The position numbers and the translations under genes were made by a program. Shown piece after piece: positions 1 through 32,000 of a stretch of 32,000 nt of DNA (the stretch's first letter is position 1; the number at the start of each line of letters is the position of its first letter). The notes beneath the pieces were generated by a model. That model ran no database searches and had not been told where the DNA came from. It worked only from the letters and a program-made list of their open reading frames with translations. The stretch is from Geotalea uraniireducens Rf4 (GTDB lineage Bacteria > Desulfobacterota > Desulfuromonadia > Geobacterales > Geobacteraceae), in the NCBI RefSeq assembly GCF_000016745.1, contig NC_009483.1, positions 3,060,001 through 3,092,000 of the forward strand, given 5' to 3'.

Positions 1-360
1 GTCCAGGTAGAAGTAGTACTCCTTCACATCCTCGCCGTGGTTCGCTTCGCTGTTGGTCAATCCGAAGAGCCGTTCCTTGAGAATGGCGTCCTTCCCGTTC
101 CAGAGGGCGAGAGCAAAGCAGAGGTGCTGCTTGTCATCGGAAATGCCGGCGATGCCGTCCTCGCCCCAGCGGTAGGCGCGCGAGCGGGCATGATCGTGGG
201 TGAAGAAATTCCAGGCGTCACCCCCTTCGCTGTAATCCTCCCGCACCGTCCCCCATTGTCGTTCGGTGAGGTACGGTCCCCATTTCCGCCACAGAACGTT
301 ATTTTTACGGGTTTCTTCCAGGCGCTGCGCTTCGCTTGTCAAAGGCTTTTTCTCGTTCAT
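1..360 (-). CDS. GH63/MGH1-like glycoside hydrolase (glucosidase), N-terminal 120 codons; the gene continues past the window start
   Basis: Absent from the ORF track because it runs off the edge. Hand translation from the ATG at 358-360: [120 protein letters not shown]. The [18 protein letters not shown] and [12 protein letters not shown] blocks match my memory of this family. GGAGG at 368-372 lies 7 nt upstream of the ATG. Confidence 0.6.
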
Positions 361-470
361 GGCTGAACCTCCCCTGGATATGACTTATCAGCTCTGCATA
401 TTTTCACCGTGTCGCCCGGGCACATTGAGACGCCCGGGTGACACTGCCGACGGCTCTCCCCTGTTTCCCT

Positions 471-1583
471 TCAATCCGTGCGTCTTTCTTCCGGTTGCAA
501 CTCCTCCTGTTCAGGCCTGCCCCGCGTGATCCACGCCCCGAGCAGGGTGTAGGTCACGGCGAGCATCACCGGCCCTATGAACAGCCCGATAACGCCAAAG
601 GCGATGAGGCCTCCGATCACGCCGGCAAAGATCAGCAGCAGGGGGAGGTCAGCGCCCTTCTTGATGAGGACCGGGCGGATAAAGTTGTCGATGGTACCGA
701 CAATGATCCCCCAAACGATCATGGCCGTTCCCCAGAGGGCCTGGTCGACCCAGTACAGCCACACGATCACCGGGATGAGCACGAGGCCGGGACCGACCTG
801 GGCCACGCAGAGGATGAAAATAACTACCGTAAGCAGGCCCGGAGCCGGGATTCCGGCCACGACCAGACCGATGCCGGCGAGGAGCGACTGGATCACGGCT
901 GTGACGACGACCCCGAGCGCTACGCCACGGATTGCTTTGGCAGCGAGGATTACAGCGTCTTCGCCGTTCCGGTCGCCCAGCCGCCGTGCAAAGAGGCAGA
1001 TGCCGCTGGCAGCCTTCTCGCCATTGGCAAAGAGGACCGCGCTGATGATCACGGTCAGCAGGAACTGAACGATCATCATTCCGACGTTGCCCGCCCGGGT
1101 AACCAGCCAGCTCACGATCTCCTTCGCATGGGGAGCCAGGCGTTCGGACAGCTCTGCCTGGCCCACCGTCGTGAGATAATGCCAGCGGGCGGCGAGTTTC
1201 GGACCGGCTAAGGGGAGTTGCTCAACCCACTCCGGTGGCGGCGGCATGGTGAACGTGGCAAGGGATTTTGACCAGCCGACAATCTCGTCGGACCGTTCAA
1301 TGATACTGATGATGGCGAGCGTGAAGGGGACGATGAACACCAGCAGCAGCGCAACGGTCATCGCGGTCACGGCAAGCGCCCTCTTGCCCCGGAGCCGCTT
1401 CTGAACGCCTAGCATGAGCGGCCACGTTGTCACCACTATCATGGTTGCCCAAACAAGCGCCGTAAAGAACGGGCGCAGTATCCAGAAACTGGCGGCCGTG
1501 AGGATGCCGATAAAGAGCACCGCCAGGGTCGTGCGGGCGATATCCGGGGTGGTATGATAGGGCGTCATTGGCATTTTCCCCAT
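471..1583 (-). CDS. AI-2E family transporter (UPF0118/PerM-like permease)
   Basis: ORF 471..1589. Polytopic hydrophobic protein with a family-typical C-terminal block (KKGADLPLLLIFAGVIGGLIAFGVIGLFIGPV). The codon at 1587-1589 is TTG; the first ATG is at 1583. Start choice is uncertain. Confidence 0.75.
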   Translation of the reverse strand: MGKMPMTPYHTTPDIARTTLAVLFIGILTAASFWILRPFFTALVWATMIVVTTWPLMLGVQKRLRGKRALAVTAMTVALLLVFIVPFTLAIISIIERSDEIVGWSKSLATFTMPPPPEWVEQLPLAGPKLAARWHYLTTVGQAELSERLAPHAKEIVSWLVTRAGNVGMMIVQFLLTVIISAVLFANGEKAASGICLFARRLGDRNGEDAVILAAKAIRGVALGVVVTAVIQSLLAGIGLVVAGIPAPGLLTVVIFILCVAQVGPGLVLIPVIVWLYWVDQALWGTAMIVWGIIVGTIDNFIRPVLIKKGADLPLLLIFAGVIGGLIAFGVIGLFIGPVMLAVTYTLLGAWITRGRPEQEELQPEERRTD

Positions 1584-1619
1584 GGTCAAAAATCTAGCAG
1601 GTGCTCAACCGAACTTCAT

Positions 1620-2258
1620 TCACGGCGATTTCATGACGTCTCTGGCCGTGATACTGTCGCCCATCTCCTTGCCTAACCGGTCGAGCGCCCGTTGCATCGC
1701 GGCAACCATCGCATCGTAGCTCTGGCCGTCGACCTTCTCGGTTATCGCCGCTTCCTTTACGAGCAGTGACTCGTCGGTTGTCTCCTTTTTGGCAAACACC
1801 CCCCACCTCGCGCTCAGCACGACCGAATCGCCGGGGATACCGTCGAAGCGGGAAATGCTGACCGGAACCCGATACGAGGTCCCCATTATACTCAGGGGCA
1901 TTGACTGCCAGGAGAACACCGAAATGTTGGCAGATGCCAGCCGGCCCGAGAGATTCGCCACGAGAGAGCGGGTGATCTCATCGGCGAGCGACCCTCCCCA
2001 TCGGTCAAACTCGGCAATGATGAGCTCGTTCTGCCCGGAGCGGGTAACAATCTGCCGACGGTCCAGGTAATCGGGGATGAATACGGGACCCAGCGATATT
2101 ATGGCAGATCGCCCCGTCGGAAGTTGACTGCTGCGGGTTTCCAGCGGCGCCAGGGTGTAAAAACGGGAGGGCGGTGACGTGCCTCCGAAACAGCCCGCCA
2201 GGACAGGGGACAGGCCGCAGGCCAGAAGCAGGAACCGGATTGGACGGTATTTTTTCAT
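1620..2258 (-). CDS. PqiC/YmbA-like ABC-transport auxiliary lipoprotein
   Basis: 212-aa ORF with signal peptide and lipobox (LLLACGLSPVLAGC). AGGAG lies upstream of the ATG at 2258. It sits immediately downstream of the MlaD-like gene, a typical position for DUF330/PqiC lipoproteins. Confidence 0.65.
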   Translation of the reverse strand: MKKYRPIRFLLLACGLSPVLAGCFGGTSPPSRFYTLAPLETRSSQLPTGRSAIISLGPVFIPDYLDRRQIVTRSGQNELIIAEFDRWGGSLADEITRSLVANLSGRLASANISVFSWQSMPLSIMGTSYRVPVSISRFDGIPGDSVVLSARWGVFAKKETTDESLLVKEAAITEKVDGQSYDAMVAAMQRALDRLGKEMGDSITARDVMKSP

Positions 2259-2273
2259 GACATACTCCTGTAA

Positions 2274-3260
2274 CTACTGTTTTCCTTTGATGAGTGACTC
2301 GGGATGTCGCTCGAGATAGTCGGCAAGTGAGCGGATGGCGCGCGACGTCGAATCGAGCTCTGTCAACGTCTTGGTCACGCTATACCCGAGATCGGCATTG
2401 CGCTCAGCCAGCTTTTCGTAGGTTAACAAGGCCGCGCGCAGTTGATCGAAGGAGGCGCTGCTCTTCGCCAGGGTTTCCCGGAGACTCACCGCAATATCCC
2501 CCGGCACCCCTTCTTTCAGTGCCAGGGTCTTCTCAGCCTGGGTAAAAGCGCCACGGGCTGCAACCGAGGTCTCCGAGAGGTTTTCGACGAGCGGATCGAC
2601 CTTGTCGTTGACATGCTTCACGAGTGCCTGAACATCCCGTATGGCAGCCTCTATGGTCCGCGTCGTCTTTTTCGCGTCTATGGAGCTGACAACCCGGTCG
2701 ATTTCCTCGAGCGTGCTATTCAGGTTGTCGATGATCTCCTCGAGCGGGAGGTTCTCGAGTGTCTTCTGCAACTGCTCGAGCGACGTCGGGATGCTCGGTA
2801 TCTCGGGGTACTTCTTGGTCAGCCCCACATAGTTGGCCGGCTTGTCGGGGAAAAAGTCGAGGGCAACCATCAACTGCCCGGTCACGAAGCTCTGGGTCTG
2901 GAGCTGGGCTCTCAAGCCAAGGTCGACAGCGTATTTGACATACCTCGGATCCTGCCGGAACTGAACCTTGGCCCCTCTGAATTTCTCCGGATCCAGCGTG
3001 AATACCACCGGTATGAGCAACTCTTTTTTCGAGGGATCTACGATGATGCTGATATCGGTTACCGAGCCGACCTTCACCCCACGGAACATCACGGGCGACC
3101 CCACGTTCAGCCCTTTCACGGAGCCCACAAAGTAGGTGATATAGACGAACTCCTTGGTAAAGAACTTGCCGGCGCCAAGAACGAGCACCCCCGCGACAAA
3201 AAGGGCAATTGCTCCGAGGACGAACGCTCCGATCGCTGTTTTGTTTACTTTCGTACTCAT
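2274..3260 (-). CDS. mlaD: MlaD/MCE-domain substrate-binding protein of an ABC lipid transporter
   Basis: 328-aa ORF with an N-terminal TM helix, then an MCE block (GSVKGLNVGSPVMFRGVKVGSVTDISI) and a long helical C-terminal part. GGAG RBS lies upstream of the ATG at 3260. Confidence 0.75.
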   Translation of the reverse strand: MSTKVNKTAIGAFVLGAIALFVAGVLVLGAGKFFTKEFVYITYFVGSVKGLNVGSPVMFRGVKVGSVTDISIIVDPSKKELLIPVVFTLDPEKFRGAKVQFRQDPRYVKYAVDLGLRAQLQTQSFVTGQLMVALDFFPDKPANYVGLTKKYPEIPSIPTSLEQLQKTLENLPLEEIIDNLNSTLEEIDRVVSSIDAKKTTRTIEAAIRDVQALVKHVNDKVDPLVENLSETSVAARGAFTQAEKTLALKEGVPGDIAVSLRETLAKSSASFDQLRAALLTYEKLAERNADLGYSVTKTLTELDSTSRAIRSLADYLERHPESLIKGKQ

Positions 3261-3293
3261 CGGTTTCTCCGTTCTGAGGGAATATGGACACGC

Positions 3294-4085
3294 TCAGCTT
3301 TGCTGCGCGCCTTCACCCCGCGTCAGGAAGTTGATGACTTTCGGGTCAGGCGACTCCTTGAGGAGCCGCTTCGGATCGCCGGCGCCGGTCATCGTTTTCA
3401 CATCCGGGTCCAGAAAGACCGAGTTGGTGCCGATGGCAAAGATACTCGCCAGTTCATGGGTCACCACCACCACCGTGGTGCCGAGGCTTTCGCTCAGCTC
3501 TATGATCAGGTCATCCAGCAGCCGGGCGCTGATGGGGTCGAGACCGGCGGACGGCTCGTCGAAAAAGAGGAGGTCCGGATCGAGCGACATTGCCCGGGCG
3601 AGACCCGCCCGTTTCTTCATGCCGCCGCTGATCTCCGACGGATAAAAGTCCTCGAAGCCGCCGAGCCCGACCAATGACAGCTTGAAGGACACCAGATCCC
3701 GGATCTGCCCCGGCGGGAGGGTAGTGTACTGCTCAAGCGGCAGAGCGACGTTTTCCGCCAGGGTCATGGAGCTCCAGAGCGCCCCACTCTGGAAGAGGAT
3801 GCCGAAGCGCCGCTTGAGCCGTTCCTGAACCTCGTGCTCGGCCTCCCAGTAACTGACGCCGTCATAGAGGATCTCCCCCCTGGCAGGCCGCTTGAGCCCC
3901 ACCAGCATCTTGAGGAGCGTACTCTTGCCGCAACCGCTCCCCCCCATGATGATGAAGATGTCACCCCGGTTGATGGTGAAGTTGAGGTCTCGCATGAGCA
4001 CGAAACTGCCATAGGACATCTCCAGGCCGCGCACTTCGATGACAGCATCTTTGCCGCTCCTGGACTCTTCCGCCGGCATGTTCAT
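3294..4085 (-). CDS. mlaF: ABC transporter ATP-binding protein, MlaF-like
   Basis: Only the last 263 aa of track ORF 3294..4862 are credible: MNMPAEESRSGKDAVIEVRGL... Walker A GGSGCGKST, signature ISGGMKKRAGLARA, Walker B LLFFDEPSAGLD. The ATG at 4083-4085 overlaps the TGA (4082-4084) of the upstream permease as an ATGA overlap. Confidence 0.85.
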   Translation of the reverse strand: MNMPAEESRSGKDAVIEVRGLEMSYGSFVLMRDLNFTINRGDIFIIMGGSGCGKSTLLKMLVGLKRPARGEILYDGVSYWEAEHEVQERLKRRFGILFQSGALWSSMTLAENVALPLEQYTTLPPGQIRDLVSFKLSLVGLGGFEDFYPSEISGGMKKRAGLARAMSLDPDLLFFDEPSAGLDPISARLLDDLIIELSESLGTTVVVVTHELASIFAIGTNSVFLDPDVKTMTGAGDPKRLLKESPDPKVINFLTRGEGAQQS

Positions 4086-5209
4086 ATCCCCAGTACCTGA
4101 CAGGAAAGGGTGATGATCGCCGTTGCAACGACAATGCAGACGATGCCGGTCACCACCGCCGAAGTGGCGGCATAACCTACCGCCGAGGCGCTCCGCTCGC
4201 ACTGCAAGCCGCGCAGGCAGCCGGCCACCGCTACGAGGATGCCGAAAACGAAGCTGTGGAAAAGGCCGACCAGGAAATGGGTGAGGTTCAGGGCGGACCT
4301 GGACTGGTGCACGTACTCCATGAAACCAAGGTCGAGCATCCCCACTCCGACGATCATCCCCCCAAGGACCCCCATCAGGTCCGAGTAGACGCAGAGGAGC
4401 GGCATCATCAGCATGAGCGCCAGCATCCTCGGCAGGACGAGGAACTCCACCGGCGAAAAACCCAGGGTCTCCAGGGCATCGATCTCCTCGTTGACCTGCA
4501 TGGTGCCGAGCTGGGCGGCAAAGGCTGCGCCGGTTCTGCCGGACATGATGATGCCGGTCATGATGGCACCCATGACCCGCACAATGCCGATTCCCACCAC
4601 GTCGGCCACGTAGATCTGCGCCCCGAACATCTTCAGTTGGATTGACGCGATAAAGGCCAGGATCATCCCGACCAGCAGACTGATGAGGGTCACGATGGGG
4701 AGCGCCTGCGCGCCGGTTTCCTGGATGGTGACGATCAGGTCCATACGCCTGAAATCGGCCTTGCCCCGCAGCATCTTGACGAACGCCAGCGTCGCCTCCC
4801 CGATGAAGGCAAGCACCTCCTTGGCCCCCTTGACCTGAGCCAAAGCCGTATCCGCAACCCACACAAGGAACGAGGGGTGCTCTCCGCCATGCGTCACCCC
4901 CGAGCGCTGCTTTTCGGGAGATGCCAGGTCTATTAGTTTCCGCACCCCCGCCGGCAGGCCGGACTCATCGACACTGATGCCGTTGCGGCGGCAGATATCG
5001 AACAGTTTCGCCAGAAAGACCAGGAGCCCGCTATCCCAACCTTGGAGGTTCCCGGTTTCAAAGGCAAGACGCTGTCCCTTCTCCGCCGCGCCAAGTCCGG
5101 CAATCACGCCGTCCGGTGATGGGATCGCACTTCCCAGCCGCCAATCTCCGGCCAGGGTGAGCAGGGCACCGTCCGGGGTTTTATCGATTTTGAGTTCGCT
5201 CGGGATCAT
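4082..5209 (-). CDS. mlaE: MlaE-family ABC permease with an N-terminal STAS-like extension
   Basis: ORF 4082..5320. The C-terminal two thirds is a typical MlaE permease (IVTLISLLVGMILAF..., GRTGAAFAAQLGTMQVNEEIDALETLG). The start is uncertain: ATG at 5209 (MIPSELKID..) is preferred, alternatives are ATG 5263 and TTG 5320. Confidence 0.8.
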   Translation of the reverse strand: MIPSELKIDKTPDGALLTLAGDWRLGSAIPSPDGVIAGLGAAEKGQRLAFETGNLQGWDSGLLVFLAKLFDICRRNGISVDESGLPAGVRKLIDLASPEKQRSGVTHGGEHPSFLVWVADTALAQVKGAKEVLAFIGEATLAFVKMLRGKADFRRMDLIVTIQETGAQALPIVTLISLLVGMILAFIASIQLKMFGAQIYVADVVGIGIVRVMGAIMTGIIMSGRTGAAFAAQLGTMQVNEEIDALETLGFSPVEFLVLPRMLALMLMMPLLCVYSDLMGVLGGMIVGVGMLDLGFMEYVHQSRSALNLTHFLVGLFHSFVFGILVAVAGCLRGLQCERSASAVGYAATSAVVTGIVCIVVATAIITLSCQVLGI

Positions 5210-5562
5210 GCTGTGGCACGCGCCTTTCTCTATGACACTCTGTCGGTGGCGAATTAACACCATTTCATAATGGGAAAACCATGCCACTTTCTTCTCCGCG
5301 GCATACAACTGCAAAAACAAAAGGTTCGTGGCATTCGGGCATAACCGGAATTTTGCGGTGGGGACGACATTTCGTCTCTAGCGTGATATTTCGTCTCTGT
5401 TCGGAGGAATCACCTTTATTTCAATCGGCTGACCGGCAGCCAGATGCAGGTCCCGTTGCGGGAAAGGAATGGCGATACCCGCTTCAGCGAGCCGCCCGGT
5501 GATGCGGTGCCGGATGTCGCTGCAGACCACGAGACTGTTTATCGCGGGATCCATTTCGATCC

Positions 5563-5571
5563 AGAAATAGG
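5563..5571. repeat. Left copy of the 9-bp target-site duplication AGAAATAGG
   Basis: Identical 9-mer at 5791-5799, directly abutting the two terminal inverted repeats. Confidence 0.7.
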
Positions 5572-5790
5572 CAGCGTTGTCCGGTTTGGTTTTTGCTTAC
5601 GTCCCGTAGGGACAGAATACTGGTAGCCGGGGAATTCATTCCCCGGTCATCCAGGCGAAATATCATCACGTCACGTACGTGACGTGGGGAAATATAGCAT
5701 CTCATCCGGGGGATGAATCCCCCGGCTACATTCGAACGCCCCTAATGGGGCTTAACAACCTTGATGCACAAACCAAACCGGACAACGCTG
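5572..5790. mobile_element. 219-bp MITE-like non-autonomous element
   Basis: Perfect 21-bp terminal inverted repeats: CAGCGTTGTCCGGTTTGGTTT at 5572-5592 and its reverse complement at 5770-5790. Flanked by direct 9-bp repeats. No ORF inside. Removing the element plus one repeat copy restores the MscS reading frame (..TFTAYFWIE..). The interior is a symmetric series of hairpins. Confidence 0.65.
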
Positions 5791-5799
5791 AGAAATAGG
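5791..5799. repeat. Right copy of the 9-bp target-site duplication AGAAATAGG
   Basis: Identical to 5563-5571. Confidence 0.7.
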
Positions 5800-5983
5800 C
5801 GGTAAAGGTGAGCGAGCTGTCGGCGAAGTTTTCGAACACCAGAGTGCGCCGCCGAAGATCATGACCCCTGCCTACCGGGCCGACACGCCGGAGCCCAAGG
5901 TCGTGCCGCGGGAGAAGTGGTATGAGCCGCCGGCGCAGAAAGCTGAATAAGCTCAGAACAGGCTGACCACTGTCAGCTCCGGA

Positions 5984-6304
5984 TCAGCCGGGGCCAACGG
6001 TATCCGCCACGGCCCTGATGAAGGCGTCCCCGTTGACAGCCCGCCGTACCGCACTGGTGGCGACCGTTTCAACCCCGATCACCCCGAACCCGTCGACGAT
6101 TTTCTTTATCCGGACGAGCGCCTCCATGGCCCGCTGCCAGGCGGCTTCCGCAATGGTGTTATCCCGGGCGAGCCCTTCGCCAAGGCGCACCGTTGCCTTC
6201 TCATCGTCCAGAACCCGGAACTTTCCCTGCAGGTCCGCTTCCACCACGATGCAGCGGATGGAATTCGTGCCGATGTCGATGGCTGCCAATCTCCGGTTTC
6301 TCAC
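5984..6304 (-). pseudogene. ppx: Exopolyphosphatase (Ppx/GppA family), N-terminal 106 codons only
   Basis: MRNRRLAAIDIGTNSIRCIVVE...VATSAVRRAVNGDAFIRAVADTVGPG* carries the Ppx/GppA N-terminal ASKHA phosphate-1 motif (DIGTNS). It stops where family members continue for several hundred more residues. GTG start at 6302-6304 overlaps the CHAD gene's TGA as a GTGA overlap. Confidence 0.65.
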
Positions 6305-7194
6305 AGCGCGCTCCTTAACCGCTCCCCGATCTTCTCCGGTGACATGGTGTCCAGCATGCCGGTGAACTCGGCAAAAAGCCCTTCCCTGCGAGTGGCAATG
6401 GCGTTGAGGACGGTCTTCCCGGTCCCGCCGGCCAGCTTGGCATCCCGGACGATGCCGGCAAAGACATCCAGGTCATGCATCCGTCCGAGGACATCCTGAT
6501 ACGCCTTGAGCCTGTCACAGAGTTCCGGAAAACCGGCGCCGAAGAGGCCCTCCAGTATCTCGGCCCGGTAACGGAAGTGCTTGACGGCGATCCGCAGGCG
6601 GTGCTGGGCTTCGATCTCCCCCGCCCGGCGCGCTTGAGGCACCAGTTCCATGACCGCGGAGAGGCCGGCATCGATGGCTTGCCGGGCAAAGACCGACAGG
6701 GGAACAAAAGGATCGACCGAAATGCCGGATGCGAAAAGGGATGGCGCGCTCACGACCCGCAGATACCCGCGCCGCAACGCCCACGGCGCGAATTCCCGCA
6801 GGGCCGCACGCAGCCGCTTGAGCTCTTTTTTCCGCTCCACCCGGAAAGAATCCTGCACGTGCGCGAGCTCCGCGCGGTAGGGATCGCCGAACTCTTCTGC
6901 CAGGGACGTGAAGAAAAGAAGCGCCTCGTCGGTGTTGCGGATCGCGCCCAGCGCGCGCGTTACCCGGCGAAAACTCTTGCCGAGAGGGGCAATTTCGGCA
7001 GGGGGATAACAGGAGGCGAAGAGCGCAAGGCCTTCGCGCAAACGTCGGGATGCCACCCGGAGGTCGTGGATGTCCTCGGCATCGGCTGTTGCAAGCGCCT
7101 TGTCCCGGCGCGCAAAAAAGTCGTCACCCCGTTCGGAGAGGAGGAGCCGGCACGCAATCCAGAGCGGCGTCGCGCCCTCGACCTGCGCCTTCAT
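6301..7194 (-). CDS. CHAD domain-containing protein
   Basis: 297-aa all-helical ORF with the repeated CHAD signatures DIHDLRVASRRLRE and HRLRIAVKHFRYRAE. ATGA overlap with the upstream gene at 7191-7194. Confidence 0.8.
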   Translation of the reverse strand: MKAQVEGATPLWIACRLLLSERGDDFFARRDKALATADAEDIHDLRVASRRLREGLALFASCYPPAEIAPLGKSFRRVTRALGAIRNTDEALLFFTSLAEEFGDPYRAELAHVQDSFRVERKKELKRLRAALREFAPWALRRGYLRVVSAPSLFASGISVDPFVPLSVFARQAIDAGLSAVMELVPQARRAGEIEAQHRLRIAVKHFRYRAEILEGLFGAGFPELCDRLKAYQDVLGRMHDLDVFAGIVRDAKLAGGTGKTVLNAIATRREGLFAEFTGMLDTMSPEKIGERLRSAL

Positions 7195-7544
7195 CCCCGT
7201 TTCCCTCTCCCCTTCCCCTTGCGCCGGTCCTGGGCACTCACGACCTGCTCCGCAAGCTCTTCAATCAGACCGTCGATTTCCTTCAGGTCCTTGAGCCGCC
7301 CCTTGGCCTGCTTCACCTTGAGGCTGTGGATCTCGCGAAGCCAATTGGGCGCCTCGCCCCTGAGGGTCCCGACAGGAACGGCGGCAAGATGGCTGAGGAT
7401 CGTCTCGATCTCCCCTTCCCGGCGCAGGATGAAGCTTTCCCCCACGTCGCGCACCACCTCCCGGAGATGCTTCAGCTCGCGGACCAAATCCTCGCGTGCC
7501 GCTCCGTTGCCGCCATGATTGTTGTTTCTGGGCTCCCCCCCCAT
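7191..7544 (-). CDS. Hypothetical coiled-coil protein with a Lys/Arg/Gly-rich C-terminal tail
   Basis: Track ORF 7191..7592. I prefer the ATG at 7544 (MGGEPRNNNHGG...), 1 nt after the upstream TGA (7546-7548). It ends ..SAQDRRKGKGRGKRG*. No family recognised. Confidence 0.5.
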   Translation of the reverse strand: MGGEPRNNNHGGNGAAREDLVRELKHLREVVRDVGESFILRREGEIETILSHLAAVPVGTLRGEAPNWLREIHSLKVKQAKGRLKDLKEIDGLIEELAEQVVSAQDRRKGKGRGKRG

Positions 7545-7545
7545 G

Positions 7546-8226
7546 TCAGATCCCCATAAGCCCTTCGACCCGGGCCGTGATTTCCCCGGCAACGGAGCAG
7601 ATCGAGCGGTTGCCGTTCACTGCATTGAAGCCGTACTCCTGCTGCATCAAAGTGAACTCCTTCTGGATGAGCCGCTGATAGCGTATGAAGCTGTCGAAGA
7701 TGTCGCGTGAAAGCCCCAGGTCCATACCGGCCTCCCAGTAGTCGAGCGTGGCGTTCTTGCGAAAATTCCGCTCCACCAGTTGCGAGGGGCTTACCCGCAG
7801 ATAGATCACCAGGTCCGGCACCAGCGCGAGACCGTAAAGGGACCGGACCCAGTCGCGATCCGCCCCCCGCACGATATCCCTCGCCATGAGCGTGTAAATG
7901 TAGCGGTCGGCGAGCACGATGAACCCTGCCCTCAGCGCCGGGATAATCCGGTTTTCCAGCTGGTCGGCGAAGTCGGTGGCGTAAAAGAGGCTCCGCGTTA
8001 TCTCGCCGAGGACGTTTCCCTGCTTGGCTTCCTGTAATTCTTCCGAAACCAGGGTCGAGCGCCGCAACCCCACGTCCACCGTGGCGTGTCCCCTCCCCTC
8101 CAGGTAATCCTTGAGCAACGCCATCTGGGTCGAGCGGCCGGAGCCGTCCGCCCCCTCGATGACGATCAGCTTCCCGGCAAGCTGGCTGGTGTCGACGCCG
8201 GGAAGTCCTTCTCCGTAAAAGTTCAT
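7546..8226 (-). CDS. Thymidylate kinase-like P-loop protein, Walker A Lys replaced by Arg
   Basis: 226 aa. P-loop VIEGADGSGRST (canonical Tmk is EGxxGxGK[ST]T), plus a DRY motif (LADRYIYT). Clear paralog of the adjacent 8279..8962 product (shared ..YWEAGMDLGLS.. vs ..YHEAGMDLGLS..). GAGGA RBS lies upstream of the ATG at 8226. Confidence 0.7.
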   Translation of the reverse strand: MNFYGEGLPGVDTSQLAGKLIVIEGADGSGRSTQMALLKDYLEGRGHATVDVGLRRSTLVSEELQEAKQGNVLGEITRSLFYATDFADQLENRIIPALRAGFIVLADRYIYTLMARDIVRGADRDWVRSLYGLALVPDLVIYLRVSPSQLVERNFRKNATLDYWEAGMDLGLSRDIFDSFIRYQRLIQKEFTLMQQEYGFNAVNGNRSICSVAGEITARVEGLMGI

Positions 8227-8278
8227 CCAATTCCTCGCAATTCAGGCTGACAGGCCTTTAAATCATTCTTCATCCTTA

Positions 8279-8962
8279 TCACAAGGATTTCCAGCGATAG
8301 GTCGGCAAGTCGAAGGCGCCGGCGACGAGATCGCGTACTACCTTCTGCTGATCTTCGACCGTGGCCGACCCGTCAATGGTCACGAAGCTGCAATCATCCC
8401 GCATGGCAAGATACTCGCGATAGATCCGCTCCTGAAAGAGCCGGAAACTCTCCTGGGGATCAGCGGAAAGCCCCAGGTCCATTCCGGCTTCGTGGTACTT
8501 GAGCTGGGGTCTGCCGGCAAGGATTCGCGAAAGGGCTACGGGAAGGGGGGTATCGAAGAACAGGGTCAGGTCCGGGCGACGGGCGAACTCGTACAGGCTG
8601 CGCAGCCAGGTGCAGGAGCATCCCCGGACGGCGTCCCGGGCGAAGGCGGTGTAAAAGTACCGGTCGCAGAGGACCAGGTAGCCGGCCTTGAGCAGCGGCA
8701 GTATCTGACGTTCATACCGGTCGGCAAAATCCGCTGCGTGGATGAGGCTAAAGGTGGTGGGGGTGAGGAGGTGCCTCTTCTTCCCCTTGCTGGTCGCTTT
8801 CTTGACGATGACCGACGAGTTCCACTCGGTGAAAAAAACCTTGAGTCCCCGCAACTCCAGCCAGCGTTTGAGGAGATAGAGCTGAGTCGATTTACCCGAG
8901 CCATCGAGTCCTTCGACAGCGACCAGCTTGCCGGGAAGCTCCGTGAACATGTCGCTTTTCAT
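8279..8962 (-). CDS. Thymidylate kinase-like P-loop protein, canonical Walker A
   Basis: 227 aa. AVEGLDGSGKSTQ P-loop and a DRY motif (LCDRYFYT). ATGA overlap with the upstream HhH gene at 8959-8962. Confidence 0.7.
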   Translation of the reverse strand: MKSDMFTELPGKLVAVEGLDGSGKSTQLYLLKRWLELRGLKVFFTEWNSSVIVKKATSKGKKRHLLTPTTFSLIHAADFADRYERQILPLLKAGYLVLCDRYFYTAFARDAVRGCSCTWLRSLYEFARRPDLTLFFDTPLPVALSRILAGRPQLKYHEAGMDLGLSADPQESFRLFQERIYREYLAMRDDCSFVTIDGSATVEDQQKVVRDLVAGAFDLPTYRWKSL

Positions 8963-9486
8963 CGGGCGAGAACCCTCTTCAGCGATTTTCGCGCCTTTTT
9001 GAGCCCCCGGCCGATATCCGCCAACCCGGCATCGGCGAGGGCGGCAAGTCGTTTCTCGGCCTTGGCCAACCCTTTACCGGCCTTTTTCACCCTGGTGTCC
9101 AGCTTCCCCTCCACCTTCTCCAGTGAACTGATTACCTTCAGGATCTCCTTTTCCACTTTCCTGCCGGTCTTGCCGACGGCTTCCTGGGCAAAGCTGTCCC
9201 GAACCCGCAGAGCAACACCCTGGACCTGCTCCTTCAGAATGGCCGCGCTTCGCTTCAGATTCTCCACCTTCTGGGCTCTGGTCGTCTGCGCCTCGCCCAC
9301 CAGTTGACCTGCCTGCTCGACGATCGAGGTGACCAGGCGCGGGTTTATGCCCGGAATCTTTTTCAGCCCATCCTCGCCCGCTGCGGCCACCTTGGCAAAC
9401 GTGTCGTAGCCCGCCTCGACCAGGCGTCCGGACAGGACCTCCCCCACCCCTCTGAGCTTCTGCAGCTCACTCAACTTCTTTTTCAT
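8959..9486 (-). CDS. Helix-hairpin-helix protein with a long Lys-rich coiled-coil C-terminal region
   Basis: 175 aa. The N-terminal LQKLRGVGEVLSGRLVEAGYDTFAKVAAAGEDGLKKIPGINPRLV reads as two HhH motifs (GVG.. and IPGI..). The remainder is a heptad-like, K/R/A/E-rich helix ending KKARKSLKRVLAR. Confidence 0.6.
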   Translation of the reverse strand: MKKKLSELQKLRGVGEVLSGRLVEAGYDTFAKVAAAGEDGLKKIPGINPRLVTSIVEQAGQLVGEAQTTRAQKVENLKRSAAILKEQVQGVALRVRDSFAQEAVGKTGRKVEKEILKVISSLEKVEGKLDTRVKKAGKGLAKAEKRLAALADAGLADIGRGLKKARKSLKRVLAR

Positions 9487-9525
9487 GCACGCTCTCCGTC
9501 ATGGGATTCAAAATCACGATCTGCG

Positions 9526-10029
9526 CTATCCGATAACAATCTCATCCGGTTTCAGCAGCTTCTTCCCCACCGCTGCCCATTTGAGGGTGGCCGGCGCCTG
9601 GAGCGCCGCCGGGTCGATAACCAGCTTGACACCAACGCCTTTCTTCAGATTGAAACCTCCCGGAAGGGAGAGTAGTGAAGAGATGACCTGACTCAGGTCA
9701 GGCTCATGGCCCACGAGCACCAATTCCTGAACAGTCGGAAAGGCGTCTAGCACTTTACGTAGCGCTACCATGCCGAACCCCGGCGCGAGCTCATCCGTCA
9801 CTTGCAGGGAACCGTCATAGGACAGGGTTTCCGCCAGGATATCCGCAGTCTGGACCGCCCTTATGAGCGGACTGGTGAGGATGAGGTCGGGGTTTACCTT
9901 TTTTTGCAGCAACGTCCGGGCAGTCTTCCGGATTAAGTCCCGGCCTTCAGGGGTGAGATAGCGCTGTTCTTCGGGAACCTCAGCGTTCCTCTCGATGGCC
10001 GCTGCGTGACGTACGATATAGAGTTTCAT
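9526..10029 (-). CDS. sixA: Phosphohistidine phosphatase SixA (histidine phosphatase superfamily)
   Basis: 167 aa. MKLYIVRHAAA (RHG-type motif), TSPLIRAVQTA, LVGHEPDLS. Confidence 0.75.
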   Translation of the reverse strand: MKLYIVRHAAAIERNAEVPEEQRYLTPEGRDLIRKTARTLLQKKVNPDLILTSPLIRAVQTADILAETLSYDGSLQVTDELAPGFGMVALRKVLDAFPTVQELVLVGHEPDLSQVISSLLSLPGGFNLKKGVGVKLVIDPAALQAPATLKWAAVGKKLLKPDEIVIG

Positions 10030-10053
10030 GGCGCCTTTCCTGACACTCCTTTA

Positions 10054-10269
10054 TTAACCAATGCTCTTAATTTCAGGTTCCGGCTTCCTTCTTTCCGGCC
10101 CTTTGTAATCGGTCGTAAATCCCACTATTTGATTTCGTCTGATCTCTAACCATCCCTCAGCGCACTGGATGGCTGCAATCCTGTTTGACCTCATCAATTC
10201 GACAATTTTGGAGGCGCTAACGGTATCTTTCTTGCCATCTGTATAGATCACCGTTAGTTCGATAAACAT
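10054..10269 (-). CDS. Small hypothetical protein (71 aa)
   Basis: MFIELTVIYTDGKKDTVSASKIVELMRSNRIAAIQCAEGWLEIRRNQ..GPERRKPEPE. Tightly packed between the flanking genes. Reminiscent of small Geobacter-type proteins but not confidently recognised. Visibly more AT-rich than its neighbours. Confidence 0.5.
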   Translation of the reverse strand: MFIELTVIYTDGKKDTVSASKIVELMRSNRIAAIQCAEGWLEIRRNQIVGFTTDYKGPERRKPEPEIKSIG

Positions 10270-10298
10270 GCTAATTCCTCCATGACCATCTTGCCCGG

Positions 10299-10988
10299 CT
10301 ATTTCAGGACAAAGTCGGCGATGGTTCTGGCAATCCGCGCGTTCCTGGCCTTGCCGTTATTGAAAATCATGTGGTAGAGGAGCGGGTCGCTCTCGGCTGC
10401 GTCCAGGAGTTTGCGGATTATCTTGTCCCGTTCTTTCTGCTGGTCCACGACGAGGATTTCAGCTTCCTGTATTGGTATGTTCATCCGCCGGGCTACGGAG
10501 TGCACCTTGAACCCCTGTTCAGCAAACAGCCGAATATGGAAACAGTTCTTCATGGTCTTCGTGATGATGGCCGCCCCCAGGCCTACGAAAATGGCGTTGC
10601 CGGCCGTAGCAAGCGACACGACCTGCTCACAGAGGAGCCGGTAGTAGTCAGCGTCGCTCTTCCATTTCGGAGAGAGGGTGGCAAACATGTCATCAAGCCA
10701 GCGAGGCTTGTGCCCCAGGGAAAGCATGACCTCTTCCGGGATTTTATGCTCTTTGGCCACTGCATCGAGGAGTGAAATGTCCACTATCAGCCACTCTTCG
10801 CCGGTCATCTGTTCAACTAACTTTTTCAGCTCCTCCGCAATCGGGTATGCCTCGCAACCGAACTCCCTGGAAATGGTTATGGTCGGTTTCAGCGGAGCAC
10901 CCTCTACCAGCGACTTGGCGCGGTTACTGAGCTCGTGGTACGCCCTCAGCCTCTGTTCCACCGATGGGGTAAGCACTGTAACTGGCAT
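10299..10988 (-). CDS. Cytidylate kinase-like family protein with a degenerate P-loop
   Basis: Track ORF 10299..11021. I prefer the ATG at 10988, preceded by AAGGAGG. ITISREFGCEAYPIAEELKK aligns with the family's ITISRexGSGG..ia..La block, but the glycine-rich loop is lost. Confidence 0.6.
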   Translation of the reverse strand: MPVTVLTPSVEQRLRAYHELSNRAKSLVEGAPLKPTITISREFGCEAYPIAEELKKLVEQMTGEEWLIVDISLLDAVAKEHKIPEEVMLSLGHKPRWLDDMFATLSPKWKSDADYYRLLCEQVVSLATAGNAIFVGLGAAIITKTMKNCFHIRLFAEQGFKVHSVARRMNIPIQEAEILVVDQQKERDKIIRKLLDAAESDPLLYHMIFNNGKARNARIARTIADFVLK

Positions 10989-11062
10989 GTTAACCTCCTT
11001 CAGGCAGGATTCGCGCCCCAATTCCCGTTAGCGAGGGCGGGCGCACCTGATTAATTTAATTT

Positions 11063-11091
11063 AATTAAATCACAGGTTTTATCATTGTCAA
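11063..11091 (-). promoter_or_regulatory. Candidate sigma70-type promoter in an AT-rich tract upstream of the cmk-like gene
   Basis: On the minus strand: TTGACA (11086-11091), a 17-nt spacer, then TTAATT (11063-11068). Embedded in a (TAATT)x3 tract that is highly unusual for this GC-rich window. The -10 element is weak. Confidence 0.3.
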
Positions 11092-11196
11092 TCTTGAGAA
11101 GAAGTCGGCAATGCCCCTGTTCATCACCGCTGCCAGTGGCTCACCGACATGGTGCGCCTCCCATATGCGTGATATTCGCTGTCACACAGATACAGA

Positions 11197-12021
11197 TCAA
11201 AAAACCTCCGGGATGAACTTGAACGGGTAATCTGGCGACTTGTACTTCTGGTCTTTCTGCCGTTTCGGCAGTTTCACCTTTTCGCGCGGCGCCTCCTCGT
11301 AAGGAATCTTGCCGAGAAGGTGGGTAATGAGATTCAGCCTCGCGCGTTTCTTGTCGTCCGATTTCGCCACGTACCACGGGGCCCACGCCGTGTCGGTCGA
11401 TGCAAACATTTCGTCGCGCGCCTTGGTATAGTCGTCCCAGCGGCTGTAGGACTGGAGGTCCATGGGCGATAGTTTCCAGATCTTGCGCCCGTCGTCGATA
11501 CGCGCTTCGAGCCGGCGGGTCTGCTCATCAGGATTAACCTCGAGCCAATACTTGAGGAGGATGATGCCGGATTCGACCATCAGTTTCTCGAAGAGCGGCA
11601 CAACTCCCAGGAAGCGCCTGGCCTGCTCCTCTGTGCAGAAGCCCATGACCCGCTCGACCCCGGCCCGGTTGTACCAGCTGCGGTCAAAGATGACCACCTC
11701 GCCTGCCGCCGGCAGATGCGGCAAATAGCGCTGGGCATACATCTGCGTCTTCTCCCGCTCCGTCGGGGCGGGGAGCGCCACCACGCGAAATACCCGCGGG
11801 CTGATCCGTTCGGTGATCGCCTTGATCGTCCCCCCCTTCCCTGCGCCGTCGCGCCCTTCGAAGATCACACAGACCTTGAGCCCCTTGTACTTGACCCACT
11901 CCTGGAGCTTGACCAGCTCCACGTGAAGCTTCGCAAGTTCCTGTTCATAATCCTTGGTTTTCAACTTTTCACCGGATTTCTCATTTTCCCCTTTACCCTT
12001 TCCCTTTTTTGCACCTTTCAT
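11197..12021 (-). CDS. ppk2: Polyphosphate kinase 2 (single-domain PPK2)
   Basis: 274 aa. Walker A FEGRDGAGKGGTIK, Walker B-like IFDRSWYNRAGVERVMGF, and a lid region (..WKLSPMDLQSYSRWDDY..). Confidence 0.9.
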   Translation of the reverse strand: MKGAKKGKGKGENEKSGEKLKTKDYEQELAKLHVELVKLQEWVKYKGLKVCVIFEGRDGAGKGGTIKAITERISPRVFRVVALPAPTEREKTQMYAQRYLPHLPAAGEVVIFDRSWYNRAGVERVMGFCTEEQARRFLGVVPLFEKLMVESGIILLKYWLEVNPDEQTRRLEARIDDGRKIWKLSPMDLQSYSRWDDYTKARDEMFASTDTAWAPWYVAKSDDKKRARLNLITHLLGKIPYEEAPREKVKLPKRQKDQKYKSPDYPFKFIPEVF

Positions 12022-12154
12022 GGTTACCGCTCCTTTCTCCGCGTCATGCTAAACGGTTGCTTATTCTCATCATTCACCACTTATCTTCCGGAAGACACTC
12101 GACGTTCATTGCTGGCCTCCCCTTCATCCCGACCCGGCAACCGGACCGTCCACC

Positions 12155-14032
12155 TCAGAAAAATTCCCGCAGATTTTCGTCGATCCCTTTGAGTGTTTCG
12201 TACCAGAACTCCCGGGCAGCCTCGACTCTGTCCCGGTCGAACTTTTCGAGCCAATCGCCCAGCCGGGGGTCCTTCTCGTGGTCGACGTCCCTTTTCCGTT
12301 TCAGGAAGGTATGCAGATAGTCGATGTTACTCTTCGATTCCCAGAAAATCGGGCTGTTTCGGCTGTGCAGGCGGCTCGCGAGCACGTCGATGGCACGCAG
12401 GAAGCTCTCCTTGCAACCGTACAGCGAGCCCACGGCCTCGGGGAGCATCTCCTCCGCCCACCCGCGGTGAAAACGGCAGGTGCCGAGATTGTCGAGAATG
12501 AGTTCCTTCTTCATCCGATCCGCGCACATTCTCCCCAGGACCCGGGGCGGGATGAAGTCGTAGCTGTAGATCATGTAGTACTTCCCCATGATGGCCATCG
12601 GGGCCAGCGCGCCGGCGACCCAGTACTGGTTGGGGACCATCCATCCCCGCCGGCTGAAGGCGATGTATACAAGGCGGTCATGGAGCGACACACCTTTCTC
12701 CCGTGAATGGATCCGGCTCCACTTGCGCACCCCTTCTCCGAAATCGAGAATACCGCGCCGCTCCAGGATCGCGTCGATCAGTTCGCAGCCGAGATCGGCA
12801 TTGTGCATGGAATCGCTTACCACATCGAAACCCGCCACCTCCCAGCGCGGCAGCCTCGTGACCCCGAGCTCTTCACAGGTCAACAGTTTCGCGTCCAGAA
12901 GGTCCATCAGCCATGCCAGCACCCCCCCGCCGGAAATGGCGTCAAAACCCATGGCGTCGCAGTGGTGGTTGAGTTTTTCCGCCGCCCGCTGGTCGAAGAT
13001 GCCGCACAGGGGGCCCATGGTCTGGTATGGTTCGTAGTCCTTCTTGTACATGCCGCTCATCTTCTTGCAGACGGCGGCGCAGGGTTCGCCGCAGGTGGCC
13101 TGCTGTTTGGGTGTGATGGTCTCTTCGTTGAACTGCCTGAGGTAGTGATCGATCACGAAGTTTTGATGCAGGGCCTGGCGCTCCTCTTCCGTCCAGAAAA
13201 TGGTGCGGTAGTTGAAGGCCAGGATCTTCCCCCCCATGGTGGCGTAGTTGACGCCGAAGGTGCCGCCGGTATGAAGCTTTTCGTCGTAACGATACTTGCT
13301 GGTCGCCTCCATGTCCTTTTGCATCAGGCGCAGGTTGTACTTGTTCCGGAACCATTCGTCGGCCACCGTGTGGTCGCGGAAGTCCTCGTTTACCATCGTG
13401 CCGCCGTAGATGATTGCGACGATGCCATGCTCCCGGACCATCGCGCTGCCGAAGCCGCCGCGGCCGGCCCAGGTGTCGACGAAGCTGATCTTTCCCTTGG
13501 TGATGGGGACCGACATGATCCCTCCCACGTCGGTATGCATGGCCGCCGGACCGGTGACGAGGATGCGCGGATCGTTCGCGTAACGGGAGCCGAACATCTC
13601 GTAGACCTTGTCCGTCAGGGAGTAAACCCCCGTGCGCCCCGCCTTCCAGATGGACTCCACGTCAACGGGGACCACCTCGACCTCGATCTCTTCACCGTGG
13701 TTGCGGTTCAGGCAGAGGACCGACGGGACGGGGGCCTTCCCCACCAGGCTGAGCATGTTGATCCCCAGGTTGTCGAACACAAGCCCCGCGCCCCCCATGG
13801 AGCTGATGTAATACCCCTGCCAGCAGGGGGAAAAGCCGGTCACCACCAGCCGGTTCGAGCCCGGGAAGATGGAGCCGGCGAAGATGCCGACGCCGAAATT
13901 GAGGCTCCGGTACTCTGCGGCAAGATGGATACCGAGGTCCACCGGCCCGAAATAACGGTCGAAGCCGTACTTTCGAGTCTTGTAAAATCCGGTCGCCGGA
14001 TCGACCAATAGCACTCTCTGGAACATGTTCAT
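12155..14032 (-). CDS. aor: Aldehyde:ferredoxin oxidoreductase family protein (tungstopterin type), divergent
   Basis: 625 aa. AOR N-terminal domain (RVLLVDPATG...GPVDLG...GSNRLVVTG), a Cys cluster (TCGEPCAAVCKK plus LGTCRFH) and DAISGGGVLAWLMD. GAGGTG RBS lies upstream of the ATG at 14032. Confidence 0.8.
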   Translation of the reverse strand: MNMFQRVLLVDPATGFYKTRKYGFDRYFGPVDLGIHLAAEYRSLNFGVGIFAGSIFPGSNRLVVTGFSPCWQGYYISSMGGAGLVFDNLGINMLSLVGKAPVPSVLCLNRNHGEEIEVEVVPVDVESIWKAGRTGVYSLTDKVYEMFGSRYANDPRILVTGPAAMHTDVGGIMSVPITKGKISFVDTWAGRGGFGSAMVREHGIVAIIYGGTMVNEDFRDHTVADEWFRNKYNLRLMQKDMEATSKYRYDEKLHTGGTFGVNYATMGGKILAFNYRTIFWTEEERQALHQNFVIDHYLRQFNEETITPKQQATCGEPCAAVCKKMSGMYKKDYEPYQTMGPLCGIFDQRAAEKLNHHCDAMGFDAISGGGVLAWLMDLLDAKLLTCEELGVTRLPRWEVAGFDVVSDSMHNADLGCELIDAILERRGILDFGEGVRKWSRIHSREKGVSLHDRLVYIAFSRRGWMVPNQYWVAGALAPMAIMGKYYMIYSYDFIPPRVLGRMCADRMKKELILDNLGTCRFHRGWAEEMLPEAVGSLYGCKESFLRAIDVLASRLHSRNSPIFWESKSNIDYLHTFLKRKRDVDHEKDPRLGDWLEKFDRDRVEAAREFWYETLKGIDENLREFF

Positions 14033-14070
14033 ACGTCACCTCGGCTTGTTCTATTATCCAAAAAGAAGCG

Positions 14071-14105
14071 TTTCTCGCGCAAAGCCGCAAAGAACGCAAA
14101 GAAAT
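14071..14105. repeat. 35-bp intergenic repeat, (CGCAAAG)x3 orientation
   Basis: TTTCTCGCGCAAAGCCGCAAAGAACGCAAAGAAAT. Its reverse complement recurs at 14662-14696 with one mismatch. Confidence 0.85.
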
Positions 14106-14115
14106 TCAGGATGTT

Positions 14116-14490
14116 TCATGTTGTTTCCTGGCCTTCCAGAGAAGAAACTGTGATGCTTTCCTTTTGTATCCCCATCTGCCTTTCGACAACTGGCTGGGAA
14201 TAATGGTTGCCCGTGGAGAGGCACTTTACCGGGCAGACCTCGACGCACAGGTTGCAGATGCAGCACTTAAGCCGGTCGATCTGCCACGCCTTGCTCTCCT
14301 TGGTGACCGTGATGGCGTAGGTCGGACAGCGCCTGCCGCACATGCCGCAGAAGATGCACCTGTCGATGGCGTTCTCTATCCTCCCCCGGGTGATGGCGGT
14401 AAAAATCCGCTCCCGTTGGGGATACATGAGGGTGGCCGGCCCTGTGACCAGGTTTTTAGTTACCGTTTTCGTCATCGTGAAAATTTTCAT
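14116..14490 (-). CDS. 2x[4Fe-4S] ferredoxin-like subunit (EchF/NuoI/HycF-like)
   Basis: 124 aa. Two CxxCxxCxxxCP motifs (CIFCGMCGRRCP and CCICNLCVEVCP). Its ATG (14488-14490) overlaps the TGA of the large-subunit stub. Confidence 0.8.
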   Translation of the reverse strand: MKIFTMTKTVTKNLVTGPATLMYPQRERIFTAITRGRIENAIDRCIFCGMCGRRCPTYAITVTKESKAWQIDRLKCCICNLCVEVCPVKCLSTGNHYSQPVVERQMGIQKESITVSSLEGQETT

Positions 14491-14645
14491 GGTGGCGTGT
14501 CCTCACCTTCCGTGCAGCTGATGCACGGGTCCAGGGTTAATATGATGTTCGGCACGTCGGCGACCTCCGATCCCTTCAGCACCTTGATCATGGCCGGAAT
14601 GTTGCTGAAGGTGGGGACGCGTACACTAATGGTTTTGGTTTGTGT
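14487..14645 (-). pseudogene. C-terminal stub (52 codons) of a group 4 [NiFe]-hydrogenase large subunit (EchE/NuoD-like)
   Basis: Hand translation: TQTKTISVRVPTFSNIPAMIKVLKGSEVADVPNIILTLDPCISCTEGEDTPP*. It contains the C-terminal DPCxxC Ni-Fe ligand motif. It is preceded by an in-frame TAG (14646-14648) and has no plausible start. Only 88 bp separate it from the small-subunit gene. Confidence 0.65.
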
Positions 14646-14661
14646 CTACATAAGATTTCGC

Positions 14662-14696
14662 ATTTCTTTGCGTCCTTTGCGGCTTTGCGCGAGAAA
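14662..14696. repeat. 35-bp intergenic repeat, (CTTTGCG)x3 orientation
   Basis: ATTTCTTTGCGTCCTTTGCGGCTTTGCGCGAGAAA is the reverse complement of 14071-14105 with one mismatch, at 14674. Confidence 0.85.
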
Positions 14697-14736
14697 TTGC
14701 ATTTTGGGTTCGACCTCTTCGGATATTTCACGGCCC

Positions 14737-15180
14737 TTACGGCCACCGTCCGGTCTTTTTCCGCTGCGCATATTTCTCTTCAAGGATGTCGCACGCCTTG
14801 AGCACGCCGTCGATGATCGCTTCCGGCCGGGCGGCGCACCCCGGCACATACACGTCCACCGGCAGCACCTTGTCGACCCCGCCCAGCACGTTGTAACAGT
14901 CCTGGAACACGCAGCCGGACGTGGCGCAGATCCCCACCGCCACGATGACCTTCGGATTCGGCATCTGGTCGTAGAGATTCTGCAGAACCTGTCTGCTCTT
15001 CTCGTTGACCGATCCGGTCACCGCCAGGATGTCGGCATGCTTCGGGTTGCCGGTGCTCATGATGCCGAACCGTTCCAGATCATACAGGGGCGTCAGGCTG
15101 GCGATCAGCTCGATGTCGCAGCCGTTGCAACTGGTCGCATTGTAATGGAGCACCCATGGTGAACGTTTGAACCACCCCAT
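14737..15180 (-). CDS. Group 4 hydrogenase small subunit / NuoB-like (EchC/MbhJ-like)
   Basis: 147 aa. SCNGCDIE, NPKHADILAVTGSV, AVGICATSGCVF, VDVYVPGCAARPEAIIDG. The Cys ligands of the proximal [4Fe-4S] cluster are present. Confidence 0.85.
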   Translation of the reverse strand: MGWFKRSPWVLHYNATSCNGCDIELIASLTPLYDLERFGIMSTGNPKHADILAVTGSVNEKSRQVLQNLYDQMPNPKVIVAVGICATSGCVFQDCYNVLGGVDKVLPVDVYVPGCAARPEAIIDGVLKACDILEEKYAQRKKTGRWP

Positions 15181-15198
15181 AATTTTTTCTCCGCGTTC

Positions 15199-16080
15199 TC
15201 ATCGCATCAGGCTGAGAACGATGATATTCGACACCCCGGCCACGGCCGTAAACAGCCATGCACTCAGGAAGGTGAGCTGCCACTTGAAGCGGGCATAGTT
15301 CATGTCGATGAAAATCTCGAAAAGAAAGGTCGCCATGGCCATGACGAGGGCCAGCCAGGGAGTAAAGGCAAAGAAGAGGTAGATCATGCCGAGCAGCAAC
15401 ACGGTTTCATACCAGTGCGCGATCTCGATGAGGGCAAGCGCGGGCCCGACGAATTCGGTGGTGATCCCGCTGACGATTTCCTGGTGAGCGTGATGGGACA
15501 TGGAAAGGTCGAACGGCGACTTTCTGAATTTGATGGTAAGAATGAACAGAAAGCCGGCAAACACCCCGGGCAGAAAAAGGATCAGCGGCGCGTGATGCTG
15601 GGCAATCGTCCCCACCCTGAAGCTTCCAGTAACCTGGTACATACCGACCGCCATGAGGATGACCATCGGCTCATAGGCGACCATCTGGATGATTTCGCGC
15701 TCCGCCCCGAGGTGACTGTAAGGGGAGGCGACACAGTAACCGCCCAGTACGAAGAAGGTTCCTGCCAGGGCCAGGCTGAAGATGATCAGCAGGAGATCGG
15801 CCCCGGCGAAGAAGAGGGCCCCGGAAAACATGGTGAAGAGCAGAAAGAGCACGATGGGAAAATCCTGGAATTTGTTGACGATGATCCGTTCTTTGCGCAA
15901 CAGTTTGAAGACATCATAGAACGGCTGCATCACCGGCGGACCGTAGCGCCCCTGCAGGCGCGCACTCACCTTGCGATCGATCCCGGCCAGCAGCCCACCC
16001 GCAAGCGGTGCGAGCAGCACGAACGCCAGCATCCGTTCGATGATGCTCCAGGACCTTATCAACTCGTAGATGCCGTTCAT
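15199..16080 (-). CDS. NuoH/EchB/MbhM-like integral membrane subunit
   Basis: Track ORF 15199..16095 begins at a GTG. I prefer the ATG at 16080, preceded by AGGAG with a 6-nt spacer. Polytopic; RLQGRYGPPVMQPFYDVFKLLRKE is the NuoH-family signature region. Confidence 0.8.
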   Translation of the reverse strand: MNGIYELIRSWSIIERMLAFVLLAPLAGGLLAGIDRKVSARLQGRYGPPVMQPFYDVFKLLRKERIIVNKFQDFPIVLFLLFTMFSGALFFAGADLLLIIFSLALAGTFFVLGGYCVASPYSHLGAEREIIQMVAYEPMVILMAVGMYQVTGSFRVGTIAQHHAPLILFLPGVFAGFLFILTIKFRKSPFDLSMSHHAHQEIVSGITTEFVGPALALIEIAHWYETVLLLGMIYLFFAFTPWLALVMAMATFLFEIFIDMNYARFKWQLTFLSAWLFTAVAGVSNIIVLSLMR

Positions 16081-16230
16081 ATGAGGCTCCTGCACTACGT
16101 CGAAACCTTTGAACCGCCCGCTCCCTCCGGTCGCTCAAGACGCGAAGGACGCCAGGAAAATCCAAGGCGTTTTGGTTTTAGAAACCTTAAAAAAGGATTT
16201 TTTCCAAGGTCCTTGCAATCTGCATTTCTC

Positions 16231-16267
16231 CCCCTCTCCCTAACCCTCTTCCACCAGGGGAGAGGGG
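16231..16267. repeat. C-tract/G-tract palindromic (REP-like) hairpin
   Basis: CCCCTCTCCC (16231-16240) pairs with GGGAGAGGGG (16258-16267), giving a 10-bp stem and 17-nt loop. A second hairpin follows: CCCCTCC (16278-16284) with GGAGGGG (16292-16298). Confidence 0.6.
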
Positions 16268-16290
16268 ATTACAAGCGCCCCTCCTTCGAT

Positions 16291-16309
16291 GGGAGGGGGT
16301 GGGGGAGGG
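16291..16309 (+). other. G-quadruplex-forming motif GGGAGGGGGTGGGGGAGGG
   Basis: Four G-runs of at least 3 separated by 1-nt loops on the plus strand, which is the template strand for the minus-strand operon. Confidence 0.5.
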
Positions 16310-16378
16310 TGCATGGCAGTGATTTCATGCCCAAATGATAAGTGCAATTTTCTAACCGGACGATGCTGGTTTTTTTCC

Positions 16379-16397
16379 TTTCTTTGCGTTCTTTGCG
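16379..16397. repeat. Partial (19-bp) copy of the CTTTGCG repeat family
   Basis: TTTCTTTGCGTTCTTTGCG is identical to positions 2-20 of the reverse complement of 14071-14105. Confidence 0.7.
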
Positions 16398-16466
16398 TCT
16401 TGCCTAAGGGCACCTACTTCTGGTTGCGGTTACAGCGGTTTTTGCAAGGCGCAGGTAACATGCGCT

Positions 16467-18365
16467 TCACAAGGCTGCCACCCCGAACATGATGAAGAGC
16501 AACGTCAACGAAACAAAAATCCCGACATTGCACCACCGTTCTTCCCCGAAGTACTTCGTCAGGTAGTAGTTCCTGAGCTCGATTGTCTGCGTCGAAGCCA
16601 TGGCCCCTTCAAAGGTCACATTGTCGATATTCCCACCGCCAAGGTAGGTGCCGACCCGTTTGTAGTGCTTGTTGATGAAGGCATAGTAGAGGAGGCCGAG
16701 GGGAAGGATAATCAGCAGGCCCACCATGATGATGAACACGATGAGGACATTGAAGGTATCGACAACGGGCGTCTTCCCGAACATTTCCAGGAGATAGGGG
16801 TTGATGACGTGGAAGGAGATGAACGGAAAGCCGAGGCAGACTGCCACCGTGGCAACGGCCAGGATGCCCAGGGTGATCCATTCCCAGCGGCTCACCCGGT
16901 GCTCCAGAACCTCGGTTACGCCATGCTTGATGGAGATGATCTTGCCCATCCACTTGGTCCAGAAGAAGACCGTGGCGGCGCTGCCGTAGGCCAGGATGAT
17001 CGCCATGGCCGGATTGCTCTCGACAAAGGCCTTGAGGGTAATGAACTTGCTGATGATCATCCCGAACGGCGCCAGAAACATCCCGGCCATGCCGGTCATC
17101 ATGACCGCAGTGAGCTTGGGCAGGCGCATGATCAGGTAGTCCATGTCCTCGATGTCGCGGCTGTCCAGCTTGTATTCGATGATGCCCACACAAAGGAAGA
17201 GGAGCGACTTCGCCACCGCATGGAAGATGATCAGCAGGATCGCGGACCACACCGCCGCATCGGTGTTCACCCCCGCACAGGCGACGATGAGCCCCAGATT
17301 GGAGATGGTGGAATAGGCGAGCACTTTTTTGGCATTGCTCTGGGAAATGGCGATCAGTGCCGTGATGAGGAAGCTCACCCCGCCGATGAGGGTGAGCATC
17401 TTGGCCGCCGCGGTGTGCTCCATGACCGGCGCGACCCGCAGGATGAGGTAGACCCCGGCCTTGACCATCGTGCTCGAATGGAGCAGCGCCGACACCGGCG
17501 TGGGCGCCACCATGGCGCCGGTCAGCCAGGAGGAAAACGGGAACTGCGCCGACTTCACCAGGCCGGCAAAGGCAAGGCAGACGGCAGGGAGCAGCACCAG
17601 CCCCTTGTCGAGCCGAAGCATTTTGTCCAGTTCCATGATCCCTGAGGATGAGTAGAGGCAGACAAGGCCAACGGCGAACACCACCCCGCCGATCAGGTTC
17701 ATGTTCAGCGCCCTGAAAGCGCTCTCACGGGATGCCTCGTCGTCCCGATAGCCGATCAGCAGGAACGAGCAGACGGTGGTTATCTCCCAGAAGAAGTAGA
17801 GCCACATGAGGTTGTTGGAAAAGACGATGCCGAACATGGCGGAGAGAAAGAGGTACATGAGGAACGCGAAGTATCTGCGCCTGTCTTTTACTTCCTTGTA
17901 GTGCTCGTGATATTCGGGGAGGTAGCCGATGGCGTAGAGGCAGATGGCGCTGCCGATGATGCCGACAATGAGCGCCATGATGATGGAGAGCTTGTCCACG
18001 AACAGGCTGTGCTCGACCTGCATCCCGTGTCCGGAGGTGAACTCGAAAACCACCATGATGATCGACTGGACGACCACCAGAAGGACCGGGAGATATCTCT
18101 TCGCCCTGACGGATACATACACGATGAAGACGGCAACGAAGAGCTCGACAAGGAGCATGCCGATGTCGATGAGCGGGCTCTCCAGGTGAAAATACGCCGG
18201 CCCCCGGTCAAGATTGGTAACGAGGAGATAGATCGGCACGGCGCAGAGAGTGATATTGACGCACGCGCCGACAGCCTTTCTTGCGACAAGGCTGAGCGGC
18301 GGCACCAGCGCCAGGAAGGAAACTGCCAGGGGGAACACGATCAGAAAAATCAAAGCGTTCATCAT
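16467..18365 (-). CDS. NuoL/EchA/MbhH-like proton-conducting antiporter-type membrane subunit
   Basis: Track ORF 16467..18392 (641 aa). Many TM helices and NuoL/Mrp-type motifs (WEITTVCSFLLIGY, SALLHSSTMVKAGVYL). Candidate starts are 18392, 18380 and 18365; the ATG at 18365 has a GAGG 6 nt upstream. Confidence 0.8.
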   Translation of the reverse strand: MMNALIFLIVFPLAVSFLALVPPLSLVARKAVGACVNITLCAVPIYLLVTNLDRGPAYFHLESPLIDIGMLLVELFVAVFIVYVSVRAKRYLPVLLVVVQSIIMVVFEFTSGHGMQVEHSLFVDKLSIIMALIVGIIGSAICLYAIGYLPEYHEHYKEVKDRRRYFAFLMYLFLSAMFGIVFSNNLMWLYFFWEITTVCSFLLIGYRDDEASRESAFRALNMNLIGGVVFAVGLVCLYSSSGIMELDKMLRLDKGLVLLPAVCLAFAGLVKSAQFPFSSWLTGAMVAPTPVSALLHSSTMVKAGVYLILRVAPVMEHTAAAKMLTLIGGVSFLITALIAISQSNAKKVLAYSTISNLGLIVACAGVNTDAAVWSAILLIIFHAVAKSLLFLCVGIIEYKLDSRDIEDMDYLIMRLPKLTAVMMTGMAGMFLAPFGMIISKFITLKAFVESNPAMAIILAYGSAATVFFWTKWMGKIISIKHGVTEVLEHRVSRWEWITLGILAVATVAVCLGFPFISFHVINPYLLEMFGKTPVVDTFNVLIVFIIMVGLLIILPLGLLYYAFINKHYKRVGTYLGGGNIDNVTFEGAMASTQTIELRNYYLTKYFGEERWCNVGIFVSLTLLFIMFGVAAL

Positions 18366-18445
18366 CTCGACCTCATCCATGGTGGTTAACATCCAAAATG
18401 AGAGGCGCCAATGGCATTCATCGATATCTGAAATTTATTTTATTA

Positions 18446-18454
18446 ACTATACCA
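18446..18454 (-). promoter_or_regulatory. Candidate extended -10 promoter (TGGTATAGT) upstream of the Ech-like operon
   Basis: The minus strand reads TGGTATAGT inside the only AT-rich patch of the pgm to nuoL-like spacer. The -35 element is poor. Confidence 0.25.
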
Positions 18455-18508
18455 CACCAAATCGGCTTTCCCATGGCAAGGGTAAATCGTAGCCACAAAG
18501 GAACTTAC

Positions 18509-20167
18509 TCAGGCTCCAGCCTCAGCTAACGCGGCGTTGACGATGGCCACGGCCTCTTCCTGAATCCTCTGTAGATGTTCCTCCCCCAGAAAACTCTCCG
18601 CATAAATCTTGTAGATGTCCTCCGTGCCTGACGGACGCGCCGCAAACCACCCGTTCTGCGTCAGTACCTTAAGCCCCCCGATGTCGGCGTCATTCCCCGG
18701 CGCCCGGGTCAGTTTTGCCGTGATCGGCTCTCCGGCCAGCTCCTGCGCCGTCACCAGCTCCGGAGAGAGTTTCTTCAGGACCTTCTTCTGCTCCGCTGTC
18801 GCCGGGGCATCGATCCGGGTGTACGCCGGACTGCCGAAGCGGCTTTCGAGCTCATGGTACTGTTCGGCGGGGTCCCTGCCGGTCCTGGCGGTCATTTCGC
18901 AGGCGAGGAGATCCATGATGATGCCGTCCTTGTCGGTCGTCCAGACCGTGCCGTTTCTTCTGAGAAACGAAGCGCCGGCGCTCTCCTCGCCGCCGAATCC
19001 GAAGGAGCCGTCGATAAGCCCGTCCACAAACCACTTGAATCCGACGGGCACCTCAACTACCCTTCTCCCGAGCGCTGCGCCGACCCTGTCGATCATGGAC
19101 GTGGATACGAGGGTCTTGCCGATGGCGGCGTCCCTGCTCCACCCGTCCCTGTTCCGGAAGAGATACCAGACGGCGGCGGAGAGATAGTGGTTCGGGTTCA
19201 TGAGACCTTCCCTTTTTGTCACTATGCCGTGCCGGTCGACATCCGTGTCATTGCCGCAGGCGATGTCGAAACGGTCCTTCATCTGGATGAGGCTTGCCAT
19301 GGCAAAGGGGGACGAGCAGTCCATCCGGATCTTGCCGTCCTTGTCCAGGGTCATGAAGGAAAACGTGGGATCGACCATGCGATTGACCACGTCCAGTTTC
19401 AGGCCATAGCGCTCGGCGATGGGGTCCCAGAATGCAACCGCTGCCCCGCCGAGCGGGTCTATGCCGATCCTGATCCCCGCAGCTGCTATGAGCTCCATGT
19501 CGATGACGTTTCCGAGGTCGTTGACATAGGGTGAGACGTAGTCATGACGGTGGATGCACTCCGCCCCGATCGCCCTCGGGAACGGTATTCTCCTGACATC
19601 CTTTAGCCCCTGGGCCAGCAGTTCGTTGGCCCTCTTTTCGATGACCGTCGTGGTTGCCGTATCCGCCGGACCGCCATGGGGCGGATTGTACTTGAACCCG
19701 CCGTCTTCAGGGGGGTTGTGGGACGGGGTGACGACCACGCCGTCGGCCCGGTTCGTCCTCTCCCCGCGCTCGCGATTCCAGGTGAGGATGGCATGGGATA
19801 TCACCGGGGTCGGCGTATACCCGAGACCATCCTGGATGAACACCTCCACGTCGTTCGCGGCAAAGACCTCGATGGCACTCGCAAAGGCCGGTTCGGACAG
19901 GGCATGCGAATCCATGCCGAGGAAGAGCGGCCCCTCGATCCGCTGCGCCTTCCGGTACTCGCAGATGGCCTGGCTGACGGCAAGGATATGCGCCTCGTTG
20001 AAGCTGCTTTTCAGCGACGACCCCCGGTGGCCCGAGGTGCCGAAGGCGACCCGCTGCGCCGGGTCGGTGACATCCGGCGCATGGATGTAATAGGCCGAGA
20101 TGAGCCTCGGAATGTTCGCCAGCATCGACCGTGGCGCCGGCTTCCCGGCAAATTCATGCGCATCCAT
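18509..20167 (-). CDS. pgm: Phosphoglucomutase, alpha-D-glucose phosphate-specific
   Basis: 552 aa from the ATG at 20167 (20170 is TTG). GTSGHRG, active-site loop [15 protein letters not shown], and GGEESAG near the C-terminal domain. Confidence 0.9.
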
Positions 20168-20205
20168 CAACTTCTCCCCTTCCCGCCTGTATTGCCCGGT
20201 AGTTC

Positions 20206-21627
20206 CTACAGGGCGATGATCTCCATCCGGTTGTGCGTCCCGGGATGCTTTGTCGAGGGGCCTTCGGTAAGGATTGCCATGTCCCCGGTCACCCCATACT
20301 TCGCAAGCCAGCTCCGCACAAAAGAATCCCAGTCCTCCGGATGCTCCGGCTCGAACACGGGAAACACCCCGTAGGAAAAGGCGAGGTTCTGGCAGGTCTG
20401 TTCAAGTGAACTCACTGCCACGGTCCAGACCGGCATTCTGAAGAGCGACAGGCTCCGGGCGGTTAATCCGCTGTGGGTCGGGACGAAGACCGCCGCGGGA
20501 GGTGCGTACGTAATGCTCGCCTCGACCGCCATGGCAATGAGGTGCCCGGGCTTCAGCCTCCCCTTGAGGTCTATACCCTCGAAGAGTCCCTTGACCGTGA
20601 CCGGCTGTTTGTGGGGCTCGACGGTGGCCGCTATCCTGGCAAGCATCTCTACGGCATCCACGGGATACTTGCCCATGGCCGACTCTCCCGAGAGCATGAC
20701 GCAATCGGTGCCGTCGAGGATGGCGTTTGCCACATCGGTGGCCTCGGCGCGTGTCGGCCGCCTGTTCTCGGTCATGGATTCGAGCATCTGCGTTGCCGTT
20801 ATAACCGGCTTGGCGTACCGGTTGGCCTGGCGCATGAGATCCTTCTGGATAATGGCGATCCTTTCTATCGGTACCTCCACGCCCAGGTCGCCCCGGGCGA
20901 TCATGATGCCGTCCGCAGCATCCAAGATGTCATCCATATGTTCAAGGGCGTTCGACCGCTCGATCTTGGCGATGATGAACGGGTGGTAGTCGAGCGCTTC
21001 CGCAGCCTGACGGACAGCCCTGATGTCGGCACCGGACTCGACAAAGGACTGGCTGACCGCGTCGACTCCCTCTTGTGCTGCGAACTTCAGGCACGCGTGA
21101 TCACGCTCCGTGAAGGCGTTGATGCCGAGATTGATACCGGGGAGATTGAGTCCCTTGCGGGAGCGCAACTCGCCGCCCACGACCACCCGGCAGACAACGT
21201 CGCTTCCGGTGACTGACTCGACCTCCAGCTGGATGATGCCATCATTGAGGAAGAGCGCATCACCGGGCTTGACCGCCTGGGGCAGCCGATTGAAGGAAAC
21301 CGACACCCTGCCCCTGTCACCGTCGATCTCGTCGGTCGTCAACACGAAGGGATCACCCGGGTTCAGTTCGATCGGCTCTTCTTTCAGCTTGCCGATGCGC
21401 ATCTTGGGTCCGGAGAGGTCGGCCATGATCGCTATCCGGCAACCTGTGGACATGGACACGGCCCGGAGATTATCGATCACCCGCTTGTGGGCGGCGAAGT
21501 CGCCATGGGAAAAGTTCAAGCGGGCGACGTTCATCCCCCCCCGTGCCATCCGTTCCATAACCTCCCGAGATTCGGAGGCCGGGCCGATGGTGCAGACGAT
21601 CTTGGTCTTGTGGTCGGCAAGGTTCAC
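20206..21627 (-). CDS. pyk: Pyruvate kinase
   Basis: 473 aa. [40 protein letters not shown] start at 21625-21627 with AAGGAG upstream. Confidence 0.9.
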
Positions 21628-21735
21628 GGAGTTTCTCCTTGTTTTACCGTATTCATAACCCTACGTGAGGCAAATCGGAATCCACCATGAAGTCACGTAG
21701 GACACGAAGGTAACCCATCTAAAAGGTTATTGTTT

Positions 21736-21769
21736 TTCTTCGTGCTCTTCGTGCCTTCGTGGTGAAAAA
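21736..21769. repeat. CTTCGTG-variant intergenic repeat
   Basis: TTCTTCGTGCTCTTCGTGCCTTCGTGGTGAAAAA has the same three-unit plus purine-tail architecture as 14662-14696, with TCGTG in place of TTGCG. CACGAAGG at 21703-21710 can pair with CCTTCGTG at 21754-21761. Confidence 0.5.
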
Positions 21770-21778
21770 GGTTTTTGT

Positions 21779-23047
21779 TTATTGCCCCGTTTTCATACGC
21801 TTTTCGATGACCGCTTCGGCCTGGAGCGCGATTTCCAGTTCCTCATTGGTGGGCACAACGAGGACCCTGACTGCGGTTTCTTCCTCCTGAATCTCTGCGG
21901 CCTTCCCCGCCACTGCGCCGTTCTTCCGTGCGTCCACGGAAATCCCGAGGTTCCGCAAACCGGCACACACTGCGCTGCGCACCGCCGCCGAGTTTTCCCC
22001 GATACCGCCGGTGAAGATCATGGCATCGAGACGGCCGAGCACGGCACAGTACGCACCGATGTACTTCCTGACCCGGTAGCAGAACATGTCGAAGGCCAGC
22101 GCGGCACGTTCGTCCCCTTCGCTGGCCCGTTGTTGGATCTCCCGCATGTCGGAAAAGCCGCAGACACCTTTGAGCCCGCTTTCCTTGTTCAGGAGGTTTT
22201 CCACCTTCTCGGGCGTCAGTGCCAGCTGCCGGATGAGATAGAAAGGTATCGCCGGGTCGAGGTCGCCGCTGCGCGTTCCCATGACGAGACCTTCCAGGGG
22301 GGTCATCCCCATGGAGGTGTCGATGCACTCCCCTGCCCGGATGGCAGCGACGCTGGCACCGTTGCCGAGATGCAGGGTGATGAGGTTGAGCTCTTCCATA
22401 GGGTGCCCCAGGAATTGCGCCGCTTCCCGTGCGACAAAGGCATGGGAGGCCCCGTGAAACCCGTACCTGCGGACCTGGTACTTCTCGTAGAGTTCATGGG
22501 GCAAGGCATAGCGATAGGCAGCCGGAGGGAGCGTCTGATGGAACGCCGTGTCGAAGACCGCCACCTGCGGAATTCCGTGGAAGCGCATCCGGGCCGCTTC
22601 GATGCCGAGGAGATTGGAGGGGTTGTGGAGCGGGGCCAGCGGAATGAGCCTCTCGATGGCTGCCACGACCTCGTCATCGACTATGGCCGGCTCCCGGAAC
22701 AGCTCCCCGCCGTGCACCACGCGATGGCCGACGCAGAAGAGCTCCGCGTCGTCCCGGATGATCCGGTTCTCCCGGTTCATGTCCACCATGAAATTGAAGG
22801 CCTCATGGTGATCGGCGAGGGGCTTCATATGCACCTGCTCGACGAAGGTGCCGTCCGCCTGCAGGCGGCTCTGGCGCATGCGCCCCTCCGCGCTGCCGAT
22901 CCTTTCCACCAGCCCCGTGGCAAGCTTTGTCCGCTTTTTCCGGTCGAACACCTCGTACTTGATCGAGGAGCTACCGCAGTTGATGACCCCGACTTTCGTG
23001 CCTTTTTCCCCGGACAGGGACTCTTCGATGTCGTGACGCTCAGACAT
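21779..23047 (-). CDS. ackA: Acetate kinase
   Basis: 422 aa. VINCGSSSIKYEVF, VGHRVVHGG, RRYGFHGASH, FTGGIGENS. GGGAGG RBS. Confidence 0.9.
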   Translation of the reverse strand: MSERHDIEESLSGEKGTKVGVINCGSSSIKYEVFDRKKRTKLATGLVERIGSAEGRMRQSRLQADGTFVEQVHMKPLADHHEAFNFMVDMNRENRIIRDDAELFCVGHRVVHGGELFREPAIVDDEVVAAIERLIPLAPLHNPSNLLGIEAARMRFHGIPQVAVFDTAFHQTLPPAAYRYALPHELYEKYQVRRYGFHGASHAFVAREAAQFLGHPMEELNLITLHLGNGASVAAIRAGECIDTSMGMTPLEGLVMGTRSGDLDPAIPFYLIRQLALTPEKVENLLNKESGLKGVCGFSDMREIQQRASEGDERAALAFDMFCYRVRKYIGAYCAVLGRLDAMIFTGGIGENSAAVRSAVCAGLRNLGISVDARKNGAVAGKAAEIQEEETAVRVLVVPTNEELEIALQAEAVIEKRMKTGQ

Positions 23048-23084
23048 AATCTACCTCCCTCTCGCCAGGCGCTCCGGCCGAATG

Positions 23085-24374
23085 TCAGCGTATGTCCCGT
23101 GGCTGACCGGTGGAGGCAAGCACGCTGCTCCAGAGCCACCCATCGGGGTCGATCTTCTTCCTCTGCCGCGTGGCAAGATCGATCGGCACATGGGTAAACT
23201 GGTTGTTCCAGAACCCCACCACCATGTTGGTCCGCCCCGCCATCCCCGCGTGCACCGCGTTGTGACCAAGCAGGAGACAGAGGGCCGAATCGTGGGGATT
23301 TGCCGGCTGGCTCCGGATGATGTAGCTCGGGTCGATATACTTGAGATTGATCTCCCGTCCGCTGCGTGCGAAATGCTCCTTGATGGCGTCCCGCAGATAC
23401 GTCCCGATGTCGCCCAGCTTGACATTGCCCGAGGCATCGCGCCCCCCCGTGGCTGCCAGGAGTTCCTGGCCGGCCCCCTCTGCCACGACGATCACCGCGT
23501 GCCCCCGTGCCGTAAGCCGCTCCTCCAGGCTTCGGAGCAGTCCCGGCAGGGTGAAGGGTACCTCGGGGACCAGGCAATAATTCACCTGGCTGTCCACCAG
23601 TGCCGTGTACGCGGCGATGAATCCCGAGTCGCGCCCCATGAGCTTCACCAGACCGATGCCGTTCTTTGCCCCGAGGGCCTCGGTGTTGGCGGCGTAGGTA
23701 GCCAGTTTCGCCTCGGCTACGGCGGTTTCAAAACCGAAAGTCGTCTGGATGAAGGAAATGTCATTGTCGATGGTCTTCGGGATGCCGATGACGCTGATGG
23801 GACGCCCCCGCCGGGCCGCCTCCCCGGCTATCTTCCCTGCCCCCTTCAGGGTGCCGTCCCCGCCGATGGCGAAGAGGATGCCGATTCCCAGTTCCTCCAC
23901 GTTGTCGACCATTTCGGCCGGATCCTGTGGCCCCCGGGAAGAGGCGAGAATCGTCCCCCCCATCTCGCCGATGCGCTCCACCACCTCGGGGGTAAGATCG
24001 AGGGGGTTGTGACCGAGGCGCTTCACCAGACCTTCGTAGCCGTAGCGGAAGCCGTAGATTCGCCGAACGCCGTAGTGATGGTAGAGGCTCAGCACAACTG
24101 CGCGGATCACGTTGTTGATCCCCGGGCAGAGGCCGCCGCATGTCACAATGCCGCAGGCGATGGTCGCCGGGTCGAAGAAGATCCGTTCCCGCGGCCCGGC
24201 CAGTTCCAGCGCCGGCGGCTCCGCTCCCGCTGCGAGGTACGGTTTCATGTCATCGAAGCGGGAGTGGTACATGATCCGCTCGCCGTCGCCGGCAAACCGG
24301 CCTTTGCGCATGGGCGACGGAAAGCGGCACTCGCCGAGCCGCTCGATGGTGAAGTCCAGATCCTGGTCAGTCAT
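23085..24374 (-). CDS. pfkA: 6-phosphofructokinase, ATP-dependent type by motif
   Basis: 429 aa. TCGGLCPGINNVIR, FAIGGDGTLKGA (GGDG rather than the PPi-type GGDD), IGIPKTIDND. Confidence 0.85.
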   Translation of the reverse strand: MTDQDLDFTIERLGECRFPSPMRKGRFAGDGERIMYHSRFDDMKPYLAAGAEPPALELAGPRERIFFDPATIACGIVTCGGLCPGINNVIRAVVLSLYHHYGVRRIYGFRYGYEGLVKRLGHNPLDLTPEVVERIGEMGGTILASSRGPQDPAEMVDNVEELGIGILFAIGGDGTLKGAGKIAGEAARRGRPISVIGIPKTIDNDISFIQTTFGFETAVAEAKLATYAANTEALGAKNGIGLVKLMGRDSGFIAAYTALVDSQVNYCLVPEVPFTLPGLLRSLEERLTARGHAVIVVAEGAGQELLAATGGRDASGNVKLGDIGTYLRDAIKEHFARSGREINLKYIDPSYIIRSQPANPHDSALCLLLGHNAVHAGMAGRTNMVVGFWNNQFTHVPIDLATRQRKKIDPDGWLWSSVLASTGQPRDIR

Positions 24375-24383
24375 GGCACCCCC

Positions 24384-24534
24384 TTACCCTTGAACATCGT
24401 AGTGCCGGTTCCCCGCAGCTCCGTCACCGCACCGTTTCACCCGCTCGGCCATGGCCGTCTCGGCCAGTGCCAGGTAGTTGCGCCCTTGCCCGGTCGAGCA
24501 TCTCGCAGTAGACTTTGAAATCGGCAACCGGCAT
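24384..24534 (-). pseudogene. Small ORF with an apparent 1-nt frameshift (about 50 codons)
   Basis: The ATG at 24534 follows AAGGGAAG and reads MPVADFKVYCEMLDRAR.. with coding-like GC-rich third positions. Near 24484-24492 (GGCAAGGGCG) that frame degenerates. The +1 frame then continues NYLALAETAMAERVKRCGDGAAGNRHYDVQG* (stop at 24384), again with coding-like third positions. Confidence 0.3.
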
Positions 24535-24561
24535 AATTCTTCCCTTGGATCGCGTCCGTCT

Positions 24562-24933
24562 TCACTCCAGCCAGGCGCGTGCTTCAGCAAGGCGGTTTTC
24601 GGCAAAGTATTTCACCGGTGCGCGCCGAAAGCCTGCTCCCGTGAACATCAGCATTCTGGTTTCCCATTTGGGATCGCCGACGATCGCAATCTTCGCGATC
24701 CTGTCGCCGTAATGCACAAAAAACGTCATATCGTTCCAGACTTCCCCTCCCACCCAGCCGCAAAAATCCTCTCCAACCATGACCAGCAACTTGACGTCTT
24801 CGGGATTTTGCGCTCTGAGGCCGGCAGCCTTGATCCCCACAGCCTGGATAGCGTCCATCTCTTCCTTTCGCAGCGCTCCGGTAATGCGCACCACCCATAC
24901 ACCGCTCTTGTCCTGCTGAATTGTTGCGCCCAT
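24562..24933 (-). CDS. STAS/SEC14-like (SpoIIAA-like, DUF3478-type) domain protein
   Basis: The last 123 aa of track ORF 24562..25245: MGATIQQDKSGVWVVRITGAL...FCGWVGGEVWNDMTFFVHYGDRIAKIAIVGDPKWE...VKYFAENRLAEARAWLE. GAGAGGAA lies upstream of the ATG at 24933. Confidence 0.7.
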   Translation of the reverse strand: MGATIQQDKSGVWVVRITGALRKEEMDAIQAVGIKAAGLRAQNPEDVKLLVMVGEDFCGWVGGEVWNDMTFFVHYGDRIAKIAIVGDPKWETRMLMFTGAGFRRAPVKYFAENRLAEARAWLE

Positions 24934-24944
24934 AAGAGTTCCTC

Positions 24945-25245
24945 TCAATTTGTGATCTCTGCCGCAGCCCGAATTCCACCGACAAGAAGCGCTCTGACCT
25001 GTTCGAGACGGAGAATCTCGACCTTCTGAAAGCGGAACGATCGCCCTTCCCCAGCTTCGACCGCTGTATGCATTCTCCGGAACAGCACCCGGATCCGCTC
25101 TGTCGAGCATGACCGGGGCGGTCTTGGCGAAAGTTTCCTTGACCGGGGCACTCTTTGCCGGCGTGTGCGCAGCCTCTCCCGAAAGGGATGGCATCGGGAT
25201 GAATGCGGCTGCCAGGAAGGCAAGAAGAAAGAGTGCCCGTTTCAT
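24945..25245 (-). pseudogene. Small secreted-protein ORF, possibly frameshifted
   Basis: The ATG at 25245 gives a clean signal peptide, MKRALFLLAFLAAAFIPMPSLSGEAAHTPAKSAPVKETFAKTAPVMLDRADPGAVPENA. After about 25075 this frame turns R/S/G/W-rich and runs in-frame into the STAS gene. The +1 frame reads the more protein-like MHTAVEAGEGRSFRFQKVEILRLEQVRALLVGGIRAAAEITN* (stop at 24945). Confidence 0.3.
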
Positions 25246-25275
25246 GTGGACTCCGTGAAAAGCTTTGCCGGTGAA

Positions 25276-27389
<2,114 letters not shown>

Positions 27390-27614
27390 CCTGTGCTTCC
27401 TCTCTCAGGAGAAATCTTTCCTGAATTCTTAACTAGTTTCCATCCGGAAACCCCGGATGAGAAACTATTGGTTTCTGATTCGGAAAGCGGGGATTTTTTG
27501 TCCTGGCAAGGAAATCAAGGGGTTGCGCGGAGGCGTACATCGGTACGCCGCACAAGCAAACCCGCAGATTGACACAGCCAGGGCGGAAAAGCACCCTTTC
27601 CGGACAGAAACTAA

Positions 27615-30128
27615 CTAGTCTTGCGGCAGCGGCGAAGCTTGCCAGATGTCGCTGCAGTACTCCCGGATCGCCCGGTCGGAGGAGAATTTTCCCATCCGGG
27701 CGACGTTCAGGATCGACATCTCCGTCCACCGCTTCCGGTCACGGAATGCCGCGCTTACCCGATCCTGACAGTCGATGTAGGCCTGGTAGTCGGCCAGCAG
27801 CAGGTAGTCGTCGCGGTTGAGGAGATGCTCCACCAGCGGCTGAAACAGGCCCCGGTCGCCGTGGGAGAAAAGCCCGCCGGCTATCTGGTCGATCGCCTCC
27901 CGCAGCTCCGTCTTCTCCCCGTACCATTTCCGCGGGTCGTACCCACCGCTCTTCAGGTCGCTGACCTCTGCGGCCGTCAGGCCGAACAGGAAGAAGTTCT
28001 CCGCGCCGACTTCCTCGCGAATCTCCACGTTGGCACCGTCCAGGGTGCCGATGGTGAGGGCGCCGTTCAGCGAAAATTTCATGTTGCCGGTCCCCGACGC
28101 CTCCTTTCCCGCGGTGGAGATCTGCTCGGACAGGTCGGCGGCTGGATAGACCATCTGCCCGTTGGTGACGTTGAAGTCGGGGAAGAAGACCACCTTCAGG
28201 CGGTCCGCCACGTCCGGATCGCTGTTGACCACCTCCCCCATCGAGTTGACGAGCTTTATGATCAGCTTGGCCATGAAGTAGCCGGGAGCAGCCTTGCCGC
28301 CGAAGATGAAGGTCCGCGGCGTCACGTCGGCCTGCGGATCATGCTTGATCCGGTTGTAGAGGGTGATGATGTGGAGCACCTTGAGGTGTTGCCGCTTGTA
28401 CTCGTGGATGCGTTTCACCAGGACATCGAACAGGCTGGCGGGATCGACAACGATGCCGGTCCGCGCTTTGATCACACCTGCCAGGACGCTCTTGTTTTCT
28501 CTCTTGACCTTCTGCCAGGCGCTCTGGAAGGTCTGGTCCGCGACAAAGGGCTCCAGCCCCCGCAATTCATCGGGATTGGTCACCCAGCCGTCGCCGATCC
28601 TCTCCGTGATGAGCCGGGTGAGGCCGGGGTTGCTGAGCACCATCCAGCGCCGGGGGGTCACGCCGTTCGTCACGTTGCGGAAAAGCTCCGGATGGATCTC
28701 GTAGAAGTCCTTGAGGACCGTCTGTTTCAGAAGCTCCGTGTGGAGCGCAGCCACCCCGTTGATGGCGTGACTGCCGACGGAGGCCAGATGGGCCATACGC
28801 ACGTAACGCTCGCCATTTTCGTCGATGATCGACAGGCGCGCGGCCAGTTGGTCGTCCCCCTGGTGCACCAGGCGCACCTCGTCGAGGAAGCGCCGGTTGA
28901 TCTCGTAGATGATCTCCAGGTGTCGGGGGAGGATGGAAGCGAAAAGCGGCAGCGGCCACTTCTCAAGGGCCTCGGGCAGGAGGGTGTGATTGGTGTATGC
29001 CAGGGTAGCGCGGGTGATCTGCCAGGCCGCATCCCACTCGAACTGGTGCTCATCCACAAGAAGCCGCATCAGTTCAGCCACGGCGATGGAGGGGTGAGTA
29101 TCGTTCAACTGAACGGCAAAACTCGCGGCAAAGGTGTCGAGGCTGTTCTCACGCAACAGGTGGATACGCACCATGTCCTGGAGCGAACAGGAGACGAAGA
29201 AGTACTGCTGGCCCAGGCGGAGCGCCTTGCCTATCTCGGGCTCGTCGTTGGGATAGAGGACCTTGGAGATGGTCTCGGAGAAAATCTTCGCTTCCACGGC
29301 CCGGTAGTAATCCCCCACGTTGAACGCCTGGAAGTCGAATGACTCGACCGCCTCCGACTTCCAGAGGCGCAAGAGGTCCGTCACCCCCGACCGGTAACCG
29401 GCAACTGGGGTGTCGTAGGCAACCCCTTTGACCACCTTGTTCGGCACCCACCGCACCCGCACGCACCCCTTCTCGTCGGTAAACCGCTCCGTGTGGCCGC
29501 CAACCTTCACCTCGTAGGTTATTTCCGGACGGCAGATCTCCCAAGGGTTTCCCAGGCGCAGCCACTTGTCGGTCTTCTCCGCCTGCCAGCCGTCGCGGAT
29601 CTCCTGGTCGAAGATCCCGAACTCGTAGCGGATGCCATAGCCGATGGCCGGGACCCGCAGAGTGGCGAGGGAATCCAGGTAACAGGCGGCGAGTCTGCCG
29701 AGGCCCCCATTGCCGAGGCCCGGCTCCTCCTCCTGGCGGAGCAACTCGTCCAGGTCCTGCCCCAGGGCGGCCAGTGCCTCCCGGGCCGGCTCCATGATGC
29801 CGAGGTTCACCAGGTTGTTTCCCAGGTGTGGGCCCATCAGGAATTCGGCCGAGAGGTAACTGACGATCTTCAGCTCCCTGTTCCGCAGGTGCGACAATGA
29901 CTTGAGCCAGTCGTCCAGCATCCGGTCGCGTACGGCATATGCCAGGGCCATGTACCAGTCGTTGCGGGTAGCCAGCGTCAAGGGCCGCGCCTGGGTGAAG
30001 TAAAGGTGATCGAGGATGGCGCGCGTAAGGGCATCGACAGCGCTTCCCCGGCGAAATTCTTCGCGACCTTCATCGGCCGGAGACGGCACCGCGGCAACAG
30101 ACTTTTGCTTGGGTAGCTTGGTGTCCAT
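27615..30128 (-). CDS. glgP: Glycogen/maltodextrin phosphorylase
   Basis: 837 aa from the ATG at 30128 (MDTKLPKQKS..). GNGGLGRLAACYLDS, and the PLP-lysine region EASGTGNMKFSLNGALTIGTLDGANVE. Confidence 0.9.
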   Translation of the reverse strand: MDTKLPKQKSVAAVPSPADEGREEFRRGSAVDALTRAILDHLYFTQARPLTLATRNDWYMALAYAVRDRMLDDWLKSLSHLRNRELKIVSYLSAEFLMGPHLGNNLVNLGIMEPAREALAALGQDLDELLRQEEEPGLGNGGLGRLAACYLDSLATLRVPAIGYGIRYEFGIFDQEIRDGWQAEKTDKWLRLGNPWEICRPEITYEVKVGGHTERFTDEKGCVRVRWVPNKVVKGVAYDTPVAGYRSGVTDLLRLWKSEAVESFDFQAFNVGDYYRAVEAKIFSETISKVLYPNDEPEIGKALRLGQQYFFVSCSLQDMVRIHLLRENSLDTFAASFAVQLNDTHPSIAVAELMRLLVDEHQFEWDAAWQITRATLAYTNHTLLPEALEKWPLPLFASILPRHLEIIYEINRRFLDEVRLVHQGDDQLAARLSIIDENGERYVRMAHLASVGSHAINGVAALHTELLKQTVLKDFYEIHPELFRNVTNGVTPRRWMVLSNPGLTRLITERIGDGWVTNPDELRGLEPFVADQTFQSAWQKVKRENKSVLAGVIKARTGIVVDPASLFDVLVKRIHEYKRQHLKVLHIITLYNRIKHDPQADVTPRTFIFGGKAAPGYFMAKLIIKLVNSMGEVVNSDPDVADRLKVVFFPDFNVTNGQMVYPAADLSEQISTAGKEASGTGNMKFSLNGALTIGTLDGANVEIREEVGAENFFLFGLTAAEVSDLKSGGYDPRKWYGEKTELREAIDQIAGGLFSHGDRGLFQPLVEHLLNRDDYLLLADYQAYIDCQDRVSAAFRDRKRWTEMSILNVARMGKFSSDRAIREYCSDIWQASPLPQD

Positions 30129-30157
30129 GATAGATCCTTTCCGGAAATAATGTACCG

Positions 30158-30274
30158 TCAGAAAGAGCCCGGCATAGTTATTTGCTCGGTCAACCCCACG
30201 TCGGTCCACCCGGTGAAGCGGTTCTCCCGGTTCCAGAGGCTCTCACTGTGACGCAGCAGCACGATTTTTTTCAT
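30158..30274 (-). pseudogene. gpmA: 2,3-bisphosphoglycerate-dependent phosphoglycerate mutase, N-terminal stub (38 codons)
   Basis: Hand translation from the ATG at 30274 (GGAGGA 6 nt upstream): [38 protein letters not shown]. The LRH(G/S)ES.WN.ENRFTGW.DV.L block is the GpmA catalytic-His N-terminus. The full enzyme is about 250 aa. Confidence 0.6.
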
Positions 30275-30303
30275 GACGCATCCTCCTCAACCTTTCCGAA
30301 ACC

Positions 30304-31794
30304 TCACTTACCCGCCAGCGGACTTGCCGGCTGACCTGGTTTGTTCGCCTCGTTCGCGCCCGCCGGCGCAGGGACAGCGGCGGTCTGCCCGCCGGTCATC
30401 CTGTCCGCCTCCGTCACCCAACCCCCTCCCATCGCCTTGTAGAGGTTGGCATAGGAGGTGAAGACCGATGCGCGCAGCTGGGCAAGGGTTAGTTCGGCGG
30501 GAAAGAGTTGCTGCTGCGCACTGAGAACGGTGAGATAGGGCGCGTAGCCGCCGTCGTACTGGAGCTTGGCCAGTCGCTCGTATTCCCGGCTCGCCTTCAC
30601 GAGCCGCTCCTGGGCCTGGATTTGCCCGGCAAGCTTCTCGCGGATGATCAGCGCATTTTCCACATCGGCAAATGCGCTCTGAATCGCCGCCTCGTAGCTG
30701 ATGAGCGCGGCATCCTGCCCCGCCTCAGACTGATGCACCTGGCCGGAGATCGCTCCGGCGGTGAAGATCGGCCCGGTGAACGACCCGGCAAAGCTCCAGG
30801 CCCGGGACGGACCCCGGAAGAGCTTGGAAAGGTCTTCGCTCTCATAGCCGTAGCTGCCGGTCAGGCTGATGGTCGGGAAATAGAGGGCCTTGGCCGCTCC
30901 GATCAAGGCATTGGCGGCGATCAGGTTCTGTTCTGCCTGGGCGATATCCGGACGGCGTTCCAGGAGCTGTGACGGGAGGCCGGCCGGAACGGCGGGAAAC
31001 ACCAGTTCGTAGATCGTCTTACCCCGCGCGATCGGTCCCGGGTTGCGGCCAAGGAGAATAGACAGGGCATTCTCCAGTTGCACGATCTGCGATTCGAGCT
31101 GCGGGATGGTCGAGGCCGCGGTCTCGTACTGGGTGCGGGCCTGCTCGACGTTCAACTGGGATATCTGGCCATACTGGAACTGCAGCTCGAAGAGCTTGAC
31201 CGATTCGGCGTAGGCGGAGAGATTGCGTTTGGCGATTACCAGCTGCTCGTCGAGGCCGCGCAGTTGCAGATAATCGCCCGCCACCGAGGCGACCAGGGAG
31301 AGTATCACGCCGCGGCGCGCCTCCAGGGAGGCGAACATGCTTGCGCGGGCCGATTCCGAGAGCCGCCTGACGCGGCCCCACAGGTCGAGCTCCCAGGTGA
31401 CACCGCCAAACAACTGCAGCGAATTGAAGGGGTTTGAGACGCCGTCCGGGAAAGGTGTGGCATTGGTTTCGCTGACTCGCTGGCGGGAGGCACTGCCGGC
31501 ATAGCTGACCTGGGGAAAGAGTGGCGCGCGGGTCTGGGTGAGCACGCCGGCAGCCTGCTCGATGTTGGCCGCGGCGATCTTCACGCTCTTGTTGTTGGCG
31601 AGCGCTTCGGCGATGAGCCCGTCGAGCACCGGGTCCTGGAACTGCTGCCACCATGGGGTATTCACGGTATCCCGGGCATCCTTGTCTTCATATTGGAAGG
31701 ACTGCGGTATGTCCACGACCGGCCGACGGTAGTCCGGGCCCATCATGCAGCCGGTCAGGGAGGCGGCAAGTGCCAGCATAAAGAGTCGGCGCAT
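30304..31794 (-). CDS. RND efflux outer-membrane factor lipoprotein (NodT family)
   Basis: Track ORF 30304..31803 starts at a GTG. I prefer the ATG at 31794 (MRRLFMLALAASLTGC, lipobox) with GGGGGTG upstream. GPDYRRP follows the lipobox, and the protein has a TolC-like repeat organisation. Confidence 0.85.
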   Translation of the reverse strand: MRRLFMLALAASLTGCMMGPDYRRPVVDIPQSFQYEDKDARDTVNTPWWQQFQDPVLDGLIAEALANNKSVKIAAANIEQAAGVLTQTRAPLFPQVSYAGSASRQRVSETNATPFPDGVSNPFNSLQLFGGVTWELDLWGRVRRLSESARASMFASLEARRGVILSLVASVAGDYLQLRGLDEQLVIAKRNLSAYAESVKLFELQFQYGQISQLNVEQARTQYETAASTIPQLESQIVQLENALSILLGRNPGPIARGKTIYELVFPAVPAGLPSQLLERRPDIAQAEQNLIAANALIGAAKALYFPTISLTGSYGYESEDLSKLFRGPSRAWSFAGSFTGPIFTAGAISGQVHQSEAGQDAALISYEAAIQSAFADVENALIIREKLAGQIQAQERLVKASREYERLAKLQYDGGYAPYLTVLSAQQQLFPAELTLAQLRASVFTSYANLYKAMGGGWVTEADRMTGGQTAAVPAPAGANEANKPGQPASPLAGK

Positions 31795-31795
31795 A

Positions 31796-32000
31796 TCAGT
31801 CACCCCCTTCCTGTGCAGGTCCGAGGCTCTCCGGAGGACTCTCGCCTGGAGGCGTATCGGCCGGGCGTGTTTCGGTAGCGCCCTTCTTTTTCTTCTTCCG
31901 CTCGGCGAGCCGGTCGAAAATGTAGAAGAAGAGCGGCACGTAGAGCATTGCCAGGGTGGCCTCGCCGATCATCCCCCCCATGATGCCGGTGCCGATGGAG
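31796..32000 (-). CDS. RND multidrug efflux permease (AcrB-like), C-terminal end; the gene continues past the window end
   Basis: ..MGGMIGEATLAMLYVPLFFYIFDRLAERKKKKKG.. is the last TM helix and basic tail of HAE1-type RND pumps. The stop at 31796-31798 lies 1 nt from the OMF start codon. Confidence 0.8.
   Translation of the reverse strand, partial: SIGTGIMGGMIGEATLAMLYVPLFFYIFDRLAERKKKKKGATETRPADTPPGESPPESLGPAQEGGD

Follow-up and report, generated by a model that had tools for sequence, protein, structure and literature searches.

PPK3, a heteromeric polyphosphate kinase, was described from Sulfolobus acidocaldarius, where it consists of the subunits cPPK3 (Saci_2019) and rPPK3 (Saci_2020) (Hofmann et al., J Biol Chem 2026, PMC12995831; preprint, bioRxiv 10.1101/2024.08.28.610084). 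It acts as a polyP:ADP phosphotransferase, or polyP kinase; its genes lie in an operon, saci_2017-2021, with the order sixA-ppx-cPPK3-rPPK3-CHAD; and most organisms that possess it lack PPK1 and PPK2 (PMC12995831). A protein of solved structure, S. tokodaii STK_15430 (PDB 2plr, 4nzy, 4rzx and 5h70), was deposited as a 'probable thymidylate kinase' and has been re-interpreted as a cPPK3 homologue. The PPK3 authors liken the enzyme to the two-domain class II PPK2 (PMC12995831), of which P. aeruginosa PA3455, with an inactive N-terminal and an active C-terminal domain, is an example: both systems combine an active P-loop kinase module with a degenerate paralogous one, and c-r fusions are known within the PPK3 clade. 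Class II PPK2 nevertheless belongs to a different P-loop kinase family (PF03976 rather than PF02223), its modules are fused where those of PPK3 are separate chains, and its substrate is AMP rather than ADP.

The window analysed here, a stretch of 32,000 nucleotides from the mesophilic bacterium Geotalea uraniireducens Rf4, very probably (roughly 0.8) carries at 5984-10029 a bacterial PPK3-type polyphosphate operon, for which we predict a cPPK3-rPPK3 heteromer from sequence (Table 1). Genes and families were called by reading the minus-strand open reading frames and by profile searches with Pfam and NCBIfam HMMs. The first-pass annotation of this DNA had announced a run of eleven genes and listed ten; all ten are genuine minus-strand ORFs, the named families among them find their matches, and its naming of CHAD, Ppx, SixA and PPK2 was correct.

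Table 1. Features of the G. uraniireducens polyphosphate gene cluster and of the genes upstream of it.
Feature	Position	Strand	Basis
Single-domain PPK2, class I type, 274 aa	11197..12021	-	PF03976, 325 bits; TIGR03707, 357 bits (cut-off 302)
Cytidylate_kin2-family (CMK-like) protein, 229 aa	10299..10988 (or 11021)	-	PF13189, 86 bits
GSU3473-family protein, 71 aa	10054..10269	-	NF045719, 44 bits (cut-off 40)
SixA-type histidine phosphatase, 167 aa	9526..10029	-	TIGR00249, 75.3 bits (cut-off 74.5); PF00300
HhH-domain protein with long basic helical tail, 175 aa	8959..9486	-	PF14520 HHH_5, 40 bits, residues 6-59
cPPK3 orthologue, predicted catalytic subunit of PPK3 polyphosphate kinase (A), 227 aa	8279..8962	-	homology
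rPPK3 orthologue, predicted non-catalytic regulatory subunit (B), 226 aa	7546..8226	-	homology
Small basic helical protein of an unnamed family, after rPPK3, 117 aa	7191..7544	-	profile matches, position
CHAD-domain protein, polyP-granule-binding family, 297 aa	6301..7194	-	PF05235, 152 bits
Truncated exopolyphosphatase gene (ppx), 106-aa ORF	5984..6304	-	PF02541, profile positions 2-85 of 285 only

The junctions read as had been claimed: ATGA overlaps at 8959-8962 (4 nt, between the HhH gene and the cPPK3 start) and 7191-7194, a GTGA overlap at 6301-6304, and a lone base at 7545 (TGA-c-ATG). The chain inferred from these genuine overlaps is, however, broken by 52 nt (8227-8278) between the two Tmk-like genes, and the junctions further upstream have gaps of 39, 24 and 29 nt. 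From the CMK-like gene to ppx no gap exceeds 52 nt, and it is on these overlaps and short gaps that the earlier view of a polyphosphate-themed, probably co-transcribed cluster continues to rest. Across Geobacteraceae the conserved core order is (SixA)-HhH protein-cPPK3-rPPK3-small helical protein-CHAD-Ppx; SixA precedes the HhH gene in most relatives and is missing in some, while the CHAD gene holds the same position. The companions SixA, Ppx and CHAD are those of Sulfolobus; the order differs from the archaeal sixA-ppx-c-r-CHAD, and the G. uraniireducens operon has two additional conserved genes.

As in Sulfolobus, the core is formed by two adjacent paralogues of the dTMP-kinase fold, c followed by r, whose orthology is indicated by pairwise scores and phylogeny. 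A (PF02223 Thymidylate_kin, 81 bits) carries the P-loop GLDGSGKST and the motifs EWNSS and DRY, and is 47% identical to Saci_2019 (195 bits); among solved structures STK_15430 is the closest to both proteins, matching A (2plr/5h70) with 197 bits (E 1.6e-57) where the best canonical dTMP kinase structure reaches 58, and B with 145 bits (E 2.5e-41) where it reaches 45. STK_15430, a protein of an archaeal thermophile and only 47% identical, has EWNSS, KKK..LLTP, DFxDRYE and DRYIYT in common with A. B (PF02223, 68 bits) scores 112-127 bits (33-35% identity) in pairwise comparison with Saci_2020 and S. tokodaii rPPK3, for which A reaches merely 65-67 bits. In a neighbour-joining tree (bootstrap values out of 100; two canonical dTMP kinases as outgroup), A lies inside the c-clade (78/100) and B inside the r-clade (77/100), with the PPK3 clade apart from the canonical enzymes (100/100). 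Canonical Tmk proteins (T. thermophilus 5x7j, A. aeolicus 2pbr) share with the pair the P-loop kinase fold, the P-loop, DRY/DRF motifs and PF02223, but at just 30-35% identity (54-71 bits, BLASTP) and in another genomic context, and their dTMP-binding positions, REPGG and the Arg/Phe of F..(D/S)R, are replaced by EWNSS and H..DF in A and by GLRRS and Y..DF in B, invariantly across 84 A and 80 B orthologues.

The linkage of this pair to CHAD, Ppx and SixA, on which the first-pass annotation had built, is kept well outside G. uraniireducens: at almost every one of 80 loci, drawn from many phyla of bacteria, the two genes are adjacent, A then B, and close to Ppx, CHAD, SixA, PPK2 or a ROK kinase. 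Proteins in which c and r are fused also occur (P0340), and one of them (P0350) has in addition a C-terminal stretch with an HDVGR motif, read by eye, that suggests an HD domain. The same annotation knew of no characterised operon with a Tmk-like pair, HhH and CHAD; since a Tmk-like/CHAD/Ppx/SixA operon has been characterised in Sulfolobus (J Biol Chem 2026; preprint 2024), the operon core is no undescribed system. The G. uraniireducens cluster is a variant of the known PPK3 kind, and its extras are two helper genes and a broken ppx.

The predicted catalytic/regulatory split between A and B matches the published PPK3 description. A shares basic K61, K62, R63, R82, R85, R151 and K155 with archaeal cPPK3 and has the P-loop lysine in 84 of 84 orthologues; from its 47% identity to the archaeal enzyme we infer that it is the catalytic subunit. 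The common basic residues are non-basic in B, paralleling their loss in Sulfolobus r, and B reads ADQ where cPPK3 has ADR, with Gln at the R82 position in 80/80 orthologues. One catalytic motif of r is thus degenerate in the bacterial as in the archaeal system. The Lys-to-Arg change recorded earlier in the B P-loop (GADGSGRST) is genuine, an invariant family feature (80/80) and no local mutation, and S. tokodaii rPPK3 carries the arginine too. Bacterial r differs from archaeal r, which has ADGY for DRY, in combining this change with a retained DRY arginine (80/80), a combination of which we found no mention in the published PPK3 text; loss of the DRY arginine is the stated explanation for the inactivity of archaeal rPPK3 (PMC12995831).

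It is conceivable, if unlikely, that the bacterial pair is related to PPK3 but has a different role, with another acceptor (GDP, a sugar or a protein), or with B, given its retained DRY arginine, as a second active kinase. Consistent with such a role, the genes beside the pair are not constant (Verrucomicrobiota have a ROK sugar kinase there, L001 has pyruvate kinase and L084 has PEP-utilising enzymes) and PPK2 occurs together with the pair. Yet the exchange of Lys for Arg is, in P-loop NTPases, a classic inactivating substitution that still permits nucleotide binding, B is without the basic residues common to A and archaeal cPPK3, and A keeps those residues at 47% identity to an assayed enzyme. 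We prefer the PPK3 reading, within which the bacterial B subunit may have some activity or nucleotide binding because, unlike archaeal rPPK3, it retains the DRY arginine; the division of labour between c and r could differ accordingly.

Less probable still is the first-pass proposal of one eleven-gene module, in which the Tmk-like and CMK-like proteins act as NMP kinases yielding NDPs that PPK2 converts to NTPs from polyP on a CHAD-decorated granule. All four proteins do have the P-loop kinase fold, the PPK2 is of bona fide class I type, and the short gaps between the CMK-like gene and ppx suit a single module. The two Tmk-like proteins, however, are orthologues of PPK3 subunits without the NMP-binding residues of dTMP kinases, and their Sulfolobus orthologues have PPK activity and no dTMP kinase activity (PMC12995831). 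The upstream genes, moreover, adjoin the pair in the G. uraniireducens strain only: the 71-aa gene does so solely in contigs identical to that strain (L088, L092 and L093), PPK2 was not found beside the PPK3 operon in close relatives, whose flanks are unrelated, and metagenomic homologues of the CMK-like protein (65-78% identity) have no PPK3 genes alongside, one having PPK2 1.8 kb downstream. The CMK-like gene starts with an ATG preceded by a GGAGG Shine-Dalgarno sequence, and its product reads FGCEA where relatives have a glycine-rich loop. About 175-208 nt, including a weak terminator-like hairpin (11129-11106), lie between PPK2 and the next gene, and PPK2 is probably its own transcription unit. 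These three genes share the polyP theme loosely at most and are outside the conserved module. A weaker version of the idea may hold in other lineages, where a polyP-driven relay from AMP to ADP to ATP is plausible because a two-domain polyP:AMP phosphotransferase (TIGR03708) adjoins the PPK3 genes.

That the pair, or one member, is a duplicated housekeeping dTMP kinase lying near polyP genes by chance is scarcely tenable: both proteins bear the database name 'dTMP kinase' and pass or nearly pass TIGR00041 (86.8 and 76.9 bits; cut-off 83.25), but their separate clade, their replaced dTMP-binding motifs, their far lower scores to canonical structures (45-58 bits) than to the PPK3 homologue (145-197 bits), their adjacency to Ppx, CHAD and SixA across phyla and in Archaea, and the canonical dTMPK reported elsewhere in PPK3-bearing organisms (PMC12995831) all speak against it.

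The two helper genes of the PPK3 operon are of different breadth, and we found neither product in the published PPK3 text. The small protein directly after rPPK3 matches no family in Pfam or NCBIfam, and belongs to a family of ~110 aa with the conserved motif KPxKGRxKD (KQAKGRLKD in G. uraniireducens). This family is present in 13 of 80 species-level loci (profile E 1e-27 to 1e-38) that between them bear seven or more distinct phylum- or class-level labels, its gene directly follows rPPK3 in 12 of the 13, and all the genomic contexts inspected were PPK3 operons. An AF2 model shows four helices (pLDDT 65) and has no significant fold match in the PDB. Orthologues of the HhH/coiled-coil protein occupy the same position in 12 loci, only in operons of Geobacteraceae/Desulfuromonadales type, with none at that position in other phyla among the loci compared; the two helpers have no profile similarity to each other. 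Both are translationally coupled in the operon, and both may be polyP-binding or PPK3-binding accessories.

The ppx gene is broken after codon 104 by deletion or rearrangement. Its first 104 codons, of ~510-520, remain, and after two unrelated ones the frame ends at a stop; a tblastn search that used a relative's full-length protein matches residues 1-104 to 6304-5993 and finds nothing of the remaining residues within the 32-kb window, and DNA homology to relatives stops at ~5994. An identical 106-aa ORF is present in an independent assembly (L088). Relatives' Ppx proteins are long (509-520 aa) and contain an HD domain, a further difference from Sulfolobus; we did not find the reduction of ppx seen in G. 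uraniireducens in the published PPK3 text.

By analogy with the Sulfolobus alpha2-beta2 enzyme, A and B would form a heteromer in which B acts as the pseudokinase partner and which reversibly transfers the terminal phosphate from polyP to ADP and, in the other direction, from ATP to polyP. The CHAD protein may tether or mark the polyP granule and SixA is a conserved companion; Ppx, the presumed normal hydrolytic exit, is destroyed in G. uraniireducens. The PPK3 of this bacterium is predicted from sequence, and because a PPK2, reported missing in most PPK3 organisms, is encoded 2.2 kb from the pair, its physiological role may differ from that in other PPK3 organisms. If, as in Sulfolobus, ATP formation is the favoured direction, polyP would act as an energy and phosphate buffer.

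HMM searches of Pfam and NCBIfam recovered every family that the first-pass annotation had named in the minus-strand run between 5984 and 12021, in which we name ten co-oriented ORFs rather than the eleven it had counted (see table). Its ATGA/GTGA overlaps and spacer of 1 nt are borne out, but they chain the genes into one operon only in part: 52 nt separate the two thymidylate kinase-like genes, and a gap of ~200 nt with a weak terminator-like hairpin sets PPK2 off from the remaining genes. A promoter and terminator scan returned fewer hits than in shuffled sequence and lends support to nothing beyond this hairpin after PPK2.

Genes of the polyphosphate run, with the profile match for each
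Feature	Position	Strand	Profile match
PPK2	11197-12021	minus	PF03976, 325 bits; TIGR03707, 357 bits (cut-off 302)
Cytidylate_kin2 (CMK-like)	10299-10988	minus	PF13189, 86 bits
71-aa 'GSU3473 family' protein	10054-10269	minus	NF045719, 44 bits
SixA	9526-10029	minus	TIGR00249, 75.3 bits (cut-off 74.5)
HHH_5 domain + helical tail (HhH protein)	8959-9486	minus	PF14520, 40 bits
Thymidylate_kin (A)	8279-8962	minus	PF02223, 81 bits
Thymidylate_kin (B)	7546-8226	minus	PF02223, 68 bits
Small basic helical protein	7191-7544	minus	no Pfam/NCBIfam match
CHAD	6301-7194	minus	PF05235, 152 bits, profile positions 8-225 of 228 (full-length match)
Ppx N-terminal fragment	5984-6304	minus	PF02541, profile positions 2-85 of 285

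The identity of the thymidylate kinase-like pair, A and B, follows from comparison with a heteromeric polyphosphate kinase, PPK3, described by Hofmann et al. (J Biol Chem 2026, PMC12995831; preprint 10.1101/2024.08.28.610084). In Sulfolobus acidocaldarius this enzyme is encoded in the operon sixA-ppx-saci_2019-saci_2020-CHAD, in which saci_2019 and saci_2020 were annotated as thymidylate kinases; the catalytic subunit (cPPK3) is Saci_2019, the regulatory one (rPPK3) Saci_2020, and the reaction is reversible, with ATP formation from ADP and polyphosphate (polyP) strongly favoured (PMC12995831). In phmmer searches of the PDB, the S. tokodaii cPPK3 homologue (2plr/5h70) scored 197 bits with A and 145 bits with B, against 58 and 45 bits for the best canonical dTMP kinase. 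The PPK3 loci of S. acidocaldarius and S. tokodaii served for comparison: A shares 47% identity with Saci_2019 (195 bits, pairwise), while the archaeal rPPK3s (Saci_2020 and that of S. tokodaii) align with B at 112-127 bits and with A at only 65-67. A neighbour-joining tree of 32 sequences, with two canonical dTMP kinases, both partial sequences, as outgroup, sets a PPK3 clade apart from the canonical enzymes (bootstrap 100/100) and divides it into a c-clade of bacterial A and archaeal cPPK3 (78) and an r-clade of bacterial B and archaeal rPPK3 (77). On these structure matches, pairwise scores and tree positions, we identify A by sequence as the cPPK3 orthologue and B as the rPPK3 orthologue, so that the two adjoining, same-strand genes supply one subunit of each type. 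The genes for SixA, CHAD and a truncated Ppx belong to the co-oriented run that holds the pair, which we read as a bacterial PPK3 operon, its co-transcription being predicted. By homology, cPPK3 and rPPK3 would assemble into a heteromer, in PPK3 an alpha2-beta2 heterotetramer in which r stimulates c, and would reversibly convert polyP and ADP to ATP; CHAD would bind the polyP granule, and Ppx, where intact, would hydrolyse polyP.

A canonical dTMP kinase (Tmk) is the reading that the profiles themselves invite, A lying just above the TIGR00041 equivalog cut-off of 83.25 with 86.8 bits and B below it with 76.9; PPK3 organisms are reported to have a canonical dTMP kinase gene at another place in the genome (PMC12995831), and no PF02223 gene besides these two was seen among the scanned ORFs of the 32-kb window. 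Yet the dTMP-binding motifs are replaced in both proteins: the canonical REPGG reads EWNSS in A and GLRRS in B, the Arg of F..(D/S)R is Phe in each, and the stacking Phe has become His in A and Tyr in B. These replacements, like B's score under the cut-off, count against the housekeeping-Tmk reading, and they count against an NMP-kinase reading too. The first-pass annotation had suggested that the pair could be NMP kinases in a possibly undescribed polyP-driven nucleotide module with PPK2, CHAD and basic helical proteins; its polyP theme and its choice of the pair as the core hold, but as PPK3 orthologues without the canonical dTMP-binding residues the proteins do not have the role it gave them, and the operon type had already been published from Sulfolobus (PMC12995831). 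Database names for both PPK3 subunits are essentially all 'dTMP kinase' or 'thymidylate kinase', and since A passes the TIGR00041 cut-off, automated annotation will go on mislabelling the family.

An alignment of 84 A-type and 80 B-type proteins from related loci brings out how the subunits differ. The P-loop Lys (K24), the DRY Arg (R101), K61 and R82 of A are invariant (84/84), and K62, R63, R85, R151 and K155 are kept as Lys or Arg in its orthologues; the basic set K61, K62, R63, R82, R85, R151 and K155 is common to archaeal cPPK3, including STK_15430. At the candidate polyP-cleft positions the 80 B-type proteins have the non-basic residues Q, G, Q, N and D, an asymmetry that fits the published conservation of the cleft in the c but not the r subunit (PMC12995831). 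Inactivity of rPPK3 has been ascribed to loss of the catalytic Arg of the DRX motif (PMC12995831), and both Saci_2020 and the S. tokodaii rPPK3 read ADGY. Bacterial rPPK3 has degenerated differently: whereas the archaeal proteins lost the DRY Arg, it is kept in all 80 B-type sequences (ADRY in the window protein), and it is the P-loop Lys that is replaced, by Arg, in every one of them (GADGSGRST), with Gln at the R82 position. The S. tokodaii rPPK3 P-loop likewise has Arg. Retention of DRY lowers the case for an identical mechanism of inactivation and leaves membership of the PPK3 clade as it was. The Lys-to-Arg change noticed at first pass is thus real and characterizes bacterial rPPK3 as a family; together with the intact DRY it suggests that B may bind nucleotide without catalysing transfer.

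Four proteins join a cPPK3-like to a following rPPK3-like domain in one chain (P0340, of 460 aa, and P0350, P0372 and P0401, of 650-696 aa). The r-domain P-loop of such fusions is degenerate in other ways (GSDYSGHYQ in P0340, GAHHAGVTH in P0350), and in two of the four it is fully so; the fusions P0340 and P0350 lend indirect support to a physical association of c and r. The longer fusions have an extra C-terminal region in which an HDVGR motif was read by eye, which suggests a putative HD domain like that of the long Ppx.

PPK3-like loci are widespread among bacteria. A scan of 185,579 species-level genomes gave at least 590 related stretches, of which one genome can yield more than one because both subunits match the search patterns, and when 1.84 billion representative proteins were searched exhaustively with HMMER, 242 clusters emerged at E <= 1e-30, fusion proteins included. 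The best 80 of the at least 590 loci are mostly from Verrucomicrobiota, the other labels being Terriglobia, Ignavibacteria, Lindowbacteria, Sumerlaeota, Anaerolineales, Goldbacteria, Cytophagia and Desulfuromonadales. In nearly all of these 80, A is followed by B, adjacent and co-oriented; in the few exceptions the locus ends at a contig end or the B gene went undetected. Neighbours vary across the same 80 but keep the polyP theme (Ppx, CHAD, SixA), some loci having a two-domain polyP:AMP phosphotransferase near the pair (TIGR03708, 746-757 bits). Linkage with CHAD and Ppx, proposed at first pass, extends to Geobacteraceae relatives, in which the pair and both genes are syntenic; the conserved unit there is (SixA)-HhH-cPPK3-rPPK3-small protein-CHAD-Ppx, with SixA absent in some and a Ppx of 509-520 aa with an HD domain.

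Two further arrangements stand out. Most Verrucomicrobiota loci (L008, L009, L011, L014, L019, L026, L029 and others, at about 9460-11470 in locus coordinates) have rPPK3 followed by a ~330-aa ROK-family kinase (PF00480, 235 bits; under the glucokinase and polyP-glucokinase cut-offs) and then a short Ppx of ~330 aa, and they lack CHAD, SixA and the small protein; they may represent a variant PPK3 operon of polyP/sugar-kinase type. The locus of a Geobacter genome (L001, CP010430) has only c, r and the small protein, followed by a 628-aa pyruvate kinase (11165-13051; NF011314, 805 bits) instead of CHAD and Ppx, and in the locus of another relative, L084, a PPDK_N/PEP-utilizers enzyme lies downstream of Ppx (15557-17116). 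Both are of note, since polyP was formed in vitro by the Sulfolobus enzyme only when a PEP/pyruvate-kinase system recycled the ATP (PMC12995831).

PPK3 was defined recently, only in a thermoacidophilic archaeon, and presented as an enzyme of PPK1/PPK2-less organisms; the majority of PPK3 organisms lack both, a trait that is not strictly defining (PMC12995831). In contrast to the published archaeal system, PPK3 coexists here with a PPK2, of class I. PPK2-family genes also recur beside PPK3 operons of unrelated lineages (L004 7900-9393, L016 9410-10903, L086 13491-14993, L077 9970-11019 and L105 11247-12218), contrary to the published impression of PPK3 replacing PPK1 and PPK2; three of these five are two-domain polyP:AMP phosphotransferases (TIGR03708, >745 bits), and L105 has a phosphate-selective porin and CorA nearby. 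The PPK2, CMK-like and 71-aa genes of the window cannot be taken as a conserved extension of the operon: they accompany PPK3 genes, on the upstream side, in no contigs but those identical to this strain, the flanks in close relatives are unrelated, and metagenomic CMK-like homologues (65-78% identity) have no adjoining PPK3 genes. Further upstream, a co-oriented minus-strand run at 12155-30209 encodes reserve mobilization and substrate-level phosphorylation: glycogen phosphorylase (27615-30209), GAPDH, a SpoIIAA-like protein, PFK, acetate kinase, pyruvate kinase and phosphoglucomutase (18509-20170), then an Mrp/complex-I-like membrane module (14116-18392), followed by aldehyde:ferredoxin oxidoreductase (12155-14032). 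Taken with the polyP genes, the run reads as an 'energy reserve' neighbourhood.

By comparison with the Sulfolobus operon, two extra proteins are embedded here, one of them conserved across phyla. This small protein, of 117 aa, has no Pfam or NCBIfam family, whether the window protein or five distant members are searched, but a profile built from its Geobacteraceae homologues found full-length relatives in loci of other phyla (E 1e-27 to 1e-38 after one iteration). It occurs in 13 of the best 80 of the at least 590 loci, directly after rPPK3 in 12 of the 13, and each context examined is a PPK3 operon. Its near-invariant motif, L-K-[VL]-K-P-x-K-G-R-x-K-D-[LI]-K-x-I-D, is confined, as KPxKGRxKD[LI]KxID, to the small proteins within the locus ORF set; a second-iteration profile and a motif scan of all locus ORFs gave no further members in Verrucomicrobiota loci. 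An AlphaFold2 model (pLDDT 65, moderate) has four helices and places the motif in the loop that joins helix 3 to helix 4, and a Foldseek search of the PDB with it returned nothing below E 0.38, generic helical bundles only. That it is half a CHAD domain or kin to the HhH tail is dismissed by hhalign, at a probability of 0.5% for both. The Sulfolobus operon has no small-protein gene, nor is the protein among the associated genes listed in PMC12995831. The HhH protein, confined to Desulfuromonadales-type operons, ends in a conserved basic GLKKARKSLKRV tail.

Strict synteny, translational coupling and basic character suggest that both proteins are polyP-binding or PPK3-binding accessories. On a bolder reading, the small protein may be an unrecognized third component of bacterial PPK3, perhaps as a subunit or regulator that contacts polyP or the PPK3 cleft through its basic loop, perhaps as an adaptor docking the kinase on the CHAD-coated granule. 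The HhH protein would then be a second, Desulfuromonadales-specific polyP-binding partner, with bacterial PPK3 a multi-protein machine unlike the two-subunit archaeal enzyme and the r subunit, with its P-loop Arg and intact DRY, binding nucleotide as an energy-charge sensor; we offer this reading tentatively, thinking it rather unlikely (about three chances in ten).

Also in contrast to the published archaeal system, ppx is truncated here. The fragment covers no more than residues 1-104 (6304-5993) of a Ppx of ~520 aa, leaving the two-domain ASKHA core of Ppx/GppA incomplete, while relatives have the intact protein. A frameshift is rejected, as the rest of ppx is nowhere in the window. With that part missing, DNA homology to relatives ending at ~5994 and the 106-aa ppx ORF identical in an independent read-set assembly, the truncation is real and arose by deletion or rearrangement, not by frameshift or sequencing error. 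About 200 bp from the breakpoint lies a 219-bp non-coding element (5572-5790, within the region 5563-5800), present once in the window, with nested palindromes, 25-nt terminal inverted repeats (CAGCGTTGTCCGGTTTGGTTTTTGC, 96% complementary) and a flanking direct repeat of 9-10 bp, AGAAATAGG(C); its structure resembles that of a MITE and its putative target-site duplication. A 58-aa minus-strand ORF at 5378-5554 is similar to the C terminus of MscS-type channels, matches the MscS gene in locus L087 weakly by blastx, and appears to be a mechanosensitive-channel gene remnant in the scar region that truncated ppx.

The core concept of PPK3 is already published and is unchanged by these findings. 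The main text of the preprint (10.1101/2024.08.28.610084) mentions neither Geobacter nor Desulfobacterota, and literature searches for Geobacter polyphosphate with thymidylate kinase, or for Geobacter polyphosphate kinase with exopolyphosphatase, found nothing relevant. What is added is that a predicted two-subunit PPK3 is encoded in Geobacteraceae and in several hundred genome stretches from Verrucomicrobiota, Acidobacteriota and further phyla, frequently with PPK2-family genes alongside. Given this distribution, thousands of 'dTMP kinase' database entries would be mis-annotated, and many bacteria may use PPK3 for polyP-to-ATP buffering. Geobacteraceae are metal reducers of environmental importance and are amenable to genetics. 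The putative pseudokinase partner with its invariant P-loop Lys-to-Arg change and the two helical proteins offer handles on the regulation or localization of PPK3, and the strain with truncated ppx, set against strains in which ppx is intact, is a natural experiment on polyP turnover.

What the first reader, a model, noticed from the sequence alone, without database searches (positions are those of the whole stretch)
12155..18392. Ech/Mbh-type energy-converting hydrogenase operon lacking its [NiFe] large subunit (only a 52-codon DPCxxC stub remains), coupled to an aldehyde:ferredoxin oxidoreductase
**Gene order on the minus strand.**
- NuoL/EchA-like subunit
- a 370-bp repeat-filled spacer
- NuoH/EchB-like subunit
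- NuoB/EchC-like small subunit, with its cluster cysteines intact
- an 88-bp spacer holding a 35-bp repeat
- the stub 14487-14645
- the EchF/NuoI-like 2x[4Fe-4S] protein
- an 83-bp spacer holding the inverted copy of the same repeat
- AOR

**The stub.** It reads ..VRVPTFSNIPAMIKVLKGSEVADVPNIILTLDPCISCTEGEDTPP*. This is the extreme C-terminus of a group 4 large subunit, including the C-terminal Ni-Fe cysteine pair. It follows an in-frame TAG and has no start codon. Its TGA still overlaps the ATG of the EchF-like gene (ATGA), a fossil of the ancestral echE-echF coupling.

**What is missing.** Compared with the canonical echABCDEF layout, the EchD-like gene and most of the large subunit are gone, while the four other subunits remain intact ORFs.

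**Two readings.**
- A very recent repeat-associated deletion killed an AOR to ferredoxin to Ech to H2 pathway. AOR reduces ferredoxin and Ech oxidises it.
- The membrane, NuoB and NuoI modules are retained for a hydrogenase-independent, ferredoxin- or AOR-linked ion-translocating function.

The second reading would be a new member of the complex I / Mbh / Mbx / Ehr modular family.
Basis: partly seen in the sequence, partly recalled or inferred. Interest (0 to 1): 0.75.

Follow-up and report, generated by a model that had tools for sequence, protein, structure and literature searches.

The report
Deletion-broken Ech hydrogenase operon remnant
In the bacterium Geotalea (Geobacter) uraniireducens Rf4, a 1.6-kb deletion has removed the catalytic subunit genes of an energy-converting (Ech) hydrogenase operon; this is most likely ordinary gene loss rather than a new kind of respiratory complex, although the surviving genes show no decay yet.

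Summary
The window is G. uraniireducens Rf4. On the minus strand lie echA, echB, echC, a roughly 40-codon remnant of echE, echF and a 625-aa GAPOR-like tungsten oxidoreductase.

- **Ancestral layout.** Four close Geobacteraceae relatives carry echABCDEF plus the same oxidoreductase. At least 17 related contigs have a full-length 359-aa EchE.
- **The lesion.** In Rf4 about 1.6 kb (echD plus EchE codons 1-319) is replaced by about 127 nt of filler. The filler holds one arm of a 35-nt inverted repeat.
- **Not an artefact.** The junction recurs in independent read assemblies. It also recurs in two metagenome contigs of a strain about 99% identical.
- **One claim fails.** The "fossil ATGA coupling" is wrong. 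Relatives end EchE with ...CTER* 7-112 nt before echF; Rf4 lost one base, and the frame now runs into echF's ATG.

Best reading (about 0.68): a lineage-specific inactivating deletion of a dispensable cassette. Geomonas RF6 has the same neighbourhood with no ech at all.

Caveat: echA/B/C/F are intact in both deletion-bearing strains and differ mostly by synonymous changes (7.5 N : 21.5 S). Retained function is therefore not excluded, but recombination confounds this test. A second partial copy (an EchF'-'GAPOR fusion, ABQ25010) lies elsewhere in the genome and could not be inspected.

The parts
16467..18392 (-). echA (NuoL/MrpA-like membrane subunit). The GenBank protein ABQ26828 starts at the Met at 18365.
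   Evidence: PF00361 E = 1e-57 and PF00662. It is 100% identical to 'ech hydrogenase subunit A [Geotalea uraniireducens Rf4]'. It is intact, and 91% identical to the ortholog in the intact operon of L083.
16096..16466 (-). echA-echB spacer. In three relatives these two genes overlap by 4 nt. Positions 16203-16452 are a 250-nt Rf4-specific insertion. It holds a G/C-rich palindromic element and the third copy of the GCAAAG repeat (16380-16396).
   Evidence: The insertion is absent from the 99%-identical strain L091. The element is 83-86% identical, in inverted orientation, to one in the echB-echC spacer of L085.
15199..16080 (-). echB (NuoH-like membrane subunit), 293 aa from the ATG at 16080.
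   Evidence: PF00146 E = 5e-39. ABQ26827 is named 'Ech hydrogenase subunit B'. It is 96% identical to the L083 ortholog.
14737..15180 (-). echC (NuoB-like small subunit), intact.
   Evidence: PF01058 E = 4e-32. Cys18, 21, 85 and 115 are conserved in the alignment with four orthologs. Only the naturally variable C-terminal tail differs.
14625..14751 (-). Filler of about 127 nt. It replaces about 1.6 kb: the echC-echD spacer, echD and echE codons 1-319. It contains one arm of the 35-nt inverted repeat (14662-14696).
   Evidence: Homology to L083 and L085 ends at 14752/14749 and resumes at 14624. The filler has no match elsewhere except the repeat. It is identical in L091 and L092.
14487..14624 (-). 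echE remnant: the last 39 codons, including DPCISC at 14531-14514. A 1-nt deletion at about 14508 removes the ancestral ...TER* stop, so the frame runs on to a TGA overlapping the echF ATG.
14116..14490 (-). echF (NuoI-like 2x[4Fe-4S] subunit), intact.
   Evidence: Fer4 family hits and weaker NuoI/HycF-type hits. All eight cluster cysteines are invariant. dS to L083 is 0.61, against 0.12 for echC and 0.16 for the AOR gene, so this segment has a different history.
14033..14115 (-). echF-GAPOR spacer holding the other arm of the inverted repeat (14071-14105).
12155..14032 (-). GAPOR-like member of the tungsten/molybdenum AOR family, 625 aa, intact.
   Evidence: PF02730 + PF01314. NCBIfam GAPOR_Arch E = 6e-104, 349 bits against a cut-off of 1300. 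It is only distantly related to solved AOR structures (E = 1.6e-6). Sources name it glyceraldehyde-3-phosphate:ferredoxin oxidoreductase.

Best explanation
This is a degenerate copy of the Geobacteraceae echABCDEF operon, a group-4e energy-converting [NiFe]-hydrogenase.

**What happened.** In the lineage leading to G. uraniireducens Rf4, one rearrangement associated with small mobile repeats removed echD and the first 319 codons of echE. It left about 127 nt of filler and a 39-codon echE tail, which later (or earlier) lost one more base. Without the NiFe large subunit and the NuoC-like EchD, the enzyme cannot make or oxidise H2. The remaining echA, echB, echC and echF are most likely functionless leftovers that have not yet accumulated disabling mutations.

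**Inferred ancestral role.** Ech re-oxidised the ferredoxin reduced by the adjacent GAPOR-like enzyme (and by PFOR) during glycogen or sugar catabolism. This would release H2 and conserve energy, as in the Pyrococcus GAPOR + Mbh scheme. That outlet is lost in Rf4; the GAPOR-like gene and the glycolytic genes remain.

**Shown:** the deletion, its boundaries, its reproducibility, the ancestral gene order, and the dispensability of ech in a relative.
**Inferred:** loss of function of the remaining subunits, the physiological role, and the repeat-mediated mechanism.
For: - **Ancestral state.** L083, L085, L087 and L088 (EchA 86-91% identical) all have echA-B-C-D-E(359 aa)-F plus the 625-aa GAPOR-like gene. 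At least 17 related contigs have a full-length EchE before echF. Only Rf4, L091 and L092 have residues 316-358 alone.
- **Breakpoints.** Homology to the relatives stops at 14752/14749 and resumes at 14624.
- **No echD or echE elsewhere in the window**.
- **No Rf4 EchE found in the protein database.** None of the 120 best EchE homologs (at least 77% identical) and none of 10 inspected EchE clusters carries a G. uraniireducens name. EchA, B, C, F and GAPOR all do, with consecutive accessions ABQ26824-26828 and nothing between EchC and EchF.
- **A second lesion in the remnant.** A 1-nt deletion destroys the conserved ...CTER* end.
- **ech is dispensable here.** Geomonas sp. RF6 has debranching enzyme-PFK-PK-GAPOR-like-PPK2 with only 37 nt where ech would be.
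- **The island is eroding in this species.** Strain L091 has lost ackA-PK-PGM. Rf4 carries a second, truncated EchF'-'GAPOR fusion, ABQ25010. A 250-nt repeat element entered the echA-echB junction only in Rf4.
- **The deletion looks young.** The presumably neutral remnant has no amino-acid change against 22 intact EchE tails. Filler plus stub differ at 1 of 250 nt between Rf4 and L091.
- **Established knowledge (not tested here).** Every characterised member of the complex I / Mbh / Mbx / Ech / Ehr superfamily has NuoD-like and NuoB-like subunits forming the catalytic pocket.
Against: - **No disabling mutations.** echA, B, C and F (3.6 kb) have no stop or frameshift in Rf4 or in L091.
- **Mostly synonymous differences.** Between these two deletion-bearing strains the four genes differ by 7.5 nonsynonymous and 21.5 synonymous changes, pN/pS 0.11. 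The binomial P is 5e-8 against neutrality. For changes seen in none of four relatives the count is 3 N: 16 S. If the deletion predates this divergence, the genes are still under selection.
- **No excess on the Rf4 branch.** Rf4 shows 21 N: 87 S, against 43 N: 97 S for L083.
- **No intact conspecific.** All three conspecific sequences carry the deletion.

**Counter-argument.** Local divergence between the strains is very heterogeneous: pS is 0.0055 in PPK2, 0.012 in echF, 0.027 in echA and 0.128 in GAPOR, with clustered differences. Much of the variation may therefore be recombination imports, or may predate the deletion. The test is not clean.
Confidence: 0.68

Rival explanations
1. Split operon, complemented in trans. 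EchD and EchE are encoded elsewhere in the Rf4 genome, for example in the second partial copy of this region around ABQ25010. They assemble with EchA/B/C/F from this locus, so Rf4 still has a working Ech hydrogenase.
For: A second copy of at least echF-GAPOR exists elsewhere in the genome: P0384/ABQ25010 is EchF residues 1-96, with only 3 substitutions, fused to the last ~40-47 residues of GAPOR. This would explain the purifying-selection signature and the absence of disabling mutations. The stub-echF block has a different history from its flanks (dS 0.61 against 0.12-0.16), which fits exchange between two copies.
Against: No G. uraniireducens EchE appears among the 120 best EchE homologs or in 10 EchE clusters. 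The EchA and EchB 90% clusters hold no second G. uraniireducens gene product: EchB has one Rf4 protein, and EchA has two start-site versions of the same gene. The second copy is itself visibly degraded.
Confidence: 0.1
2. Hydrogenase-independent module. EchA/B/C/F, possibly with the GAPOR-like enzyme or ferredoxin, are retained as a novel ion-translocating or electron-transfer unit lacking NuoD- and NuoC-like subunits. Alternatively, only the antiporter-like EchA/EchB keep a transport role.
For: The evidence is the same lack of decay: pN/pS 0.11, and 3 N: 16 S for strain-unique changes. EchC plus EchF alone show 2 N: 4 S. All Fe-S ligands are intact. The deletion is shared by all three conspecific sequences.
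Against: No member of the complex I superfamily is known to work without the NuoD-like subunit, which forms the active-site pocket with NuoB and NuoH (established knowledge, not tested here). No relative shows an echABCF-only layout; it is either the full operon or none. The selection test is confounded by recombination. The echA-echB translational coupling was disrupted by a 250-nt insertion in Rf4.
Confidence: 0.08
3. Origin variant, compatible with loss of function. The event was not a simple deletion. The ancestral echD-echE-echF was replaced by a repeat-flanked 'echE-echF block of about 710 nt (14043-14752), through ectopic recombination with a second, diverged copy of the cluster.
For: The block bounded by the two inverted 35-nt repeats is 86% identical to L083, while the flanking echC and GAPOR are 95-97% identical. 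dS is 0.61 against 0.12 and 0.16. A second copy exists in the genome. All three copies of the repeat core in the window sit at ech junctions.
Against: The discordance could equally come from recombination in the L083 lineage; echA is also mosaic. The DNA of the second copy is not available. No target-site duplications or transposase were seen.
Confidence: 0.3
4. Assembly or sequencing artefact: the real genome has a full echD-echE here.
For: Repeats at the junctions could in principle collapse an assembly.
Against: Independent Logan assemblies span the junction at 100% identity in 3 samples. Two JGI metagenome contigs of a different strain have the same junction without gaps.
Confidence: 0.01

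Closest known systems
Ech hydrogenase (echABCDEF), group 4e [NiFe]-hydrogenase, as in Methanosarcina barkeri and many anaerobic bacteria
   Same: The gene order echA-B-C-(D-E)-F is the same. The subunit families match: NuoL-, NuoH-, NuoB- and NuoI-like. The remnant carries the C-terminal DPCxxC motif. Close relatives have the complete six-gene operon.
   Different: echD and 320 of 359 EchE codons are missing, including the N-terminal NiFe cysteine pair. The enzyme as defined cannot exist here.
Ehr (Ech-hydrogenase-related) complexes of Geobacter sulfurreducens (GSU0739-45), and Mbx/Mbs
   Same: They are complex-I-like modules in the same bacterial family that do not act as hydrogenases (PMC7894505).
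   Different: According to the literature (not tested here), Ehr and Mbx keep a full-length large-subunit homolog that has merely lost the Ni-binding cysteines. Here the subunit itself is gone.
Pyrococcus furiosus ferredoxin-dependent glycolysis: GAPOR plus the membrane-bound hydrogenase Mbh
   Same: The ancestral Geobacteraceae island combines a GAPOR-like enzyme, glycolytic and glycogen genes, and an energy-converting hydrogenase. The logic is the same: reduced ferredoxin from glyceraldehyde-3-phosphate oxidation is disposed of as H2 with energy conservation (from my own knowledge).
   Different: Here the system is bacterial, uses Ech rather than Mbh, and the enzyme activity is untested. In Rf4 the hydrogenase half is broken.
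Ordinary bacterial pseudogenisation by repeat- or MITE-associated deletion
   Same: The event is lineage-specific, small repeats sit at the junctions, a secondary frameshift lies in the remnant, and neighbouring deletions and insertions occur in sister strains.
   Different: The remaining cistrons show no decay and have a low N/S ratio between two strains that share the lesion.

Membership tests
Group 4e [NiFe]-hydrogenase (Ech) | Large subunit (EchE, about 359 aa) with both the N-terminal and the C-terminal (DPCxxC) Ni-Fe cysteine pairs | tested here: not met
   Only residues 316-358 of 359 are found in the window, at 14636-14508. The Pfam match covers only positions 230-269 of 271 of PF00346. 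The C-terminal pair is present; the N-terminal pair is absent.
Group 4e [NiFe]-hydrogenase (Ech) | NuoC-like subunit EchD (PF00329) | tested here: not met
   tblastn with two EchD orthologs finds nothing in the 32 kb (best E = 1.6). Relatives have it between echC and echE.
Group 4e [NiFe]-hydrogenase (Ech) | NuoB-like small subunit with four Cys for one [4Fe-4S] cluster | tested here: met
   PF01058 E = 4e-32. Cys18, 21, 85 and 115 are conserved with four orthologs.
Group 4e [NiFe]-hydrogenase (Ech) | EchF, a 2x[4Fe-4S] NuoI-like subunit | tested here: met
   Fer4 families and NuoI/HycF-type hits, the latter below the curated cut-offs. Eight Cys in two CxxCxxCxxxCP motifs are invariant.
Group 4e [NiFe]-hydrogenase (Ech) | Two integral membrane subunits, EchA (NuoL-like) and EchB (NuoH-like) | tested here: met
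   PF00361/PF00662 and PF00146. They are 91% and 96% identical to orthologs in an intact operon.
Group 4e [NiFe]-hydrogenase (Ech) | Ferredoxin-dependent H2 evolution or uptake activity | not testable with these tools
   This needs enzyme assays on Rf4 membranes.
Ehr / Mbx-type hydrogenase-related complexes | Full-length large-subunit homolog lacking the Ni-binding cysteines | tested here: not met
   There is no large-subunit homolog beyond the 39-codon tail, and that tail retains the cysteines.
AOR family / GAPOR | AFOR_N and AFOR_C domains | tested here: met
   PF02730 E = 7e-18 and PF01314 E = 2e-18, both above the gathering scores.
AOR family / GAPOR | Equivalog-level match to archaeal GAPOR (NF040818) | tested here: inconclusive
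   It is the only NCBIfam hit and covers the full length (E = 6e-104), but scores 349 bits against a cut-off of 1300. JGI and UniProt name the protein GAPOR. Substrate was not tested.

The most novel reading that the evidence does not exclude
echA, echB, echC and echF are kept by selection after loss of the catalytic EchD/EchE. Either they form a previously unknown complex-I-type module that works without a NuoD-like subunit (fed by ferredoxin or GAPOR), or they are one half of a hydrogenase whose catalytic genes now sit at a second locus.
Probability: 0.15. Interest if true: 0.75.

Novelty: new member of a known kind. Interest (0 to 1): 0.3.

Why it matters
As gene decay it is ordinary. It means that Rf4, a model uranium- and iron-reducer, probably cannot use the Ech route for ferredoxin:H2 cycling that its closest relatives have. 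Metabolic models should take this into account.

Two aspects have wider value.
- Geobacteraceae carry a conserved island joining glycogen and glycolysis genes, a GAPOR-like tungsten-family enzyme and Ech. I found no publication describing it. It suggests an endogenous sugar-fermentation or H2-release mode in a group regarded as strict respirers.
- The shared deletion, with apparently constrained leftover subunits, offers a natural test. It asks whether the membrane, NuoB and NuoI modules of the complex I superfamily can have any role without the NuoD-like subunit.

Tried and rejected
**Searches that did not help.**
- The genome-contig scan with EchC returned only relatives at most 71% identical, and no Rf4. 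It served for distant synteny but not for reading the rest of the Rf4 genome.
- An exact 26-nt junction pattern found nothing in the metagenomes. The sister strain has a mismatch exactly at 14625.
- Exact-protein look-ups failed for the 641-aa EchA ORF, for P0038 and for the second-copy protein P0384. The last look-up, P0364, returned only Rf4 itself.
- Literature searches gave no description of this lesion or of the island. They covered Ech plus G. uraniireducens, Geobacter plus GAPOR, the G. bemidjiensis and P. carbinolicus genome papers, the HydDB supplements, and Gura_26 locus tags.
- Rfam found no family in the window.
- The promoter and terminator scan was at background level.

**Arguments considered and dropped.**
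- I first took the deficit of differences in filler plus stub (1 in 250 nt, Poisson P = 0.011) as evidence that the junction is younger than the flanking divergence. I downgraded it after finding equally low divergence in PPK2 (pS 0.0055).
- I rejected in-frame fusion of the stub to EchC. The frames differ by one, and a TAG intervenes.

Full report
**Identity of the window.** The 641-aa ORF at 16467-18392 is 100% identical to "ech hydrogenase subunit A [Geotalea uraniireducens Rf4]", on a 5,136,364-bp record. The database names the neighbouring products Ech hydrogenase subunits B, C and F and glyceraldehyde-3-phosphate ferredoxin oxidoreductase. Their GenBank accessions, ABQ26824-ABQ26828, are consecutive, so no protein is annotated between EchC and EchF.

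**Check of the observation.**
- Pfam assigns echA to PF00361/PF00662, echB to PF00146 and echC to PF01058.
- echF falls in 4Fe-4S dicluster families, and the last gene has AFOR_N plus AFOR_C.
- The 52-codon stub matches the extreme C-terminus of PF00346 (positions 230-269 of 271, E = 5.7e-5).
- In about 25 distant echABC..F loci the stub aligns (E about 1e-11 to 1e-15 in the closer loci, weaker in the most distant) to the last ~40 residues of the gene immediately before echF. That gene ends about 1.35 kb downstream of echC.
- With EchE from close relatives, the only hit in the 32 kb is residues 316-358 of 359, at 14636-14508 (E = 2e-19). EchD gives nothing.
- The 35-nt inverted repeat (14071-14105 / 14662-14696) is 97% complementary.
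- The repeat core occurs three times in the window, all in ech intergenic spacers, against none expected.
- EchC keeps its four cysteines and EchF its eight.

The junction is not an assembly error. Two Logan contigs from other read sets are 100% identical over 16280-14480 and 14245-11660. Two JGI metagenome contigs of a different strain are colinear across it.

**What the ancestral state was.** Four Geobacteraceae contigs with EchA 86-91% identical (L083, L085, L087, L088) all carry echA-B-C-D-E-F followed by a 625-aa ortholog of the AOR-family gene.
- Nucleotide homology between Rf4 and these relatives runs to the end of echC (window 14752/14749). It resumes at 14624, which corresponds to EchE codon 320.
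- About 1.6 kb (1,648 nt in L083 and 1,612 nt in L085) is replaced by 127 nt that match nothing except the repeat.
- Across all loci fetched, at least 17 show a full-length EchE before echF, and the others are cut only by contig ends.
- The truncated form is confined to Rf4 and its sister strain.

**The stub in detail.** Its 39 homologous codons translate to a sequence identical to the C-termini of 22 intact EchE proteins.
- In four relatives EchE ends ...DPCISCTER*, with the stop 7 to 112 nt before the echF ATG and no overlap.
- Rf4 has lost one A in GAAAGG (about 14508), so the frame bypasses the old stop and ends at a TGA overlapping the echF ATG.
- The "fossil ATGA coupling" is therefore a secondary lesion, not an ancestral feature.
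- The stub also contains an in-frame ATG at 14591. A gene caller called a 34-aa ORF there. Nothing suggests that this ORF is functional.

**The AOR gene and the neighbourhood.** The enzyme is only remotely similar to solved AOR and FOR structures.
- Its only NCBIfam hit is archaeal GAPOR. The match covers the full length but falls well below the curated cut-off.
- JGI and UniProt call it GAPOR.
- It follows echF in six relatives, but in none of the distant ech loci.
- It also exists without ech. Geomonas sp. RF6 has debranching enzyme-PFK-PK-GAPOR-like-PPK2, with 37 nt where ech would be. G. benzoatilyticus has it in an unrelated context.
- In the window the same strand encodes glycogen phosphorylase, GAPDH, PFK, acetate kinase, pyruvate kinase and phosphoglucomutase. 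Then come the ech remnant, the GAPOR-like gene and PPK2.

My inference is that the ancestral island supports glycogen or sugar catabolism to acetate. Ferredoxin reduced by GAPOR would be re-oxidised by Ech, as in Pyrococcus GAPOR plus Mbh. I know that scheme from memory; it was not tested here.

**Age of the deletion and state of the survivors.**
- *Against relatives with intact operons.* Pairwise dN/dS for Rf4 is 0.07-0.28 per gene, similar to values among the intact operons. The Rf4 branch shows no excess of replacements: 21 N: 87 S, against 43 N: 97 S for L083.
- *Against a sister strain with the same lesion.* This is more telling. Metagenome contigs L091 and L092 are about 99% identical to Rf4 and carry the identical junction. 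Between the two strains echA, B, C and F have no stops or frameshifts. They differ by 7.5 nonsynonymous and 21.5 synonymous changes (pN/pS 0.11, binomial P = 5e-8 against neutrality). Changes seen in none of four relatives split 3 N: 16 S.
- *What this would mean.* If the deletion predates this divergence, the four genes are still under purifying selection.
- *Why I do not consider that established.* Local divergence between the strains is very uneven. pS is 0.0055 in PPK2, 0.012 in echF, about 0.027 in echA and 0.128 in the GAPOR-like gene, and differences are visibly clustered. Recombination is therefore frequent. Many differences may be imports from strains with intact operons, or may predate the deletion.
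- *The neutral control.* The presumably neutral filler plus stub differ at only 1 of 250 nt, against about 6.5 expected from synonymous and spacer sites (P = 0.011). This fits a young junction, but PPK2 shows that such quiet stretches occur anyway.

**Other signs of erosion and rearrangement.**
- The stub-echF block bounded by the two repeats has dS 0.61 to L083, while flanking echC and the GAPOR-like gene have 0.12 and 0.16. The block, or the L083 counterpart, was exchanged by recombination.
- Rf4 has a 250-nt repeat-bearing insertion at the echA-echB junction. It is absent from L091, and these two genes overlap by 4 nt in three of the four close relatives.
- L091 lacks the 4.6 kb holding ackA, PK and PGM.
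- Elsewhere in the Rf4 genome, ABQ25010 (143 aa) consists of EchF residues 1-96 fused to the last ~40-47 residues of the GAPOR-like protein. It is a second, degraded copy of the region.
- I could not read the DNA around that copy. No G. uraniireducens EchE turned up among the 120 best EchE homologs or in ten EchE clusters.

**Verdict.** The finding is a real, reproducible, lineage-specific deletion that removes the catalytic core of an Ech hydrogenase. The most likely meaning is loss of a dispensable cassette caught at an early stage of decay (confidence about 0.68). They rest only on the undecayed, apparently constrained state of echA/B/C/F. That signal needs the whole Rf4 genome and more strains to be resolved.

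The annotation already labels the four genes as Ech subunits, and I found no publication discussing the lesion. I rate it a degraded new member of a known kind, of modest interest.

Noticed in passing
window 11197-30209 (minus strand); L083, L085, L087, L088, L090: Geobacteraceae carry a conserved island. It holds glycogen phosphorylase or debranching enzyme, PGM, PFK, FBP aldolase, GAPDH, PK and acetate kinase, together with Ech hydrogenase, a GAPOR-like AOR-family enzyme and PPK2. It looks like a ferredoxin-dependent sugar or glycogen catabolic module with H2 release. I found no paper describing it.
   Followed up: partly
elsewhere in the Rf4 genome (protein ABQ25010.1 = P0384; not in the window): A 143-aa annotated protein is EchF residues 1-96 (3 substitutions) fused to the last ~40-47 residues of the GAPOR-like protein. 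It is a second, internally deleted copy of the echF-GAPOR region. What lies upstream of it is unknown, and it bears directly on whether echD/echE survive elsewhere.
   Followed up: partly
L091/L092 positions 303-309, against window 18433-23009: The 99%-identical wild strain lacks the 4.6 kb encoding acetate kinase, pyruvate kinase and phosphoglucomutase, so PFK abuts echA. This is another deletion in the same island.
   Followed up: partly
window 16203-16452: A 250-nt insertion is specific to Rf4 and absent from L091. It holds a G/C-rich palindromic element that is 83-86% identical, in inverted orientation, to one in the echB-echC spacer of L085. It also holds a copy of the GCAAAG 9-mer repeat. 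Small mobile repeats appear to be active in this lineage and to target ech intergenic junctions.
   Followed up: partly
window 12155-14032, against L091 4459-6333: The GAPOR-like gene is five times more diverged between the two strains (pS 0.128) than the adjacent ech genes. Its differences are tightly clustered, for example at 13604-13641 and 12254-12299. This pattern is typical of recombination imports.
   Followed up: partly
L083 8001-9896 (EchA residues 22-63): L083 has a dense patch of 11 lineage-specific amino-acid replacements at the EchA N-terminus. It is probably another recombination tract, and it shows that the operon is mosaic across Geobacteraceae.
   Followed up: no
L121 130-900: In a metagenome contig, EchE and EchF each align as two pieces in different positions. 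This could be frameshifts, either sequencing errors or another decaying ech operon.
   Followed up: no
protein database cluster of window EchC (cluster 3): The 90%-identity cluster containing Rf4 EchC (147 aa) has a 359-aa EchE as its representative and mixes EchC and EchE proteins. This is a clustering oddity of the database and could mislead automated annotation.
   Followed up: no
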